Sequence record: MN871444.1 | Direction: 5' to 3' (one strand) | DNA: 64,000 nucleotides | Shown here: piece by piece, positions 1 to 64,000 of the stretch | Layout of the letters: the number at the start of each line of letters is the position of its first letter | How positions within the stretch are numbered: position 1 is the stretch's first letter | Translations under genes and position numbers: made by a program | The notes under the pieces: generated by a model | What the model was told of the DNA's origin: nothing | Seen by the model: the letters and a program-made list of their open reading frames with translations, nothing else | The model's database searches: none

Positions 1-82
1 ATCGGAGCGAAAATTTTATATTGAGATAAACGTCTATCCTTTCAGACTCAGTGAAGATGCATGCAGGTCAATTGCAAATGCA

Positions 83-454
83 GTGGCCATTTATTTGGAT
101 ACTCAACTTTACATCGAAACGGTATCGTATTCCCCGACCCAACTCACCCCCAGTTTGGTTCGCGATACTTATAGTGACGTGGTGCTCTATGATTTCAATG
201 AGTGGTATGTCGCAAACCACTTAACTATCCCGGGTATTTTTATGCCGGAGGTTAGATTTTATACTCCCGCAATCGCCAGGGGTAAACGGGTTAGTGAGAT
301 GGACCAAGATATTCTGAGGGAAGTGGTTGATGTCACGGGGTCGTTAAATCCATTTGAAGTGGCCATGTATGAGTTATCCGATAACTTATCCCTGAGATAC
401 GAAGATACTCGTTTCTTTACAATAGAAACGGCGTCCAAGCCAGTTGGGGCATAA
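83..454 (+). CDS. hypothetical protein (123 aa)
   Basis: ORF with GTG start, ending at a GC-rich hairpin (454-475); no motif recognised. Confidence 0.6.
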   Translation: MAIYLDTQLYIETVSYSPTQLTPSLVRDTYSDVVLYDFNEWYVANHLTIPGIFMPEVRFYTPAIARGKRVSEMDQDILREVVDVTGSLNPFEVAMYELSDNLSLRYEDTRFFTIETASKPVGA

Positions 455-475
455 GAGAGGGCAATTGCCCTCTCT
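454..475. terminator. bidirectional intrinsic terminator between convergent genes
   Basis: AGAGAGGGC-aatt-GCCCTCTCT perfect 9-bp stem, preceded by GGCATA like other members of the hairpin family. Confidence 0.75.
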
Positions 476-476
476 A

Positions 477-884
477 TTAGGAACGCGGGGTAAGATCCAT
501 TTCACCTTCCGGAATATCGAGGTTTGGAAGTTGAGTTAAATCTGGGGTAGGTGCTTTCTCTGGATTAGGTGCTGCAGATTTGTCTTCGAATGGGTTACCA
601 CCACCCAGCCCAGCAGCGAACTTGGCAATTTCTCGAGCCAACTGTTCATTTGCACTGACGCCTTGCTTATCGATATCGAGCCGCATTTTGGTCAGTTCTT
701 GTTTGCTCATATCACCAAGTAGTTTGATAAGCAATGCCTGCTCTTTTGTGTCGGTAGGCATCTTGCCAGAAAACAGATAACTGGTGATTAATTGCCGCTG
801 AATATTCTCAGCAAAAGCCAATGTATTGGTGGTTTCTGGGAGGGTTATAGTCATGCTTGGGTGGACAGATTCTTGTTCGGCCAT
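477..884 (-). CDS. hypothetical protein (135 aa, MAEQESVHP...)
   Basis: AAGGAG RBS (reverse complement of 895-900) upstream of ATG at 884; the ORF-track start at 953 looks over-extended. Confidence 0.7.
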   Translation of the reverse strand: MAEQESVHPSMTITLPETTNTLAFAENIQRQLITSYLFSGKMPTDTKEQALLIKLLGDMSKQELTKMRLDIDKQGVSANEQLAREIAKFAAGLGGGNPFEDKSAAPNPEKAPTPDLTQLPNLDIPEGEMDLTPRS

Positions 885-931
885 AATGGAGGAACTCCTT
901 ATAGAAAATAGGGTCTCTACACTATTACCCG

Positions 932-963
932 TACATACTAAAATAATTAACATCTATATTACT
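932..963 (+). promoter_or_regulatory. putative early (virion RNAP) promoter, TATATTAC core at 955-962
   Basis: Contains the phiKZ early consensus TATTAC with an A-rich upstream tract; the same core recurs at 21966, 24262, 26652 and 43181. Confidence 0.6.
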
Positions 964-998
964 ATTTGGATTGATTCATAGCGTATTGGGACAACATC

Positions 999-1514
999 AT
1001 GTTACGTTGGATATGCCGATATAAACTGCGGAACATTCGTAATAAACATCAACGATTGGAAGCCCTAGAAAGAACCTGGGCTATCGCAGAAGATTACGAC
1101 CGCTGGATAAAAATGCCTAATATTATCCAGGCATTTCCAAAAGGCACCATTGTACGTAATGAATTCATTACGGCATTTAAAAATGCGGTGCATTATCATG
1201 ATGCATTACTTCGTTGCCTGGACCGCATAAGTGCACGCGATTATATTGATATCGATGACAAGGTTTCAAAAACAAACAAGTATATTTTTGATGATTGGGT
1301 CGTGGATAATCGGGGTTACGATGTGGATGTTGAACAATTCATCCGCATTATTTTCCCTGCCATCCATGAGGTCATTATAAACATAGAAGCTTGTAGGTTG
1401 TCTAGACAAGATCTCTATGACTACTATCGAAACCAGCTCCGGTCTTATCTAGAGACCTATATTCACCTTGTCGATTTGGGGATGGAGTTGTATCTTACTG
1501 GAGTACAGCGATGA
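999..1514 (+). CDS. hypothetical protein (171 aa)
   Basis: ORF downstream of the putative early promoter; overlaps the next gene by ATGA. Confidence 0.7.
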   Translation: MLRWICRYKLRNIRNKHQRLEALERTWAIAEDYDRWIKMPNIIQAFPKGTIVRNEFITAFKNAVHYHDALLRCLDRISARDYIDIDDKVSKTNKYIFDDWVVDNRGYDVDVEQFIRIIFPAIHEVIINIEACRLSRQDLYDYYRNQLRSYLETYIHLVDLGMELYLTGVQR

Positions 1515-2038
1515 CTCAGAATAAAAAATCTTCTGATGCAGAAATACAAAATGTGTTGAATACCGTTAATAGCGGGTTTGAAACCAGCGGCAAACAAGTT
1601 GGTGTGCTGGCCGGATTATTTCGGCAACTGTGCAACGTCATGTCTGTCAGGGCATTTGCTTGGGCCTCCTTGATGGAGATGTATCTCAGTAACCCAGCTA
1701 ATGGCATCCCCCAAAACTCGAAAGACCGAGCTACCGCTCGCGGCAATCTGACCAAAGAACTTTTGCGGGAACACATGAGTTGGAAAGTGTTTCTAAAGGC
1801 GGTCAGGTTTTTGGGTGCGATCAGGGCTGAGTTCACCATTAAGATTTGGGTCACGCCGACCAAGGTGCATGAAGCCACGGTAACCATTGTGGAACGTATG
1901 CCGCGGGAACGCATTAAGCAACATGAAGAAGCCCAGCGTAACATCGAAGAAAACCATTCTGGGTTGAATGTCCCGTTGTTCGACGACAATCAACGTAGAG
2001 TATTGAGGCGCAAGCCGCGCAACAGTCAAACAGAATGA
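1511..2038 (+). CDS. hypothetical protein (175 aa)
   Basis: ATGA overlap with the upstream gene; GGAG upstream. Confidence 0.7.
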   Translation: MTQNKKSSDAEIQNVLNTVNSGFETSGKQVGVLAGLFRQLCNVMSVRAFAWASLMEMYLSNPANGIPQNSKDRATARGNLTKELLREHMSWKVFLKAVRFLGAIRAEFTIKIWVTPTKVHEATVTIVERMPRERIKQHEEAQRNIEENHSGLNVPLFDDNQRRVLRRKPRNSQTE

Positions 2039-2101
2039 TGTGGAATGGTGGGTGCTTAGGCACCCACAACACATCACTTTTTTATTTTTTTGAGGTTTAC
2101 C

Positions 2102-3196
2102 ATGGCGCAAAAAATAGCTTCCAGCGTATTTGCTGGCGCACCGACAGATACATTGTCCGTTGCTGATGTCTACCTCACCCCGACCGTAGACTTATTAACC
2201 AGTTTAGCCAGCACCCTGAGTAGTGTATTGGACAGCGTTTTTAACTCCATCCGTACCGCTGGGTTGGATTTATCTGAACTTGCTGAACTGTTAAAATCAC
2301 TGATACCGACATCCAGCTCTTCATCAAGCTCTTCATCCAGCTCAACGGTGGCATCGTCTACCACGACTACAACTGAAGCGATATCCCGCTTAAGTTCGGC
2401 GTTGGGTGTCAACGTATCGGCGATTAGCGATCTTCCAGAGGAAGTTAAAAATCAAGCAGTTGCTAATCTGATTTCATTGTCGGGAATCAACGTATCTACT
2501 CTAGGTACTATTACCGGCGATAGAATCAACGTTACGTCCGGTACCAGCGCCCAAAACGCTAACGGTATCATTAACGGGATTAATGCCGTCCTGGGAGACA
2601 CGACTACTGCAGTACCGACCGTGGTCGATGGCGTCGCGTTACAGGCGTTTCTATTATCTCTTTACAACTATGCCGTTGATTATGGCTTGTCTGATGCTGC
2701 AGGTACAGCAGCATCCGCACTAAATCAATCTGCTGCTGATACGGACACCGCATCAGATATCGTTACTGCGATGGTATCTAAATTCCCAACCGCCGTGGGA
2801 AATAGCGATCTTGATACCATGCAAACCATTTTAAATAATACCACTCCCGGAGCGGTGGTTGCGAAATACCCAAGCGCAGTAAATGACATCATTTCCACCT
2901 ACACGTTAGACCCATCCATTTCAGTCAGTGAATACCCATCGGTACTCACCAAAATGACAAATGTATTAGGGACCATTAATTCTACTTGGTCTACTGATAC
3001 TCGTGATGGCGTCACCGTAAATTCATTGTCTCCGTTTGATGGGTTATCTGATGGGGCTGCTGCTTTATTCGCCACATCGGAAGAACATCAGGCTACTGCG
3101 TTACTGGCACAAACCTATTCTTCGGCCAATACCGTAGAACTGCTGAGACAGTTTTATCCAAATATTGCTTTACGTAGTTCAACAGTACGCGCATAA
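2102..3196 (+). CDS. Ser/Thr-rich protein, possibly virion-associated (364 aa)
   Basis: GAGG RBS before ATG 2102; poly-Ser/Thr tract; ends in a terminator; adjacent to tail genes. Confidence 0.6.
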   Translation: MAQKIASSVFAGAPTDTLSVADVYLTPTVDLLTSLASTLSSVLDSVFNSIRTAGLDLSELAELLKSLIPTSSSSSSSSSSSTVASSTTTTTEAISRLSSALGVNVSAISDLPEEVKNQAVANLISLSGINVSTLGTITGDRINVTSGTSAQNANGIINGINAVLGDTTTAVPTVVDGVALQAFLLSLYNYAVDYGLSDAAGTAASALNQSAADTDTASDIVTAMVSKFPTAVGNSDLDTMQTILNNTTPGAVVAKYPSAVNDIISTYTLDPSISVSEYPSVLTKMTNVLGTINSTWSTDTRDGVTVNSLSPFDGLSDGAAALFATSEEHQATALLAQTYSSANTVELLRQFYPNIALRSSTVRA

Positions 3197-3230
3197 AAGG
3201 GAGGGCGAAAGCCCTCCCAATATGTTGTTA
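3191..3230. terminator. bidirectional terminator, dispersed repeat family member
   Basis: GCATAAAA-GGGAGGGC-gaaa-GCCCTCCC-AATATGTTGTTA between convergent genes. Confidence 0.85.
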
Positions 3231-5354
3231 GTTTTTGTTTGATTGTCTGGACAAAGCCTGTATAAATCGACCAGGTATATTGTTGAATGCAGCAGTAGCA
3301 AAATGAGCTACCGAGAAGTAACTGTCAAAATCCAACTGCGCATTCTTCCATCTACGAGACAGGGTTTCAAACTTATACGTTCTGTCTGCCAGGGATACCG
3401 ACGACAACGTGGCAAGATAATCGGAATACGTGGTATCATCACCGAAGAAATAGCGTAAAGTGTTATCGATAGTTTCTAGTGGGTTTAGTGATGCCGCTGA
3501 CATTAAGCCCTGCACGATAGGCATGTGCATGATGCTGGATAAATCTGCGACAGAAAAACTCACATCGATACCCAGAGGCTCACCGTTCTGGGTCCACCCT
3601 ACGTTACCAACCCCACGAGTAATTTCCAATGAATCGATTACGCCATAACGGACCTGCTGGCGACCCTGATAGAATAACTCGCACATGAAAGGCCGGTCAT
3701 ATGACGATGGTCCTGTAGAACGTGGCAAAGCACCACACAGCAGACCCGCCAACGGAACGAACAGATTTTGGAATCTAGAGTACTTGTCCCCAGACCACGA
3801 CCGTAATTGAATCTGGAAATTGGCTTTCGGCAAATTGACGATAGTCGATTCCCAATCTTTAGGTAAATCTGCTAACCCGTTACCTATCAACACCCCTAGA
3901 CCACCAACACCTATAGCTGAAGCACCGCCCTGGATAAAATCACCTACCGCGCCGACTATGCCTTCTATGGTGTTTGCAATCGCCCCGTCACCTATATTGC
4001 CCCCAGCGACGTTAAATTGGAATTTACGCTTAGCTGAGGATGCTGAGTTAATGGCTGAAGCCAAACCGGATTCAGACACGGAGGTCGATATCGATTCTGA
4101 AATGGTACCGATATTTTCGACTCTATAGGTAATCCATGCCGAACCTTCACGAGCCTCAGCCTGCAGATGCTCAAATACCCCACGCACCCCAGAACCAACA
4201 TCGGGGTCTGCTGTGGTTGTTGATTGTCCGCCCCACCACGACCCAGCCTGTTCTGGAGCTTCATTGGTCGCAGTATTCTGTTCTCCTGGCTTGGTGCCCG
4301 TCGTAGCAGCCGTAGTACCTGCCGAATCCGTGGAGAAGTTAGTGCCTGACGTAGAGGTGCTACTGGTTGATATGTTGGCTGTCTCGGCCCCTTCAGCACC
4401 CATGTTGGTATTTAAATAATCCTCAACATAGGCTTGCAGAGTCCTCGAACTACTCACCCCATCAGTTAAATCTATCTTGGTGGTTCCCTCATCAATTGAT
4501 TTAAGTTTGCTGTTTAAATCTGACGTTGATGACGCCGAATCCAGCACTTCACCCATTTTGCGATAATACCGGTCAGCGTACATCTGGGCTCTACGTGAAA
4601 CCGCATAGATGTTAACTCCAGCATATCCCTCACCTGTGGATGTCCAGTTTTGTGGCAGCATTCTTTTGACGATGTCGTTTTGCGCCGTTGGGATATAACT
4701 TGTATTTTGCGCGCTCTGTGCGGCAGACAAGTTATCATAGCGGTCCATCTGTGGTGCTAGGGCAATACCTATATTTGCTGCCAACGTGTTTAGCATCGCC
4801 TGGTATGCATTCCAATACAGAGGCATCGTTGGTTTTAAATAAGCAAATTTAGATGCAGGCGCCCCTACCCAGTAACGAATTAATCCTGCGGCCGTATTAA
4901 TTAACTGGACGGGCAAAGATAATACTGACGCTGTGAAATATCCCAATTTCCACATCAATCCTTTATCACGCCCTTTCCTGACCAGGGAGCTTAAATTGGC
5001 ATCGTAGAATGAACCGAAGAATCCGGTGAGTGAGTTATACTCAGGCACACCAAACCGTAAATGAACGCGCTGTTGGTTATCGTCAAATACTTCAGAATAA
5101 AATCTACCTTGCCCATTACCTATACCGAAAAGATTTTTTACCTTACGATCGGCGTAACGGGTAAACTGCGGGAGAGGGTTAATAACCAAGGCTTCACCAA
5201 GCCCCGTCGCAGTATATTTCCATTTTGCGGTAGTATAAAAACGCCGCTTTGCATCTTCCTCAGCTATGGCTTTTTTGGGGAGCATGAAGCTCTGACGAAT
5301 CCAGTCGGAATCCGAATAATTAAGCAAAGACGACGCGCTGCTGGTACTTGCCAT
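3228..5354 (-). CDS. virion structural (tail/baseplate) protein, syntenic with phiKZ gp182/SPN3US gp238 (708 aa)
   Basis: Long ORF directly downstream of the tape-measure transglycosylase, as in phiKZ-like phages; assignment by synteny only. Confidence 0.6.
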   Translation of the reverse strand: MASTSSASSLLNYSDSDWIRQSFMLPKKAIAEEDAKRRFYTTAKWKYTATGLGEALVINPLPQFTRYADRKVKNLFGIGNGQGRFYSEVFDDNQQRVHLRFGVPEYNSLTGFFGSFYDANLSSLVRKGRDKGLMWKLGYFTASVLSLPVQLINTAAGLIRYWVGAPASKFAYLKPTMPLYWNAYQAMLNTLAANIGIALAPQMDRYDNLSAAQSAQNTSYIPTAQNDIVKRMLPQNWTSTGEGYAGVNIYAVSRRAQMYADRYYRKMGEVLDSASSTSDLNSKLKSIDEGTTKIDLTDGVSSSRTLQAYVEDYLNTNMGAEGAETANISTSSTSTSGTNFSTDSAGTTAATTGTKPGEQNTATNEAPEQAGSWWGGQSTTTADPDVGSGVRGVFEHLQAEAREGSAWITYRVENIGTISESISTSVSESGLASAINSASSAKRKFQFNVAGGNIGDGAIANTIEGIVGAVGDFIQGGASAIGVGGLGVLIGNGLADLPKDWESTIVNLPKANFQIQLRSWSGDKYSRFQNLFVPLAGLLCGALPRSTGPSSYDRPFMCELFYQGRQQVRYGVIDSLEITRGVGNVGWTQNGEPLGIDVSFSVADLSSIMHMPIVQGLMSAASLNPLETIDNTLRYFFGDDTTYSDYLATLSSVSLADRTYKFETLSRRWKNAQLDFDSYFSVAHFATAAFNNIPGRFIQALSRQSNKN

Positions 5355-5373
5355 GATTGAGCCTCACGTTAGT

Positions 5374-5397
5374 TGGAGGGCGGGTTCCCGCCCTCCA
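5374..5397. other. 10-bp GC-rich intergenic hairpin without a U-tract
   Basis: TGGAGGGCGG-gttc-CCGCCCTCCA between two co-oriented minus-strand genes; may be an RNA stability or processing element. Confidence 0.5.
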
Positions 5398-5399
5398 GG

Positions 5400-8300
5400 T
5401 TATTTACTGGCTGTTCTTTTCATTGAAACCGGGTAGGATAACTTCCCAACCCCAGGGTCACTTTGCCGTGCTGCTTGACTCTGTGCCGCCGCTGGATTGT
5501 TGGAATCGTTTCCACCACCACCAAGACCGCCAGGATTATCAGCAAACATTTTTAGCAATTGCTTTAATGATTCTGACATTTCTTGCTGAACTGCCAGCTG
5601 CTGTTTACTAACATCTAACAGATCGTTAGATGCAGTCATCCGAGAAGTGGCGGCATCATCATTCGCTTTAGCCTGTGTTGCAGCTGCAGCTGGTTGAGAC
5701 GGCACCCCGCTTGGTGCAGGCATTGGTGTGGTGGTTCCTGCAGATGATTGTGTTTTCGGTTGGGCTGTAGGAGTATCCATACTTCCCACATTACTGACCC
5801 CCGCCGCTGCAGCTTGGTCCAGAGTATTCTGGTAAGCTGCTGAACCGTCATCTGAAGAGGTTCGACCGCCGCCTGGCGCAGCCATCGAAGTGACCGCACC
5901 ACTAGAACTGGTCGTAGTCCCAGGCCCCGAGTTCTGAGTCCCTCCGTCTGGGTCATTAGCCGCAGCAGGAGTAGAAGACCCACTGGCCAGTGTTTTGGCT
6001 TCAGAAATATATTTGCCGTTGTCTACCTCAATCCGTTTGTTAGCCCAAGAAACGATTTCACCCACAGTTCTTGGTCTTCCGCCGGCATAGAACACCGTGG
6101 CGTTAGCTTTGGCCTGGTCTGGAGTTACATGCATGATTGCAGAATCACCAGATGGAGCAGACAGTAATTTCACCGCTCCACCACTTCCTAAGAAGTGAGC
6201 CAAATACAAATCGGTTGCTGTGACTTTACGGCCAAGCTTACCTTCCAGATAGGCTTGGTTTTCCTTCATGTATTCCGCAGCCATCAACGCATTAGCTCTC
6301 GGGTCATTTGGTGACGCATTAGCCGGTATCCCATATTTAGAACCATATTTGGATACCATTGCTTTCCAAGTGGACGAGATAAACTGGTACAGCCCCTGAG
6401 CTGAACTGGTTCCTGGGGTTGCAACAGGGTTGAAGTTAGACTCTACCCCAGCCATTGCGGCCATCAGTCCTGGGTCTACCCCGGTCATTTTGGCTGCGGC
6501 TACAATGGTAGCCTTCATGGCATCCCACCCTTTGCCTGACGGCGCAGGAATGTCTTTTACGCTACCCCCAGTACCTTGCCCATACTCAACCGCAGAACCC
6601 ATCCCGCCAACAGGACTACCGCCACCCAGACGACCCCCCGGATACATGCCAGAACGGTCAATACCGCCAGGTAAGTCATTACCACCACCCATTCCATAAG
6701 TGATAGGTGCCCCACTCCGATTGTTGCTACCGCCATTATAACCCGCTGCTGCCAGGTTACTGCTACTGGTACCACCACCAGAACTACTTCGTCCAGTGAC
6801 CTGATTTTCCTTATAGACGTCATCACGGATTTGGTTACGTAATGACAGTAAGTTCTGGTCAATGGTGGAAACATCCGTGTTGGCTTCGATGCCAATAAAT
6901 GGAGATATTTTAACCAACCATACGGAAATAGGTCTTTCGCTGGAGTCTTTGTACGTCACCCCTTTCAACAGTTCACAAATACCCAGCATATCAGATGCTT
7001 TCAGGTATTTCCAGGCCATGCCTGGCGCCATGGCGCGGTTAACCGCAAAGCACGCAGACACGAACTGAGAATAGACCGGTAAGAAACGTTGGTTAAACCA
7101 AACTAACCAGTCTTGCTTCTGCTGAGGATCGGCAGGATTTCTACCAAAGATGCCCGCATTAGCGGCGTAGATTTCTTCAGGTGAAACGGAAAGAGTAACT
7201 TCCCCTTTACCACTCACTTTCAGATAATCATAAACATGCATTTCTAATGTGGTCAGGGCGTTAACCATGTTGACGTCAAGCGTTGTTAATCCGTATACTT
7301 TCATACGGACCGCGGTCAAGTCATCAATCATTCGGTTATTTTGCGGAGACCAATCTTTCACCGTAATGCGAGAATCAAAACTCCCACCCGCAGTACCCGG
7401 TGACAGATAGACATCAGTTGATTTTTCAAATTTACCCGCAGGTTGAGGTGCCGGGCCTTTCGGCTTGGCTGCCTCTGGTGTACGCATCCAAGGAGGAGCC
7501 GCAGCATTAATCATGTTTTGGGTAGCGGCTGATTGTGGTGTTTTATATTCATCTGCCTTGTACTTAGGAATAACCCTTTTCCATTTGAAACGAATATCAG
7601 CAATCTCAGCATCGATAATTTTGGTTCCTGTGGTCAGCGGGGTATCGCCCCAGGGCTGCCCACTGTAACCGTAAGGGCTATTGGGGTCACCATCATTAAA
7701 TCGAGTGGCTTCAGCGAAATCAACTCGTTTACCTTTCTCCAGTTTATCGTCAACTTCCAATAAATTGACGTTAGGTTCGATTTGACTCAGAACACCAACA
7801 CTACGCAAGAACACTGGACGGAAACGAGCCATGTACCATTCAGTGAATTTACGTTGCTCAGTGGGGTCACTGCTAACCTGGGCGCGTTTCAGCAATTCTT
7901 CCGGTCTGAACTTGCCGATTGATGCTTTCCCGGCAGACGCAGTAGTGTACTGCAATAAGAACCCTTCGATTTCCAATACGCGTTTCAGGTCGCTCGCACT
8001 GCCTGGGTCAAACCCATATTCAGCAAGCCGCAACCTCTGCAATGGCTCTGGGCGTTCTTTGAAGTACTTATAGGTAAAGTACCCTGCAGCACCTACCGCG
8101 GCGGCACCGGCGACTACAGCAACAACTGGCGCACTGATTACCGCACCGATGGCCGCAAGGCCTTCACCCAGCATCGGCAGTAGTGCTGCACCACCAAATC
8201 GAGCCGCAGCCATTGCTCCTCGACCCAGGAGTTTACCACCTTTTACTGCTACCCTAGCTGCTTTACGCAACAGCCCACCTTTACCACCACCCGCAGCATC

Positions 8301-11300
8301 GCCCAATGTACCTGCTACATCCAGCGCAGCATCTACGGCTTTATTGGCGAACAGTGAGGTCAGCTTCCCTTTCAACCATGCAAACCCCGACATTACCGCA
8401 CCACCAAACATCATCATGTATTTCAATAGTGGGTTAGTATCGGAAGCTTTTTCAATATCCCTTTTGACCTCTTTCGGTGACTTACGGCGATTGGCTAATT
8501 GTTCTTGCCAGGAACCTTTGCGGAAGGATTTCTCTCCGGGCAGTCTATCATCCAATAAATGGTAGATGGCTTCCAGCCCAGAAACAATGGTGGATACCCC
8601 GTTACCATTCATCCCCATAGATGACGAGAAGTTAATACCTTTGGTGACGGCATTCCATCCGGCCGAAAGAAGGCGTTTGGCTCCACGTCCTACCGATTTG
8701 GTTTTCTCCCAAACATAACTACCGGCTTTCCGTGCCAGGTTTAGTGCACCCCCCACTAGGCCGAATGCCGAACCCACCATTCTCAGTAGTTTCCCACCAA
8801 GACCCGTTATCTGCCTTCCTTTGTTATCGACCAACCCTTTACTGATGTCATCGTTAGACAACAACAGGTTCCCTTGATTGTCAATAACTTCACCGTCGAT
8901 ATCGGAGGGTTTGTTGATTATCCGTAGGGTACTTTTAGAACGATACCCTCCCCGACGCATTACGATAGCGAGTAATCGCGGAGTATCCTCGCCCTTGACG
9001 TAAACATCTTCAGGGCCGGCAATCAGGTTACCCGCAATGCCGAGTGCACCACCCACCAAAGCTTTCGTCGCGCGCACCACGTGAAGAGGCATTTCAACAT
9101 ACGCTTTTATGCCTTTACCCACTGCACCGATAACGGTCCGCAATAGACCCGATGGAATGACTTTCCCCCCGGTAGTCAAAAGGCCATTTTTGATATCCTC
9201 TAAAGTCAGTACTACCTTACCTGAGGAATCAATAACCGCGCCTTTGATGTCCGAGAATTTCTTGATGACTTCACCGGTTGCAAAATCACGATATTCCCCG
9301 GCCCGCATTTTAGCCGCAGTTAGTGCAGGTTCCACCTGCCCCTTCACATAAACGTCAAAGAGTTCCTGGGTTCGACCAAACAGGGATGACCCCAGACCCA
9401 AAGCTCCTCGACCTATGCCGCCCAGCAATTGGCCATAGCCTCGCATGGTGCGTTTACCGAGGCGCCATGCACCACGCACACCACGACGTAAAATACCACC
9501 GAACCCGAATCGCGATCCACTACCACTACCGCCATTTCCTGGGTCGCCTGGGTTTCCACCCATACCCCCTGATTCTACAGCCACGGCAATGCGGTTCAGT
9601 AATTCTAATTGCTGGCTGTCTGCATCTGAAGTTGGACTGTTACGTAACAGAGCATCCAAATTAGCAAACTGATCGGTGAGGAAACTAATCAGTTTATCGT
9701 TGGGGTTGATTGTGCTATCACCTGCACCAGATGGTGGTACTGGTGGTGTTGGGTTGCCCCCACCAAACCGAGTATCCTTTCTGGGACCTCCACCTGGAGC
9801 ATTCTTACGAATACCCTGGATGATTGGATTCCAGCCCCCACCCGATAAATGCTGTTGGATAAAATCGTAGTTAATGATGTCTTTGGTGGGATCTTTAGGG
9901 TCTCGAACAATAACCCCCAGTGCCCGTAAATCTTCAATGTTGCCGGAAGCAATCATCCGATGGATGGTTCCATATACGTCAGGCATGCTGTCACGTAGCG
10001 CACTAAAACTAGACCTATCCAAGGTCATCTGATTATAATGCTTAGCCTCAGAGATGCGATTGCCAGCCGAATCGAATCCATAACGCCCACCCATAAAGGA
10101 AGACAATTCACGTTGGATTTCTGGAGTGCTATTAAAGTTTACGCGACCTGTAGCCAACCGTTCAGGGTTGAAGCTATTCCCTGCGTCGGCTTCACGTATC
10201 AGCGTGGTCCGGAGTGCCTGTCTGGCGGCTGGGCTGAGTTTACCTTCCGGGTCCATCCGGTTAATCATGGCATCGGCGGTAGAATTAATCGATTTGACCT
10301 TATCCCGATTAAGTATCTGGTACCCAGTTTCTCTAATCCGAGTAGATTGAGATTGGAAAGTTTTACGATCGTTGTTCCAAACCAACCGACCAACTTCCCT
10401 ACCGGTACGGGAGGATTCCATAGATTGCAGCATGCGAGATAAGTAACCCAGAACCCCTTCCTGATAAGAAGCAGTTCTGGTGGACTCCCCACCTAAACCA
10501 ATTCCCAGTTGGGCCAACGGGTCGTCATTCATGCTGAGCTTTCTATCGCGCTCAAATGGGTTGGGTAACACGGCACGAAGTAATTGCTTCAACGTCCCGG
10601 CAGCACCTGTGTCAAAACTACGGTCATTTTTCAGGTCAGCTAGAGTCTCCGACAAATTGCCAGCATAGTAGCCGGATTTTGCCGCAGCATTAGCTACCCG
10701 ACGATTACTATTTAACCGACGGTTAAGGAATCCACCCAGTTTACGTCCAGCCGCCTCAGCACCGAACCTACCAGCCAATCCGGCCAATCCCAGGTCTTCC
10801 TGACCTAGCATTTCATTCATTTCTTGCTGACTAGCGTAGGCTTCTAAACCCATGCTGGCCGCAGACAGCCCGGTGATAAACTGGTCTTTAACGTTGTTAA
10901 CAACTTTACCGATGTTATCGAAGGTATTATCGATGTAGTTGCGGAAATAGTTACCTACCCCCTGCTGCACACGACCAAATGTGCGTTGACGGGCCATGTT
11001 GATGAATTGTTCGCTCGCCTGCATTTTCAAAATGTCGGGAAGCGCGGTATTCTTGACGATGGCGTCTAACTGGGTATGTGTATCTTTGGCGTAGGCTTCA
11101 ATCGCAGCTAAGGTATCGCGTTGAGTAAAGTACTGGCGATATTGAATCTCCAGCATTTTACGTTGGTACTTATTGGTCACATAACGCTGATAACCCGCCA
11201 TTGAAGAAACTGCGTCAGCAATCACAGATGTTTGAGACATGCTGTCTTGATGGCGCTTCTCTTCGGTACGATCTTTTAACTGCTGTTTGGCCGCATCTTG

Positions 11301-11819
11301 TTCTTGAGTCTGGGCTTTATCGTAAGCCTCGGCACGGAACGTTTCCAAAAGAGCCTGATTAATGTCCAATTCCCGAAAGTTCGGTTGATTGGGACTCGGC
11401 ATTCCTTTGGTTTTACCCAAGATTTTATCGATGTTATCGGCTAAACTGTTGTGACCTTTTTTGCGTACATACGGCAAGACCTGACGGGTCGCACGGTCGA
11501 GGTCTCTGACCGCTGGAGCGACGTCCTGCTGAACGCCATTGTATAGCTCCCGGCCCTTTGTGGCCACGCGCTTAGACGTGTCGTACGCATCAACAAAACC
11601 TTTTGGCATTGCCAGCCGCATCAGGTGCGAGATAAAGCTTTTGTTGGCGACAGTATTGCGGACACCTTTCAATGCATTCGTGGTGGCTTTTACAACGGGG
11701 TTCCGGTCTTTCCCATTAATTTCTGTGTTACCTGTTCTTTGATTTTGATTATCAAAATCAAAATCGAGGTCTAAGTCATCGAATGACAGGTCATCCAGAC
11801 TCGTTTTCTTTTTTGCCAT
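5400..11819 (-). CDS. tail tape-measure protein with C-terminal soluble lytic transglycosylase domain (phiKZ gp181-like, 2139 aa)
   Basis: SLT motifs AMAGVESNFNP, GLYQFISSTW and YLAHFLG near the C-terminus; large size; Gly-rich linkers; divergent from RNAP genes as in phiKZ; start taken at MAKKKTS. Confidence 0.9.
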   Translation of the reverse strand: MAKKKTSLDDLSFDDLDLDFDFDNQNQRTGNTEINGKDRNPVVKATTNALKGVRNTVANKSFISHLMRLAMPKGFVDAYDTSKRVATKGRELYNGVQQDVAPAVRDLDRATRQVLPYVRKKGHNSLADNIDKILGKTKGMPSPNQPNFRELDINQALLETFRAEAYDKAQTQEQDAAKQQLKDRTEEKRHQDSMSQTSVIADAVSSMAGYQRYVTNKYQRKMLEIQYRQYFTQRDTLAAIEAYAKDTHTQLDAIVKNTALPDILKMQASEQFINMARQRTFGRVQQGVGNYFRNYIDNTFDNIGKVVNNVKDQFITGLSAASMGLEAYASQQEMNEMLGQEDLGLAGLAGRFGAEAAGRKLGGFLNRRLNSNRRVANAAAKSGYYAGNLSETLADLKNDRSFDTGAAGTLKQLLRAVLPNPFERDRKLSMNDDPLAQLGIGLGGESTRTASYQEGVLGYLSRMLQSMESSRTGREVGRLVWNNDRKTFQSQSTRIRETGYQILNRDKVKSINSTADAMINRMDPEGKLSPAARQALRTTLIREADAGNSFNPERLATGRVNFNSTPEIQRELSSFMGGRYGFDSAGNRISEAKHYNQMTLDRSSFSALRDSMPDVYGTIHRMIASGNIEDLRALGVIVRDPKDPTKDIINYDFIQQHLSGGGWNPIIQGIRKNAPGGGPRKDTRFGGGNPTPPVPPSGAGDSTINPNDKLISFLTDQFANLDALLRNSPTSDADSQQLELLNRIAVAVESGGMGGNPGDPGNGGSGSGSRFGFGGILRRGVRGAWRLGKRTMRGYGQLLGGIGRGALGLGSSLFGRTQELFDVYVKGQVEPALTAAKMRAGEYRDFATGEVIKKFSDIKGAVIDSSGKVVLTLEDIKNGLLTTGGKVIPSGLLRTVIGAVGKGIKAYVEMPLHVVRATKALVGGALGIAGNLIAGPEDVYVKGEDTPRLLAIVMRRGGYRSKSTLRIINKPSDIDGEVIDNQGNLLLSNDDISKGLVDNKGRQITGLGGKLLRMVGSAFGLVGGALNLARKAGSYVWEKTKSVGRGAKRLLSAGWNAVTKGINFSSSMGMNGNGVSTIVSGLEAIYHLLDDRLPGEKSFRKGSWQEQLANRRKSPKEVKRDIEKASDTNPLLKYMMMFGGAVMSGFAWLKGKLTSLFANKAVDAALDVAGTLGDAAGGGKGGLLRKAARVAVKGGKLLGRGAMAAARFGGAALLPMLGEGLAAIGAVISAPVVAVVAGAAAVGAAGYFTYKYFKERPEPLQRLRLAEYGFDPGSASDLKRVLEIEGFLLQYTTASAGKASIGKFRPEELLKRAQVSSDPTEQRKFTEWYMARFRPVFLRSVGVLSQIEPNVNLLEVDDKLEKGKRVDFAEATRFNDGDPNSPYGYSGQPWGDTPLTTGTKIIDAEIADIRFKWKRVIPKYKADEYKTPQSAATQNMINAAAPPWMRTPEAAKPKGPAPQPAGKFEKSTDVYLSPGTAGGSFDSRITVKDWSPQNNRMIDDLTAVRMKVYGLTTLDVNMVNALTTLEMHVYDYLKVSGKGEVTLSVSPEEIYAANAGIFGRNPADPQQKQDWLVWFNQRFLPVYSQFVSACFAVNRAMAPGMAWKYLKASDMLGICELLKGVTYKDSSERPISVWLVKISPFIGIEANTDVSTIDQNLLSLRNQIRDDVYKENQVTGRSSSGGGTSSSNLAAAGYNGGSNNRSGAPITYGMGGGNDLPGGIDRSGMYPGGRLGGGSPVGGMGSAVEYGQGTGGSVKDIPAPSGKGWDAMKATIVAAAKMTGVDPGLMAAMAGVESNFNPVATPGTSSAQGLYQFISSTWKAMVSKYGSKYGIPANASPNDPRANALMAAEYMKENQAYLEGKLGRKVTATDLYLAHFLGSGGAVKLLSAPSGDSAIMHVTPDQAKANATVFYAGGRPRTVGEIVSWANKRIEVDNGKYISEAKTLASGSSTPAAANDPDGGTQNSGPGTTTSSSGAVTSMAAPGGGRTSSDDGSAAYQNTLDQAAAAGVSNVGSMDTPTAQPKTQSSAGTTTPMPAPSGVPSQPAAAATQAKANDDAATSRMTASNDLLDVSKQQLAVQQEMSESLKQLLKMFADNPGGLGGGGNDSNNPAAAQSQAARQSDPGVGKLSYPVSMKRTASK

Positions 11820-11863
11820 TTTTCGGCTTCCCCACGGTTTATTACTACAGGAGATTGACGTCG

Positions 11864-13486
11864 ATGTCTGCGGCAATGCAACCCTTCAACGTCTGGATTC
11901 TTACGCCGGACAAAACCACGGTCCGGATGATGAAACCGACTACCTCGCTCGATATCTTCGATGGTAGTACGCAAAACCCTCACCCGGAAGGATTATTCAG
12001 TACAGAGATTTACGGTAGAATCGGGGAAGACTCCCGCGATACGCATTTCTCCTACATCCATTTAGGCGCTCAAATTTTACATCCCCTCGTGTTTCGTACA
12101 CTGGGCAGATTGAAATCATTATATCGTGACATCTTATTGGGCACACGATTTGCCACGTGGGATGATAATGAAAAAGATTTCGTAGCCAGTAATGCCATTC
12201 AGGGGCAAACTGGCTATGCTTTCTTCATGTCTCGTTACAAAGATTTGGTCTTTAAAACCAACCGTTCAGATTCAAGAAACCAGCGTGTTGAACTGCTGAA
12301 CAAATTTAGAGACCAGGCACTTACCGAATACATTCTGGTATTACCGGCAGGTATGCGCGACATCGAAGTGGTGGATGGTCGTATTTCTCAAGATGAAATA
12401 AATGACTACTATCGCGCACTCATTCAGGCGTCTAACGTATTTCGTGGCGTTACAGGCACCAATGAAGACCCCGTATTCGACAACACCCGTAAGTCAGCGC
12501 AAATAGCCTTTAACGCGATTTACGATTATCTTGAAAATATGATTCAGGGTAAGAAAGGTTTAATCCAGGCGAAGTGGGCCCGTCGTTCGGTGTTCAACGG
12601 TACGCGTAACGTTTTGTCTGCGATGGACACTACTGTAAATGTGCTGGGTAGTACCCGCGCAGTTAAAGCAATAAATACGCAAATCGGATTGTACCAGTTT
12701 ATTAAAGCAGTATTGCCAGTAACACAATACCAACTGAAAACTGGATTCTTATCCGAGGTGTTTGTTGACCAAGAGTCCCAAGCACGCCTCGTTAATCCTG
12801 AAACGCTGATGTCCGAGATGGTTGACATCTCGGTAGATGCTCTTGACCGATGGAATACGGCGGAAGGCTTAGAAAAAGTGATTAGCAGTTTTGCTAAACC
12901 TTCTATTAGGCACAAGCCAATCAAAATAGATGGATATTATCTCGGTTTAATATACGTAGATAAATACCATTTTAAATTATTCCATGACATACGTGATTTG
13001 CCGGAGCACTTTAATAAAGAGAACGTGCGGCCATTAAGTCTCGCTGAACTCCTTTATATTAGTTGCCACCAAAGATTCAAAAAAGTGTACGGGTTTATTA
13101 CCCGATACCCTATCACTGGCGCTGGTTCCATATACCCTTCATTATTATACTGCCTGACTACCGCAAATGCGACTCGCAAATTACCACTGGACGAAAACTG
13201 GGAAGTTATGCCTGACGAATATGAGGCGTTAGAATTCCCTAGCAATAATCCGGCGGATACCTGGAACGACACCATGAGTCCTAACCTCCCATTCCTTGCT
13301 GGGTTGGGGGCAGACTTCGATGGCGACACCGGCTCAGTTACTGCGGTATATAGTCCAGAGGCCACAGCAGAATGTGAACGGTATTTAAAAACCAAACAGG
13401 CATGGGTTGACGGGAACGGACGTTTATTGGTTAACCTGGACTTGCCGGCCGTTGAGCTGGTATTCCACAACATCACGGGACATTAA
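11864..13486 (+). CDS. virion RNA polymerase beta-prime-like catalytic subunit (phiKZ gp180-like, 540 aa)
   Basis: GADFDGD catalytic Mg-binding motif, GLFSTEIYG, VLPAGMR and GKKGLIQ...RRSVFNGTRNV beta-prime motifs; AGGAGA RBS before ATG 11864. Confidence 0.92.
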   Translation: MSAAMQPFNVWILTPDKTTVRMMKPTTSLDIFDGSTQNPHPEGLFSTEIYGRIGEDSRDTHFSYIHLGAQILHPLVFRTLGRLKSLYRDILLGTRFATWDDNEKDFVASNAIQGQTGYAFFMSRYKDLVFKTNRSDSRNQRVELLNKFRDQALTEYILVLPAGMRDIEVVDGRISQDEINDYYRALIQASNVFRGVTGTNEDPVFDNTRKSAQIAFNAIYDYLENMIQGKKGLIQAKWARRSVFNGTRNVLSAMDTTVNVLGSTRAVKAINTQIGLYQFIKAVLPVTQYQLKTGFLSEVFVDQESQARLVNPETLMSEMVDISVDALDRWNTAEGLEKVISSFAKPSIRHKPIKIDGYYLGLIYVDKYHFKLFHDIRDLPEHFNKENVRPLSLAELLYISCHQRFKKVYGFITRYPITGAGSIYPSLLYCLTTANATRKLPLDENWEVMPDEYEALEFPSNNPADTWNDTMSPNLPFLAGLGADFDGDTGSVTAVYSPEATAECERYLKTKQAWVDGNGRLLVNLDLPAVELVFHNITGH

Positions 13487-13488
13487 GT

Positions 13489-16400
13489 ATGTTTGGTGAC
13501 AATCTATCCATTTCGATGGAAGCACTACTTTACCCACAATTCTATTTGGCCAAAGGGGTCCGCCTTTATTCTCAACTAAAGGCGCCTCGTTTATTTGCGC
13601 TCTCACTGTTTGAATTCCCAAAAGGCAGTATTGTCCATTACTGGCCTACTGCGGATTACCTATACGGTCCATCGACAGATGAGTTCTGGGTTCAGCGGCT
13701 GAACACCCCTGTATTCATTGACCACGTTAGTGAGCTAGTGGCTCATGATGGTAGCCCTATTCGTTCGGGGGCTTTCATAAACCAACTGGTCGCAAGCTAT
13801 AGAAAAACCCACCGTAAATTCAGACCGCTGATTAATTTGGACACCGCCACCCGCGACCCAAAAACACTGATTGTTCGTAACTACGCCATGTTGCCGCACA
13901 TGTGGAAATATCGGCAGAACATGATGACCAGCTGGTATCGGTGGGCTAACTTACGCAAAACTTTTTGGGATGGGGTTGAAGAATACGGCCAACGTAGCGA
14001 CCGTGAACAATACGTATTCATTACCCTTCCGCAGCGTATCCCCACAAAAGCAGAAATGATTAAAGCACAAACAGCAATTACTGGCCAGGTATTGAAAATA
14101 TTTAATACGCCAGAAGCGCTGAATTTGCTGGACCTGTGGGAATGGCTGGGGGTTGAACGAAATAAATCGCTAATGTCCGCGTTGAGTGAGAAGACATTAG
14201 AGAAACTGAATTTCGTGTTTGTTGAATCCGGAAAATTCTCGGTATTGAGTGCTGCGGTCATAGACCGTTGGCGTAAAATGTCCGATGAAGAATTAATGGC
14301 GATGGACCCGGCGGCACGTGAAGCACGTGAAGCAAAAACAGTATCCGAAGTCAGCGATAGCCAAATTCAACTGCATTTCATGGCGTATTGCAATGCACTG
14401 GTGCAGACCCGGTCTTTAGCAGCGGTTGGCGGCGCAGTAGAAGATACTTCTGTTGTACAACAAACCGCCGATGAAAATGCTAAGGTTATCGCGGTAAGCG
14501 ATACTGCGGATACCAGCGTTATCTCTCCGGTGGTTGGTGCCACGGTAATTAGCGCAAAATCGAAGGATGCGGTGGCGGGCAAACCGCAGGTCGTGAAAAT
14601 GTCTCCGGCGGCCAGCGAACTTATCGACTCCCCTCAGACCAATCCGTTGTCTGATTCCAGTGTAGTCAATCCATTAGATAGTGACAAAGCCACGGTTTAT
14701 GATGACATCGACCCAATGGACGAAGTTCCGGAATTAGAACTTACCGAATTGGAGATTGATGAGCCATCAGAAGAACAGTCATTGTCGGTATCTGAACAGG
14801 CGTGGTCAAGAATTGGGGTGGTTCCAGACCCCCGATACATCGAGCCCAAAAATATCCACGAGGAACATAAAGAGGCCGTTTTAGAGCGAGCTAAATCACT
14901 GGCGGATGCTGGATTAATTTCCGGCCCTGAATATCGCCGGTTCGAGAAATTAGCAAGTAGCTTTGAGCGGATTCCCAACCCGGTAGGTACGGGAACTCTG
15001 AAAGATCTGACCACGATTTCCCCAAATGAAATCCAAGATGTTAAGGAGCATGAATTTCCTGATGCTGATACCATTTTGGATAAGTCGATGTTAAAGTCGA
15101 CTTTGGTGGATTATGATGCTAAATACATCAATGGCCTTTTGCAGAAAAACATTGCAACCATGGTGCTGCATACCCAAAAAATGGGGATTGCGGTCACGGA
15201 CTATAAAGTGCAACGTGTATCTGATGCGATGGGTGAGACTGACCAATATGCAGTTAAATTGGCCCCAGTCACCGGGTCAAGTACCACATTAAAATTCACC
15301 CTACCTGTCGTTAAACCAAATGGGGTGTATGTGTCAGGCGGGGTTAAATATCGCCTCCGTAGACAACGTGGCGACTTACCTATCCGCAAGGTCAAATCCA
15401 ACCAGGTAGCACTAACTTCTTTTTATGGGAAGTTGTTTGTTACTCGTGGCGAACGTGTTTCCCAGAACTATGGTAAATGGCTGCGCGAACGAGTCCAAGA
15501 ATCCATCATCACGGACGAGGGCGCGTTTACCGACGTTCAGTACGGCAACCACATTCATACGCAGCGTAAGCTCCCTAGGGTGTATACTGCGCTGTCTACT
15601 CAGTACGGTGGATTTACTTACCATCCTAACCAAGATGCTCGATGGGTGTTTAGCTTTGATTACGGTAAACATGAAACTGTTTTTAATAAAGACATGTTGA
15701 CCGAATATGAAGTGGATGACCTGGTATTGGTGGGTCAGGAAGTTTCCACGGATAATAAAATCACTGGGCTTATCACCATGGATTTTGGTGGGGTTCTTTA
15801 CATGAACCGCAAACGCCAAACCACCGAAGTCCTCGGCACCATGGAAGATATTTTTGGCTATGATGCTCAGAAAGCGCCGATTGAGTTCCCTGAGTTGAAA
15901 GTGCTGGGTAAGCCTATCATGGTGGGTTTTGTCCTGGCTTACTACTATGGACTGGGTAAACTCTGCAGACTGCTAAACGTTGAGCCTCGTCGGGTACCTC
16001 GGGGAGCCACACTAAACCTCAAAAAGGATGAGTGGGTTCTCAGATTCTCAGATGAGACGTTGGTATTTGACCGAGACAATCCGTTAGCGGTATTGGTGTT
16101 GGGTGGGTTGCGGTGGTATCAGCGGTACTTGGTTAATTACTCGGTGTTGGGGTTTGATAATAAAGAAATCTACAGCGGTGTACTCGCTCAAATGGGTTTG
16201 GGTCAGCGTTACATCCGTGAATTGGATTTACTGCGGTCCATGTTTGTCGACCACATTACCCGTGATTTACTTATTATGCAAAAAGAACCCACCAACTTTG
16301 ACGGGTTGCTGATGCGGTCATGTGAACTGTTGTTAACTGACCAAACTCCCGATGAGACCGATCTGCAATGGCAGTTGTTCCGCGGTTATGAAAGATTCGC

Positions 16401-17970
16401 AGGTGCCGTTTATAAAGAACTGGTAAATGGGGTTCGTGCGTACTACGCTAACCCGGCCACTTCTAAAGCAGCCGTGGCCATCCCACATAGCGCGGTATTC
16501 CAGGCCATTCAAAACGATTCCGCACAAATCATCGTCGAGGAATCTAACCCAATCCATAACCTGAAAGAAAAAGAAGCAGTAACGTTTAACGGAACGGGCG
16601 GTCGTACAGGCCGAACCATGTCCAAACGTACTCGCGTGTTTCATCCAAACGACCGAGGGATTATCTCAGAGTCTACCGTAGATAACTCCGACGTGGCCGT
16701 CAACACCTATATGTCGGCAAACCCCAAACTGACCAGCCTATACGGCACCACTGGACTCTTCGATAAAGATTCCGATGGAATGGCTAGGCAGCTTTCAACG
16801 TCAGCCATGGTGAGTCCTGGGGCGACTAATGATGATCCAAAGCGAGTCAACTTTATTGCTATTCAGCACAGCTCAGGGATTTCGGCCCATGGTTATGGCA
16901 TCGCCCCACTGTTGACCGGGTATGAGCAAATCATCCCACATCGCGTGGATGATATTTTCTGCCATACCGCCAAAGCCGATGGTAAGGTTGTTAAACGTGA
17001 CCGTGATGTTATCCACGTTACCTATCCCGGCACGCAGTTGCCCGATGAGGTTGTGCGGATTGGCACGGAATATGGGGTATCCAAAGGGTCAATTGTGCCG
17101 CACCGGATCGCTACTGATTGGCGAACTGGGGATGCCTTTAAAGTAGGCGATGCTATTGCATATAACACGGGGTTCTTCGCACCTGATTTCTTAAACCCAG
17201 GGCGGGTTATGTGGAAATCTGGGGTTAATGCTAAAGTTGCCTTAATGGAAACTGCAGATACCACAGATGACTCCAGCGCCATTTCACAATGGTTGTCTGA
17301 GATGTTAACCACATCCACCTGTAAGGTCAGAACCATCATGGTGGGGTTCGACCAAGCTATCCGTAACCTGGTAGAATTAGGCGACAAAGTCGACGCGGAC
17401 GATATTTTATGCAATATAGAAGACCCACTCACCACTAACTATGACTTGTTTAATGATGAATCTATTTCGTCATTGCGGGTATTATCGGCTAACTCCCCTA
17501 GGGTTAAATACCCGGGTATAGTCAGTAAAATAGAGGTGGTGTACAACGGGGTATTGGATGACATGTCCCCGACACTTAAAGCCTTAGCGGAGGAATCTGA
17601 TGCGGTCAGAAAAAGACTGGCGACGAAACTTCAAAGAGGTGACCCCACAACTGGACAAATAGTTGGGTTTGGTCGTATAGAAGGAACTACGCTTGAAATC
17701 AAGCAAATGGCCATTCGAGTGTACATCGTAGGAGACCTCCCCGCAGGTGCTGGCGATAAAGGCGTCTTTGGTAACCAACTTAAATCTGTGTTCCGTCGCG
17801 TGATGACCGGCGTGAATAAAACGGAAAGCGGAGAAGACATTGATGCTATCTTCGGATACACCAGTATTGATAACCGCATCGTCACGGCGCCGGTAGCTAC
17901 CGGTACGACCCAGACACTGTTGCGCGTTTTAGGTAAAGCCGCAGTAAAAGTGTTTAGGGGCAAAAAATAG
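13489..17970 (+). CDS. virion RNA polymerase beta-like subunit (phiKZ gp178-like, 1493 aa)
   Basis: Beta motifs DDPKRVNFIAIQ and GDKGVFGNQLKSV; size and synteny. Confidence 0.9.
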   Translation: MFGDNLSISMEALLYPQFYLAKGVRLYSQLKAPRLFALSLFEFPKGSIVHYWPTADYLYGPSTDEFWVQRLNTPVFIDHVSELVAHDGSPIRSGAFINQLVASYRKTHRKFRPLINLDTATRDPKTLIVRNYAMLPHMWKYRQNMMTSWYRWANLRKTFWDGVEEYGQRSDREQYVFITLPQRIPTKAEMIKAQTAITGQVLKIFNTPEALNLLDLWEWLGVERNKSLMSALSEKTLEKLNFVFVESGKFSVLSAAVIDRWRKMSDEELMAMDPAAREAREAKTVSEVSDSQIQLHFMAYCNALVQTRSLAAVGGAVEDTSVVQQTADENAKVIAVSDTADTSVISPVVGATVISAKSKDAVAGKPQVVKMSPAASELIDSPQTNPLSDSSVVNPLDSDKATVYDDIDPMDEVPELELTELEIDEPSEEQSLSVSEQAWSRIGVVPDPRYIEPKNIHEEHKEAVLERAKSLADAGLISGPEYRRFEKLASSFERIPNPVGTGTLKDLTTISPNEIQDVKEHEFPDADTILDKSMLKSTLVDYDAKYINGLLQKNIATMVLHTQKMGIAVTDYKVQRVSDAMGETDQYAVKLAPVTGSSTTLKFTLPVVKPNGVYVSGGVKYRLRRQRGDLPIRKVKSNQVALTSFYGKLFVTRGERVSQNYGKWLRERVQESIITDEGAFTDVQYGNHIHTQRKLPRVYTALSTQYGGFTYHPNQDARWVFSFDYGKHETVFNKDMLTEYEVDDLVLVGQEVSTDNKITGLITMDFGGVLYMNRKRQTTEVLGTMEDIFGYDAQKAPIEFPELKVLGKPIMVGFVLAYYYGLGKLCRLLNVEPRRVPRGATLNLKKDEWVLRFSDETLVFDRDNPLAVLVLGGLRWYQRYLVNYSVLGFDNKEIYSGVLAQMGLGQRYIRELDLLRSMFVDHITRDLLIMQKEPTNFDGLLMRSCELLLTDQTPDETDLQWQLFRGYERFAGAVYKELVNGVRAYYANPATSKAAVAIPHSAVFQAIQNDSAQIIVEESNPIHNLKEKEAVTFNGTGGRTGRTMSKRTRVFHPNDRGIISESTVDNSDVAVNTYMSANPKLTSLYGTTGLFDKDSDGMARQLSTSAMVSPGATNDDPKRVNFIAIQHSSGISAHGYGIAPLLTGYEQIIPHRVDDIFCHTAKADGKVVKRDRDVIHVTYPGTQLPDEVVRIGTEYGVSKGSIVPHRIATDWRTGDAFKVGDAIAYNTGFFAPDFLNPGRVMWKSGVNAKVALMETADTTDDSSAISQWLSEMLTTSTCKVRTIMVGFDQAIRNLVELGDKVDADDILCNIEDPLTTNYDLFNDESISSLRVLSANSPRVKYPGIVSKIEVVYNGVLDDMSPTLKALAEESDAVRKRLATKLQRGDPTTGQIVGFGRIEGTTLEIKQMAIRVYIVGDLPAGAGDKGVFGNQLKSVFRRVMTGVNKTESGEDIDAIFGYTSIDNRIVTAPVATGTTQTLLRVLGKAAVKVFRGKK

Positions 17971-17978
17971 TGTCTTTC

Positions 17979-18006
17979 TGGGGGTGTCGCCACCCCCATT
18001 ATCTTT
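17979..18006 (+). terminator. probable terminator after the RNAP beta gene
   Basis: TGGGGGTG-tcgc-CACCCCCA stem followed by TTATCTTT. Confidence 0.6.
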
Positions 18007-18021
18007 ATTGAGGAAACTGTA

Positions 18022-18192
18022 ATGACTCAGGATACCGGCAATATTATTGCTAATGGCGTAGAACTGGTTGCGACCATTATGGAACGGGTAGCCGACCAAG
18101 ACATCGTACGCCCGGCGGACCACGCAAACAACGAACGTGAAACCATCGCTGCTCGCATCGTTAGCGAACTGACTGCACGGGAAGGTGTATAA
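18022..18192 (+). CDS. small hypothetical protein (56 aa, MTQDTGNIIANGVEL...), missing from the ORF track
   Basis: GAGG RBS, ATG at 18022, TAA overlapping the next ATG (TAATG). Confidence 0.65.
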   Translation: MTQDTGNIIANGVELVATIMERVADQDIVRPADHANNERETIAARIVSELTAREGV

Positions 18193-19670
18193 TGATTAAG
18201 AACAGCACAATCCAGGCCAGCATCCCGGCAATCCAACGCCTGCGTGATAAAGGCATCAGCCTGGAAACGATCGAAGGTTCTCCGCTAGACCAGTTAGCGG
18301 ATACGACAAAATCCCCGTTCCCTGAAACTGAAAACGAGACCATTTCAGTTGAATCAATGGTCGAAGAAGTTCGGGACTTATCCCTCAACCCGACCCTCGT
18401 CGATGGCTCTGCCCACGACATGGTTATGGACGAAGTTGTGCCGGGGATTGTCCAACGCCTTTCCCGGAGCAAACAAGTCGCACGTGAAGTATTGACCCCG
18501 GCAACGAAACGCGTCGATGCTCTGGTAAAAGATGCCCTGCAGAATTTCACCCCGATCCGTTTCTGGATTGATGAGTATAGACCGCATCCTATTTATCAGG
18601 CGGATGAACTCATCACCTCAGTTGACCGTTTCGAAAACGCTCCGTGGCTGCCAGGCGAACTCAAACTTCCAGTGATTGCCCCACTCGATGAACCAGCATT
18701 AATTGAAATGCTGCAGACGGGCATGCAATCTTTCGATACGCTAGTAGCCGACTGGCTGGGCCGTAAACCAGAAGGGTGGTTATCGGCAGCGTTTAATAGT
18801 TTCTTCGGCACCGGTCTCGACACCGACCTGATCCCTCCGGCGCAGCAGGGTTTCTATTATAAAGGTCTCGAACGCGTACCGACTTTTGAAATCCGCATGG
18901 GTAGCGAAGATCAAATCCTCGCCGGTTATCTGCTGGCATCGGTGCTGATTGACAAACCTCAGGGCGGTACCGGTATTTCGTTATCTGAATGGAAATCCCA
19001 GTTAGGTAAATTGATGGAACTGTGTGGTTCTGCATTAATTACCTTCCGCCGTATTCTGGCCAATTACCAGGCTACGAAAACCATCATTCTGCAACTGCCG
19101 GCGGTTTCTCCGATTTGGAAAACCAAAGCAGAAGATGCGCGGGTCGTTGTATTTGGTCCAGCGTATAGCCAATTCCTCGAAGCTGGAGGCACGCCAGAAA
19201 TCGTAATCGGCTCGGTAGTTGGCCGCATGAATCTGACCACCACAGACCAACTGCTGGCGGAAAAAGACAACTGTCTTTCCAACTACGGTGCGTATGAAAA
19301 TATGTTGGCCATGGAAGTGGAGCAACACAGCACCGAAGCGATTCGCAATGCATTCCTGGTAGGCATGGCGACCGTGGTCAATGAAATTCCAGAACAGGAA
19401 TTAAAAGGCCCGAAAGAAACCATCCACGAAGCAATTCGCCAGGCCACGGAAAATACCGATTGGGCGAATATCGATATCTATAACTGCGCACGTGAAGTCT
19501 TGGCGAGCGTGGTGTTCAAATGCCCTCTGGCACTGGATATCGTTAAACGTATCGACGTCTTGATGGATAGCAGCGACTATACCCCTCAGGAAGCAGCATA
19601 TATCGCTTATCGCGATGTGGCCGCTAATTACGTCGCCAACCAAATCAGAACCGTGCGTGGAGTGGAATAA
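18192..19670 (+). CDS. probable internal head protein (syntenic with phiKZ gp177/SPN3US gp243, 492 aa)
   Basis: Long ORF between the RNAP beta gene and the head protease; N-terminal S-x-E motifs (SLE, SVE) resemble prohead protease cleavage sites. Confidence 0.6.
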   Translation: MIKNSTIQASIPAIQRLRDKGISLETIEGSPLDQLADTTKSPFPETENETISVESMVEEVRDLSLNPTLVDGSAHDMVMDEVVPGIVQRLSRSKQVAREVLTPATKRVDALVKDALQNFTPIRFWIDEYRPHPIYQADELITSVDRFENAPWLPGELKLPVIAPLDEPALIEMLQTGMQSFDTLVADWLGRKPEGWLSAAFNSFFGTGLDTDLIPPAQQGFYYKGLERVPTFEIRMGSEDQILAGYLLASVLIDKPQGGTGISLSEWKSQLGKLMELCGSALITFRRILANYQATKTIILQLPAVSPIWKTKAEDARVVVFGPAYSQFLEAGGTPEIVIGSVVGRMNLTTTDQLLAEKDNCLSNYGAYENMLAMEVEQHSTEAIRNAFLVGMATVVNEIPEQELKGPKETIHEAIRQATENTDWANIDIYNCAREVLASVVFKCPLALDIVKRIDVLMDSSDYTPQEAAYIAYRDVAANYVANQIRTVRGVE

Positions 19671-20398
19671 TGGACACTAGCCATTTTCGCCGTGATGCGG
19701 ACGCAGTTAAGAGCGTTATCGTGGAAACTTCCGATAATCGCTTGGTGGTGAAAAAGGCATGTAATCTTTATATCCCGGAACGGTATGTCGAGAAAGGGCT
19801 TGCCCACGTCAGCAACGAAACTTACGTGGTAGGGATATATGGACTGGTGTTAGAAGAAACCGGCCAGTACGCCACATCACTCGCTAACGCCATGATGGGT
19901 ATTGACCCATCATGGTCTAATACCGTTACCATCGATAACGTGGATTACATCGAGTTCCACTTTGAACCAGGTGCGACGTTGTGTACGAATACCGAGTTGG
20001 TGAAGAACGATATTTTAGTCTACCATATCTACAATGAAATCATCGCCAAGGGAAACATCCCTTGGTACATGAACTACCTGGATGTAGGCCGGTTATTTGA
20101 TTCCGCCCAACATCATGGTGGCCTTAATTTACGTGCTTCTCCCGCAACGTTGCAAATGATCGCGGCCGTTATTTCTCGCGATAATAATGACCGAGTGAAA
20201 TATTATCGCCAAACCGTAAATTCTCTGAAAGACGCTATTGAGATTCGTCCCGCATTTATCCCATTCCGAAACATTGCTTACGGTGCAACAAACACAACCG
20301 CAAAGCTTATTGGTGCCTATTTTGAAGAAGGGATGATTTCTGCGGTGATCAATCCAAGTAAACGTGTAGAGAAAGTAGAATCCCTCTTGCGCATGTAA
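19670..20398 (+). CDS. conserved virion protein (syntenic with phiKZ gp176/SPN3US gp244; candidate vRNAP-associated subunit, 242 aa)
   Basis: TAATG coupling; size and position upstream of the protease; function inferred from synteny. Confidence 0.55.
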   Translation: MDTSHFRRDADAVKSVIVETSDNRLVVKKACNLYIPERYVEKGLAHVSNETYVVGIYGLVLEETGQYATSLANAMMGIDPSWSNTVTIDNVDYIEFHFEPGATLCTNTELVKNDILVYHIYNEIIAKGNIPWYMNYLDVGRLFDSAQHHGGLNLRASPATLQMIAAVISRDNNDRVKYYRQTVNSLKDAIEIRPAFIPFRNIAYGATNTTAKLIGAYFEEGMISAVINPSKRVEKVESLLRM

Positions 20399-21120
20399 TG
20401 GAGCGAGCCATGACTACTGGTGAGGATATCAAGCGTTGGCTCTCTATGTTGCCTGAGCATAAGCGGAAATTATTTACCCTACGCACTAAATCGGAGGTGG
20501 GTACCCCCCACCTCTACCACATCTCTCGAAATCATGACATTATGTCGTTCTCCCCCAACGTGTCCACCAGAACACTGTTGGATGAGGACCGGTCAATTCC
20601 GCGAATCTGCACCGCGACGTCATTGGCTGGGTGTCTGTTAGGCTATCAGTCACAGCGGTATGATTTCGAAACATCCGAATATAAAGGCTGGTACATTTAC
20701 GGTATACCGTATCGGTACGCCATCCGACCAACTGCTGAACTTCTTCCAGACGTCGGTGTTTCTGATGAACATTGGTTAGTGACTTTCGACCCCAGCACGG
20801 TAGAGTACTTGCCGGTGGTAGTAGGTAAATTCTTTTTCAATAAAAAAGAAAGTGTTCATCGATTCCGTCGATTGATTTCTGAATACCATGGATATTTAGA
20901 CGTCATCGCCCCAGAAGGGTTGCGATTGACTGATGGTGTTCATGCCCCCCGTGGAATTTATGATTTGCGGTATATGCCGTCTGAACTTTCGACGCATAAA
21001 AGCACCGGTGGTTTGAAAATTGGGGAGGTTTCTCGCGGCGAGTACATCGCGGTACGAAATACCTCTGTGGAATTATTATCTCGCCGGAATCGCCCCCTGC
21101 GAGGAAGTGAACTGTGGTGA
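20398..21120 (+). CDS. hypothetical protein with possible ADP-ribosyltransferase-like motifs (240 aa)
   Basis: TAATG coupling; LYHIS...ED...PRICTA...PD...EHW pattern; fold call is tentative. Confidence 0.55.
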   Translation: MERAMTTGEDIKRWLSMLPEHKRKLFTLRTKSEVGTPHLYHISRNHDIMSFSPNVSTRTLLDEDRSIPRICTATSLAGCLLGYQSQRYDFETSEYKGWYIYGIPYRYAIRPTAELLPDVGVSDEHWLVTFDPSTVEYLPVVVGKFFFNKKESVHRFRRLISEYHGYLDVIAPEGLRLTDGVHAPRGIYDLRYMPSELSTHKSTGGLKIGEVSRGEYIAVRNTSVELLSRRNRPLRGSELW

Positions 21121-21137
21121 TAAGGAGCGGGTGTGGG

Positions 21138-21899
21138 ATGTATAATGACAAGGTTGTATTTTCTGGTGGAACCCTGATTGGTGCAAATCAAGGGGGTACC
21201 CTCAAGAAAAATGAGCATGGGTACTATGAGGTGGTGTTAGGGGCATTGGACGTATTTAACAGCAACGGACAATACTACCCTCTGGGCCCGGCCAAAGCGT
21301 TGTTTGAAGCGTCGAGCGCATTTATGCGCCGATTAAAAAATAAAGCACTGCGTGCTGAATACGGACACCCCAAACGAGACGGTATGCCGTTAATGGAATA
21401 CGCCGATCGGTTAACTCGCATCGATGAGCGCATGGTTTGTTGCCATATTCACGATGTTTGGTTGGAAACGTCCAAAGTTAAAAACGCAGAAGGTCGAACG
21501 GTGATTGCCATCATGGGGCTCATTTGTCCTACCGGTCCATATGGCGAAGTCCTCAGACAGCAGCTGGAAAACCCGAATGAAAACGTATGTTTCTCCATCC
21601 GCGCCGTTACTCACGATGAGTATGTGCGTGGACGCTATGAGAAACAGATTCGCGAAATCATCAGCTGGGATTATGTTAATGAGCCCGGTATTTCTGTCGC
21701 CAATAAGTTTTCTTCTCCGAGCCTGGAATCTATCGATACAGTAGTACCTTTAGAATTAATGGGTACTTACTTATCGGCTAAACGTCCGGAGTTGGTTGCG
21801 ATGGAAGCCGCTGGTGATGTAACGCTGGCTGGGATTTACGAAAAGGCGAAATCGTCTATCATGCTGCCGTCACGCACTGCGGGTAGTCAGTCGTGGTAA
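21138..21899 (+). CDS. prohead (head maturation) serine protease, phiKZ gp175/T4 gp21-like
   Basis: Motifs RAEYGHP (His), CFSIR (Ser) and WDYVNEPG (Asp); C-terminal SLE/AME autocleavage-like sites; TAAGGAG RBS before ATG 21138. Confidence 0.9.
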   Translation: MYNDKVVFSGGTLIGANQGGTLKKNEHGYYEVVLGALDVFNSNGQYYPLGPAKALFEASSAFMRRLKNKALRAEYGHPKRDGMPLMEYADRLTRIDERMVCCHIHDVWLETSKVKNAEGRTVIAIMGLICPTGPYGEVLRQQLENPNENVCFSIRAVTHDEYVRGRYEKQIREIISWDYVNEPGISVANKFSSPSLESIDTVVPLELMGTYLSAKRPELVAMEAAGDVTLAGIYEKAKSSIMLPSRTAGSQSW

Positions 21900-21902
21900 A
21901 TT

Positions 21903-21940
21903 AACAACATATCGGGAGGGCTTTTGCCCTCCCTTTTATG
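21903..21940 (+). terminator. intrinsic terminator, dispersed repeat family member
   Basis: AACAACATATC-GGGAGGGC-tttt-GCCCTCCC-TTTTATG. Confidence 0.85.
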
Positions 21941-21942
21941 AC

Positions 21943-21974
21943 GTGAGACTAAAAAAATATACGCGTATATTACT
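21943..21974 (+). promoter_or_regulatory. putative early promoter
   Basis: GTGAGACTAAAAAAATATACGCG-TATATTAC-T. Confidence 0.75.
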
Positions 21975-22023
21975 ATGTGGAGTATTGCATGCTTCATTCT
22001 TTTGTATAGCGAGGATTATTTTT

Positions 22024-22800
22024 ATGCTCAACCGTGAAGAAATAATGGCGAAGGTAGAAGCCGAGTTATTAAACAGCAATAAGACCATTCGTCAAATATG
22101 TGCCGATACCGAGTCAATCGACCAGCGGGTGATTTACAAATATTTTAGCGACAAATACGGGATGACCCCACATCAATTCCGTAAACAACACATCGGTACT
22201 GATGGACGTGAAACAATCAGCATGGACGACAAAGCTCGGGCCATTTTTGATAAAACCCTCGACCTGTGTCAATACTCCGATTTGTCTACACTCGCAGCAG
22301 CAGCACGTTGCGGGGTTAGCGTCACTGCAATAAACAAAACGTATCTGGCCGTATACGGTTGTACTTACGATGACCTACGGCGTAAATTCTCCAGCGAACA
22401 ACGAATATATCCTGGGGAAGGTAGTCCATGGGAAAGCGAAATATTTTGTTCCTTGGAAATACTAAGACCCAAGGCATACATAGCGCAGTATCAAGAATCG
22501 GTGGCGGATGTACGTAACCTCATTATTGATTCGTATCAGTTAAATGAGGTGCAGATACAACCCAGGGGTTCATTTATACCCGGGCCGAAATATTCTGTCG
22601 TGAAAGTGTCCGAACTCCCGGATTCCAAATCAGCAAAAATGCCGATGAAGGGAATAGGCATTTACCACGTCCCAGATAAAGAGTTTCAATTTAAATTGTT
22701 CCTCGACACCGCTAATGACCGGTTGCACGTAATTTGTGATGACCGCGCATTCCGTGTTTACCTGATCGGGACCCTTAAAGGCCACGTCATTAATAAATAA
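22024..22800 (+). CDS. putative DNA-binding protein with tandem AraC-like helix-turn-helix segments (258 aa)
   Basis: YKYFSDKYGMTPHQFRK and AAARCGVSVTAINKTYLAVYGCTYDDLRRK resemble AraC/XylS HTH signatures; GAGG RBS before ATG 22024. Confidence 0.6.
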   Translation: MLNREEIMAKVEAELLNSNKTIRQICADTESIDQRVIYKYFSDKYGMTPHQFRKQHIGTDGRETISMDDKARAIFDKTLDLCQYSDLSTLAAAARCGVSVTAINKTYLAVYGCTYDDLRRKFSSEQRIYPGEGSPWESEIFCSLEILRPKAYIAQYQESVADVRNLIIDSYQLNEVQIQPRGSFIPGPKYSVVKVSELPDSKSAKMPMKGIGIYHVPDKEFQFKLFLDTANDRLHVICDDRAFRVYLIGTLKGHVINK

Positions 22801-22809
22801 GGATTCAAC

Positions 22810-23574
22810 ATGAGTGGATATACCTACGTAGCACCTGAGGGTTACCTCGGCTATATTGAAACGAAAGTTAGCCCGTGGCGCACTGGGTGGTTAACCACCC
22901 CGACAAAAGATGACATCCTCGGGGTCGACCAATCAGCAGTCCCTTTGCCGCAAATTAATTTCGATATCAGCAATACCGAAACCAGCCACCGTAACCGAGT
23001 TATTGCCATGGGCTATAATCGCGGGATTAATCTGGCTGACCTGGTTCAGGCCCTTCCGGAAAACTATCTGACCGAGCATTTGAACAACATCGTCTTTAGT
23101 CGGCCGCTGGTGACCTTAGACGACATGCCGGTACGCATCAACGATGTGTTTCAAGTTAACCCGTATGTCCTGGCACCGTGTTATTTTATTCGGTACCTAT
23201 TGCTGTCGATGTCGCAGGAACTTTTAAGCAATGACCTGTACAGCTACCAGCAGCGCGGTACTGCACTCGGTACATTGGCATCGCAGGTACAATACACCAT
23301 CGATCTGATCTTATCGAAATACGATATTGACGCGCTGAGTGATAACATCGTTCTCGGAGCCAAAGTGATTTCAACCACCAACGACTCCGGTGCAATCACC
23401 AACAAAAAGACCACGCTATTCCTCGCTGAAACGGCCTATAACGCGTGGTTGGCTTCCGGCGGTACTGATGAGCTGGTTGTGGCGAACTACGTTGTAAATG
23501 CGGCAGACGCCACGGATGCGACCATCACCAACAGCGCTACTATTCTGGCTAGCTGGCACAATATGCAAGGGTAG
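22810..23574 (+). CDS. hypothetical protein (254 aa)
   Basis: AAGGA RBS; long ORF. Confidence 0.75.
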   Translation: MSGYTYVAPEGYLGYIETKVSPWRTGWLTTPTKDDILGVDQSAVPLPQINFDISNTETSHRNRVIAMGYNRGINLADLVQALPENYLTEHLNNIVFSRPLVTLDDMPVRINDVFQVNPYVLAPCYFIRYLLLSMSQELLSNDLYSYQQRGTALGTLASQVQYTIDLILSKYDIDALSDNIVLGAKVISTTNDSGAITNKKTTLFLAETAYNAWLASGGTDELVVANYVVNAADATDATITNSATILASWHNMQG

Positions 23575-23584
23575 GCAGGTTTTT

Positions 23585-24256
23585 ATGGTTAATGTCATTC
23601 TTTGCGAAATAGACCACGTATGGAATTCAAGAGATATTCGTTCAGCCATACGTGATTGTGTCCGGCGGGAATACCGGGAAGTAGTTCGCACACCACTGAA
23701 GAGCATGAGTGCTGGTGAGTTGTTTGCTTTACTGGAGAAGCCGTATGACTCCCCGCTGGCTGAAGTCAAATACGGACACCGGTCTTGTAAAAACCACATC
23801 CACAAGCTGTACGCGTCATTCTTTTTAAGAGACCCAATTGCTACTAAGGAATGCACGTTAGAACGCAACCCGACGACCATAACCGTAACCCAGGATACGT
23901 ACACCGCAGACGCTGCGTTATTGTTGTTCATTATCGCAGACCGCCTTATCACGATAAGTGGCATGTATGCTGAAGAAAGTAAGGAAATTTTTTACCTGCG
24001 TTCGCTAAGACATATGCTGGCATGCGCCATCAACAATTACCTTGGATTCCTAACTAGGCTGCACGTGGAAAAGACCCGAGTAATGGGGATTGAAACCATA
24101 TGCGGTATTCCTACGGCATTTGTTATTGGTCATTCGCCAACTGATGCGGTGAGGTCCATAGTGTCCGCAATATTCCCAAGTGATGAAGTCACCTACTTTA
24201 TCCACCTACCGACATTGCGCGGCCTGCGGTACACCGCAGTGAAACAAAAAAGTTAA
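23585..24256 (+). CDS. hypothetical protein (223 aa)
   Basis: ATG at 23585 just after the upstream stop, with AGG RBS; the ORF-track start overlaps the previous gene. Confidence 0.65.
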   Translation: MVNVILCEIDHVWNSRDIRSAIRDCVRREYREVVRTPLKSMSAGELFALLEKPYDSPLAEVKYGHRSCKNHIHKLYASFFLRDPIATKECTLERNPTTITVTQDTYTADAALLLFIIADRLITISGMYAEESKEIFYLRSLRHMLACAINNYLGFLTRLHVEKTRVMGIETICGIPTAFVIGHSPTDAVRSIVSAIFPSDEVTYFIHLPTLRGLRYTAVKQKS

Positions 24257-24270
24257 ACACGTATATTACT
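24239..24270 (+). promoter_or_regulatory. putative early promoter
   Basis: GTGAAACAAAAAAGTTAAACACG-TATATTAC-T. Confidence 0.75.
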
Positions 24271-24366
24271 AACTGGCATGTAGGGTAGTAAAATAATACC
24301 CACCGCATACGTAATGTGCGGAAACACCAAATTTATTTTATCAAACAATCAACCCGGAGATTTAAC

Positions 24367-24816
24367 ATGGCTAAACTCGACTACGACCTGGACCAAACTG
24401 CTGCCGACTTCCAGAAAAAACTGACCGTCGGTGACAACGGGTCCATCAAAGCCGAAGACGGCGCCATCGAAACACTGCTACCCGAAGGCAAGTCGATGAC
24501 CGATCTCATTGAAGCGCAAAACATCATCAGCAAAATCGTCACTGTCGGCAGCCTGGCGGCTGGCCGCGCATCGATCGAAGCATTCAAAGGCAACAAAGAG
24601 CTGACAGAAACTGAGTTCAAAGTGAAAGTCGGCCACGACACCCTCAAAATCAACGTCGCCCGTGAAGGCGAAACCTCCGACGGCAAAGGCGGCCGTAAGA
24701 AAGTATTCGGACAAGAGCGCATCGCATACCTGGTATCCGGCGGCCCGAGCGTAGGGACCCTGAAAAAGGTGCGTGAAACGATCAAATCTGAAGCGGCTTC
24801 GGCGCTGGCTGATTAA
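24367..24816 (+). CDS. hypothetical protein, probably highly expressed early (149 aa, MAKLDYDLDQ...)
   Basis: GGAGA RBS; visibly C-ending, host-like codon usage; followed by a UUCG hairpin. Confidence 0.75.
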   Translation: MAKLDYDLDQTAADFQKKLTVGDNGSIKAEDGAIETLLPEGKSMTDLIEAQNIISKIVTVGSLAAGRASIEAFKGNKELTETEFKVKVGHDTLKINVAREGETSDGKGGRKKVFGQERIAYLVSGGPSVGTLKKVRETIKSEAASALAD

Positions 24817-24839
24817 TTCAGCGGCCTGGCGAAATACCG

Positions 24840-24863
24840 GCATGGGGTCTTCGGGCCCCATGC
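24840..24863 (+). terminator. C(UUCG)G tetraloop hairpin (terminator or 3' stabiliser)
   Basis: GCATGGGGTC-ttcg-GGCCCCATGC; the T-rich tract lies a little further downstream. Confidence 0.55.
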
Positions 24864-24910
24864 ATGGGTGGCGATTTCTTTTTTATTTAACGGTAATGGA
24901 ATTCTAAAAC

Positions 24911-25705
24911 ATGAGCATTGATGAACAAAACGTAAACGCCCCGGATGAGGGTACCGAATCGAGCACCGTCGTGGATAACGGCGTTACCACAATCACGCTG
25001 GACCCAAACGACCCCCACCCGGTAGAAACTGTCGAGCATCTGAAAGAATCCTTTCGGGCCGCGGAAGAAAACAGTTCTTCCGCTGAAGTTACTGTAACAG
25101 CGGATTCGCTGACCATTGATGCCGCCAAAGTCCTGACCGTGGATGGGGTCGACACCGCCGACCAGGAAACGGTAGTAAGTGAAGTGTCGGATGTCTTTAA
25201 ACCGGATGCGACTGCTGACGCTGAGGTAATTCGCGCCGAGCTGGCCAAGTTAAGTACTGGCGAAGATGATGCTGGTCTGACCGATGAAGATAAAGAGATG
25301 GTCACTCTCGAACTGACGCCGCAGGACTTCATGATCCGCATGCTGGGCATCGATCTCGCCATGGCGCAAATCTACCCGGAGCCGGTATATCTGGCTACTG
25401 AAGCTGACGCCGCGGACCTCCTGGCGCGAGAAGGCCTGCAGTACAGTTTTGATTCCAACAGAAGTTTATATCTGTGCGGATTAGCTGATGCCTTTATCGA
25501 AGCTACGCTCAAAGACCCTGATCTGCGGGTTCTGGCCCTGCGTGCAATCAAATTCAAATACCGCCGCTTTGACCAGCCGGTTGAAGAAGCTGTGAAAGCA
25601 GTCACTACGGCCCTGCGCAAACAGCAGCACGACATCGCAGCTGCTCAGGCCGCAGAAGCCGCAGCGCATATGGCGACCGATGGCGCAGAACAGCCACAAC
25701 CGTAA
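24911..25705 (+). CDS. acidic hypothetical protein (264 aa)
   Basis: Asp/Glu/Thr-rich N-terminal half; followed by a hairpin at 25710-25731. Confidence 0.75.
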   Translation: MSIDEQNVNAPDEGTESSTVVDNGVTTITLDPNDPHPVETVEHLKESFRAAEENSSSAEVTVTADSLTIDAAKVLTVDGVDTADQETVVSEVSDVFKPDATADAEVIRAELAKLSTGEDDAGLTDEDKEMVTLELTPQDFMIRMLGIDLAMAQIYPEPVYLATEADAADLLAREGLQYSFDSNRSLYLCGLADAFIEATLKDPDLRVLALRAIKFKYRRFDQPVEEAVKAVTTALRKQQHDIAAAQAAEAAAHMATDGAEQPQP

Positions 25706-25709
25706 TTCG

Positions 25710-25735
25710 GTGGAGGGCCACGGCCCTCCACTTAT
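25710..25735 (+). terminator. hairpin related to the GGAGGGC family
   Basis: GTGGAGGGC-cacg-GCCCTCCAC-TTATG. Confidence 0.6.
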
Positions 25736-25755
25736 GTCACATTAGGAGATAATCC

Positions 25756-26187
25756 ATGATTTTGTATACCGCACAAATATCGCAATATCGTGGTCTCCGA
25801 GAAGCAAATATCCCGTATATAGACACTACGATTAAATCGGGAGACAAACACCTTGCCCCGACCTGGGAAATGGTTTCCAGGCACAAGGCAGGTACGTTGA
25901 CTGACGAGGGATATGTTGATTTATATATTCCCATGATGCGGGCAAGTTATCGTCGTTATGATGCGCATTGGCGGAAAATAGCCCTAATGGATAAAGTAGC
26001 ATTATTGTGCTATTGTCCACATGGAATACACAGCCCGGACACTCACCCTAATTTTTGTCATCGCTTTGTGTTGGTTGAGTTGTTTGAGCGAATCTGTAAA
26101 CATAACGGCATTCCGTTTACCTATGCTGGTGAATGGGTGCGCGGAGAAGTATTAATGTCAAAGTCACCACGTTGGTTGACAAAATGA
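25756..26187 (+). CDS. DUF488-like protein (143 aa)
   Basis: LAPTW...LLCYC...FCHRFVL pattern typical of DUF488 proteins; AGGAGA RBS. Confidence 0.6.
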   Translation: MILYTAQISQYRGLREANIPYIDTTIKSGDKHLAPTWEMVSRHKAGTLTDEGYVDLYIPMMRASYRRYDAHWRKIALMDKVALLCYCPHGIHSPDTHPNFCHRFVLVELFERICKHNGIPFTYAGEWVRGEVLMSKSPRWLTK

Positions 26188-26200
26188 AGAGGTAGGTAGG

Positions 26201-26566
26201 ATGGACGAGCTTTTAACGGCACTGGCGGAACTCGAGGGTGCATCCCCGACCACAGTGCTTGCGACACCAGAGTGGGCACTGCAAGATGACCTGCGCAAAT
26301 TACATGCGTTGGCGGTGAAGCATTGCATCCAGATTGATGTCGATAAAGTAACCGTATCGCCAGAAGCATTTCAGCTACTGCGCAAACGCGGTTACGATAT
26401 TAAAGTTGCGCGCGAATCAAATATCGTAATGGCCGTGACGCTATATACCGCGTCCGGGGTATTGGTATTATACCACAATACCAATATACTTCACAGTTTT
26501 GTGGACCTACACAAACCCCGCGAGTACAAACGATCCTGGCTGGGTGGGTTGTTTTCTGCACGATGA
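26201..26566 (+). CDS. hypothetical protein (121 aa)
   Basis: RBS-like GAGGTAGG upstream; followed by a terminator. Confidence 0.7.
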   Translation: MDELLTALAELEGASPTTVLATPEWALQDDLRKLHALAVKHCIQIDVDKVTVSPEAFQLLRKRGYDIKVARESNIVMAVTLYTASGVLVLYHNTNILHSFVDLHKPREYKRSWLGGLFSAR

Positions 26567-26576
26567 TACATAAAAC

Positions 26577-26596
26577 GGGGAGGCTAATGCCTCCCC
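26577..26596 (+). terminator. intrinsic terminator (family-related)
   Basis: GGGGAGGC-taat-GCCTCCCC flanked by CATAAAA and AAATATGCC. Confidence 0.7.
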
Positions 26597-26628
26597 AAAT
26601 ATGCCGTTTCTTTTATTTTTGTAAAAAC

Positions 26629-26660
26629 GTGAAACTAAAAAATTATAAACGTATATAACT
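26629..26660 (+). promoter_or_regulatory. putative early promoter (TATATAAC variant)
   Basis: GTGAAACTAAAAAATTATAAACG-TATATAAC-T, with the same 23-nt spacing as the other copies. Confidence 0.7.
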
Positions 26661-26727
26661 TCTGGGACTAGGTGAGTAGATAATCTTCTACGACTATTAA
26701 TTCAATCAACAAACTGGAGTATAGCTC

Positions 26728-26922
26728 ATGTTCAATTCAATCAAAACTTTCGTTAAAGCACACAAAACCACCATCGCCATTGTCGGTGGGGTTGCAGCAG
26801 TTGCCGGCGTAGGCGCTGCGGTTTATTTCCAAAAGTTCCACACCGACAAAGTGATGGAACAAGTCGGTGAAGTTGTGGGCGACGTTGTCGCCAATACTAC
26901 CGAAGCGGCCACCGAAGCGTAA
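26728..26922 (+). CDS. small single-pass membrane protein (64 aa)
   Basis: GGAG RBS; hydrophobic IAIVGGVAAVAGVGAAVYF segment. Confidence 0.75.
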   Translation: MFNSIKTFVKAHKTTIAIVGGVAAVAGVGAAVYFQKFHTDKVMEQVGEVVGDVVANTTEAATEA

Positions 26923-26995
26923 CTACCCACTCGGGGCAGATACCTGCCCCACACTCACCAAACCCGTTAAACCTTTTGATAGATAGGATGTTATT

Positions 26996-27214
26996 ATGAA
27001 CGTAGTATTCCGTGGTATCGCAGCGGCAGTTGTAGGTCATGTTGTTGGTAGTATTGGTGGTGGGTTAGTAGGAGGTACTTCTGCCATCATCACCGATTCA
27101 GTAACGGGCAGTGAAGATAAGGCACGAAAATGTGGCGCGGTTACTGGCGCAGCAGCCTATATCTATTTTGGGGTTAAGTCAGCAGCTGCCGTATGGCGTT
27201 CCACTGGCGAATAA
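26996..27214 (+). CDS. small Gly/Ala-rich hydrophobic protein (72 aa)
   Basis: AGGA RBS; glycine-zipper-like GxxxG repeats. Confidence 0.7.
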   Translation: MNVVFRGIAAAVVGHVVGSIGGGLVGGTSAIITDSVTGSEDKARKCGAVTGAAAYIYFGVKSAAAVWRSTGE

Positions 27215-27261
27215 GTACGTTAATTTAAATCATTCAAAAAAAAACGGGTAAGGTGAATATC

Positions 27262-27468
27262 ATGGGTATTAAGAAAGCAATTGTTGCAGGTGTGGTAGGC
27301 GGTATCGCAGGTGGAGAAGCTGGAAAATACGTTCGTGAAACTGCCGTCCAGTTAGGCTGCAGTGAACGTAAAGCAATGTGGGCTGGAATTCTTACATCGG
27401 TGGTGGTAGGTACAGTCACTGGTGATGTTGTACGTAATAAACTCTTGAAGAACTGGGATAACCAGTAA
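27262..27468 (+). CDS. small glycine-zipper membrane protein (68 aa)
   Basis: AAGGTG RBS before ATG 27262; AGVVGGIAGG segment. Confidence 0.7.
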   Translation: MGIKKAIVAGVVGGIAGGEAGKYVRETAVQLGCSERKAMWAGILTSVVVGTVTGDVVRNKLLKNWDNQ

Positions 27469-27501
27469 TTTCTAAACCATCAAAAAAGTAAGGAAAACAT
27501 T

Positions 27502-27756
27502 ATGGAAGTATTAGTAGTTGCACTGATTCTGGACATCATCATCGGCGTTGTTTCTTATACGTGGAAAGGACGTAACGGTTTCGCCTTCTTCTTCTGGGCT
27601 TTTTTGCTGAGCCCGCTGATTGGCTTCATCATCCTGCTGTGTGTGAAAAACCTCAAAGCAGAGGCCGAGAAAGAACGCATCCGTAAAGAAGAAAAAGAAG
27701 CTGACGAACGCCGCCACCTGGAAACGCTGGCAGCGTTAAGTGGTCGTCGGGAGTAA
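27502..27756 (+). CDS. small membrane protein with two TM segments and a charged tail (84 aa)
   Basis: AAGGA RBS; hydrophobic-KGRNG-hydrophobic-PLIG pattern. Confidence 0.75.
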   Translation: MEVLVVALILDIIIGVVSYTWKGRNGFAFFFWAFLLSPLIGFIILLCVKNLKAEAEKERIRKEEKEADERRHLETLAALSGRRE

Positions 27757-27771
27757 TACCACCTTACAAGC

Positions 27772-27790
27772 GCCCTCTTAAAAAGAGGGC
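27772..27790. terminator. possible terminator hairpin
   Basis: GCCCTCTT-aaa-AAGAGGGC. Confidence 0.45.
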
Positions 27791-27819
27791 TTCTATGTCC
27801 TCTTTTAAGAGAAAATATC

Positions 27820-28245
27820 ATGAAAACTATTTTTAGCTTTATCAAAAATCACAAAATCATTTCTACTGTCGCAGCACTGCTGTTGGGTGTTAGCAGTTAC
27901 CTGTACGCATCTGGTGGAAACAATGGCCAGAACGCCGATATTCCGGCACCATTTCAAATCATGGCGTATTCACAGCGGGACCTGTTAAATCAGCCGTTCG
28001 TCCGCTTGCAGGTTACCAGTACCGCAGACATCATCACCATCAATCAGATTACGGTTAACCGCGGTAACTGCGTTTTTGAAAACCGTACGTTGCCAGGGTA
28101 TAACTCACCGCCGGCCTTGCCCGTTACTATGCGCTACGGTCAGAATAATCGCTTTTATTTCTTCCGTTGCGATAAAGCATTGGAAGCAACAATCAGCACC
28201 AATGTCGGTACCTGGACTGTACAGTTCACCTACCCCGCACAATAA
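27820..28245 (+). CDS. putative exported or membrane-anchored protein (141 aa)
   Basis: Basic N-terminus plus hydrophobic helix (signal or anchor), then a beta-rich domain with two Cys. Confidence 0.7.
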   Translation: MKTIFSFIKNHKIISTVAALLLGVSSYLYASGGNNGQNADIPAPFQIMAYSQRDLLNQPFVRLQVTSTADIITINQITVNRGNCVFENRTLPGYNSPPALPVTMRYGQNNRFYFFRCDKALEATISTNVGTWTVQFTYPAQ

Positions 28246-28256
28246 GGAAAAGAAGT

Positions 28257-28589
28257 ATGAGAACTATTATTATTTTTATGCTGGTGACGTTTTCGCTTTT
28301 ACCTTTTGTAAAAGCGAGTGGAGATTTCGGCAATATGACCATCACACCCCACGTCGTTTCTGACGGTCCTCGTCCAATTGTCGACTACGAAATTCAGTCC
28401 CGTGTGGATGGGTTAGTAGTCGAAGATTTCTTGATGACCGTTGATGGAGATTGCTGGATTCCAGCCCAGCTTCCCGTCAAATTAAACCAAGGCGACACAC
28501 GTAAAGTAAGAATCGTCGGCTGCCCAATCCAGCCGCTACACGTCATTACTAATCTGGGCAGTTACGACTTCTATTTTAACAAACTGTAG
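28257..28589 (+). CDS. putative exported protein with signal peptide (110 aa)
   Basis: MRTIIIFMLVTFSLLPFVKA signal-like N-terminus; two Cys; AAGGA RBS. Confidence 0.7.
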   Translation: MRTIIIFMLVTFSLLPFVKASGDFGNMTITPHVVSDGPRPIVDYEIQSRVDGLVVEDFLMTVDGDCWIPAQLPVKLNQGDTRKVRIVGCPIQPLHVITNLGSYDFYFNKL

Positions 28590-28615
28590 TACAGCATCCA
28601 TTCGAGGAGTAAATC

Positions 28616-28843
28616 ATGTTAATTTTCATACAAGCATACATCAATGGTTTTTCTGTAACAACTCCTCGACATCTGGAACCCGTACCTACCGTCGAAGTTA
28701 AAATAGATGGTCAGGTCGTTTATGAGTCTCACGACCTGGATGATATCATCGAGCAAGTATACGTAGAACCAAAACCAAAAACTAAATCTGGTTTCGATTT
28801 CTTTACACAAACCACGGCACGCGCCAAACAACGTAGGGGGTAA
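28616..28843 (+). CDS. hypothetical protein (75 aa)
   Basis: GAGGAG RBS. Confidence 0.7.
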   Translation: MLIFIQAYINGFSVTTPRHLEPVPTVEVKIDGQVVYESHDLDDIIEQVYVEPKPKTKSGFDFFTQTTARAKQRRG

Positions 28844-28848
28844 CAGCT

Positions 28849-29010
28849 ATGAACGCATCACATGACTGGATTTCTTTTGATACATTTGGCAAAGTTGTTG
28901 CTCTCTATTACGGCATTAAAGTCGGGCGTTTCTGCTGGCGAGTAATGAAAGAGAACATGGACTTGCGCGATGAGCTAGAAGCTCAGAAACAAAAAACCGC
29001 AACAAAATAA
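28849..29010 (+). CDS. small hypothetical protein (53 aa, MNASHDWISF...), missing from the ORF track
   Basis: AGGGGG RBS, ATG 28849, TAA 29008-29010; hydrophobic patch then a coiled-coil-like tail. Confidence 0.55.
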   Translation: MNASHDWISFDTFGKVVALYYGIKVGRFCWRVMKENMDLRDELEAQKQKTATK

Positions 29011-29043
29011 ATTAACCCAACATTCAATTAAAAAGGTACTATC

Positions 29044-29247
29044 ATGTTTACTAAACTGCAAACCGTTCTGTCTACCGTATCCAACAAACAACTGATTGCT
29101 GCCGGCATCGGTGCCGCGGCATTTGGTGGCTTTGGTCTGGGGTATATTTCTGGCCGGATTCACGGCCGCAAAAAAGCGGCGGTGGTCGCCGTTGACGAAG
29201 CAGTAGTGGAGGCAGAAACTCCCGATGCTGAAACTGTTAAAGAGTAA
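29044..29247 (+). CDS. small single-pass membrane protein (67 aa)
   Basis: AAGG RBS; LIAAGIGAAAFGGFGLGYI segment. Confidence 0.75.
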   Translation: MFTKLQTVLSTVSNKQLIAAGIGAAAFGGFGLGYISGRIHGRKKAAVVAVDEAVVEAETPDAETVKE

Positions 29248-29364
29248 AGAGCTGGTGTGGTTCTTGGCTGGGGTTGCTGTCGGAGGGTGGGCGGTTGTAA
29301 TAACTTACGATATCGCCAACAAACGAACCAAACCTCCAGCTGAGGAAGAACCCGCAGAGTAATT

Positions 29365-29390
29365 GAGCTAGAGGCATACGCCTCTAGCTC
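29365..29390 (+). terminator. terminator ending the early small-gene operon
   Basis: GAGCTAGAGGC-atac-GCCTCTAGCTC perfect 11-bp stem followed by T-rich sequence. Confidence 0.75.
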
Positions 29391-29421
29391 TTCTCATTTC
29401 GTTTATTTTTTTTTTGATTTC

Positions 29422-29448
29422 GGCATAAAAGGGAGGCCGAAGCCTCCC
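29422..29448 (-). terminator. terminator of the tail tube gene, repeat family member
   Basis: On the minus strand GGGAGGC-ttcg-GCCTCCC-TTTTATGCC. Confidence 0.85.
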
Positions 29449-29456
29449 CTTAGGGT

Positions 29457-30323
29457 TTAGATTGAAGTGCTCGGCATGTTTGCAACAGATTCCGCATAAC
29501 CGGAAGTGATGGCCGATACGTCCGCTGCAATAGAGCTGATGAAAGCTTCTTGCAGATTCGGGTTGGTACCTTCCATGTTCATGCTGTTCAGTACTTTCTG
29601 TGCCATGGACATGACACCGAAGCCATGCTGAGTAACCGCGGTGAATCGAACCTGGATTTCCTGGTTCTGACCGGCAGCGGTCAGGTCACGACGACCAACA
29701 ACATCACCGGTACCTTCAGGGAACATGTTGGTACACAGCCACGCTTCGTTTACGGTGGTAAACGTCGGGTCGGCTTCGAAGAACAGCATAGTCGCGCCAG
29801 TTACGTCACCCAGCATATCGGTAGGTTTGCTGGACGCATTCAGTGCAACGACGTTCGGGATTTTAGTGATTGGGTCCATGCCCAGACCAGTAATCCAGGC
29901 TTCCAGGAACCAACGAATTGGTTTGCCCGGTTTTTCAAGCCAGGTAAAGGTCGGGGTTGAACGGTCCCGAGTCGTGTTACTGATATCTTCTTGGATTTGC
30001 CCAGAACCATCAATCTGGTTCTCAACAAATTCAGCTTTCACACCGGCCTGCAGCCCTTCAATCTGACGGGCGTGCATTTCTACCAGAACTTTTAAAGCTC
30101 CGATATATTTAGACGAGTCTGGGAAGTAAGAGAAACCTCGCGGCGCCTGCACCAGGATACATACGACGTTACGACTCACATAAGTCGTATTTGCAAACAT
30201 GTTTGCAAAGATCGTATGGTGACCCATTTGACCTTCTACTTGGAGGTCAATGGCCGGTGCCTGGGTATTCGTCGTGTAGGCTGTGTTATTCAAAAATACA
30301 TCTTTCGTACGTGGGATAGCCAT
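29457..30323 (-). CDS. tail tube protein (phiKZ gp30-like, 288 aa)
   Basis: Directly downstream of the sheath gene; size; AGGAGA RBS; host-like codon usage of a major structural protein. Confidence 0.8.
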   Translation of the reverse strand: MAIPRTKDVFLNNTAYTTNTQAPAIDLQVEGQMGHHTIFANMFANTTYVSRNVVCILVQAPRGFSYFPDSSKYIGALKVLVEMHARQIEGLQAGVKAEFVENQIDGSGQIQEDISNTTRDRSTPTFTWLEKPGKPIRWFLEAWITGLGMDPITKIPNVVALNASSKPTDMLGDVTGATMLFFEADPTFTTVNEAWLCTNMFPEGTGDVVGRRDLTAAGQNQEIQVRFTAVTQHGFGVMSMAQKVLNSMNMEGTNPNLQEAFISSIAADVSAITSGYAESVANMPSTSI

Positions 30324-30372
30324 TGTTTATCTCCTGGATTGGGGGTAGTTGCCCACCCCCAACGGAAGGTCA

Positions 30373-32433
30373 TTAGGAAGTCGTTTGCAGGTCTTCCAGA
30401 CGGCGGGTAATCAGTGTGTAAGTACCCACAGTTTTCATGACGTTGGCGTAGATGTAAATATAGCACGACCAGCTATATCCGCGCGCAACATCATTGGTGT
30501 CAAAGAACGTTTCCGGGACAATGGTCACGCGATTATCGAAACGACCTTTAACGGCATCAGAGATCAATGCGTTAGATTGTTCGATGAACTGCGCCTGAGT
30601 CAGGTCACTGCGACCAGTCAACTGCTTCCAGGTCTGTTCAACGATTTTTTCGCAGTACGCAACGATACAGGTGACCAGGAAACTATTCAGCACCGAAGTA
30701 TCGTCGTCGTATACGGTTTGGATTGCCGGATAGAACAGCTGACGTTGGTCAAACTGTTGAACCCAAGTCAAACCCAGTGCCCAGTTAGACTGACGCACTT
30801 TTGTAGCTTTGTAGGTCAGGTTCACATCACGGACTTTTGTTACTACGTTATTCGGGTAGATATCAAAAGCCTTCCCAGGAGTCAGTACAGCGGTCTGAGC
30901 CCCCATATACGCCGCTACTTTATCCGCAAGGTCGATGGTCATCGGCACAAGAGGCGCAGCATTGTCGTCAATCAAAGTACCGCCGTGGCCAATGATGGCC
31001 GCACGGCAAGTTTTGGTGTTGTAGTACTCGGATTCAGGGAACTGCAGTGCTGCTGTACGCAGCGCCGTAGCGATGGAGGTTTCTGCGTTGTTGTTGTTCA
31101 GAGTGGTGTTTACGTCCTGCGTGGACAGAACGGTAACAATGTCTTTACGTAAAGACATCGGCAGCAGAAGCGTTTTCTTCGTGGCGATATCAAACCCGGT
31201 ATCCCAGATGTGGGTAATCGGATACTTCGCCATGTCCATCAGATGGTAATCAGATGTTTCGAAGTTATTCATGACGTCCGTGACCAATGCAGCGTACGCG
31301 GCATCGTCCATGGTACCATCACCACCACCCAGAGAGTAGTGTGTGGTGGACGAGTTAAGAGTATCCGCACCATCGAGCGCACCCTGTACCAGGATGGTTT
31401 CGTACGGATTACCGTTAACGTCCAGGCCGTCAAAGAAGTTGATCAGATATTCATCGCCATCCACCATTTCCGCACCAGTATACGCACATTCAGCGGCATA
31501 AAGCTGCTGAAGAATAGTGGCGATATTACTGTGGTAAACGTTGATGGTTTCTACCGGACCGTAGATCGGAGTGTCGGAAGTGTAGCTATTGACTTTGCGA
31601 TACTTTCCGAGCACCAGATTGTCGATGTACAGATTTTGTTCAATTTTGGTATTGATGGCGCCTTTCTTGAAACTGAATTCGACGTAGGTGTCGCCATCGA
31701 TAGTTTGGGATACTGTAGCAGTTGACGTCGCCGAACTACGTTCAACATACTGAATGCGGTACAGCGCAGTACCCTGCTCTTCGACGATATCGCTATCAAC
31801 CGGCTCACTGGATTTTGCCGTGGCGCACCACAGACGACGGCCGATGTTATTACCATAGGACCCAAAATCAGAAACCTGGTCTTCGAAGATAGGATAACGC
31901 ATCGAGGTAGTGCTACCGGATACGAGGGTACCCGTGGTAGTGGTGCCGCCACCAATCCCGTTAGTCGCTTGGCCGGATACCCATTTCAGAATATGCCCGG
32001 CGACGGTTTCCCCAGTCGGGATCGGATTGCCTGAACTGTCGGTAATGTATGCACCGTCGGCATCGCGCTCATAGAGCGGAACCTGGGCCGCAACGATTTC
32101 GAGAGATAAACGGCACGTGGCCGGGTCAGGCGCGTCGGTAGGTTTCAGTCGCAGAATGAACTGCGGGTTGGACTGGGTGACAAGCACATTCGACAGCACA
32201 GTGCCGTGGTTAGCCCACTTGCTCAGAAGATCGAAACTATCAGAACCATACAGGCTGATTCGGTCTGTGCTACTCGCCACCTGCGTAGGTACTGTCGGAC
32301 CACGCTGAGTGAACAGGGGCACCAACGCCATGTGGATTGGGGTAAAATTAATCCCCACGCTAGCGGAACTGGCACTTTGGTCCAATACCCCTAACTTGAT
32401 GGCCATTGGAGCGGCATTAACGATGGTAGCCAT
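30373..32433 (-). CDS. contractile tail sheath protein (phiKZ gp29-like, 686 aa)
   Basis: Sheath-like N-terminus (NAAP...G..D.S, P.FTQRGP), C-terminal WTCYIY-type end, size and synteny with tube and terminase; AGGAG RBS. Confidence 0.88.
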   Translation of the reverse strand: MATIVNAAPMAIKLGVLDQSASSASVGINFTPIHMALVPLFTQRGPTVPTQVASSTDRISLYGSDSFDLLSKWANHGTVLSNVLVTQSNPQFILRLKPTDAPDPATCRLSLEIVAAQVPLYERDADGAYITDSSGNPIPTGETVAGHILKWVSGQATNGIGGGTTTTGTLVSGSTTSMRYPIFEDQVSDFGSYGNNIGRRLWCATAKSSEPVDSDIVEEQGTALYRIQYVERSSATSTATVSQTIDGDTYVEFSFKKGAINTKIEQNLYIDNLVLGKYRKVNSYTSDTPIYGPVETINVYHSNIATILQQLYAAECAYTGAEMVDGDEYLINFFDGLDVNGNPYETILVQGALDGADTLNSSTTHYSLGGGDGTMDDAAYAALVTDVMNNFETSDYHLMDMAKYPITHIWDTGFDIATKKTLLLPMSLRKDIVTVLSTQDVNTTLNNNNAETSIATALRTAALQFPESEYYNTKTCRAAIIGHGGTLIDDNAAPLVPMTIDLADKVAAYMGAQTAVLTPGKAFDIYPNNVVTKVRDVNLTYKATKVRQSNWALGLTWVQQFDQRQLFYPAIQTVYDDDTSVLNSFLVTCIVAYCEKIVEQTWKQLTGRSDLTQAQFIEQSNALISDAVKGRFDNRVTIVPETFFDTNDVARGYSWSCYIYIYANVMKTVGTYTLITRRLEDLQTTS

Positions 32434-32603
32434 TAATAACTCCTTCCTCGGCCCCTCCGACGATGAAGGGGTTTTCTTTAATTGTATAGACTAGGTTTTT
32501 TCCGTGTGGGTGATGGTAAAAAGCCACACGCGCACATAATTACGACATTTGTGCCTAGCCCGTATTTTTTCAGATAACGCAACGCATATATAAGGAAAAC
32601 ATC

Positions 32604-33518
32604 ATGTTTCGGTCGCCGTACGACACCTCCATCGGGAAGGCCTTCAATCTCCCGCGCGTTGAACATGCACTGCATATGGCCAACATCAAAAAAGAATTAA
32701 AAACGATTCATCCCGATATGCCCTGGTTGTTGGCTGTAGTTGGCGATGAACCGACTGAAATTCCGGTGTTCCCACACCCTGTTACCCTGGAAGATAGCGT
32801 ACGCGGAAAACAAGTTGTCGTGGATTTACGCGGACCTTACAAAAGATACCTGACTATTACTGATACTGGGATTAACGTCGACCCATACGGCGGCGCAGGA
32901 ATCACTGTAAACAGAGCTATCCTACAGTATTATTGGTCGGCGGATACCGCGGATGCATTTTTTGCATTATCCGACGTTCCACTGATCGCGTTCAGCCGCT
33001 GGCTGGCTGACCAAATTAGCCGCGCACTGGGGCTGGACCCGGCTGCGCAATTGGCACTTCCCGTGGTATTGGCGTATTACTTTACTTCTTTATATATGGA
33101 AAAACCCATTGCTGAAGAAGAAGCAACGCGCATCGCCAACAAAATTTCCAGGGTGCTAAGAATCAATTTACAACAAGTTCTGGATTCCATCCCGAATCCC
33201 ATTCCATCGAATTTGCGTGAATTGGTCGCCGTGCTGGGGAGTGGTGATTATGGTCCGAAATTAGAACGACTCAACAACGTCGGTCTTTTTTATTCGATGA
33301 CCACCAATGGCTTTTTTGGGGTAATGAATCCTAAAGAAGTGTTAGCATGTGCGATTGAATATCCACCCACCTTCTTAGCAATTCTAGCCGGTGCCCTGAA
33401 TGACACTAGCTTCAATAAAATCCCACTGATTACATCCATTAAACATTACGTCAAACAGGATGCTGTCAAGGGATTCAACCTCGCATTCAACCAATTCCTC
33501 GCTCGTGGAGATAACTGA
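32604..33518 (+). CDS. virion structural protein (phiKZ gp28-like, 304 aa)
   Basis: Divergent from the sheath gene and first of three genes before the terminase, as in phiKZ-like phages. Confidence 0.65.
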   Translation: MFRSPYDTSIGKAFNLPRVEHALHMANIKKELKTIHPDMPWLLAVVGDEPTEIPVFPHPVTLEDSVRGKQVVVDLRGPYKRYLTITDTGINVDPYGGAGITVNRAILQYYWSADTADAFFALSDVPLIAFSRWLADQISRALGLDPAAQLALPVVLAYYFTSLYMEKPIAEEEATRIANKISRVLRINLQQVLDSIPNPIPSNLRELVAVLGSGDYGPKLERLNNVGLFYSMTTNGFFGVMNPKEVLACAIEYPPTFLAILAGALNDTSFNKIPLITSIKHYVKQDAVKGFNLAFNQFLARGDN

Positions 33519-36067
33519 TGATCGACTACCTGTTGGACCACGCTAGACAACACGTCTGGTGCAATCCCAGTATTGACCGACAGGTAGTGTTGGAGATGAG
33601 TCGACTGACCCCCATCGGTGGGGTCAAAGACAAAATGAGTTTGATGTGGGATAAGATTGCACTGCCTCTGGCCTCCACCAGTTTTCACGTATACCAGATT
33701 GGTAGCAATTTTCCACCGCAGCTTAATCTCCCCACTACCATTAATACGTGGATTAATTTTGCTGATGTTTGCATGCAGCAGAACCAGATTGCTGATTTCT
33801 TTTTAGTCGATGGTCGGCAATATCCGCGAAGCTGCTGCTGGTTGGCGCGTACCGTGGACCGTAACTATATTGTCGCGGTGCAGATTCTCAAGAAAATAGA
33901 CAGTCTGGATACGCAACCGATTAACCTCCGGCTATACTCGAATGCGTATTTTAATAGCAGCCGTTCTTCTGAAGCCATTAAAATAGAAGTGCAGGGTGGG
34001 GTGATGGCTACCACCAACGCCATCGCTACACTAACCACCGCATTTAATGCGGCACGGGCCAGGGGTTATGGATACACCTACGCCTTTCATAATGGTGAGT
34101 ACGTGGCCTCATTTAGTCCGGCTACCGTATCCATCGGTGATGTGGTAGAATACGTGTTCGACGCATCGGTGTATCGCGTCGTGGATTTTGATGTAGGGTC
34201 ACTCCCAACATTTACGTCCACGCTAGACTCTTTGGCGAAATATATTCTTCATCCAACCAAAGCCGACGATCTCAACGATATCCAATACCGGGATGATATT
34301 GATATCTTTTTATACAAAACCACGTCTACTGGCGCAGTAAAAGGCATCTATTATTATCGCTATATGGATAACGCGGTAAGAATGCTGACACACGCCGACT
34401 ACGCCATTCCCCAGAGTCTGGTCCAGACGTTTGTTCAAAATCATAAATACTGGGGCAATGCAACAAATCTGAAACTCCGCGTTCAGATGCGAGAACCGAG
34501 TTTTGACCGCACCCTGGTATTTGATGCTAATAGAATCATGGAGCTGTATAAGCTGACTGATTCACAAATCATGCAGGCGATGAGTGGGGTGAATTCACTG
34601 GTGCCAGAATGGCAGGCCGCTACATTAGAAGCCAGCTATTACACCAAAATCATGCGCAGTAGTTGGACGGGCATCACGATTAATGACGTCGAGCAAGCCT
34701 ACGGCTATAACGCCATGAGTAAATTGATTGGCGATACCCCTCAAAAAATGTCAGTCGATGCATCCAGTGGCAATTACGTTCAATTACCTCCGGGATTACG
34801 TACCCTATCTACCGTATTTGAGTTCGACGGTTCTGGGTTGTTGCTGGGGTATTATACTCATACTGCTGGTGTTCGCTATTACCCAAAAAATAGTGCGACG
34901 GCATTGGTCGAAGTTATCTCCGGGACGGGTTCTAAATTGCTGTCCATCACCCAGGGAAATGACCCCGTCACTTTAGGTGCGGATAACGGCTATCGGCTGT
35001 ACGTTTCACCAAAACAAAATAGGGTGTCTACCAACCAGTGGGTAGAAGTCGACCCTAGTGACAGCACTCACGTTAATGTCACCGATGGGGTGGTTACGTG
35101 GACTCACAATACGTATAACTGGCAAGGTGCGGTTAAACAGGATGATAGATTCTTAGTGCAGCAATACACTCTGAATTCGTCCTATGACTTATTGCAGTTT
35201 ACTTTGACTTATGGTTCAACCGCCGGTGTTGCTTTGACCATCCCGCCTGGCCGTATCGATATCTGGCTGAATAAACACCGCCTGGTAAAAGGTATCGATT
35301 ACTACATGGTATTCCCAACCATCGTTATCGTTAATAAGGAATACTTAAATACGACCACCGGGGTTCAGGACGTCGTGGTTAGAGCCTATGGATTCTGTAC
35401 CCCAGCAATGACGATTGAAGAGAATAACCAATATGGGTTTGTCCAAAATGGCGTATTGAGTTACAACAATCAATACAACCTGAGGGATGACCGGGTTATT
35501 CAAATCACCATTGATGGCGGTGCGTATCACCGGGATGGGTTACACTTCGGAGAGGATGGGTTAGTTACGGTGGTGGAAGAGGCTTATGAGGGGAGACCTT
35601 ATGAGATTTCAGACATCGTGGTACCTATTCGCGGAGTCACGGATTATTCCGTGTACCTTTACCGAGAGCAAGCCCAGGCGACGGATGCCAGAGTATCTGC
35701 TTATCTGAATACGCTGTTGCCGGAGCATGAATTTCCAACGGCGCCAAATATTGAGAGAAAATACCAAGTATTCAGCCCGTTCCTGAATTACATCATCGGT
35801 GAAATTATAAACGGTGTACTGACTGTACCCACTACGACAATGACTGATAAACAAGTGATTGACTCCACGTCAACGTATCAGTATTTATTGGCGTATGACC
35901 CCTGCATCGTGGGTGTGGTTAGTAAACAATACGAGGTTATTCACCCGATTATCGGCGATGGCCCCGTTTCAGTGACTTCGGTGGAATACGCCTACGTAGA
36001 CCGCATCATTAGTTTGATGTTGGGCTCCCAAGTGGATATCACCACATTCTTGACTATCGAGGATTGA
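33518..36067 (+). CDS. virion structural protein (phiKZ gp27-like, 849 aa)
   Basis: TGATG coupling; size and synteny. Confidence 0.7.
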   Translation: MIDYLLDHARQHVWCNPSIDRQVVLEMSRLTPIGGVKDKMSLMWDKIALPLASTSFHVYQIGSNFPPQLNLPTTINTWINFADVCMQQNQIADFFLVDGRQYPRSCCWLARTVDRNYIVAVQILKKIDSLDTQPINLRLYSNAYFNSSRSSEAIKIEVQGGVMATTNAIATLTTAFNAARARGYGYTYAFHNGEYVASFSPATVSIGDVVEYVFDASVYRVVDFDVGSLPTFTSTLDSLAKYILHPTKADDLNDIQYRDDIDIFLYKTTSTGAVKGIYYYRYMDNAVRMLTHADYAIPQSLVQTFVQNHKYWGNATNLKLRVQMREPSFDRTLVFDANRIMELYKLTDSQIMQAMSGVNSLVPEWQAATLEASYYTKIMRSSWTGITINDVEQAYGYNAMSKLIGDTPQKMSVDASSGNYVQLPPGLRTLSTVFEFDGSGLLLGYYTHTAGVRYYPKNSATALVEVISGTGSKLLSITQGNDPVTLGADNGYRLYVSPKQNRVSTNQWVEVDPSDSTHVNVTDGVVTWTHNTYNWQGAVKQDDRFLVQQYTLNSSYDLLQFTLTYGSTAGVALTIPPGRIDIWLNKHRLVKGIDYYMVFPTIVIVNKEYLNTTTGVQDVVVRAYGFCTPAMTIEENNQYGFVQNGVLSYNNQYNLRDDRVIQITIDGGAYHRDGLHFGEDGLVTVVEEAYEGRPYEISDIVVPIRGVTDYSVYLYREQAQATDARVSAYLNTLLPEHEFPTAPNIERKYQVFSPFLNYIIGEIINGVLTVPTTTMTDKQVIDSTSTYQYLLAYDPCIVGVVSKQYEVIHPIIGDGPVSVTSVEYAYVDRIISLMLGSQVDITTFLTIED

Positions 36068-36068
36068 T

Positions 36069-37745
36069 ATGGCCACGGTACCTAAGTATAAACAAGACGG
36101 CATTGGGCTGTTTTGGATGATGAAAGATATTTATACCGGGCCTAATGGTACCGGAGAATATGTCCCCAATGTTGGGGACGCTATTCTGGATTGGACTGCG
36201 GGGTGGTTTAAAGTCATCTCCGTCGTGGATAACATCGCTACCTGGGTATCCTGGGAAGCTCCCAGCAACAATACCTCAGAAGAAGACGTTATGTTCGGGA
36301 CGGTACCTGCTGTCCCGGGACAGTCTTCGCGGGTGTGGTATAACACTTCGGTGACGCCGTATTCGCTGGATTTCGATGCGCGTCTGCGGATATACGGTTC
36401 TGGTCTGACTCACTTTAAGATCTTTAAAGGTACGGACATTTCTGCCACTACCGGTAAGGTGATTGGATACACCATCGATACCGGTGGCGCAAAAGACAGT
36501 GAAAATATCCCATTCGAGTTGGTGGGCACCGATACGATTACCAATATTGCTATTTGGGTCGGCGTAACGGCATATACCTCGGAAGCACTCACTGACGGCG
36601 ATACCGTAACTGCGGTGTACTATAAAGGAGAAATTCCGGCAGGATACCAGACGTTCATTATCAAGGATTCTTCGCTGGTGCGTACCGGGTCAGCCTCTCA
36701 AAAGACGATTCGTAGCCTGGTACTGAATTCTGCCTTCCTGTCAGATAGCGCAGATAAACAATTTGACGTACCTATGGGTACGACGATTGATTCTCTCGGA
36801 ATTACGGGGGTAATCACGTACAGTGATGGCTCTACTCGAACACTCACCCCAGATGGTTCTAAACTGACCATAGCAGGTTTCGACGATTTTGCGGCAATGG
36901 TTATTGGCCAGCGCATCAGCGTGGTTGCTACGTACTATCTGGATTCCACAGAACAGTCCGACATCGTACAGACCAACGGCACCAGAAACTTCATCCCGAC
37001 CACATACAACGCCGTAGTGACTGAAGCTGATGGTGCGGCAACTGTTAAGTTGTTTGTCGTACCGAAGTGGGTCAGTGACTCTGTGGGGTACGGTTTGGAC
37101 TATTGGTTGTATCGCTTGGACCGCCAGGATTTCTATTACGTCACCCCATTTGTTCAGATGGGCACCAACTCCGCTGACTTCCAGCCGAAACTATACGGTA
37201 CTCGTCAGAGATTGACCGTTGTTATTGATTTGAATAATGTCAGTACGACGTATAAAGAAATCAGACACTCTCAAACTTTCGAGATTACTCTCGCCCAGGA
37301 TGGGTTAAGTGCCGGCGACCCATGGTTCCTTCGTTGGACCGTCGGCCAGAATCCAGCATACGGTCAGGGGGTATCTGCCAAATTCAAATTTGGTAGTGTC
37401 GGTAACTGGGGGCTTAAAGTTGACTGTGGCGCGGCGACTTACAATCAGTGGCTGGATGCCCTGTATTACCGTTGCCAGCCGTTGTATTATCCCGGCACGG
37501 AAACCAAAGCTCCAGCGCCTACCCACTTTAACGTATACGTCAGTGATACCTACCAGGTGGAATACCCGATTTCTCAGTGGAATCAGGAACTCACCTTCCA
37601 GTCTGGTGGCGTAGAAGGGCAGAGTGTGGTTATTCAGTGGATCTATCGTGACGGTACTACGGGCAATGCATTGTATCTCGGTGCAAGCCCTATGGTTATT
37701 CGCCATGTAACTGATTATAGCGATGGTACAAGTTTGACCAGTTAA
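36069..37745 (+). CDS. virion structural protein (phiKZ gp26-like, 558 aa)
   Basis: Synteny immediately upstream of the terminase; beta-rich sequence. Confidence 0.7.
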   Translation: MATVPKYKQDGIGLFWMMKDIYTGPNGTGEYVPNVGDAILDWTAGWFKVISVVDNIATWVSWEAPSNNTSEEDVMFGTVPAVPGQSSRVWYNTSVTPYSLDFDARLRIYGSGLTHFKIFKGTDISATTGKVIGYTIDTGGAKDSENIPFELVGTDTITNIAIWVGVTAYTSEALTDGDTVTAVYYKGEIPAGYQTFIIKDSSLVRTGSASQKTIRSLVLNSAFLSDSADKQFDVPMGTTIDSLGITGVITYSDGSTRTLTPDGSKLTIAGFDDFAAMVIGQRISVVATYYLDSTEQSDIVQTNGTRNFIPTTYNAVVTEADGAATVKLFVVPKWVSDSVGYGLDYWLYRLDRQDFYYVTPFVQMGTNSADFQPKLYGTRQRLTVVIDLNNVSTTYKEIRHSQTFEITLAQDGLSAGDPWFLRWTVGQNPAYGQGVSAKFKFGSVGNWGLKVDCGAATYNQWLDALYYRCQPLYYPGTETKAPAPTHFNVYVSDTYQVEYPISQWNQELTFQSGGVEGQSVVIQWIYRDGTTGNALYLGASPMVIRHVTDYSDGTSLTS

Positions 37746-37834
37746 TGATAATGTGGTGGGTATGTCATCTCTTAGGGGGTGGCATACCTACCCATTATGT
37801 ATGCTCTTTTCTTTTGGACGTTGAGGAAGTTATT

Positions 37835-40774
37835 ATGTCAATTTTGTTCGCAAGTGACTGGGCAAAATTCCCCAGGGCCATTCCCGACTATAAAACAAAA
37901 AATGAAAGTTTTCTCAAGATGGCCATCCTCTTAAATAAAATGGGGATTAAGAACTGCTTATTTCCATTGGCTTTATTGCAGCCGGAATTGCAGGGGGTTG
38001 ACCCTCACGATGTGGCTAATCTGACTGACGCCCAGAAAACGGCTATTTTGTTTGAAGTTCAGTATAACCCATGGTATTTCTTCCGCGAGATTGTCAAGAT
38101 ACCACCAAAAGCGGGTAGTACACCAATTGATTTTAGAATCAATCGGGCAACGCTTGCAACCTACTGGCTGTTTTTTAACCATGTTCGTTCGTACCTGATA
38201 CTCTGCCGTCAGGTGGGTAAGGACCAACCCCTGAATGCCCAGGCACGTACTCCAACTGGATGGAAAAAGAACGGCGACCTTATTCCGGGAGACTTGGTAA
38301 TCACCCCATCCGGATTGCCTAGCAAGGTATTGGCTACCTATCCTCAGGGACTAAAAGATGTCTATCGCATTACTTTAGATGACGGGCGTAGTACGCAATG
38401 TGGCCTAGAGCACATGTGGGACATCTGGACTGATGAAAACCAAAACTGGACTACGGTAGATACCGGGGACATTATCAAACGTCTAAATGCCGGTGAAAGC
38501 ATTTACGTGCCACTTGCAAGTCCAGAACAAACTGCCGACAGCTCTTTTATTGTCCCCCCTTACGTTGCCGGGTCCAACATTAATCTTAATGCCAATATCG
38601 TGGAGCTGAACGATGAGTATTTACGTGGCTCACATAAACAACGTTTGGAATTACTACAAGGCATATTGGATAACAATGCTCTCGTTACGCCAGAAGGTAT
38701 TCTCCTGGATGTGGAAAACGATGAATTGCGTAAAACAATTACGTACCTCATTCGTTCTATTGGTGGGGTGGCATACACTGATGGTACTGTTATCGACATT
38801 AGGTATCACACACCTGCATTGTTATTTCAACACCCGTACATGAAAGAATGTGCTGAGGGTATTCTCTCAGTAAACGCAGATAAGCTGCGCATCACTTCTA
38901 TTGTACCGGAAGGACAAACCCAGACGCTTTGTATTGAGATTGATCATCCGGACCATCTATACGTCACTGATGATTTTATCGTAACGCACAACACCGTGGG
39001 GATGTCGGCGTTGGTGCAGGGGGTGATGAAATTCTGGGCAAACAACACCTTATTCCAGCAGATTACCAAAGATACCAAACTGAAACTGGAAACCATCGAC
39101 ACCATCAAAGAAATCGGTTCATTGCTTCCATCCTATTTAACTTCAATCAACGTTGAATTAGATAACCCGGAAAGTAAGACTGAAATCAAATACAGTTTGA
39201 AGAATAACCTCTTCAAATCAATGGTGGGGCGTAACGACCGTAAGGCCGCCAACAACCTAGGTCGTGGTGCGACATCTCCGATTCTTTGGTTTGACGAACC
39301 TCCCTTTACTCCGTTCATTGGTGAGACTGTTCCTGCGGCTCTGGGTTCCATGTCCGCAGCGGTAGAAGAAGCAGCTAAGTCAGGCAACCCATACGGTGTT
39401 GTATTCACCACAACGGCCGGTAAGATAGATGACCGCGATGGTGGATTTATCTATGGGTTGGTGCAGGCGGCCGCTCCGTGGTCCGAACACATGTACGACT
39501 GTCGTGACCGCGATGACCTCATCTCCATGATTCGGATGAACATGGCTGACAGTGAATCTGCGATTGCCGTAAATTGCACGTTTACTCATAACCAGCTGGG
39601 TTATAGTGACGAGTGGTTAAAACGTAAAATTGCAGAATCATCCGGTAGTAAAGAACAGGCCGATATGGACTGGAGGGTAATCTGGGCATCGGGTGGTGCG
39701 TATAGTCCATTGACGGCAGACCAGCTGGAAGCTATTCGTCAAAGTGAGATGGAACCTACACATACGGAAAGGACCAAAGACAACTACCTGATTAGATGGT
39801 ACGATGACCCGGAGACTCACGAAGAGAATCTACAGCAGGGCAACTATGTCCTGGGCATAGACTCGTCAGAAGCGGTGGGTCGAGATGCCATTGCGATGGT
39901 TATCACTGACGTACGTGATTTATCTGTGGTTGGCGTAGCGACGGTCAACGATACTAACCTTACCCGGTATGCGGTGTGGTTATGCGACCTATTAATTAAA
40001 TACCCAAAAATCACAGGTATCATCGAACGGAAATCGAGTGGGGTAGGTATTTTAGATCACTTGCTTTACGTCATGCAAGCTAAAGGAATTGACCCATTCA
40101 AGCGACTGTACAACAAGTTAGTTGATGAACAGAACTTGCGGGTAGATGAATACAAGGAAGTGAAAGGTACGGCATTGGCCCGACGTGATGCTTTCTTCTA
40201 CGATAAGTTCCGTCGAGATTTTGGTTTTATCACGGATAAGAAATCACGCCAGGAATTGTATCGTGATGTGATGGCTGAAGCAGTGCGCCGCGGTGCACGT
40301 AAACTCCGTGACAAAATGTTGGCGGGTGAGTTGAAGAAACTGGAAATTCGTAAGAACCGTGTCGACCACCCGGAAGGCGGCCATGATGACCATGTTATCG
40401 CCTGGTTGATGACTGCGTGGTTCCTCCTCAATTCCAGACACCATCAGGTGTACGGTATCCCAGCTAATGCAGTATTTGCCAGCATCACCGATAATGGTGG
40501 TGACATCACGGAAGAAGACCGTAAATTAGGTGAACGTATCGAACAGCTGCATGAAGACATGAATGAGGCTTTCGCTGAATTGCGTAGAACAGAAAACCCC
40601 TACGCTATTGTTCAATTAGAACAGCGTATTCGTAATTTGAATGCAAAGATTGGACAATCCGGCGGGGTCGCAAACAACGTCGATACATTAATTCAGCAGG
40701 CCATGTTTGAACGTCGCCGCAAATACCTGGACCGGGCAAAAACACCAAACTACTTAGGGCGGTGGAACGGGTAA
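37835..40774 (+). CDS. terL: terminase large subunit (phiKZ gp25-like) interrupted by an intein
   Basis: Walker A RQVGK|T split by the intein, Walker B ILWFDE, motif III FTTTAG, RNase H-like nuclease LGIDSSEA...DHPEGGHDDHV; GAGGA RBS before ATG 37835. Confidence 0.92.
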   Translation: MSILFASDWAKFPRAIPDYKTKNESFLKMAILLNKMGIKNCLFPLALLQPELQGVDPHDVANLTDAQKTAILFEVQYNPWYFFREIVKIPPKAGSTPIDFRINRATLATYWLFFNHVRSYLILCRQVGKDQPLNAQARTPTGWKKNGDLIPGDLVITPSGLPSKVLATYPQGLKDVYRITLDDGRSTQCGLEHMWDIWTDENQNWTTVDTGDIIKRLNAGESIYVPLASPEQTADSSFIVPPYVAGSNINLNANIVELNDEYLRGSHKQRLELLQGILDNNALVTPEGILLDVENDELRKTITYLIRSIGGVAYTDGTVIDIRYHTPALLFQHPYMKECAEGILSVNADKLRITSIVPEGQTQTLCIEIDHPDHLYVTDDFIVTHNTVGMSALVQGVMKFWANNTLFQQITKDTKLKLETIDTIKEIGSLLPSYLTSINVELDNPESKTEIKYSLKNNLFKSMVGRNDRKAANNLGRGATSPILWFDEPPFTPFIGETVPAALGSMSAAVEEAAKSGNPYGVVFTTTAGKIDDRDGGFIYGLVQAAAPWSEHMYDCRDRDDLISMIRMNMADSESAIAVNCTFTHNQLGYSDEWLKRKIAESSGSKEQADMDWRVIWASGGAYSPLTADQLEAIRQSEMEPTHTERTKDNYLIRWYDDPETHEENLQQGNYVLGIDSSEAVGRDAIAMVITDVRDLSVVGVATVNDTNLTRYAVWLCDLLIKYPKITGIIERKSSGVGILDHLLYVMQAKGIDPFKRLYNKLVDEQNLRVDEYKEVKGTALARRDAFFYDKFRRDFGFITDKKSRQELYRDVMAEAVRRGARKLRDKMLAGELKKLEIRKNRVDHPEGGHDDHVIAWLMTAWFLLNSRHHQVYGIPANAVFASITDNGGDITEEDRKLGERIEQLHEDMNEAFAELRRTENPYAIVQLEQRIRNLNAKIGQSGGVANNVDTLIQQAMFERRRKYLDRAKTPNYLGRWNG
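38222..38992 (+). mobile_element. class 3 intein (257 aa) with a degenerate LAGLIDADG remnant, inserted in the terminase Walker A
   Basis: Begins DQPLNAQARTPTGW, ends VTHN followed by Thr+1; block B HMW (Trp), block F LCI (Cys) and block G THN (Thr) form the WCT triplet; LLQGILDNNA and YLIRSIGG are endonuclease remnants. Confidence 0.9.
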
Positions 40775-40829
40775 CACCATGCTATGGGATGTGCGCCCAA
40801 ACCCCCAATATAAGAAGCAGAGGTGTGTC

Positions 40830-41312
40830 ATGGCAATATCGGAGGTAATTGACCAAGACGGCTACCGATTGGAGACGAATCCTTATATTCGTCTCCTTGA
40901 CGCTGCCGGAAACATACTCATCCAACTCATCCCTGGAATTAGTTCTTTGGGCGGTGGGATTGTTTTGGTGCGAGATAGTGCCGGGGACTTTCGTTCTCTC
41001 GGGGTTTATATTAATCCCGAGTTTACGGACGTTACCCAAGAGAGCAACATTCGCATATTGGATAGTTTATTTGAACGCATACGTCGCGAGACAAAAGCGT
41101 TAATTCATATTGCTGCATATGGCCCATTTTTTGGTTTGGACCCGGAAGGTCGTCGTCAGGTACTATATCTAGGTGGGATGGATATTGCCATGTTGTCGAT
41201 TTCCAAAAGTAAAGTTACTGATGTCATGCTACTCGATCCATTTGATTCAGGTAGTCAACATTTTTCTGCGTTGGTTGAACGCATTGCGGGAACACTCATT
41301 CAGGGTCGTTAA
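40830..41312 (+). CDS. hypothetical protein (160 aa)
   Basis: GAGG RBS before ATG 40830. Confidence 0.65.
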   Translation: MAISEVIDQDGYRLETNPYIRLLDAAGNILIQLIPGISSLGGGIVLVRDSAGDFRSLGVYINPEFTDVTQESNIRILDSLFERIRRETKALIHIAAYGPFFGLDPEGRRQVLYLGGMDIAMLSISKSKVTDVMLLDPFDSGSQHFSALVERIAGTLIQGR

Positions 41313-41354
41313 TCGGCCTTATAATGGTCAGTAGGGTTTTGGATGCATAGACCT

Positions 41355-41670
41355 GGGGAGGGCGAAAGCCCTCCCTTTTATGCCGTCGACGGCATAACGG
41401 TCTGCATATGGGAAAACCCATATGCAGACGTCACCCGAAACACGGTCGGGGTTATGCTGTTTTTAATAAGTAGTTAATGGCGTGTCCACGGGACACTCAT
41501 CCGTTACAATCCCACGGGATGGGGTTCTACATACGTAAAGCCGTATGTGAGAGCTTGAAAAATAAATGTGCGTAGATGAAAAATAAGGAGACGAACGACT
41601 TGGCCCATTCGTCTCCGGACGCTCGCAAGGCGCGAGAAAGCTACATGTAAGGTGAGGGTATCTCCTTACT
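41355..41670. other. hairpin-dense non-coding region (terminator plus candidate structured RNA or DNA element)
   Basis: About eight consecutive inverted repeats, including a perfect 20-bp palindrome (41378-41397) and a perfect 13-bp stem (41400-41429), between convergent genes. Confidence 0.6.
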
Positions 41671-41721
41671 GAGGCTCAGCTTTTACCAATCCCGGTTTCA
41701 GCTAACGCACATTATACTGCA

Positions 41722-43098
41722 TCAGGTAGCATAATGGTTAGCTACTAACGCTCGAATCAGTACATAAAGAATTACCGCGGTACGTTCTGAGGCCGCTAAT
41801 GCCGGAGACCGCTCTTTACCGTGACTCGCCACAATAGCCGCAGCCATCTCTTTAAGCTGCAACATGGTGGGGTCAGACATTTTTGCAGCCATGTATAACC
41901 CTTTCATCCGGGTAATGATGAGTTGCAAATCTGTCGTACGTAATCGATTCGATTTAATGTAGTCGAAAGCGTGAATAAGTACCTCATCCAAAAACTGAGG
42001 TAACCAGGGTAGTTGCGAGGTCCCGTAACATTCGGACATGTGTCCAAGCGTTACGACAAAGCGTGGAACGGATAGCGTGTGAATGGCGTCAGCTACGATG
42101 GAGACAAGCTCCGGCCGAACAAAACTGTTTTTGTCAGAAATGACCGTATGAATATACCGCTTGTATTTGGTTAATTCTCGAGTCACGTCTTTAACAATGG
42201 CTTCGCCATCTACCGTCATTACATTGCTCACGGATGTAATTTTAGCATTTGAAGCTAGTGCATCGTAAAGCGATGAAGTTAACCGATTGACCATGTCACG
42301 TAAACGAGTTTGAATATCGTTAATCATTGAAATGATACCGGCATCATCTCTAAACGTTTCTATGGTCTTACGATGAATCCCACGGGGTCCGATGATGTCT
42401 TCACAACGTGCGCGCAATAAAGCCAGCCAAGTGCCATACTGCTTTAAGGCATAGCGCTTAGTCAGGTCGTTAAACGCCGCCATCTCGGTTTCACGGTCAG
42501 ATGCATATTTAAAACGACGTGCCAACAGAGAAGTGAGCAATTTAAAATGCAGGTTTAACAACACATCAATTTTCGCAGCATGTTTTAATGACTCGGGCAA
42601 TTTTGATGTGTGGATGGCGTGCACCAGGTATAAGCATGATAAGTTATACGTGTCACTCGATACGACCCAATCTGTATTGATGGCTTTTAGAGAATGAAGG
42701 TCATCTTCCAGTGCGATATCATCGGTTTGGAGAATATCGTCATACCACGTTTCTCTATCCTGGTCGGTCCATCTAATTTGATACACCCCCAAAAAGTGAC
42801 CACCAAAAAACTTCACGTGATTATCATTTTTGGTAATAAATCCATTAGTGATGCTACGCAGCGATTTAACCCATTTCTGGTCAATAGACAATGAGATTAA
42901 ATGTTTTTGAAAGCAGTTAAGGATTGTCCCATGGCTGCCAGGTAAACGACGTACTTCGATAGTCTCGTCATCGTCAATCGCTTCCATTGCCAGGGACAGT
43001 TGATAAAAAGTATTGTTCGATACTGTCGCCGGGGAGAAATAAGCATGATGCAAATCAGTGGGCCATCCGCGCTGTTCGATGAGTCCGGAGGTTGACAT
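41722..43098 (-). CDS. conserved phiKZ-like protein, probably virion-associated (458 aa)
   Basis: AAGGA RBS before ATG 43098; N-terminal SLAME resembles a protease cleavage site; family assignment from memory of the KN..H..FFGG..LGV motif. Confidence 0.6.
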   Translation of the reverse strand: MSTSGLIEQRGWPTDLHHAYFSPATVSNNTFYQLSLAMEAIDDDETIEVRRLPGSHGTILNCFQKHLISLSIDQKWVKSLRSITNGFITKNDNHVKFFGGHFLGVYQIRWTDQDRETWYDDILQTDDIALEDDLHSLKAINTDWVVSSDTYNLSCLYLVHAIHTSKLPESLKHAAKIDVLLNLHFKLLTSLLARRFKYASDRETEMAAFNDLTKRYALKQYGTWLALLRARCEDIIGPRGIHRKTIETFRDDAGIISMINDIQTRLRDMVNRLTSSLYDALASNAKITSVSNVMTVDGEAIVKDVTRELTKYKRYIHTVISDKNSFVRPELVSIVADAIHTLSVPRFVVTLGHMSECYGTSQLPWLPQFLDEVLIHAFDYIKSNRLRTTDLQLIITRMKGLYMAAKMSDPTMLQLKEMAAAIVASHGKERSPALAASERTAVILYVLIRALVANHYAT

Positions 43099-43157
43099 AA
43101 TGGATTCCTTTTTTACCAAATAGTAAACGCTATACCATAACAGGCAAAATATTATTA

Positions 43158-43189
43158 CTGATTCAAAATATCTATGCACGTATATTACT
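43158..43189 (+). promoter_or_regulatory. putative early promoter
   Basis: CTGATTCAAAATATCTATGCACG-TATATTAC-T upstream of an accessory operon. Confidence 0.7.
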
Positions 43190-43222
43190 AATCAGACTAC
43201 TTACCCATGGAGTTATTTTAAA

Positions 43223-43696
43223 ATGACTGACGGAATCGAAATGCAATATAGCCTGCGTTATCATCAGACTGTCGATGGTAACTTGACCAACTTCGCGGTG
43301 TACGATGAATTAACGAATGAAAAAATAATTTCTCTCGTGCCGGATGTGGCGCTAGATGACCATGCAATTATTGTGCGCATTAAGCGAAAATACTTTTTCC
43401 TAAAGTCAGTGATTTTATTTGACGATTACCCGCTGCCGATTGTTGACATTTTAGAAAGATGCATCGATGTACAATCTGGGGATTTGTTCTGCGGGTATGG
43501 TCGCGTGTACCGTAGGAACAAAAAGAATCCGACAGGTAAAGCTTGCCAGACTATCTTTTTGGATTCCAAACCGATTGTCCGACGCGATGGTCAACTTCGC
43601 TTTTATGCGGTCGGTATCCGTGGGGTAGGTAATATCGATTTAGAAGCTACAGGGGATATTGACTCCCTGTATGTTCAGTTCAATTCGTTGGTGTGA
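43223..43696 (+). CDS. hypothetical protein (157 aa)
   Basis: GGAG RBS; first gene after the early promoter. Confidence 0.7.
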   Translation: MTDGIEMQYSLRYHQTVDGNLTNFAVYDELTNEKIISLVPDVALDDHAIIVRIKRKYFFLKSVILFDDYPLPIVDILERCIDVQSGDLFCGYGRVYRRNKKNPTGKACQTIFLDSKPIVRRDGQLRFYAVGIRGVGNIDLEATGDIDSLYVQFNSLV

Positions 43697-43787
43697 CTTC
43701 ACGTCAGCGACAGGTTTTCCCGTAATGAAGTTCTTTGGGGGCTCCGTGCCCCCAATTTTTTTCATACTCTTTTTTGGGACTCAAAAC

Positions 43788-45209
43788 ATGCAACTTACTC
43801 CGTATTCCGAAATTCAGTACTATCATGATGGCCGTCCTAAATTTAAAGTGGTCGGCTTTGATGAAGAAAAGATGTTCACCACCACAGAAAAAATCACTAT
43901 CGACCAGGCCATGCGTAATGCCGTACGTTGGCGTAATCTCCAACTGGGATTGGAGATGAGTGCTAAGGATGAATCCACGATTACTCGATTCATCAAATCC
44001 CTTGAAGAAGACGACAAACCAACGCAGGCCAAAGTTGAACCACCGAAACCTAAAACAATTATCCCTGAACACGTAAAGGTTACTCAGCTTCCTTCGGGGG
44101 TTGTTAGGACCAACGAAGAACCGGAGAAACGCAGTTGGAATGATGGGGTCGGATTTCCTTCGAGCACTCCATCGAAATCAAAAAAGCAACCGTATGGTGA
44201 AGACCTCCCCACCGGTGGAAAGATCATCAAAACGGTATCGGCTATATCCATACAAAAACCGCGTAAAATTAGGCAGGCTAAAGCCCCTACCGTGGCAGCC
44301 CTAATCAATGCGCGTAACGCCGAGTATCCTTCATTACCTGGCGGGGTAAATATTATTCGCTGTAAGGCAGATACCAGCATTCGTTTTAGTGTTGCTATCC
44401 CGCCATACATCCCCGGTAATAAGGCTAAAAACCGAGTATTCCATGTTTCCACTGTGTCAAAATTTACATTGTCGCAGTATCGCATGGTGCGGCATATCGC
44501 CATTTGTTTTAGAAAAGAGGTTATCGCAGCCTATGCCGAAAAACGCGAAATTGATTTAAATGCATTTGAAGATGCAAAACGCAAAGTGCTGGAAAATGAT
44601 TTCCGGTGGCCTTTTACTGGGACACTCCCAAAAAATCCGGGTTTGGTAAAAGGTACGACGATTGACCCTAAGCCATCACCCTTGGCGTTACGCAATCGCC
44701 GTTTTCCAAGTTTACCGGCTGGGTTGACGGTCAGACGTATTGTTAAAGAAGACTCTGACCCGCAGGTTATTTTTCAGGTTAATTTAAACGATCGTAAAAC
44801 CAGACAGTTTTATGTCGGCGAAGTAGGGACATTTACTCTAGCCGAGTATCGGGTAATTCGACATGTGGCTATTGCCTACCGGCATGAATTCCTTGAAGCC
44901 AAGTTGGAAGGCCGTGAAATGCGTATGGAGTTGTTTAAAGACTGGCGTAAGAAAATGCAACTAGGGGAGTTTTTCAAACCGTTTAAAGGTACTTTACCCG
45001 ACAACATCTCCAAACCCAAAGTGGCTCCTAATGGAAGCCATGGTGGAGTAACTCGGGCTACTGCAGCAACTAAAGAAATCATTGAATACTTGATGTCCTT
45101 TCCGGAATTAGCCCCGGGATTCATTCAACTCGATGATTTGTCCGCCGCCAAAATACAATCCAAGATAAATGACATCGTACATAACGCCATTTATCCATAT
45201 CGCCAATAA
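43788..45209 (+). CDS. basic protein with repeated AP2-like DNA-binding segments (473 aa)
   Basis: Two clear internal repeats (R N..(Y/F)PSLP.G...F.V..V..FTL..YR..RH.AI.(F/Y)R.E) plus a similar N-terminal segment; start taken at MQLTPYSE. Confidence 0.6.
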   Translation: MQLTPYSEIQYYHDGRPKFKVVGFDEEKMFTTTEKITIDQAMRNAVRWRNLQLGLEMSAKDESTITRFIKSLEEDDKPTQAKVEPPKPKTIIPEHVKVTQLPSGVVRTNEEPEKRSWNDGVGFPSSTPSKSKKQPYGEDLPTGGKIIKTVSAISIQKPRKIRQAKAPTVAALINARNAEYPSLPGGVNIIRCKADTSIRFSVAIPPYIPGNKAKNRVFHVSTVSKFTLSQYRMVRHIAICFRKEVIAAYAEKREIDLNAFEDAKRKVLENDFRWPFTGTLPKNPGLVKGTTIDPKPSPLALRNRRFPSLPAGLTVRRIVKEDSDPQVIFQVNLNDRKTRQFYVGEVGTFTLAEYRVIRHVAIAYRHEFLEAKLEGREMRMELFKDWRKKMQLGEFFKPFKGTLPDNISKPKVAPNGSHGGVTRATAATKEIIEYLMSFPELAPGFIQLDDLSAAKIQSKINDIVHNAIYPYRQ

Positions 45210-45232
45210 ACAAAATAAGGGGTTTTATCATT

Positions 45233-46069
45233 ATGGGAAATATCGAAAAATTCAGAATGGCGTTGCTTGGCAATATCGCTAAGCAAGTGAAACCACAACA
45301 GCCGGTGTTTAAAGTTAAACCCAACCGTCCACTGACCCACATCTGGAAAGAAACTGTTCCGGACCAGCGTATCGGCGGGTATTTTAAAAAGCTGCTCAGC
45401 GAAGAGGCGCTCTGGGTCACTATCGATGAAGAGACTTTCACCCTTCGCCCCGTTTTATTCGGGGAAATGTCCTTACAGTTAATTGACTACTTTAATTTCT
45501 TTCAACGGGCAAAAGAAGCGGTACGTCAGGGTACCGTTACTACGCCGGTTTATCTGCGGGGTGAAGCGCACGCAACTTCAGTGTATCGAAACATGCAAAT
45601 TACTCCGCTGCAAACTTCGTTCAACTATACCCACTGGTGGAACGCTAGTTGTGGGTTTGGTGATTGGAAAGAACAGCATTTTCGTCGGCGGGTATTCAAT
45701 GCAATTAACCGCGAACGGCAATGGTTAACCGGGCCCGTATTGGTTGCGCTGGACGACGCGATTCGGCATCTGGATGCGGCCAATATCGACGCCCCTGGGT
45801 TGATTGCTTATTTGTGTGACATTTCTGCCATCTACCATTATGCGCAAGCATCTTGCGATAATGCATTGTGGTTGCTGACGACTCGCGAATCCCTGAATCT
45901 GTCGGCAGCCATGTTAAGAGATGTGGTTTCACGGCATACCGTTCTTGAAGTTTGTAACTACAGTGTACGTAGCGATTATTCCATAGATACGTTAATTGAT
46001 ATTGAAAATATCGAGTTACTCTACCGTCAAGCTTCGCCGGTGTTCTCTCTACCTCACGGGCATAAATAA
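45233..46069 (+). CDS. hypothetical protein (278 aa)
   Basis: Long ORF with AAGGGG RBS. Confidence 0.7.
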   Translation: MGNIEKFRMALLGNIAKQVKPQQPVFKVKPNRPLTHIWKETVPDQRIGGYFKKLLSEEALWVTIDEETFTLRPVLFGEMSLQLIDYFNFFQRAKEAVRQGTVTTPVYLRGEAHATSVYRNMQITPLQTSFNYTHWWNASCGFGDWKEQHFRRRVFNAINRERQWLTGPVLVALDDAIRHLDAANIDAPGLIAYLCDISAIYHYAQASCDNALWLLTTRESLNLSAAMLRDVVSRHTVLEVCNYSVRSDYSIDTLIDIENIELLYRQASPVFSLPHGHK

Positions 46070-46360
46070 ATGACCCACGACCCCCTGCTGGAGATGCTTA
46101 TCCGAGCGGAGTTATCGGATATCATCAGCACCCTGAAACTCCATCTGCTGACGCATGACAAACCCGACATTGAAACCCTTAGGGAATCCCTGAGGGTGAT
46201 GTTGCCGCGCATGCAAACCACCACCTGCAGAAAAATAGTCGAAGATTGCATTGCCGCTAAAAACCCAATTACGTTATTGGAAATGATTTTGGTGTCGCAT
46301 ATGCAGTCCAAAACAACATCACCGAACACGCCGGTTGTAAACCGTAAGGGACGTAAATGA
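46070..46360 (+). CDS. hypothetical protein (96 aa)
   Basis: Abuts the upstream stop; ATGA overlap with the next gene. Confidence 0.65.
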   Translation: MTHDPLLEMLIRAELSDIISTLKLHLLTHDKPDIETLRESLRVMLPRMQTTTCRKIVEDCIAAKNPITLLEMILVSHMQSKTTSPNTPVVNRKGRK

Positions 46361-47082
46361 AATATGAAGAAACCGTGGTTGCTATGGATTGGGATGATAC
46401 TATCGTGGATACCACCCCAACCCTGGCAAATATGATTCACGTTAATACCGGCTGGCATCCCGGCGATGATGTTTATCTGAACAGCAACAACGACCGAGGG
46501 CATCTGGCCCCACTCCTGGCTTCAGGTGAGTTTATGGCATTAACTGAACTGCGCCCAGAACACGTGGGATTAATCGATTGGATGTATGCCATCAAAGAAA
46601 GATTCCCGGTGAGATTTGTGGTGGCTACTCACCGTGGTTATCACGCCGAGGCCGAGCGTCTGACCGCCGATAACGTCACACGTACCGGGTTACCATTTTC
46701 GGACATCATCTATATCGACCCCAAAAAACACGCAGATAAAACGGCTTATCTGTCCGAGATCTTCCCCAGGACGGTGTTAATCGATGACCGCCCGATGTTC
46801 GATGGGCACGGTCCACTACCTCCCAACGTCATTCTCTACAACCAGCCCTGGAACCAGCACATTGCTCCATTTAAAGATCGCTATCGGGTGACTAACAGCA
46901 TCCGCATGCGCACTGAGGTAGAGCGGTTTATTCGCATGACCTACCTCATTGAAGAAACGCTGAATGAACACAGCACGCTACCCTTAGCAGAAAAGTCGTT
47001 TAATGAATACGACTCTACCAGTTTATCTGCGACGGTACGGGCGCGCGTAGCCGGAGGTAAAATTAATGACCGACGCTTCTGA
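46357..47082 (+). CDS. HAD-superfamily 5'(3')-deoxyribonucleotidase-like phosphatase (241 aa)
   Basis: Motif I AMDWDDTIVD, motif II VATHRG, motif IV LIDDRP and C-terminal YNQPWN. Confidence 0.8.
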   Translation: MKYEETVVAMDWDDTIVDTTPTLANMIHVNTGWHPGDDVYLNSNNDRGHLAPLLASGEFMALTELRPEHVGLIDWMYAIKERFPVRFVVATHRGYHAEAERLTADNVTRTGLPFSDIIYIDPKKHADKTAYLSEIFPRTVLIDDRPMFDGHGPLPPNVILYNQPWNQHIAPFKDRYRVTNSIRMRTEVERFIRMTYLIEETLNEHSTLPLAEKSFNEYDSTSLSATVRARVAGGKINDRRF

Positions 47083-47428
47083 TTTGACCATCGTCCAAAA
47101 CATGGTAATTGAATCCTTGGGAAAATTACCAGGCATGGTTTATAAGGTAATCGAAACTTATAAACCAGAAGAAGTGGCTGCGGTAACTGAGCAGTTGCAG
47201 GGCCAGCTGCCATTAGCTTCGCTCGGTGATGTATTGCAATCCTATCTTCAAAAGGAATTGGGTGAAGATTATGCTGACTGGGTGAGGTGTGTGGCTGAAG
47301 AAGGTACGGTGGATATCGTGGTTATGCCGCCGGGCGACCAAATCGCAACAATGCCGCTGACTATCCTGGACGAGAAACTCGCCCGTGGGTGGTGCGTGGG
47401 GTTACTGCATTCAGAAGGTGAATCGTAA
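47066..47428 (+). CDS. hypothetical protein (120 aa)
   Basis: GGAGG RBS; overlaps the upstream gene. Confidence 0.7.
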   Translation: MTDASDLTIVQNMVIESLGKLPGMVYKVIETYKPEEVAAVTEQLQGQLPLASLGDVLQSYLQKELGEDYADWVRCVAEEGTVDIVVMPPGDQIATMPLTILDEKLARGWCVGLLHSEGES

Positions 47429-47895
47429 TGCGCCCATTGGAATTTGTCTACAAAGGGGTGAAACTCACCCTGGATACAAAGTCATTTAACCCAACTCAGC
47501 CATTCATTCTTTTGAATGATGAGGTGGAGGAAAGTTATTTGCTTAATGTAACCAATCTATCCGAAGAATGGGCGACAAAACCCGCAGTCATCCGTAAGCT
47601 GGGTAAGCTCGCATCACCTTACGGTGTCATCCAACTCATCGTTACTGGATTAACTAAACCCTGGAAATTAACTGGCCGTAAAGCTACGCTCCATGGCGTT
47701 GAGTTCCAGGAAGGGGTGTTTGACATTGGTAACGATGTTGTGGGCGCCTGGATGCCGGTAGGGGACGCTGAACAACAAGTCCCCGTCCAAACCTACATCG
47801 TTGATGTCAAACACCCCAGGCTGTATGGTAAGCTCCTGGGTCGTACCTTTGTCCACATCAAAACATCAGACGGTTTCCGATTCGTCTACGCCTAA
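47428..47895 (+). CDS. hypothetical protein (155 aa)
   Basis: TAATG coupling. Confidence 0.7.
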   Translation: MRPLEFVYKGVKLTLDTKSFNPTQPFILLNDEVEESYLLNVTNLSEEWATKPAVIRKLGKLASPYGVIQLIVTGLTKPWKLTGRKATLHGVEFQEGVFDIGNDVVGAWMPVGDAEQQVPVQTYIVDVKHPRLYGKLLGRTFVHIKTSDGFRFVYA

Positions 47896-47909
47896 CGTTG
47901 GGGGTACGT

Positions 47910-48269
47910 ATGGAGCTTGAACGTGTGGTTTACCACCCGGCTGGAATGATTGCTTATTATTCTGACGGTACGGTGGGTATACCAACCCAGGAAGATTTGG
48001 ATAACGCTGTCGGGGAGATTCTGCTTTATACCAAACATCGCGCTAAAAGAATTATTACGGACGTTTTAACTCACGGATACGATGAACTTAAATTTCGCAA
48101 CAATCCCACCAAGGATGAGTGTGGCGTTGTTGCGTTTCAGTTATTGTGGCATGCGCAAGACCACCTGAATGTGTTTCCCATTTTGTGGAAACCTTCTGGT
48201 GATAAACCATGGTACGAATGCCTGTATATGTCGGTCTGGGGAAATGGCTCTGATTTACGTCCGGTATAA
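47910..48269 (+). CDS. hypothetical protein (119 aa)
   Basis: GGGGG RBS before ATG 47910; ends at a terminator. Confidence 0.65.
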   Translation: MELERVVYHPAGMIAYYSDGTVGIPTQEDLDNAVGEILLYTKHRAKRIITDVLTHGYDELKFRNNPTKDECGVVAFQLLWHAQDHLNVFPILWKPSGDKPWYECLYMSVWGNGSDLRPV

Positions 48270-48271
48270 AA

Positions 48272-48301
48272 GGGAGAGGCTTCGGCCTCTCCCTTTTTTT
48301 A
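48272..48301. terminator. bidirectional intrinsic terminator
   Basis: AAAA-GGGAGAGGC-ttcg-GCCTCTCCC-TTTTTTT. Confidence 0.9.
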
Positions 48302-48359
48302 TGTTGTTTTTTTTTATTTATTCGGCGGTGGTTATTACGCCCCCCTTTTTTTTATGCTT

Positions 48360-50885
48360 TTATGCCAATGAGATAGTTGAGCGTGCTTCAACCCAGTCAG
48401 TGCCCAGAGTATTCGAACTCCCTGAGGTTAATCTATACCATCCGGCGATTACGTAGGTGTGGGTTAGGGTATTCGACCCTACCGTGATCGTTTGTGTCTT
48501 TATTGCTTTATCCAGATTTTTTGCGAAATAACCTGCCGGCCAATACCCAGTCGTAGGAACCGATGAGGTTGCCGACATGCCAGAAGCGTACTTTGTAGTC
48601 AAGTAAGTTGCGGACGTGGGATCGGAATCCTCCACTATAAAATCATCCGAGGTCATTTTTGGGATATACCTGACCCCTTTATTGTTGGTACTCCCCGCTA
48701 CAGTGAAATCATAGCCATCCGCCGGCTGACATAAATAAATATTGTTTTTTACAACACCCGTACCGCGGGTAGTTTCAGCACCGGTATTATTACGCATACC
48801 CCCTACGTCAGATACGCCAATAGCGCAGTTCCGAAATATATTATTTTTTGCAATAATTCCCGTGACATATGACCGACTAACCCCGGCTGGAACATCAGTA
48901 TTATTCCACCCGCCTCCAGAAGTTCGATAACTACTTTCTAAATACGGGTCTATGTCAAAAACATTGTCCGATACATTTAAAAATCCATAGGGTTGACCTA
49001 GTTTACTAGATGATGCAAAATTACCACCCGAGACATCCACTCCTGAAGTACCGAGGCGAATAAATTCGTTATCTTTAATAACAAGGTTATTAATAAACGT
49101 ACAATATTTTAAATTTATTCCTTTGTCTAACCCATAGAACAAATTGTCTTTTGCCACCAATCGATGTATTGCTGGAGTGGGGGTATACTGCCCAACCCTA
49201 GCTAATATTCCAGTCCCAGTGCGCATTGTGGACATTATCGGGTCTACCCATCCAGTAGGGCAAAATACTTTACCCAAACCCCATGATGAATATAGATTGG
49301 CGTCCGGTAACGTTCTAGTAAACTGGTTGCCGGAAATTCTTATATCTCTGATGCCAAATATTGGGGATGTTTTTGTGGTATTACCTGCACTCGCTAGGAA
49401 ATAGGTTTCTGGAAGGACAAAGGAATGTAATGCATAATCGAATTGGCCTGGGGGGACTGAGTTCGTTACTGCCACTTGTGGGTACGGTGAAATTAATATA
49501 CCTACGTTCCACAATGAGTCAGAACCTTGAGACGGGACGTTGGACCCCCCTGCGGCAAATACCGCGGGAGCCGGAATCATATCAGATATAAGGTTATCTT
49601 TTATATTGATTGCGGCCATATCGTTAGCACCTTCTGTACCACCACTCCAGCCAACCATAATCCCTAAATACTTGGTTCTATTCAATATGTTATTACTTAT
49701 ATTGGTGTACGTACCCCCCAAACAAGCGATACCGCAGGTATCAATCAATACATTATCAGTTATTACACATCCTCGATTGAGAGTTTGAGTGTACCCAACT
49801 AAATTAGATTTGTAGTCAGTTCCAGCGGCAATGGCGTTATCGCCACAATGCTCTATGTAATTTCCAGATACCACTGTGGAATGATTTCCACCTACTCGGA
49901 TGCCATCTCGCATCGAATTTTTTATAGTGCAGTTTTTTATTTCCGCCGACAAATTACTACCGGCCACAATACTGAATCCCCGACACCATAATACACTGAC
50001 GTTGGTTATGCTGACATTTTCGAAGTACTCAGCACGGATCGCCCCCTCAGTCCCTACAGTGGATGCATTGTAGTAGGTGCTGGTGTTAGTGCTATCATAG
50101 GCGAAGAAATTTCCTTCCACCCCAGTTATGGTAAAATCCCTTAACACGCAGTTTGCTGGTTTTGTCCCTGGATAATACAAAGAACCATAACTCATCATAC
50201 CACCCGCCCCGGCTTTGATATGAAAAACAGTCCTTCCTTCACCGGCCCCGATAATACAACCATAATGGTCAAATTGAGCATCAATCAGGTAGTGCCCAGC
50301 TGGGACATATAGTTGTTTATTTTGCAAATAAGCCGTTTTACAAGCGGTCTCCAATAATACTGACATGCCGAGTTGCAGAGAACCATTCTTAATATCGTCA
50401 TATTGGGTTGGGGTAATAAATTTGAAAAAACTTATCATATCCAATTCTGTTTTATGGATTACATTATCTAGTTCTGCCTGTACGGAATTTCCTTGCGTAC
50501 CCCCAAGAAAATTTGTTACTGTAGTGGTTATAAGTCCCGCCCCCAAACCCTCTTCACTTGAACGGAGGTTTTCGCGAAGCACTGAATCATTGCTGTATGC
50601 CCAGGCCCCAGAACCGATGCCACCGGTGGTGTCTGGCGTGCTTCCTGAGGGTACTGTTTTCGGGTAACTGCCGGTCCAAACCAAACGTTGGCCGCCATAA
50701 ACAATTTCTTCTTTTATAGACGTAATGGTAAAACCGACATCGAAAGATTTACTGGCGGTCAGGAAATTCGTCATTGGGATTTGATAATTACTCCCATCTT
50801 CGCTATACAGCAATGCCCCGGTGTTATAACCCAACCCGTAGGTCGGCAGGTCACTCAGGCGCTTTGCGATTACTCTACTGGTCAT
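48360..50885 (-). CDS. tailspike/depolymerase A (841 aa): anchor head, tailspike N-terminal domain and beta-helix body; currently expressed arm of switch 1
   Basis: GAGGT RBS before ATG 50885; KRLSDLPTY anchor; WTGSYPKTVPSGSTPDTTGGIGSGAW matches the Tail_spike_N-type motif; pectate-lyase-like repeats. Confidence 0.85.
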   Translation of the reverse strand: MTSRVIAKRLSDLPTYGLGYNTGALLYSEDGSNYQIPMTNFLTASKSFDVGFTITSIKEEIVYGGQRLVWTGSYPKTVPSGSTPDTTGGIGSGAWAYSNDSVLRENLRSSEEGLGAGLITTTVTNFLGGTQGNSVQAELDNVIHKTELDMISFFKFITPTQYDDIKNGSLQLGMSVLLETACKTAYLQNKQLYVPAGHYLIDAQFDHYGCIIGAGEGRTVFHIKAGAGGMMSYGSLYYPGTKPANCVLRDFTITGVEGNFFAYDSTNTSTYYNASTVGTEGAIRAEYFENVSITNVSVLWCRGFSIVAGSNLSAEIKNCTIKNSMRDGIRVGGNHSTVVSGNYIEHCGDNAIAAGTDYKSNLVGYTQTLNRGCVITDNVLIDTCGIACLGGTYTNISNNILNRTKYLGIMVGWSGGTEGANDMAAINIKDNLISDMIPAPAVFAAGGSNVPSQGSDSLWNVGILISPYPQVAVTNSVPPGQFDYALHSFVLPETYFLASAGNTTKTSPIFGIRDIRISGNQFTRTLPDANLYSSWGLGKVFCPTGWVDPIMSTMRTGTGILARVGQYTPTPAIHRLVAKDNLFYGLDKGINLKYCTFINNLVIKDNEFIRLGTSGVDVSGGNFASSSKLGQPYGFLNVSDNVFDIDPYLESSYRTSGGGWNNTDVPAGVSRSYVTGIIAKNNIFRNCAIGVSDVGGMRNNTGAETTRGTGVVKNNIYLCQPADGYDFTVAGSTNNKGVRYIPKMTSDDFIVEDSDPTSATYLTTKYASGMSATSSVPTTGYWPAGYFAKNLDKAIKTQTITVGSNTLTHTYVIAGWYRLTSGSSNTLGTDWVEARSTISLA
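50553..50578 (-). repeat. invertase crossover site A (hix/gix-like, core TC on the minus strand)
   Basis: Minus strand TTCGCGAAAACC-TC-CGTTCAAGTGAA; 18-bp exact inverted repeat with site B. Confidence 0.9.
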
Positions 50886-50909
50886 GTTGTTATACCTCAC
50901 GCAGTGGCG

Positions 50910-50940
50910 TCTTGTAAAAAATGATAAGCATAAAATGAGG
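50910..50940 (-). promoter_or_regulatory. 31-bp upstream element with TTTTATG (late-promoter-like), identical to 63595-63625
   Basis: CCTCATTTTATGCTTATCATTTTTTACAAGA on the minus strand upstream of tailspike A; TATG is the known phiKZ late promoter core. Confidence 0.75.
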
Positions 50941-50947
50941 TCGCACC

Positions 50948-52486
50948 GTGGTTCATTCAAACCTCCGTTCAAGTGATACTGGAAAAGGGGGTAGTTTAGT
51001 TAACACTATTATCGGGGTATCTGTGGGGGATTGGTTAGGCAATACCGTAATAACTCCAGACATGTTTTATACCTCTAATGATGCTGACTGGTCATCGGCT
51101 TTTTCTTTAGCCGCCGCCGCATGTACCAAATTAAAACTGCCCGTGACCTTATTACCTAGGACATATACTTTTAATAAGTCAGTAGATTTGACCATATTTA
51201 GTTATGGTGTTGTCTGCGATGCCTCCAGAAACAATAAGGTTATTTTTAAAGCAACGGATAATTCCACCAATGCTGAAGTTTTTGTGTCTATGAAAAACGT
51301 AGACCGTCGAAAAACAGGTGGATTTCTCATAGACGCCAATAATTTATTTGATGTCGGATTTGATACCACGTGGGATTTGACTGGCGGGCCTTCACTAATG
51401 ATGGTTTGGGAAAAAATACAGATTCAGGGATGGAGAACTATAGGGTGGCGTGCAAATAACAATAATGATGTTTGGAATAAAAATATTACCATTCTCGAGC
51501 CCGGGGCCGGCGTAATAGCAAATGCAGTTAGCTATTATAACCATAGTGCGGGAGGGCCGATTTCATTCGAAGGGTGTAGCTTCCAGGGAGGAAGAGTCCA
51601 AATTACCGCCCAACATATAAGTGCTACCTTTTGCGTGTTTAGGGGCATTGAAATAAAAACGGGAGGTTCTGGATGGAATACTTTTGCTGCGATGGGATGT
51701 CATTTTTTTAAAGATAGTTATTATAATGCATGCTTCACTTTCGCCGGTAACATTCAAGGGTTTACTGTGATTGGTGGGTTGGTTGAACCCACTGACGGTG
51801 GGGTGGTATTGCTGGGGCTGGGTACTGGTTATTTCAATTGCGGGCAATTGGAATTTATGAATACCAGAATTAGTTCCTATAACGCCACTGCACCTGCGGT
51901 GTTAGCCAGCGGAACTATGCTATCAGCTTACGGTAATACCACTATAAAAATAACGGGGGGCATTGCGGAACTGTCTTCTTATGACCCGACGACAATGGGT
52001 TGGGTAAACACCCTAGTCATAGATAAGGTCTTATTAAACCAATTAAACAACACCCCCATAACGCGTGTATTTTCCGGAACCACGTTACGTTACAATAAGC
52101 CAACGGTTGGAAACATCAGCGTCATTAATACCTCATCCACGGCATGTATTGTAACTGATTTACTAAACACGCTGACTACGACAAGTCGAAATTTTGGAAA
52201 TATTTCGGCCCTGGATGGAGCAAAAACAACCAGAAGTGGCGGGACAATAAAATTAGTCTATGCCGATGGCGGTGGGTACGCCGAATATAGATATGCACGT
52301 ACGGGCACCACAGCTGTAACTTTAACTTTAGTATCCGAAGCTTACGTAGACACTACAAGGCAATTATCCGTGTATAATTCCAGTTCTCAGTATGTTTATG
52401 TGGCTAATAGCCGAGCGGCCGGTTCAACTGGCGATTCCTGGACCCTACTAATATCGTTCACCGGCACCCTTGATTACATTCCATAA
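50948..52486 (+). CDS. headless tailspike body B (512 aa): alternative cassette of switch 1
   Basis: Lacks the anchor head; begins at site B in the same frame (SNLRSSD vs ENLRSSE); beta-helix-like sequence. Confidence 0.85.
   Translation: MVHSNLRSSDTGKGGSLVNTIIGVSVGDWLGNTVITPDMFYTSNDADWSSAFSLAAAACTKLKLPVTLLPRTYTFNKSVDLTIFSYGVVCDASRNNKVIFKATDNSTNAEVFVSMKNVDRRKTGGFLIDANNLFDVGFDTTWDLTGGPSLMMVWEKIQIQGWRTIGWRANNNNDVWNKNITILEPGAGVIANAVSYYNHSAGGPISFEGCSFQGGRVQITAQHISATFCVFRGIEIKTGGSGWNTFAAMGCHFFKDSYYNACFTFAGNIQGFTVIGGLVEPTDGGVVLLGLGTGYFNCGQLEFMNTRISSYNATAPAVLASGTMLSAYGNTTIKITGGIAELSSYDPTTMGWVNTLVIDKVLLNQLNNTPITRVFSGTTLRYNKPTVGNISVINTSSTACIVTDLLNTLTTTSRNFGNISALDGAKTTRSGGTIKLVYADGGGYAEYRYARTGTTAVTLTLVSEAYVDTTRQLSVYNSSSQYVYVANSRAAGSTGDSWTLLISFTGTLDYIP
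50952..50977 (+). repeat. invertase crossover site B (core TC)
   Basis: TTCATTCAAACC-TC-CGTTCAAGTGAT; inverted relative to site A. Confidence 0.9.
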
Positions 52487-52493
52487 TTAATGT

Positions 52494-52529
52494 AACATAT
52501 TGGGAGGGCAAAACCCCTCCCTTTTATGC
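52494..52529 (+). terminator. intrinsic terminator, dispersed repeat family member
   Basis: AACATATT-GGGAGGG-caaaa-CCCTCCC-TTTTATGCC. Confidence 0.85.
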
Positions 52530-52572
52530 CCGCGTTCTTTATCGTATGCACTTTTATAAAGGAGGGCACCAC

Positions 52573-53136
52573 ATGGGCTTTACCCCTAATTTCACCCTGT
52601 CCTCATATTACGTGGTTAATATTGGACTACCGTCTTCAGAATTGGTATTTGGATTAATTAACCACGATAACCATTCCACATTTGCCGCCTCTGATGTGTT
52701 CTTTGATATCCCTGCGAGCACTGCTCCGGGTAGTTTAAGAAACACGCAAATCACGTTATATCGTCAACCGCCATACGACTACGATTCGATGGTAGTGACT
52801 TATGACAGGTTAGACCTCGATGAGGCGTTAGAAAAACATCTGCCTATTATTTTGTCCCTTGAAGAAACCGATCTCAACCTCACCGATCTCATTCCTTATT
52901 TCAATAATACTTATAACCTATCTTTAATTGACGGTGAGGTTTTAGGAGGGGTTATCGATACGGTTGCAGATACAAATGCGTTCACCATCTCCGATTCCAG
53001 TTTAGCGTGGCGAGGCACCGTAGATTTTACAGCCATTGCTCTAGGCCATTCTTTAATGGTTGATGACACTGGGGAATACATCACGGTCGGAAATGGCCTT
53101 TTATTGGAAATCACGCCACCACCAACAAGTGAGTAA
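52573..53136 (+). CDS. tailspike adaptor-like paralog 1 (187 aa)
   Basis: LPSSELVFGLINHDN, YDRLDL and TISDSSLAW motifs shared with three paralogs; GGAGG RBS. Confidence 0.7.
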   Translation: MGFTPNFTLSSYYVVNIGLPSSELVFGLINHDNHSTFAASDVFFDIPASTAPGSLRNTQITLYRQPPYDYDSMVVTYDRLDLDEALEKHLPIILSLEETDLNLTDLIPYFNNTYNLSLIDGEVLGGVIDTVADTNAFTISDSSLAWRGTVDFTAIALGHSLMVDDTGEYITVGNGLLLEITPPPTSE

Positions 53137-53142
53137 AATAAC

Positions 53143-54918
53143 ATGGCACAGACAGTTGCGAAGAAAGGCCTGGCCGCACTCCCTGATTTGGGGAGCGTTA
53201 TGGGTGAAAACGGCTACTTTCATTATAATGAAGATGGGGTAGACTATCGTTTTCCTGTGGCTCTTTTAAGTCAAATTTCCGTACTTGCTGCCGCTACTGG
53301 CGCAAAAAGCATCGGCCTAGATTTAACAACCGTGTGGAACGTCCTTTCTGGGCGCACCCGCAATTTCTTTGAATTCCTCAGCGATGATAAAATCATTGCA
53401 GTGAAAGCCGGTGAAGATGTGGATGTTACCACAGAACTTCAAGCGGCAATGGATGCGAATTGTGCTATCAAAATACCTGACGGTAGCTATTTCGTGACGC
53501 AAGCTATCACCACGTCCATCAATTCTGGTTTGGTGGGTGATGGTCCTCGCAACTGCGTGATTGATAACCGCGGTATTGACCATCTTTTCAAATTCCCTTC
53601 TGGGTATAACCGTGGGTGGAAAGTGTGGTGTGGGTTTAAAATCAAATCCAGCAATCAGGCGGCACTCAAGAAATATGCCTTTTATTTCATGGGCTCCGCT
53701 GCGGCAGGGTATTTGGATTATGCTGCTTCCCATTGGTTCCAATTAATTGAGTTTGATGGTACCGGCATGGGTGGAGGTTGGTATCTCCAGGATTGTTTCC
53801 GGGTAACCATCCGGGACTGCGGCGCAACGGCACACGGCAACCCGTTCTATATTGCAGGTTCAGTAGTTCAACTTACCGTCGATAACTACGTCAACAATGG
53901 TGATAACGCCCCCGTCATGGACGTCGGGTCATACGGCGTATATATGACCAATAAAACGTACACCGATGGTAATGGCGTCAAGTCTCCAGAAGGCATCAAT
54001 TTTACTCATTGTAAATTTGTTAAACAGGCTGTTGGCGCTTATACGGTCGGATTATTTATCAACTTTTCTAAATGTGAATTTGATTATTGTTGGCAATACG
54101 GTGGGTATTATCGTGGTGGTAGTCAGGTCACGTTCGATATGTGCTATGTGGGTGCCCAAGCAAATCGACCTAATGATTTTGTGGGGTTCATGATCCCAGC
54201 ACAGGCGACGGGTGTTGCAGAAAAAGTTGTAGTTCATAAATGCACCATTAACATGCAAACGAACACAAATGCCAATGCCGCGAATTATGTCTCTAAAGGT
54301 ATCCAAATAGGTAATTCAACCGTGAACCCGATTGCGGCAGATATTGTCAGCAATACTTTCCGGGGAACAGGATACACCATCGGGATTCATGTGGCCCGGG
54401 GACTTGGCATTAAACTGGATGCCAATGCATTCCTATATACCGGCGTGGATATCCAGGTAGACGAATGTCGCACCTTATGGATGGCCAACAATACCACCAG
54501 TATTGATGATTCCGGTAATCCGCGCGGCACTTACAGCGTAACCACTACTGACAACAGTGCCGAATGGTTTATTGTTGGGAATGACGGAACGTTCACTACT
54601 AAAAGTATCGTCAACCCTGCCCGATGCATCATAATGAATCGGTATTGGACGCCCTACGTTACCAGAACTGCATGGTCACCGATAGCAGCAGTCAGTACGA
54701 GTATTTCTGCTGGCGGTACTTATTCATTCAGTATGGCCGCTACAGCGGATGCCAACGCCGTTTATTCTTTAGCGGGCATAACCGTTGCGGGGTTGCTTTG
54801 GAGTGTAGTTTATATTAACACCACCTCTGTTCGCGTGACCTTTTTTAATCCGACTGCCTCTACGATTACACTCAATGCTTCGTTGCGTGTGAAGACAGAG
54901 TGGCCTCCAGTGGGGTGA
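53143..54918 (+). CDS. tailspike/depolymerase C (591 aa)
   Basis: KKGLAALPDL...HYNEDGVDYRFP anchor; DVTTELQAAMDA...IPDGSY pectate-lyase-type start; beta-helix repeats. Confidence 0.8.
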   Translation: MAQTVAKKGLAALPDLGSVMGENGYFHYNEDGVDYRFPVALLSQISVLAAATGAKSIGLDLTTVWNVLSGRTRNFFEFLSDDKIIAVKAGEDVDVTTELQAAMDANCAIKIPDGSYFVTQAITTSINSGLVGDGPRNCVIDNRGIDHLFKFPSGYNRGWKVWCGFKIKSSNQAALKKYAFYFMGSAAAGYLDYAASHWFQLIEFDGTGMGGGWYLQDCFRVTIRDCGATAHGNPFYIAGSVVQLTVDNYVNNGDNAPVMDVGSYGVYMTNKTYTDGNGVKSPEGINFTHCKFVKQAVGAYTVGLFINFSKCEFDYCWQYGGYYRGGSQVTFDMCYVGAQANRPNDFVGFMIPAQATGVAEKVVVHKCTINMQTNTNANAANYVSKGIQIGNSTVNPIAADIVSNTFRGTGYTIGIHVARGLGIKLDANAFLYTGVDIQVDECRTLWMANNTTSIDDSGNPRGTYSVTTTDNSAEWFIVGNDGTFTTKSIVNPARCIIMNRYWTPYVTRTAWSPIAAVSTSISAGGTYSFSMAATADANAVYSLAGITVAGLLWSVVYINTTSVRVTFFNPTASTITLNASLRVKTEWPPVG

Positions 54919-54922
54919 TATA

Positions 54923-55444
54923 ATGGCGACGTATGTTCCCGATATTTCGTTGACTTCCGATGAGCTGGTATACCAGCTCATCAATAACGACAACGGTACT
55001 TATTATGATGCGGCCCATCTAACTCTGGGTGTTCCGTCAGTCAATACCACTGATTACTCAGACAAAAATACGCGCATTACTGTATCACATCCAAAATACG
55101 GTGCAATAGATGGCACCCTCCTTTATTACAATCGAATGGACATACAGAAGGTGTTTGATAATACCTTCCCTTTATTCGTTTGTTTAAATGGGGAATTAAC
55201 CGCCAGTGAGTTAGGTGCGTATTTCCAATCCACCTATGGTGTTGGCCTAGGTAGTGTTGACATATCTCCGACTATCATTTCTGGGACCACCAACACGGAG
55301 ATAGTTTTCACCATCTCCGATTCCAGTTTAGCCTGGTATGGCCAAACCCCAATGATGGTGGTTAGTAAAAGCCATTATTTTTACGGTACTCCGGACACTC
55401 TGGGGTATTACGTTTTATCTGATGGTAGTCTGTTGACTGCTTAA
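54923..55444 (+). CDS. tailspike adaptor-like paralog 2 (173 aa)
   Basis: LTSDELVYQLINNDN, YNRMDI and TISDSSLAW motifs. Confidence 0.7.
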   Translation: MATYVPDISLTSDELVYQLINNDNGTYYDAAHLTLGVPSVNTTDYSDKNTRITVSHPKYGAIDGTLLYYNRMDIQKVFDNTFPLFVCLNGELTASELGAYFQSTYGVGLGSVDISPTIISGTTNTEIVFTISDSSLAWYGQTPMMVVSKSHYFYGTPDTLGYYVLSDGSLLTA

Positions 55445-55455
55445 TGAGGGCTATC

Positions 55456-56115
55456 ATGGCAGGATTTTACATCGTTGATTTGTCCTTGCCATCTGATGAG
55501 ATGGTGTTAGGGTTAATCAACAATGACAATGAATTAGCATTGCGGATGGACGAAGTTAATTTGGGGGTAGCTCAAGTTAATACCGACGTCATAAGGCACC
55601 CCCGAGACACTACCATGCTCGTGACTAACGGGAAATACGCCAGAGATACATTACGGGTCTACTACGACCGACTCAGTATTGAGGATGTTATTTCCATGAA
55701 ATATCCCATCATTGTTCGGGGCGTGGCTGATGGTAATGTATCTGATCTACTGACCTACGTCAATTCTGAATATGGGTTGGGTTTGGTGCCAGCAGATATC
55801 GTCGATGCCGCATTAAGCGATTTGACTGAGGAAATTGCCAGCGCGGAACTGGACATGCAGTCGACTAACCGCGCTTGGTTGGGGTCGGTACCTATCCTCA
55901 TTCTCGGTGATGGCATGACTGTATTACGTCAGGAAGACGATGATGGCATCATGTTGTTATTTGATGATGATACTTACATCGCTGTAGGTAGTCCAGCATT
56001 CGCTATTGAGAACATGGTCACTTTGGCGGAAGGGCAGTCCGTATTAGTCACCCAGGCGGTAAACCCTATCACCGCGACAGATGGTACCTACTATCTGCTG
56101 CGTAGCGCAACGTAA
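55456..56115 (+). CDS. tailspike adaptor-like paralog 3 (219 aa)
   Basis: LPSDEMVLGLINNDN, YDRLSI and RAWLG motifs; GAGG RBS before ATG 55456. Confidence 0.7.
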   Translation: MAGFYIVDLSLPSDEMVLGLINNDNELALRMDEVNLGVAQVNTDVIRHPRDTTMLVTNGKYARDTLRVYYDRLSIEDVISMKYPIIVRGVADGNVSDLLTYVNSEYGLGLVPADIVDAALSDLTEEIASAELDMQSTNRAWLGSVPILILGDGMTVLRQEDDDGIMLLFDDDTYIAVGSPAFAIENMVTLAEGQSVLVTQAVNPITATDGTYYLLRSAT

Positions 56116-56129
56116 TAAGGAGAGCCGTT

Positions 56130-58040
56130 ATGGCCCAGACCCCCGTAACAAAAACACTGACTGATTTACCCGTATATTCCAATACCGGTTATGCTGGTCA
56201 TTTGTTGTACACTGATAGTAATATTGAATATCGATTACCTTTAAATTCTCTCGTACGAAAGTCAGAACTGGGAAATAGTGATGGGTTTAAGTATATTGGT
56301 CAAGTGGAATCATGGGCCGATTTACAATCGATTACATTAACCGAAGCTAACGTCGTCATTAAGTTAAAGTCATACGTTGCGGGCGGGGCTTTAACGGGAA
56401 CATCTCCTTCGGGTGGCGGATACTTCATTTCAGTATCGGGCACAGCCACTGACGACGGTGGTAGTATATGCGTACCTTCCGGACAAACTAATTTTTATCT
56501 TGTTCGAATCAGGGCAACAGATGAAATCAATCTATCCGAATATGGGTTGGTTCCTGGAGGTGAAATTGCAATACCTTTGATTAAAGCTGTGGCTTATTCA
56601 AGATCAGTGGGCATTACTAAAATAGTTATCCCGCCGTCATATGGCGAACAGTATTATACCTGGTCATCGCAGGTTAACGTTGACGTAACTAAATACCCTC
56701 TGACGTTAATGGGTGGTTCCGGTGAAAATATGAACGAAGTAATGGTGTACCATTACCCCACCGCGACTAATGAAGTGGCCATTGATTTTAGTACTACTTC
56801 GGCAGGGTCATCACCCACAGAAGCAGCATGCATCTGCGGTTTTTATTTTTATAATCAAAATACCGCCGTCAACGCATCTGCCATCCAGTTTTCAGATGCG
56901 TGGGCACATAAGGCCAGAAATTTATACATCACGCATTATGCGTTAAGCGCCGGGATTCGGATGGTTAATATCAACTCCTGGACCGAAAACTTCCAGGGAG
57001 AAAATTTAAATATCCGGCACTGCAAATATGGGTTTTGGTTGTACACCACAGGGTCCTGGCAATCGTTCTATGGAATGAAACTGGAGAAATATTATTTTAA
57101 CCACGGTAGCGCCGTAGGTGGGCCATCATATTCAATGTATCTTGGCAATGGCACTTCCACTGGATATGCATTCCTTTATGCTGCAGACTTGGATATGGGT
57201 GGTTGGCTGGGTACGACATATTCCACGGGACCTCACTGCGGCATATATCTTGCACCTTATTCTATCGTCATGGGCAAGTGCCGCATGAATTATGATGGTA
57301 CACAGCAAGCTAGTCTGGCAACTTATTTTACCGCCGTATACACGGCGTCAACCCAATGTATCGCGCGGCTTGATTTTACCAACAACAACGACCAGTTCTC
57401 TTATGTATCCATACAAGCCCCAGATTCTGCAAGCACCCTGAGTTATGCTCTTTGGGATAACTTAGCATATCCCGCATTAAATGGCTCTAAGACGTACGGG
57501 CGCTCAAACTGGATGAACGTGGCGATGGCGCGTTCCCCAATTATTTTATCTGGTGCACAACAAAAGTGGAAAACTACGGTGACTTCCACTAGCACTACCA
57601 AAACAGACCCCGGAATAATTAGGGTAGTCGGTTTACCAATATTATCAAATTTCAAAGTTGAGATTAAAACCAGCGGGACTAACCAGGTGTGCAATAGAAC
57701 ATTTATTGTTAATGTACATAACCAGGATTTGGTCGCCGCAGTAACAGAACAACAGCAATTGTCTGCAGGGACGGCAACAACAAGCACCTTTAACTCAACG
57801 ACCTCTACAGTTACCTCTATAAGCACCACAACGCTGACGCAATACTCGTCGTTCACAAATCAACGAGTTTATTGTCGCACATACAACGGCGTTCAGCCTG
57901 GGTATTATTCAGCTGGAAATGGTCAGACGTTCGATATCGTTATTCCTCCATCGACGTATAATGGCACCTCGGCTAATGCGGATGCGGTTGTGACGTCAGG
58001 ATTAACCACTGCGATTGAAATAATTATTACTCAGATTTAA
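56130..58040 (+). CDS. tailspike/depolymerase D (636 aa)
   Basis: KTLTDLPVY...LLYTDSNIEYRLP anchor; DGFKYIGQ...GGGYF...DDGG domain common in enterobacterial phage tailspikes; beta-helix body. Confidence 0.8.
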   Translation: MAQTPVTKTLTDLPVYSNTGYAGHLLYTDSNIEYRLPLNSLVRKSELGNSDGFKYIGQVESWADLQSITLTEANVVIKLKSYVAGGALTGTSPSGGGYFISVSGTATDDGGSICVPSGQTNFYLVRIRATDEINLSEYGLVPGGEIAIPLIKAVAYSRSVGITKIVIPPSYGEQYYTWSSQVNVDVTKYPLTLMGGSGENMNEVMVYHYPTATNEVAIDFSTTSAGSSPTEAACICGFYFYNQNTAVNASAIQFSDAWAHKARNLYITHYALSAGIRMVNINSWTENFQGENLNIRHCKYGFWLYTTGSWQSFYGMKLEKYYFNHGSAVGGPSYSMYLGNGTSTGYAFLYAADLDMGGWLGTTYSTGPHCGIYLAPYSIVMGKCRMNYDGTQQASLATYFTAVYTASTQCIARLDFTNNNDQFSYVSIQAPDSASTLSYALWDNLAYPALNGSKTYGRSNWMNVAMARSPIILSGAQQKWKTTVTSTSTTKTDPGIIRVVGLPILSNFKVEIKTSGTNQVCNRTFIVNVHNQDLVAAVTEQQQLSAGTATTSTFNSTTSTVTSISTTTLTQYSSFTNQRVYCRTYNGVQPGYYSAGNGQTFDIVIPPSTYNGTSANADAVVTSGLTTAIEIIITQI

Positions 58041-58050
58041 GGAAAAGAAT

Positions 58051-58332
58051 ATGTCGTTTACCAAAACTAGCATTTTAGAGTACAATAAATTATTTTATTC
58101 AATCGGGGCTGAAGTTACAGGGGGGTCTGAAGAAGTAATATTGACTTACACCGCTACCGGAATTAATTACGGCGGTAGGGAAATTGGTGATGTCGCAGAA
58201 ATAGTATTTTCTATTACGTGTGACTCGCCACAAATACAAACTAATTGTACCTCTGTTATTTCAGTTCAGTCGACCGATGCTGATGAAATATTAGCTCAGG
58301 CGGAATCGGAATTGCAAAAATCTTTGGGCTAA
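58051..58332 (+). CDS. small tailspike-associated protein, possibly an assembly chaperone (93 aa)
   Basis: AAGGA RBS; directly downstream of a spike gene; function inferred from position. Confidence 0.6.
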   Translation: MSFTKTSILEYNKLFYSIGAEVTGGSEEVILTYTATGINYGGREIGDVAEIVFSITCDSPQIQTNCTSVISVQSTDADEILAQAESELQKSLG

Positions 58333-58370
58333 AACAACATATCGGGAGGGCGAAAGCCCTCCCTTTTGTG
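58333..58370 (+). terminator. intrinsic terminator, dispersed repeat family member
   Basis: AACAACATATC-GGGAGGGC-gaaa-GCCCTCCC-TTTTGTG. Confidence 0.85.
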
Positions 58371-58422
58371 TGAAACTGTACGGCCCATTTTATGCTGATA
58401 AAATTTTATTGAGGGGTCTATT

Positions 58423-60885
58423 ATGGCAACGCTGCCGTCGTTGAAAAAAATATCGGATCTGCCGACCTACGGCAGTTCTTCGCCAGACTCAGGAACGATG
58501 CTGTACACCGAAAACGGGATTGATTACAAACTACCAATAAATACGCTAACCCGCGCAATTGATTTAGCATCCAACCTTTCTGGAAAAGGGGGTGGGTTAG
58601 TCGGATTAGAGCAGGGTGGAACCGTACAGTCAGCGTTACTGGGGTATATTAATGCAGCCGCCTTTGGCTATCTCGCCGATTATAACCCGGTGACTAATAC
58701 CGGTACGGATAATACCGCGGCACTTAGAGCGGCCGCCACGTACTGCTTACAGCATGGGATTAGAAAATTAATCCTTCCGCCGGGTATGGGGTTAATTTCC
58801 GATTATATTCCAATAGATGTCGGTACTGTGGGGGAAGCTGTTGCAGATCGATTTAAAGGATGTCAGGACGGGTTCCACATCCAAGGGGCTGGGATGTATT
58901 CCAGTTTATTGGTGTTTGATGCGCCTGATGCAGATACCCCAGCGATAAAAGCAACTGGAGATTGGGGGACCCACACGGCGCGCGCAATCAGTGATTTAGC
59001 GATCGTCCCCCGCACTACTGCCGCGTATAACGTAGATACGCTAGGTCAGGGTATCCAGTTTATTGGTGGGTGTTTCATCCCCATCAGAAACGTGGTGATT
59101 GGTAGATTCCATAAAGGGATTTGTTTCTGGAATAAAAATAAAGGCGTTAACGACACCGCAAATACATTCACTGCCGGGGATTTTACTGAATTTATTCGGG
59201 GCAACAATATACGCATATTCAACTGTGATATCGGTATCGATTTCATGGTTACTTTGGGCAACAATTCATTTCACGGCATTAACTTTACCCAAACCCAAGT
59301 GCAGATTAGAAAATATGGCGGTATTGGGGTTCGTTTTTATGATGACGGTTCTAGGGCCGCTATCGTCACACCTTCAAGCAATTACCAATTCATTGCTAAC
59401 GTTTACAATGCTAAATTAGATATAAATCTATTTGGTGATGACTCATCTACGTGCTATGGGCTCTATTTAAGCGGTGCCCAGGGTAGGGGGATGTCGGGAG
59501 ACATTACCTGCGAAGGGGCCATGACTCTCAAAACAAACAGTTTTGAATGGTATCAGAGTTTCGGTAGCCTACACTCCATATCTGCCATAAATCTTGAAAT
59601 TGGAGCCACTGATACTTCAACCAGACCGGTCGCATTTATGTTTTCTAATGCGGCATATCCCCAAACTTACTTTGATGGCAGTGATCCTACTTTATTAAGT
59701 ACGTCATACCCCCGCCAGTTTGATGGAAACAATCATGGCAATACTGGTATGGATTTATTAAATATTCGCGGGGCGCAATCTGGAAGTATCTGGTCCCAGG
59801 TCGCAAGCAACGTGTCGGTAGGGTGGATTTTTTCAACACGTACTACCGGTGGAAGCCGACCGGCTCAACGTACTGTCTGGCAATTTTCTTATGATGGCAC
59901 TCGCATATCTTCAGCCGGCACATCGGTCGGACTGTACAATTCAACAGTGGGGGTTGATTTAACTGCGGCGGCATTAGTCCCTTCTGGTAATACTACCTTG
60001 AATATTGGTTCGGCATCGTATCGATTCAACAGTGCTTATTTTAATGGTTGGAATATAGGTTCTGGCGGCGTTGTTCCTACTGCTGATGTGAGTTTTAACG
60101 TTGGTAGCTCTACTTTCCGAGTCAACCGGTCTTATGTTGCCTCTCGGTATTACACATCGACTGTATTTGATTCGTCGGGAACTGGTTCTCCCGAAGGGGT
60201 GGTTGCGGCAGCAATTGGTTCTACTTATCGCAGAACTGACGGTGGTGCAAATACATCGTTTTATGTGAAGGAATCTGGAACAGGCACTACGGGCTGGGTA
60301 TCCACTGGCTCAGTCAGGCCGTATGTTTCTGGCATGTTTGTGAGCCCAGGGAATCTGGTGTTGTCTGGAAACTACATATTTAAATATCTGGGTACTGCTG
60401 CAGATATTACCGTCGCTCCAGTACCTGGAACACTATGGAGTATGTTGATTCCAGGAGCTTCAGTAAAAATAAAAGCCACGGCAACTCAAACCACCACAAC
60501 GGGGACCAACACAGCCCTAACTTGGGCATCCGCTACCACGGAGTATAATAGTAGCAGTATTTATACGGTTGCTACTGCCGGAATTACTGTTCCAGTGGCC
60601 GGGATATATCGCATCGCCGGTAGGGTTGCTTTTGCTTCCAACAACACAGGTACCCGGTCAGCCGGAGTATTTATTAACGGCTCCTATTACGCTGGGTCTC
60701 AGGCTAGATTCGTTGCCAAATCCGGCGGGTATGCAACTACCGCAGATTACAATGACACGTTATCGCTTGCCGCTGGGTCGATTATTACGTTATCTGGATT
60801 CCAGGATTCTGGTGGGAACTTAGATACTGTTGCAACAGCCCCAGATGTATCTTTCCTGGTAGTCAGTTTGGTAAGCTACGTTTAA
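58423..60885 (+). CDS. tailspike/depolymerase E with C-terminal C1q/TNF-like domain (820 aa)
   Basis: KKISDLPTY anchor; DNTAALRAA...LILPPG beta-helix start; GSPEGVV...RTDGG...YVKESG motif; ITVPVAGIYRI C1q-like signature. Confidence 0.8.
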   Translation: MATLPSLKKISDLPTYGSSSPDSGTMLYTENGIDYKLPINTLTRAIDLASNLSGKGGGLVGLEQGGTVQSALLGYINAAAFGYLADYNPVTNTGTDNTAALRAAATYCLQHGIRKLILPPGMGLISDYIPIDVGTVGEAVADRFKGCQDGFHIQGAGMYSSLLVFDAPDADTPAIKATGDWGTHTARAISDLAIVPRTTAAYNVDTLGQGIQFIGGCFIPIRNVVIGRFHKGICFWNKNKGVNDTANTFTAGDFTEFIRGNNIRIFNCDIGIDFMVTLGNNSFHGINFTQTQVQIRKYGGIGVRFYDDGSRAAIVTPSSNYQFIANVYNAKLDINLFGDDSSTCYGLYLSGAQGRGMSGDITCEGAMTLKTNSFEWYQSFGSLHSISAINLEIGATDTSTRPVAFMFSNAAYPQTYFDGSDPTLLSTSYPRQFDGNNHGNTGMDLLNIRGAQSGSIWSQVASNVSVGWIFSTRTTGGSRPAQRTVWQFSYDGTRISSAGTSVGLYNSTVGVDLTAAALVPSGNTTLNIGSASYRFNSAYFNGWNIGSGGVVPTADVSFNVGSSTFRVNRSYVASRYYTSTVFDSSGTGSPEGVVAAAIGSTYRRTDGGANTSFYVKESGTGTTGWVSTGSVRPYVSGMFVSPGNLVLSGNYIFKYLGTAADITVAPVPGTLWSMLIPGASVKIKATATQTTTTGTNTALTWASATTEYNSSSIYTVATAGITVPVAGIYRIAGRVAFASNNTGTRSAGVFINGSYYAGSQARFVAKSGGYATTADYNDTLSLAAGSIITLSGFQDSGGNLDTVATAPDVSFLVVSLVSYV

Positions 60886-60894
60886 GGAGTTACC

Positions 60895-61413
60895 ATGCCA
60901 GCAAGTATGTATGTAGTGGATACGTCCCTACCCTCTGTTGATTTGGTCTACGGGCTTATCAACAACGATAACAACACGGTTTATAGTAAATCAACACTCA
61001 ACCTGGCTACGCCAGAAACAAATACCAATCCCGCGATTGATCGTAATAGTAAAATCCTGGCTTCGAACATCAAATACAGTAACAACACTTTGATGTTGTA
61101 TTACGATAGATTGGATATTGCTGACGTATTGCGCATGGAGTTACCCATCATTTTGTCGAATGTAACCGAAACCACGGTAGACCAAATGATGTGGTTTTTT
61201 AACTCCACGTACAAGATGGGATTGACCAAAGCTGAAATTAATGCGTCGGCAGTTGATTTAACCAATAACACCACTACGTGGACAATTGCGGATAATTCAA
61301 TGGCGTGGGTGGGAAATCTACCATTAACCATTTTACCATCCGGGTATGGCCTTTTGATTGATGAAACAAACAATCAATTGTTGGATGAAGATGGGTCATA
61401 TTTAATTTTATAA
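60895..61413 (+). CDS. tailspike adaptor-like paralog 4 (172 aa)
   Basis: LPSVDLVYGLINNDN, YDRLDI and TIADNSMAW motifs; AAGGAG RBS. Confidence 0.7.
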   Translation: MPASMYVVDTSLPSVDLVYGLINNDNNTVYSKSTLNLATPETNTNPAIDRNSKILASNIKYSNNTLMLYYDRLDIADVLRMELPIILSNVTETTVDQMMWFFNSTYKMGLTKAEINASAVDLTNNTTTWTIADNSMAWVGNLPLTILPSGYGLLIDETNNQLLDEDGSYLIL

Positions 61414-61417
61414 ATAG

Positions 61418-61456
61418 GGCATAAAAGGGAGGGCAAAAGCCCTCCCAATATGTTGA
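61418..61456. terminator. bidirectional terminator, dispersed repeat family member
   Basis: GGCATAAAA-GGGAGGGC-aaaa-GCCCTCCC-AATATGTTGA between convergent genes. Confidence 0.85.
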
Positions 61457-63001
61457 TTACACTGCGGTTCCCGTTGCATCAACCCATCCAGTATTTGTGG
61501 CATTTCGCCAAATGGGTTTATTCAAGGTAGTATCAAAATATTGATCCCCGGAATTAGAAAATGCATTCGGCCGCAACGCGGTAGTCCCAACCGCCACTGT
61601 CTGTGGCCCTACTTCATACCAGATGCCATTATACCGCCAAAATTCATATGTGTTGCCTAATCTACATGTTTTTCTTCCATCTGAAGTACATCCTTTTACT
61701 ACAAACGTCGAACTCCTTACTAGAGTAATATTTGCGTTTCCGTAGATTATAACACGTTGGCCCTTGACCCCGTTCAGTAAATCAGTTATATCCGTAGCCA
61801 CGGTATCTGTAGGTATGTATGTTTTCACACCTTCAACATTTGGTGTGCTGCCAGTACCTCGCTGATATCCATCGTACATAACGTGCAAAACCCCATTAAA
61901 CAAAGAATCAGAGATCGCTGAGGTTATATGCCCGGTGGATAGAAATGAAGCTATTCGGGGCTTTAAACTCATATCGGATTGATCCGCGGAAGAAATCCAT
62001 TCAATACCGTATTTGTGGGTTCCGTCAGCACGGCAGTTACTCAACTGACTGCGATTATCTAAAACAAATCCGCTATAAGTTCCACTCGCCCCATTTGAAT
62101 TATTAAGGGCATGACAATTACTCATTATGGCTGAGCCATAAAAACCATGACCATAATTTAAATCAGCGCGGCAATTGGTTAATTTATGCATGGCTCCCGT
62201 GGCTGACACACATATCCCAATTTCCGATAACTCCCCCTCCAAATTGACGGCGTAGTTATTTGCGCCACCCAGCAATATACCGCAAAGATACAATGATGTT
62301 GATTGTATCGCAGTAATGCCAGTATTACCCTGAATACGTTCAATAAAATTATCGGCGCCATTGAACACAAACACCCCGGTTCTTGCCGATCTCGAACGAT
62401 TTAATAAACAGTTTGTTCCAGAAAGATCTGAAAATTTTCCAATCAGAGCATTTGTAACCAATGCCTCATCGGAAAAATAATCCCACTTACATGCAGTGAC
62501 AATCCAGTCGTTTGACCCCGCACGAAGATTGACCCCACCACCAGGCAATGCTAACCCACCGCCTTTAAAATCAATCCCGATAATCCCACCACAGTCGCCA
62601 CCACCAGTAGGGGTATCTATAACCCATCCTGAAGTTGCCGGCGTAAACTGAGTACCGTACTTAGTTATGGACGCCCCGAAGGATAATATCCCACGCACAG
62701 CACCAAAGGTACAACCAATATGGCAGACGTTAGATTTATTTATAAAATTTAATTTATAAACCCCTCTAGGCCAGTAAATCCCACCACCACCTAACGAACT
62801 GACATAATCTACCAAGGCTTGCGCCGCTGCAGAATCGTCAGTTATGCCATCCCCAATAATACCATAATCCTTAGCATTAAAAACATCGCTTAAACGCGCC
62901 GCCAATGTTCTGGTAACTGATGGGCCATTTTGCGCGGCAAAAGACACCATGCTTGCGCCATCACTTGAACCCAGGTTTGAGGGAATATATGTCGACACCA
63001 A
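61457..63001 (-). CDS. headless tailspike body F (514 aa): alternative cassette of switch 2
   Basis: No anchor head; starts across site C (SNLGSSD); NAKDYGIIGDGITDDSAAAQA pectate-lyase-3 start; C-terminal GTTALRP...YFDTTLNKPIW...WVDATG motif. Confidence 0.85.
   Translation of the reverse strand: MVSTYIPSNLGSSDGASMVSFAAQNGPSVTRTLAARLSDVFNAKDYGIIGDGITDDSAAAQALVDYVSSLGGGGIYWPRGVYKLNFINKSNVCHIGCTFGAVRGILSFGASITKYGTQFTPATSGWVIDTPTGGGDCGGIIGIDFKGGGLALPGGGVNLRAGSNDWIVTACKWDYFSDEALVTNALIGKFSDLSGTNCLLNRSRSARTGVFVFNGADNFIERIQGNTGITAIQSTSLYLCGILLGGANNYAVNLEGELSEIGICVSATGAMHKLTNCRADLNYGHGFYGSAIMSNCHALNNSNGASGTYSGFVLDNRSQLSNCRADGTHKYGIEWISSADQSDMSLKPRIASFLSTGHITSAISDSLFNGVLHVMYDGYQRGTGSTPNVEGVKTYIPTDTVATDITDLLNGVKGQRVIIYGNANITLVRSSTFVVKGCTSDGRKTCRLGNTYEFWRYNGIWYEVGPQTVAVGTTALRPNAFSNSGDQYFDTTLNKPIWRNATNTGWVDATGTAV
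62960..62985 (-). repeat. invertase crossover site C (hix/gix-like, core TG on the minus strand)
   Basis: Minus strand TTCCCTCAAACC-TG-GGTTCAAGTGAT; 20-bp exact inverted repeat with site D. Confidence 0.92.
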
Positions 63002-63018
63002 CCCTCAAGGACATAAAA

Positions 63019-63570
63019 ATGATCTACGGTTATGCCCGAGTTTCTACTCAACATCAGGATACTACACTACAACTTATTGCGCTTCAGGCAGCCGGTTGCG
63101 ATGAAATTCGCGAAGAAAAAGCGTCTGGTAGAAGTAGAAACAGACCCGTATTGAAGAAACTGCTAACCGATCTTCAATCCGGCGATGAATTAGTATTGTG
63201 GAAAATAGACAGGATGGGTAGGAATGTATTACATGCCTTAACCTGGTTGGCTGAGCTGCAGGATAAGAATGTAAACCTCAGGTCAATCACCGACGCTATC
63301 GATATGCGTACTGCTTCTGGCCGTTATAGTTTTCGCAATATTTTGAATGCCGCACAGTACGAATCGGACGTAAATAGCGAAAGAACCTTGGCTGGACTAG
63401 CTGCAGCCAGAGCACAAGGTAGGGTGGGTGGAAGAAAACCAACAATGACCGAACCCGTTTTGGAGAAAGCACGGGATTTAATAAATGCCGGAAATAATTA
63501 CCGTGAAGTAGCTGAAGTCATCGGAGTGACCACAAAAACGATATACAAATATTTTCCAGTCAATTCATAA
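63019..63570 (+). CDS. serine DNA invertase, Hin/Gin/Pin family (183 aa)
   Basis: YARVST catalytic Ser9, LVLWKIDRMGR, ERTLAGLAAARAQGRVGGR and C-terminal HTH VIGVTTKTIYKYFP; AAGGA RBS before ATG 63019. Confidence 0.95.
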   Translation: MIYGYARVSTQHQDTTLQLIALQAAGCDEIREEKASGRSRNRPVLKKLLTDLQSGDELVLWKIDRMGRNVLHALTWLAELQDKNVNLRSITDAIDMRTASGRYSFRNILNAAQYESDVNSERTLAGLAAARAQGRVGGRKPTMTEPVLEKARDLINAGNNYREVAEVIGVTTKTIYKYFPVNS

Positions 63571-63577
63571 TTTTTTG

Positions 63578-63606
63578 ATGAGGCGGCTTGGCCGCCTCAT
63601 TTTATG
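63578..63606 (+). terminator. invertase terminator
   Basis: ATGAGGCGGC-ttg-GCCGCCTCAT followed by TTTATG. Confidence 0.75.
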
Positions 63607-63625
63607 CTTATCATTTTTTACAAGA
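63595..63625 (+). promoter_or_regulatory. 31-bp upstream element with TTTTATG (late-promoter-like), identical to 50910-50940 on the minus strand
   Basis: Exact match by manual comparison; lies just before the RBS of tailspike G. Confidence 0.75.
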
Positions 63626-63634
63626 GGGGCTATC

Positions 63635-64000
63635 ATGGCCAACAGAGCGATTACGAAGAAAATTAGTGCTTTGCCGACCTACGCACTGAACAACAATAAC
63701 GGCAATTTACTGTATAGTGAGGGGGGTGCAAATTACCAATTTCCGTTGAGTAATATTGCCCTTCTTTCAAACCTGGGTTCAAGTGAAGTGGGTAAAGGGG
63801 CGAGTCTGATAGGGACATCAGACGGTAGCAATTTACAACAAATTGCAACAGTAGTAAGTGACCAACTTATAACCAACCCACAAATTGTTGCTGGCGACAA
63901 CATGTCCGTTTTAGACCGAATCAAAGTCAAAGGCCAGTATGACATCAACCCGGCACCTCAGGAACCCCAAGCCGCAGTAGGTATTACTTTTGGAGGGCAG
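63635..64000 (+). CDS. tailspike G, 5' part (runs off the window); currently expressed arm of switch 2; not in the ORF track
   Basis: GAGGGG RBS; manual translation MANRAITKKISALPTYALNNNNGNLLYSEGGANYQFPLSNIALLSNLGSSEVGKGASLIG... is open to the window end. Confidence 0.9.
   Translation, partial: MANRAITKKISALPTYALNNNNGNLLYSEGGANYQFPLSNIALLSNLGSSEVGKGASLIGTSDGSNLQQIATVVSDQLITNPQIVAGDNMSVLDRIKVKGQYDINPAPQEPQAAVGITFGGQ
63762..63787 (+). repeat. invertase crossover site D (core TG)
   Basis: TTCTTTCAAACC-TG-GGTTCAAGTGAA; left arm is 10/12 identical to the hixL arm TTCTTGAAAACC. Confidence 0.92.

Follow-up and report, generated by a model that had tools for sequence, protein, structure and literature searches.

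The 31-nucleotide element common to two spike inversion switches of jumbo phage KpGz_1 is most likely a conserved expression signal and not a relic of a lost invertase

Introduction

Eowynvirus-type jumbo phages are regarded as having a fixed set of eight or nine depolymerase spikes. Serratia phage KpGz_1 (MN871444.1, 269 kb) is an Eowynvirus-like, phiKZ-type jumbo phage, and is labelled Klebsiella/Serratia; the genus has been reported to possess two RNA polymerase clusters, a nuclear shell and PhuZ. RNA polymerase beta-like ORFs at 11783-13486 and 13489-17970 of KpGz_1 represent a phage-encoded, non-virion multisubunit RNA polymerase. In the stretch of 64,000 nucleotides analysed here (the window), spike genes are arranged in two DNA inversion switches, and the same 31 nucleotides (the 31-mer) stand upstream of the spike head in both. 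What keeps these 31 bases identical is the question that the locus raises. An initial annotation took their identity as a pointer to duplication, proposing that switch 1 arose from a full copy by deletion of the invertase gene and that CCTCAT, the first six bases of the 31-mer, is the surviving right half of a terminator stem. We evaluate this account and its alternatives through comparison with KpHz_2, Eowyn and the loci or contigs L122, L133-L135 and L138-L141, among others.

Results

The window contains two paralogous invertible cassettes with their parts in the same order: crossover site, 31-mer, leader, head and second crossover site (Table 1). Each is bounded by inverted 26-bp crossover sites and flanked by silent, headless spike bodies. 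The sites are imperfect dyads of 12-2-12 structure, complementary at 7-8 of 12 positions, and only four are found in the KpGz_1 genome; the central dinucleotide is TC at both sites of switch 1 and TG at both sites of switch 2. Silent cassettes are open for 507-667 codons in phase with the sites.

Table 1. Positions in the window of the parts of both switches and of the spike E locus.
Feature	Position	Strand	Remarks
Spike A, expressed at present	48360..50885	-	841 aa; head 1 and beta-helix body
Switch-1 crossover site in expressed spike	50553..50578	-	Centre TC; encodes NLRSS
Head 1	50579..50885	-	N-terminal ~102 codons, Tail_spike_N domain, within invertible segment
31-mer, switch-1 copy	50910..50940	-	Candidate promoter core and first ~20 nt of leader
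Silent headless cassette B	50948..52486	+	509 codons open after site in phase; closed 6 codons before site
Switch-1 crossover site, start of silent cassette B	50952..50977	+	Centre TC
Related element before spike E	58386..58408	+	37 nt to ATG, as in switch 2
Spike E	58423..60885	+	820 aa; paralogous head, no crossover site in KpGz_1
Silent headless cassette, switch 2	61457..62985	-	507 codons open after site
Switch-2 crossover site within silent cassette	62960..62985		Centre TG
Serine DNA invertase, Gin/Pin family	63019..63570	+	183 aa; alternative start 62989
Terminator hairpin after invertase gene	63578..63600	+	10-bp stem, 3-nt loop, phiKZ-type tail
31-mer, switch-2 copy	63595..63625	+	Hairpin's right arm ends with its first 6 nt
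Head 2 and start of current body	63635..64000	+	Gene runs past window end; 563 aa in record
Switch-2 crossover site in expressed spike	63762..63787	+	Centre TG; encodes NLGSS

Both orientations occur among the relatives. L138/L139, L140 and L133 have 50552-50977 in the opposite orientation between collinear flanks, L140 also has 63595-63782 reversed, and in L134 the expressed spike joins head 1 to a body that shares 89.8% identity with silent cassette B. Hence, switch 1 works without an invertase of its own. In KpHz_2 each switch has three sites and each head three alternative bodies, and a large invertible block contains spike E, with a crossover site ~15 nt from the spike-E element.

The invertase gene lies in switch 2, within the invertible segment, with no counterpart at switch 1, and is the sole copy in the KpGz_1 genome; tblastn disclosed no second invertase or fragment, either in the genome (E <=10) or in loci L133-L143 (E <=1). 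Its product has the N-terminal catalytic domain (PF00239, E 3.6e-36) and C-terminal HTH of a small serine recombinase, the latter scoring 23.7 bits to PF02796, just below the 23.8 cut-off. The closest solved structures are those of Mu Gin (4m6f, 3uj3; E 5e-45), with which the N-terminal serine motif aligns. The protein shares 62% identity with the Pin-like invertases of phi80, mEp237 and HK225. Its two nearest relatives (70-71% identical) are not from jumbo phages; one belongs to a temperate prophage, beside integrase and excisionase genes, and the contig of the other is short and uninformative. Invertases of the Gin/Hin/Pin/Cin type are known to act in trans, and the lack of an invertase at switch 1 fits such action.

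A search confirmed that the 31-mer is exact in both switches. It is not the common genomic repeat that would have undermined the original interpretation: no further copy with up to three mismatches occurs in the window, where none is expected, nor any with up to six in the whole 269-kb genome, scanned in six chunks, so a dispersed repeat is ruled out. A related element was also found, as annotated, upstream of spike E. Between crossover site and ATG the 31-mer is the only conserved non-coding block, and its surroundings in the two switches have diverged, as first described. Heads 1 and 2 are identical at 75 of 126 nucleotides, 17 of 42 third codon positions and 23 of 42 amino acids; the leaders agree at 6 of 24 positions and differ by a 15-nt indel; and the 45 nt upstream of the 31-mer have no significant similarity, the best of nine shuffle tests (p ~0.01) reflecting a match within the codons of cassette B. 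With the heads near saturation at third positions, identity at 31 of 31 bases indicates that constraint maintains the element, and it cannot be read as the mark of a recent duplication.

Concerted evolution through gene conversion might also keep the copies identical, without any particular function being required of all 31 bases. The two copies are indeed identical within KpGz_1 and within Eowyn, yet those of KpGz_1 differ from those of Eowyn, and the same T/C polymorphism at column 24 is common to both paralogues, a hint of some gene conversion. As the cause of the identity we nevertheless consider it improbable, since the conversion tract would need to stop at an identical pair of sharp borders in all genomes while adjacent head codons stayed unhomogenised, and 31 bp offers little length for homologous exchange across 12.6 kb.

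Constraint is evident from the alignment of 13 copies of the element from ten phages or contigs, in which only four columns vary. CCTCAT is altered once. Immediately upstream, 14 nt differ at no fewer than six independent junctions and are unrelated in every lineage, so that CCTCAT behaves as a constrained part of the element and not as a passive half-stem. The 5' boundary is the same in switch 2 of L140, which has lost its invertase, and in the spike-E element, which has one change. Eowyn and L140, which are locked and have no invertase in the DNA examined, conserve the element still, and its conservation is therefore independent of recombination. This bears on whether the element could be an accessory inversion site, such as an enhancer or the binding site of a host or phage architectural protein, a role we regard as very improbable. 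The element is A/T-rich and lies within both invertible segments and within the spike-E block of KpHz_2, but it is conserved equally in Eowyn and L140, which have single sites, and its distance to the sites varies, being 11-20 or ~640 bp on one flank and 140 or 336 bp on the opposite flank; the fixed distance is to the ATG instead. L146 retains only the first 20 nt, followed by a different leader and gene, and the 31-mer may accordingly comprise two modules. Beyond these relatives, scans of IMG/VR with head 1 and with the 31-mer gave no matches. A metagenome pattern scan returned 120 loci, among which L122 alone is a true relative and the remainder are chance 20-mer matches, and the four matches from a scan of GTDB genomes were all due to chance, in unrelated MAGs.

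The constrained 5' edge coincides with a terminator in switch 2 only. There, 8 nt beyond the stop codon of the invertase, a hairpin begins (-19.4 kcal/mol, z -5.3), and a T-run comes next; the hairpin's tail agrees with the phiKZ-type intrinsic terminator at the first two of four positions after the core. As had been stated, the right arm of this stem does end with CCTCAT (63595-63600). Switch 1 has no hairpin (z 0.03) and no terminator-like site; there, 11 bp separate the 31-mer from the crossover site with which cassette B begins.

These facts are compatible with the proposal that switch 1 began as a duplicate of an entire switch and then lost its invertase gene, with CCTCAT left over as the right half of the stem. 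The paralogous order of parts stands, with the gap in switch 1 falling exactly where switch 2 has its invertase, the 5' third of the element resembles the right arm and tail of the genome's standard terminator, and hairpin-less tails otherwise occur at chance frequency. Such losses happen in the lineage: deletion of the switch-2 invertase in Eowyn left ~25 nt from the 3' end of the ORF and a weakened hairpin, and L140 kept nothing upstream of the switch-2 element, so that it resembles switch 1. Positive evidence of a loss at switch 1 did not emerge, however. The annotation had suggested seeking relatives with an invertase still in place there, and neither gene nor fragment is present at switch 1 in KpGz_1 or in any of about ten relatives (KpHz_2, Eowyn, L122, L133-L135 and L138-L141); nor do the 45 nt upstream show significant similarity to the 3' flank of the invertase gene. 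Selection explains a 5' edge at CCTCAT that is held across unrelated junctions, and the single change of these bases in 13 copies does not suit a passive relic. Furthermore, spike E of KpHz_2 has the same geometry of site, spacer and element without any invertase, and the hairpin could come from the terminator of any upstream gene. We think this deletion account unlikely, although the invertase may once have been lost from switch 1.

If the element is an expression signal, a promoter is the first candidate. At late promoters of phiKZ a four-base core occupies -3 to +1, and sequence downstream of the start makes a contribution that has not been defined (PMC7598289). The initial annotation noted this core in the 31-mer, and it is present in all three elements of the phiKZ-like KpGz_1, although a four-base match carries little information. 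Among 240 strong hairpin-strand entries the core stands at the stem end in 81, against 7.5 expected, and is then followed by Y-Y-G-T, which matches the published tail of phiKZ terminators (PMC10914365). Intergenic copies of the core plus YYG without a hairpin number 17 against ~19 expected; with no enrichment, the genome-wide signal is that of a terminator tail, and the hairpin-less motif was rejected as a general promoter. It also counts against a promoter that 31 invariant bases exceed the needs of known phiKZ-type promoters. A sigma-70 promoter was likewise rejected, there being none at switch 1 and only weak, chance-level matches at switch 2. The element has no match in Rfam, and the leader RNA has no predicted structure (z 0.3-0.9). 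The 31-mer is a plausible candidate promoter.

Discussion

Our analyses indicate that the 31-mer is most likely a conserved expression signal and not what remains of a lost flipping enzyme. They bear out what the initial annotation observed and support its interpretation in part. It is probably an expression module that each invertible cassette carries together with its spike head. The 5' third, with its C-rich bases, T-run and four-base core, would correspond to the tail half of the genome's standard hairpin-plus-tail intergenic signal and is the best candidate for a start point of the phage's own late RNA polymerase, while the 3' two-thirds would begin the leader, contributing ~20 nt to this unstructured, A/U-rich stretch. 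Recombination at the inverted 26-bp sites would carry the head along with its leader and element and fuse it in frame, at the NL(R/G)SS codons, to the other spike body. We infer that the lone Gin/Pin-like invertase of switch 2 serves both switches in trans, and the TC and TG centres should prevent recombination between them.

The switches have much in common with those of the Gin/Cin/Pin/Hin family (Mu G, P1 C, e14 P, phi80 pinL and Salmonella hin), which likewise employ a small serine recombinase with Resolvase and HTH_7 domains and inverted 26-bp imperfect dyads within tail-fibre or spike coding DNA, producing in-frame joins of alternative receptor-binding parts; as in Hin, the switch-2 segment also carries the invertase. 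In KpGz_1, however, it is the expression signal and the constant N-terminal anchor that flip, the variable bodies lying outside and facing each other; a single enzyme would act in trans on two switches with different central dinucleotides; and the host genome is that of a virulent, nucleus-forming jumbo phage and not a temperate one. KpHz_2, whose three sites and three bodies per head allow nested inversions, resembles p15B Min and shufflon-like sets, although there are only two or three sites, and the switches of the window are simple two-site systems; the recombinase is of the serine type, unlike the tyrosine recombinase Rci of the R64 shufflon. The logic is also like that of Mycoplasma pulmonis vsa and Campylobacter fetus sap, in which inversion moves a single promoter and 5' coding end before promoterless, startless silent genes, although recombinases and organisms differ and the likeness is of logic only. 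KpGz_1 is like phiKZ in its RNA polymerase beta-like genes, its tailed hairpins and the four-base late core in the element, but the tails at switch 1 and spike E have no hairpin, and conservation reaches ~20 nt downstream, beyond what is defined for phiKZ.

A more ambitious interpretation, which we advance tentatively and rate at somewhat less than an even chance, is that in a virulent, nucleus-forming phage two orthogonal switches, which take a three-site form in KpHz_2, are served by one trans-acting invertase and move a portable late promoter and spike anchor between alternative depolymerase bodies. If true, phiKZ-type late promoters would have in the 31-mer an extended determinant that has eluded definition, with ~11 nt before the start and 20 nt after it, and the invertase would need to be active within the phage nucleus, perhaps with no host Fis available. 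The phage nucleus may exclude host Fis, on which the recombinational enhancer of Gin/Hin/Pin/Cin systems depends.

A literature search found no description of invertase-driven spike switching in a nucleus-forming phage. Our results indicate that some Eowynvirus-type members hold, besides their expressed spikes, silent bodies that are chosen by DNA inversion, and a single genome sequence consequently understates the spikes that a phage stock can display. It is also rare for genome comparison to delimit a control element so sharply, here to 31 conserved nt before phiKZ-like late genes, the late promoter of phiKZ-like phages being otherwise known, to our knowledge, only as a four-base core.

Genomic context

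The window is 100% identical to Serratia phage KpGz_1 (MN871444.1, 269,351 bp), window position 1 being record position 62,001. KpHz_2 and Klebsiella phage vB_KvM-Eowyn are close relatives, with approximately 85% identity across half of the spike region. Among the products encoded in the window are a terminase, a tail sheath and RNA polymerase beta-like proteins. For the genus Eowynvirus a recent genome announcement lists two RNA polymerase clusters besides PhuZ and a nuclear shell protein (PMC13757433); KpGz_1 is accordingly a phiKZ-type jumbo phage, probably a nucleus-forming one. Residues 32–941 of the terminase large subunit (37745–40774, 1009 aa) match a profile that is about 800 positions long, pointing to a large insertion.

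Two invertible tailspike cassettes

The genome contains exactly four crossover sites, each a 12-2-12 imperfect dyad, paired around switches 1 and 2. Each site encodes NL(R/G)SS with head (the spike N-terminal part) and opposing body in identical codon phase, so that inversion fuses a head in frame to the alternative body. In the switch-1 segment, head 1 (102 codons, including a Tail_spike_N domain) is accompanied by the element and a leader; the switch-2 segment combines these two with head 2 (42 codons), the invertase and a hairpin. The opposing bodies are closed 6–8 codons before the site and open for 507–509 codons after it. In KpHz_2 each switch comprises three sites with three bodies, so that a head has three alternative bodies; the large switch-2 inversion there would carry along the entire spike E gene and its neighbour. 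Among seven paralogous spike heads in KpGz_1, that closest to head 2 (62% aa, record position 129190) lacks the element, which therefore does not simply follow head phylogeny.

Coordinates of features (window positions unless another record is named)
Feature	Position	Strand	Remark
Element, switch 1	50910-50940	-	exact match
Element, switch 2	63595-63625	+	exact match
Related element before spike E	58386-58408		37 nt from ATG, as in switch 2
Hairpin, switch 2	63578-63600		right arm ends with first six bases of element
Switch-1 sites	50553-50578, 50952-50977		central TC
Switch-2 sites	62960-62985, 63762-63787		central TG
Opposing body, switch 1	50948-52486		no start of its own
Opposing body, switch 2	61457-62985		no start of its own
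KpHz_2 (L002) sites, first trio	8356-8376, 12223-12243, 12625-12645
KpHz_2 (L002) sites, second trio	22743-22763, 27761-27781, 28565-28585
Spike heads (L129)	15143, 18130, 20423, 25635, 29190, 31631, 12885(-)		L129 = record 100,001-150,000
Dispersed hairpin	3199-3228, 21914-21943, 29431-29458, 41356-41385, 52494-52531, 58336-58370, 61417-61454		~35 more in genome

The invertase, a serine recombinase of 183 aa, has a Resolvase domain as well as an HTH_7 domain scoring just under the cut-off; among solved structures Mu Gin is its best match (E 5e-45), and it shares about 62% identity with Pin-like invertases from phi80, mEp237 and HK225. No second homologue was found in the KpGz_1 genome. Its 90% cluster is confined to switch 2 (KpGz_1, KpHz_2 and contig L146), and the next relatives share 70–71% identity, one of them being set in a temperate prophage context while the other comes from a short contig that gives no information. 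The 33 nt between crossover site and invertase ATG (62986–63018) hold the four-base core discussed below, then Y-Y-G, without a hairpin, and may be the invertase's own promoter, flipping with the segment.

A protein search with head 1 recovered fusions to many different bodies (571–1183 aa). In relatives L138/L139, L140 and L133 the equivalent of 50552–50977 is reversed site to site with flanking genes collinear; two perfect TC sites are present in L138, with a headless cassette on the opposite side, and the switch-2 module (63595–63782) is likewise reversed in L140. In L134/L135 the expressed spike joins head 1 to a body that shares 89.8% identity with silent cassette B of the window and 98.8% with a silent KpHz_2 cassette. 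Switch 1 has thus changed partners in nature, despite there being no invertase at switch 1 in any relative examined.

Conservation of the shared element

The identical 31-bp element of the initial annotation is present exactly in both switches, and is not a common repeat: no third copy occurs at ≤3 mismatches in the window or at ≤6 in the whole genome. Also borne out were the related element before spike E and the position of CCTCAT in switch 2, at the end of a hairpin (-19.4 kcal/mol, z -5.3) that begins 8 nt past the invertase stop codon. Folding produced no hairpin at switch 1, where the element lies 11 bp from the crossover site at 50952–50977, as described.

The identity had been read as a sign of duplication and loss of one invertase copy. 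The heads match at 75 of 126 nt and at only 17 of 42 third codon positions, which indicates an old duplication, after which a neutral 31-nt stretch would not remain identical; the identity itself points to constraint. In 13 copies variation is limited to columns 3, 24, 28 and 29, while the preceding 14 nt are different at each junction, be it site-adjacent (KpGz_1, KpHz_2, L138, L141), beside a neighbouring gene's upstream region (Eowyn, L134) or behind a neighbour's terminator (L133). The CCTCAT edge is on this evidence held by selection, contrary to its earlier description as a surviving half-stem.

A role for the element in recombination is opposed by its equal conservation in Eowyn and L140, both without invertase. 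In Eowyn a deletion broke the gene, leaving some 25 nt from the ORF's 3' end and a weakened hairpin (-10.4 kcal/mol) ahead of the element and head 2; single sites persist inside Eowyn's spikes, and one headless cassette, truncated, precedes spike E. L140 has lost invertase and hairpin entirely, homology to the window beginning at the first base of the element. Such a loss would leave exactly the switch-1 picture, but that switch 1 itself arose by deletion from a full copy is possible yet rather unlikely: no positive evidence for it was found, no invertase remnant occurs at switch 1 in KpGz_1 or the relatives examined, upstream similarity between the switches is not significant, and KpHz_2 has the same site-spacer-element geometry before spike E.

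Column 24 shows the same T/C difference in both paralogous copies (KpGz_1, KpHz_2, Eowyn, L122, L133), the two copies being identical within KpGz_1 and within Eowyn but different between these genomes; this means either that the one free position changed in parallel or that gene conversion occurs occasionally. In L146 (2690–2800), the element behind the invertase and hairpin extends for its first 20 nt only and gives way to another leader and an unrelated protein; compared with the window, the hairpin loop is reverse-complemented. The element may accordingly comprise two modules.

Promoter and terminator signals

The heptamer TTTTATG, likened previously to the phiKZ late-promoter core, is enriched five-fold upstream of genes by k-mer count, and nearly all instances follow a G+C-rich hairpin. 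The four-base core stands at the stem end in 81 of 240 hairpin-strand entries (7.5 expected), followed by Y, Y, G and T in 74, 76, 65 and 55 of the 81. This is the form taken by the conserved phiKZ terminator known from long-read transcriptomics (PMC10914365), its tail holding the same core as reported for phiKZ late promoters (PMC7598289). Since hairpin-less copies are not enriched, the genome-wide core signal by itself is a terminator signal and not that of a promoter.

A hairpin with an 8-bp G+C stem and a 4-nt loop recurs at dispersed positions in nearly constant sequence. It is flanked on both strands by the conserved tail, with the core on each side, and we therefore read it as a bidirectional phiKZ-type terminator. 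Genome-wide (L127–L132), the octamer TATATTAC(T) shows the strongest enrichment upstream of genes (13–17 genes, ~7–8 fold; for example, upstream of the gene at 22024) and is probably the early-promoter motif of KpGz_1.

Searches of the element and leader turned up neither a sigma-70 promoter nor an Rfam family, and the leader showed no structure. Neither at switch 1 nor before spike E is there anything for a terminator to act on, and no other block ahead of the ATG is conserved; sequence beyond the start site plays a part in phiKZ late promoters (reviewed in PMC7598289). For these reasons we consider it rather likely that the element comprises a late-promoter core together with the initial leader.

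Follow-up and report, generated by a model that had tools for sequence, protein, structure and literature searches.

The 64,000-nucleotide stretch of record MN871444.1 that was analysed here (the window) belongs to the Serratia/Klebsiella jumbo phage KpGz_1, and very probably contains a working site-specific inversion switch (switch 2) which selects the receptor-binding, i.e. capsule depolymerase, body of one tailspike position. KpGz_1 is an obligately lytic, large Klebsiella phage. It is phiKZ-like and a relative of Eowynvirus, and the group to which it belongs is nucleus-forming (PMC13757433). The records of KpGz_1 and the related phage KpHz_2 carry no annotation, and a literature search yielded no published description of the KpGz_1 tailspike switch.

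Organization of the invertible segment

An initial annotation of the DNA had proposed an invertible segment of about 800 bp that carries its own invertase, a terminator, a promoter and a 47-codon spike head. Two inverted sites (62960-62985 and 63762-63787) were indeed found 802 bp apart, and between them lie a 183-aa invertase, a hairpin, a promoter-like motif and a 47-codon anchor head. The features of this region and of the related switch 1 are:

50553-50977, no strand: switch 1, with sites of the same family and core TC at 50553-50578 and 50952-50977
61457-62959, minus strand: body A, a headless silent tailspike/depolymerase body of 507 aa, open from the site to the stop
62960-62985, no strand: left crossover site on the stub side, reading TTCCCTCAAACC-TG-GGTTCAAGTGAT on the minus strand, core 62972-62973
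62986-63018, plus strand: leader from the site to the invertase ATG; the stub M-V-S-T-Y-I-P is read from its complement
63019-63570, plus strand: DNA invertase, a small serine recombinase of the Gin/Pin family, 183 aa with Ser9, from Pfam and PDB matches
63577-63601, plus strand: terminator-like G+C-rich hairpin (11 pairs, 7 of them GC), then a T-rich run; motif evidence only
63598-63634, plus strand: promoter-like motif CATTTTATGCTKAT, then an AT-rich run, directly 5' of the head ATG; motif only
63635-63775, plus strand: head 2, a 47-codon tailspike N-terminal anchor ending at the crossover core, from ORF and codon phase
63762-63787, no strand: right crossover site on the head side, reading TTCTTTCAAACC-TG-GGTTCAAGTGAA, core 63774-63775
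63776-64000, plus strand: start of body B, which is expressed in the current state; its gene continues beyond the end of the window

In the current state of KpGz_1 the head is joined to body B, while body A is headless and faces the opposite way. The hairpin has the invertase on one side and the promoter-like motif of the head on the other. Both elements (63577-63601 and 63598-63611) are inside the segment, where the initial annotation had put a terminator and a promoter; their putative functions are read from motifs only. The CATTTTATGCTKAT motif is present upstream of three spike genes, at 50924-50937 (minus strand), 58386-58399 (plus) and 63598-63611 (plus). This count is by itself not significant, being reached in 14 of 100 shuffles, and it is the position of the motif and the longer stretch shared by its copies that suggest a promoter. 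A sigma-70 promoter scan was uninformative (8 matches, 7.0 expected). The anchor motif of the head is common to six of the seven spike genes of KpGz_1, and public data contain homologs of head 2 (83-94% identity) on four further bodies.

Crossover sites and reading frame

The 20-mer reported earlier occurs at 63767-63786 (plus strand) and exactly inverted at 62961-62980. The inverted repeat extends beyond this 20-mer to 25 nt with 92% identity (62961-62985 and 63762-63786), with 776 nt between the arms; in the shared stretch of the switch 2 pair 20 of 20 bases are identical, including the core. The site motif AAACCTNNGTTCAAG is found four times in the 64-kb window against 0.10 copies expected, and none of 100 shuffles gave four or more. 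All four copies are located at spike head-body junctions. The best dyad register is 12-2-12 at each of these four sites, with a symmetry of 8, 8, 7 and 7 out of 12 (next best register, 5), and the cores of partner sites match, with TG/TG in switch 2 and TC/TC in switch 1. Switch 2 is thus bounded by two inverted 26-bp sites that are imperfect dyads around a 2-bp core, the arrangement on which DNA invertases act. SKA5 and L015, two canonical Gin-like systems, have the same register, and the L015 site is almost identical in sequence to the KpGz_1 sites. These comparisons were based on the sequences of SKA5 locus L005 and IMG/VR locus L015, the latter being the only relevant one of six loci recovered when IMG/VR was scanned with the site pattern.

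The reading frames on both sides are compatible with a protein fusion. The head frame starts with the ATG at 63635 and has the TCA at 63767 in phase 0; the minus-strand ORF running from 63001 to 61457 has the TCA at 62980 in phase 0, and both site arms encode S-N-L-G-S-S in the same codon phase. The switch 2 core (63774-63775) falls within codon 47, in agreement with the proposed 47-codon head. Neither the head nor the body A piece contains a stop, and the in-frame fusion of the two that had been predicted is borne out by phase arithmetic and by naturally flipped relatives.

The invertase

The recombinase was found inside the segment, as expected from the initial annotation. It shows Pfam matches to PF00239 (Resolvase, 3.6e-36, residues 2-135) and PF02796 (HTH_7, residues 138-180), and residues 1-181 align to the PDB structures of Gin (4m6f and 3uj3), the best match among solved structures, with an E-value of 5e-45. 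The catalytic position, Ser in 4m6f and Ala in 3uj3, aligns with Ser9, the residue named beforehand. By size, domain composition and this serine the protein belongs to the DNA invertase subclass (Gin/Hin/Cin/Pin). It is 62% identical to phi80 PinL and to the HK225 and mEp237 proteins. The gene is present in a single copy in the KpGz_1 record, and scans of IMG/VR and JGI metagenome contigs gave no relatives. Codon comparison showed 16 synonymous and no nonsynonymous changes relative to L007, and 12 synonymous and one nonsynonymous change relative to KpHz_2; with 28 synonymous changes against a single nonsynonymous one over the two comparisons, the gene is under purifying selection. It is logically possible that expression of the invertase depends on the orientation of the segment, but the conserved 33-nt leader of the gene moves with it.

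Expressed and silent bodies

With the 7-codon stub in front, body A forms an ORF of 514 aa that has no internal stop. It gave a weak pectate-lyase-like Pfam match and is 73-77% identical over ca. 505 aa to annotated tail spike/depolymerase proteins of the Klebsiella phages Rappa3, KP3-1, RCIP0003 and Bullseye_ER20, the similarity beginning exactly at the junction. The depolymerase catalogue paper gave no assignment of a target capsule type for body A. The entire body-B protein comprises 563 aa (L001, 10636-12327), and is 99.3% identical in KpHz_2 and 58% identical to spikes of other Klebsiella jumbo phages. The silent bodies of KpGz_1 and its relatives all begin with the same stub and site, and those with full-length calls are all intact (514, 611, 639, 647 and 668 aa); the silent body of L007 runs off the contig end and is open across 236 aa. 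The stub is always ahead of whichever body is silent, and is joined to differing bodies in KpHz_2, L007, L020, L025 and L026. The 33-nt leader from whose complement it is read is conserved and moves together with the invertase gene. Among phages with 96-100% identical invertases the left-hand slot holds at least four clearly different bodies, and it thereby becomes a plug-in position. For annotation, this means that a headless spike ORF beside a site of this kind should not be written off as a pseudogene.

The same architecture would be seen if an invertase had built it in the past and KpGz_1 were now locked on body B, with body A as a leftover. The orientation is the same in KpGz_1, KpHz_2, L026 and L027/L028, Eowyn is viable although both the invertase and the left body have been lost from it, and contig L020 shows an aberrant join. 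Such a fossil is nevertheless improbable in view of the full identity of the KpGz_1 sites over 20 bases including the core, the strong excess of synonymous changes in the invertase among relatives, the 514-codon open frame of body A with its similarity to annotated spikes, and a 99%-similar relative in the opposite state.

Both orientations in relatives

The alternative junction predicted in the initial annotation occurs naturally. Comparison of Logan contigs L025 and L026 showed an 827-bp segment (98.9% identity) that is inverted between fixed, near-identical flanks, namely a downstream block of 5.6 kb (98.7% identical) and body Y (99.1%). The breakpoints are within the site, whose 20 nt are shared by the adjoining pieces of the alignment. 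Body Y is joined to the stub in L026, L027 and L028 and to the head in L025 and L029. Similarly, body X is joined to the head in L026 and to the stub in L007, with 100% identity over 690 nt. The segment therefore exists in both orientations, as expected for a DNA invertase substrate, between samples rather than within one stock; the samples in which the two states occur are not the same, and their strains differ slightly. Of five independent flanked assemblies, four share one state (B-on), so that flipping may be rare or one state may be favoured.

Three other contigs were set aside. L009 initially seemed to show a flipped state, with the head on a 731-aa body and a convergent 172-aa gene behind it, but may be chimeric or differently rearranged: its left 490 nt are 97% identical to the invertase-less Eowyn arrangement, and its two 172-gene ends show no more than 88% similarity. 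In L020 the promoter motif is joined to the middle of another spike gene at a 7-nt microhomology, pointing to a deletion variant or a chimera that is uninformative as to orientation. L010, with the head beside bacterial-type genes at 1.9x coverage, is probably chimeric.

These data also bear on an explanation in which the repeats are a conserved coding motif at head-body linkers, the rearrangements in relatives are due to general homologous recombination or to exchange of cassettes, with the invertase as a passenger gene. Eowyn possesses the motif at single junctions that have no partner, Rappa3 has a spike with a similar linker and no invertase at all, and public data show heads 1 and 2 on a wide variety of bodies, which implies that modular exchange is frequent here. 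However, a shared stretch of 20-25 nt is short for homologous recombination, it has the 12-2-12 dyad layout and is nearly identical in sequence to the sites of the canonical Gin-like system L015, the headless bodies with a common 7-codon stub fit only reciprocal inversion products, and L025 and L026 differ by a clean reciprocal inversion exactly from site to site. We thus regard this explanation as very improbable. It is still less credible that the L025 orientation is an assembly artefact at an inverted repeat: such repeats can mislead assemblers and L009 and L020 look chimeric or rearranged, but the exact repeat of 20 nt is shorter than the Logan assembly k-mer of 31, so that contigs crossing it should be read-supported, both L025 junctions recur with 100% identity across 1896 nt in L029, which derives from another run, and both L026-state junctions were found again in L027 (ENA) and L028 (Logan).

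Switch 1 and multiple sites in KpHz_2

Switch 1 is a second cassette, 12 kb from switch 2. Its sites bracket a putative promoter and head 1 of ca. 108 codons (ATG at 50885, minus strand), which carries the Pfam domain Tail_spike_N, and its interior is devoid of a recombinase. Head 1 is currently joined to the left body (48360-50552), and a headless body of 512 aa (50948-52486) faces rightward. A search for an orientation variant of switch 1 found none, and yielded only a silent-body homolog that is expressed with head 1 in phages having a single body at this position; another phage has head 1 fused to a homolog with 89% identity to the silent body. In KpHz_2 each core class (TG and TC) is represented by three sites, and each of its heads could accordingly reach three bodies via nested inversions.

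Comparison with known inversion systems

The KpGz_1 invertase belongs to the same enzyme family as Gin of the Mu G segment, and likewise P1 Cin, e14 Pin and p15B Min. The systems of this type share with KpGz_1 the 26-bp 12-2-12 site layout and the outcome, in which a constant N-terminal part of a tail fibre or spike is joined in frame to alternative C-terminal parts that bind the receptor. In the canonical layout (SKA5, L015) a segment of 2-4 kb contains the alternative C-terminal parts and their assembly genes, and the invertase and the constant part are found outside it. KpGz_1 does not have this G/C/P-segment architecture but is built inside-out: head, promoter and invertase form the 0.8-kb invertible piece, whereas the variable bodies are fixed outside.

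The placement corresponds to that of Salmonella Hin, where a segment of about 1 kb includes the invertase gene, adjoining one site, and at its other end a promoter directed outward (PMC3798978). What Hin moves is a promoter alone, and no fused protein results; in KpGz_1 the segment carries the first 47 codons and crossover in codon 47 produces protein fusions, which sets it apart from a Hin-type promoter switch. The hybrid character noted in the initial annotation, with Hin-like placement of the invertase and a Gin-like gene fusion at the crossover, therefore holds in both parts, and the KpGz_1 switch belongs with Gin and Hin as an inside-out system, carried by a jumbo phage that is obligately lytic.

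In its logic the system resembles the vsa locus of Mycoplasma pulmonis, where HvsR inverts a promoter, ribosome-binding site and 5' coding piece before silent 3' ends (PMC2268961), with one recombinase for more than one locus. HvsR is a tyrosine recombinase without sequence relationship, and its system, which is not that of a phage, varies a bacterial surface antigen, whereas the KpGz_1 enzyme is of the serine type, and KpGz_1 is thus not a member of the vsa class. Multiple inversion is known from p15B Min and the R64 shufflon, to which KpHz_2, with three sites per class and nested inversions, is alike. The shufflon differs from the invertase-type system of KpHz_2 in using the tyrosine recombinase Rci, and in both Min and the shufflon all sites are of one class, whereas those of KpGz_1 and KpHz_2 form two classes split by the core dinucleotide.

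Switching of tail fibres by an invertase is well known from temperate elements, among them Mu, P1 and e14. The carrier described here is new, being a lytic jumbo phage of phiKZ-like type whose capsule depolymerases form a branched array. Such jumbo phages were thought to gain breadth only via accumulated fixed spikes (10.64898/2026.05.12.724579; PMC13385381). Also new are the inside-out design, in which a 0.8-kb promoter-head-recombinase cassette would flip between fixed bodies, and the occurrence of two site classes distinguished by crossover core, which offers a testable case of one recombinase running independent switches.

Proposed mechanism

In the mechanism that we propose from these features, the Gin/Pin-family invertase encoded inside the segment would synapse the two inverted 26-bp sites, cut the 2-bp TG core, rotate and religate the ends, reversing the 802-bp cassette. 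The cassette is proposed to hold the sole promoter and the sole 47-codon anchor head. The body downstream of the head after a flip would be made as a full spike, and the other body would be left headless behind the 7-codon stub. Inversion would presumably affect host specificity. One enzyme probably drives both switches, with switch 1 served in trans, and the core mismatch of TG and TC would prevent recombination between switch 1 and switch 2 sites. For Hin, a one-base core change blocks ligation in the recombinant orientation (PMC4817059).

More tentatively, and with distinctly less confidence than in switch 2 itself, we suggest that a single Gin-family invertase of a lytic nucleus-forming phage may operate two orthogonal switches separated by their cores (TG/TC), two-way in KpGz_1 and three-way in KpHz_2. 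If so, a clonal lytic stock would keep yielding 4 to 9 tailspike combinations. The enzyme would furthermore act on nucleus-enclosed DNA, and hence without host Fis and HU or with a phage-supplied substitute; access of these host proteins to phage DNA in nucleus-forming phages is doubtful. The finding raises the question which host DNA-architectural proteins reach the DNA in the phage nucleus.

Activating mutations are on record for Gin (M114V, PMC3575834) and Hin (H107Y, PMC4817059), and at these two positions the KpGz_1 invertase has Tyr114 and Arg106. The idea that these residues mark a naturally Fis-independent enzyme was dropped: phi80 PinL and the SKA5 invertase share both, and the pair is therefore a clade trait and nothing special to KpGz_1. 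Members of the DNA invertase subclass depend on host Fis and HU and on a recombinational enhancer, with two Fis sites, in or close to the 5' portion of the invertase gene. Between the invertase start and the site centre there are 46 bp, a distance that would permit a Hin-like geometry with a site close to a putative enhancer. Of the 24 variable positions among four invertase alleles, only 3 fall within the first third of the gene, which hints weakly at additional constraint there.

Organization of the switch 2 locus

The elements of switch 2 and its flanking tailspike bodies (body A, without a head, and body B, now joined to head 2) are arranged as follows:

61457-62959, minus strand: body A, headless
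62960-62985: left site
Between left site and invertase ATG: 33-nt leader, the complement of which encodes a 7-codon stub
63019-63570: invertase
63577-63601: hairpin
Between hairpin and head 2: promoter-like motif CATTTTATGCTKAT and AT-rich run
63635-63775: head 2, 47 codons
63762-63787: right site
Continuing beyond the window end: body B (whole protein 563 aa)

The 20-mer which the initial annotation had located at 63767-63786 (+) and, exactly inverted, at 62961-62980 is indeed present at these positions, and the inverted repeat reaches 25 nt at 92% identity (62961-62985/63762-63786). Four copies of the site's core motif are present in the 64 kb, where 0.10 would be expected, and all four lie at head-body junctions of spike genes. 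A dyad-symmetry scan revealed a 2-bp core in 12-2-12 register at each of the four window sites. The in-frame fusion of head 2 to body A that had been proposed also stood: by phase arithmetic, the TCA at 63767 (head ATG at 63635) is in phase 0, as is the TCA at 62980 on the minus strand, and neither piece contains a stop codon, so that S-N-L-G-S-S is read from either arm.

The motif CATTTTATGCTKAT with its AT-rich run is also found upstream of an 820-aa spike gene and of head 1, which belongs to a second cassette (switch 1, see below); this shared motif would act as promoter and the hairpin as terminator. Since the 33-nt leader between site and ATG moves with the invertase gene, expression of the latter may be dependent on orientation or independent of it.

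Body A shows 73-77% identity over ca. 505 amino acids to annotated tailspike/depolymerase proteins of the Klebsiella phages Rappa3, KP3-1, RCIP0003 and Bullseye_ER20. The similarity begins at the junction, past the N-terminal adaptors of these proteins, so that body A is complete as a receptor-binding module apart from the missing anchor. A related anchor of ca. 42 amino acids starts six of the seven KpGz_1 spike genes.

The invertase

The switch 2 invertase is composed of Pfam Resolvase and HTH_7 domains. Its best match among solved structures is Mu Gin (residues 1-181, E 5e-45), and Ser9 aligns with the catalytic position of Gin (Ser in 4m6f, Ala in 3uj3). The nearest phage relatives are phi80 PinL and the homologs from HK225 and mEp237 (62% identity); no second such invertase gene is present in the KpGz_1 record. 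Codon changes are 16 synonymous and none nonsynonymous versus the related contig L007, and 12 synonymous and one nonsynonymous versus phage KpHz_2, counts which indicate purifying selection on the gene. Of 24 variable positions among four alleles, only 3 fall in the first third of the gene, which faintly hints at a possible Fis-type enhancer. The segment would be flipped by the invertase that it encodes, and the same enzyme may serve switch 1 in trans.

Both orientations in related phages

Clustering of the invertase at 90% gave eight members. Two of the related contigs, L025 (Logan, SRR14739079, 83 kb) and L026 (Logan, SRR28229723, 29 kb), have one invertase allele in common, with 96% identity to that of the window, and also share a 5.6-kb downstream gene block (98.7% identity), spike body Y (99.1%) and the 827-bp site-to-site segment (98.9%). 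If the block and body Y are aligned in a common orientation, the segment runs in opposite directions in the two contigs, and the pieces of the alignment have the 20-nt site in common. In L026 the head is joined to body X and the stub to body Y, whereas in L025 the head is joined to body Y and the stub to body Z. Both L025 junctions recur at 100% in a second run (L029), and the L026 state recurs in L027 (ENA) and L028 (Logan); the head-joined body of L027, at 5.6x coverage, is interrupted by one break and falls into two ORFs. In L007, the stub precedes body X, and this X matches the one joined to the head in L026 at 100% over 690 nt. X and Y are each head-joined in one relative and stub-joined in another, so that one and the same body is found in an expressed and in a silent state, as expected of reciprocal inversion. 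Such natural isomers bear out the alternative head-body junction envisaged by the initial annotation, and we consider the L025/L026 comparison, together with the other relatives, the decisive sequence evidence for a switch.

Four of the stub-joined bodies are clearly unlike one another: body A of KpGz_1 (514 aa), body Z of L025 (668 aa), body Y of L026 (639 aa) and the partial body X of L007. Those of KpHz_2 (611 aa) and contig L020 (647 aa) start alike, the beginnings having been compared, and may represent one type. All full-length stub-joined bodies are open, and the silent bodies are thus intact. The different bodies would confer different capsule specificities.

Switch 1 and KpHz_2

Switch 1 (50553-50977; with its bodies, 48360-52486) consists of two sites with core TC around the promoter motif and head 1. 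They belong to the same family as the switch 2 sites, which have core TG; the adjacent base differs as well. Head 1, of ca. 108 codons with a Tail_spike_N domain, is fused in frame to the left body, and a headless 512-aa body faces right. No recombinase is encoded inside the switch 1 segment. In Hin, ligation in the recombinant orientation is blocked when one site carries a single altered core base (PMC4817059); by analogy, productive recombination between a TG and a TC site would not be expected.

KpHz_2 harbors three sites of each core class, which makes three bodies reachable per head (L002 6990-7003, 12008-12021 and 12811-12824; L011 6504-6517, 10372-10385 and 10773-10786). Its third TG site has a head-type left half-site without an adjoining head or stub. 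Public data contain head 1, at 95-100% identity, on roughly a dozen bodies that differ in length. One of these bodies has 89% identity to the silent body of KpGz_1 switch 1, but was rejected as an orientation variant because it is the sole body present in that phage.

Eowyn and atypical contigs

At the corresponding place in Klebsiella phage Eowyn (L003 11820-12089), neither the invertase nor the left body is found. What remains in Eowyn is the 3′-terminal 18 nt of the invertase gene (17/18 identical), together with the hairpin, promoter motif and head and a site that is partly degenerate. This arrangement reads as the deletion scar of a lost switch; alternatively, the change may have gone in the opposite direction. 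Another ca. 145 nt in this region are of unassigned origin.

The JGI contig L020 (2700-2760) has an identical invertase, but past the start of the promoter motif it enters a different spike gene midway, with 96% identity to KpHz_2 L002 19374-20513. The join lies at a 7-nt microhomology; the contig represents a deletion variant or else a chimera. At one side of the ENA scaffold L009 (1-3051) lies the 3′ terminus of a 172-aa gene, and at the opposite side a full 172-aa gene (DUF7941), inverted, with 88% similarity between the corresponding 3′ ends. The two enclose head 2 with a 731-aa body and no invertase. In L010 (1-4890, 1.9x coverage), head 2 is found on a truncated body beside bacterial-type genes (TonB, MTHFR, DNA polymerase III delta′); this contig is probably an assembly chimera.

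Relation to known inversion systems

The hybrid design suggested earlier is confirmed by these comparisons: switch 2 resembles Gin/Cin/Pin in enzyme, site and outcome, and Hin in the placing of invertase and promoter (PMC3798978). In its logic it is similar to the vsa expression site of Mycoplasma pulmonis (PMC2268961). Two canonical systems, those of Escherichia phage SKA5 and of the IMG/VR locus L015, have sites in the same 12-2-12 register as the window sites. The L015 site has nearly the same sequence, yet its invertase is just 48% identical and is located outside a 3.9-kb segment. The canonical G-segment architecture was tested for and is not the one of the KpGz_1 switch 2 locus. A description of this switch was not found in papers on phage inversion systems, on the genus Eowynvirus or on receptor-binding proteins of Klebsiella jumbo phages.

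Carrier phage and genomic setting

Bases 61400-64000 are 100% identical to MN871444.1 (KpGz_1, 269 kb, host Klebsiella pneumoniae), which places the window at positions 62001-126000 of that record. Both MN871444.1 and MN871445.1 are titled 'Serratia phage' and flagged UNVERIFIED_ORG; they give Klebsiella pneumoniae as the host and carry no feature annotation, which makes the switch genes invisible to annotation-based surveys. A phiKZ gp29PR-type protein (30373-32433), a 2158-aa protein with an SLT transglycosylase domain (5400-11876) and a DUF7193 protein (33518-36067) mark the window as a phiKZ-like jumbo-phage structural region. Eowyn is collinear with the window, with 92-94% identity in the stretches compared. 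The genus Eowynvirus is obligately lytic and possesses a nuclear-shell protein and PhuZ (PMC13757433, a genome announcement); from this relatedness, KpGz_1 would have an obligately lytic, nucleus-forming lifestyle.

Downstream of several spike genes, DUF7941 proteins of 172-196 aa are encoded (window 52546-53136, 54923-55444 and 60895-61413; 16108-16629 in L001, the KpGz_1 locus reaching past the window end), which may be spike-associated adaptors or assembly factors. In L027 (5398-7967), the 172-aa DUF7941 gene is opposite in direction to that of KpGz_1 and divergent from a neighboring 658-aa spike gene, which suggests further rearrangements in the spike region. Two near-identical palindromic G+C hairpins (58332-58370 and 61420-61458), terminator-like both ways, are located between convergent spike-region genes, and contigs of relatives tend to stop at such hairpins.
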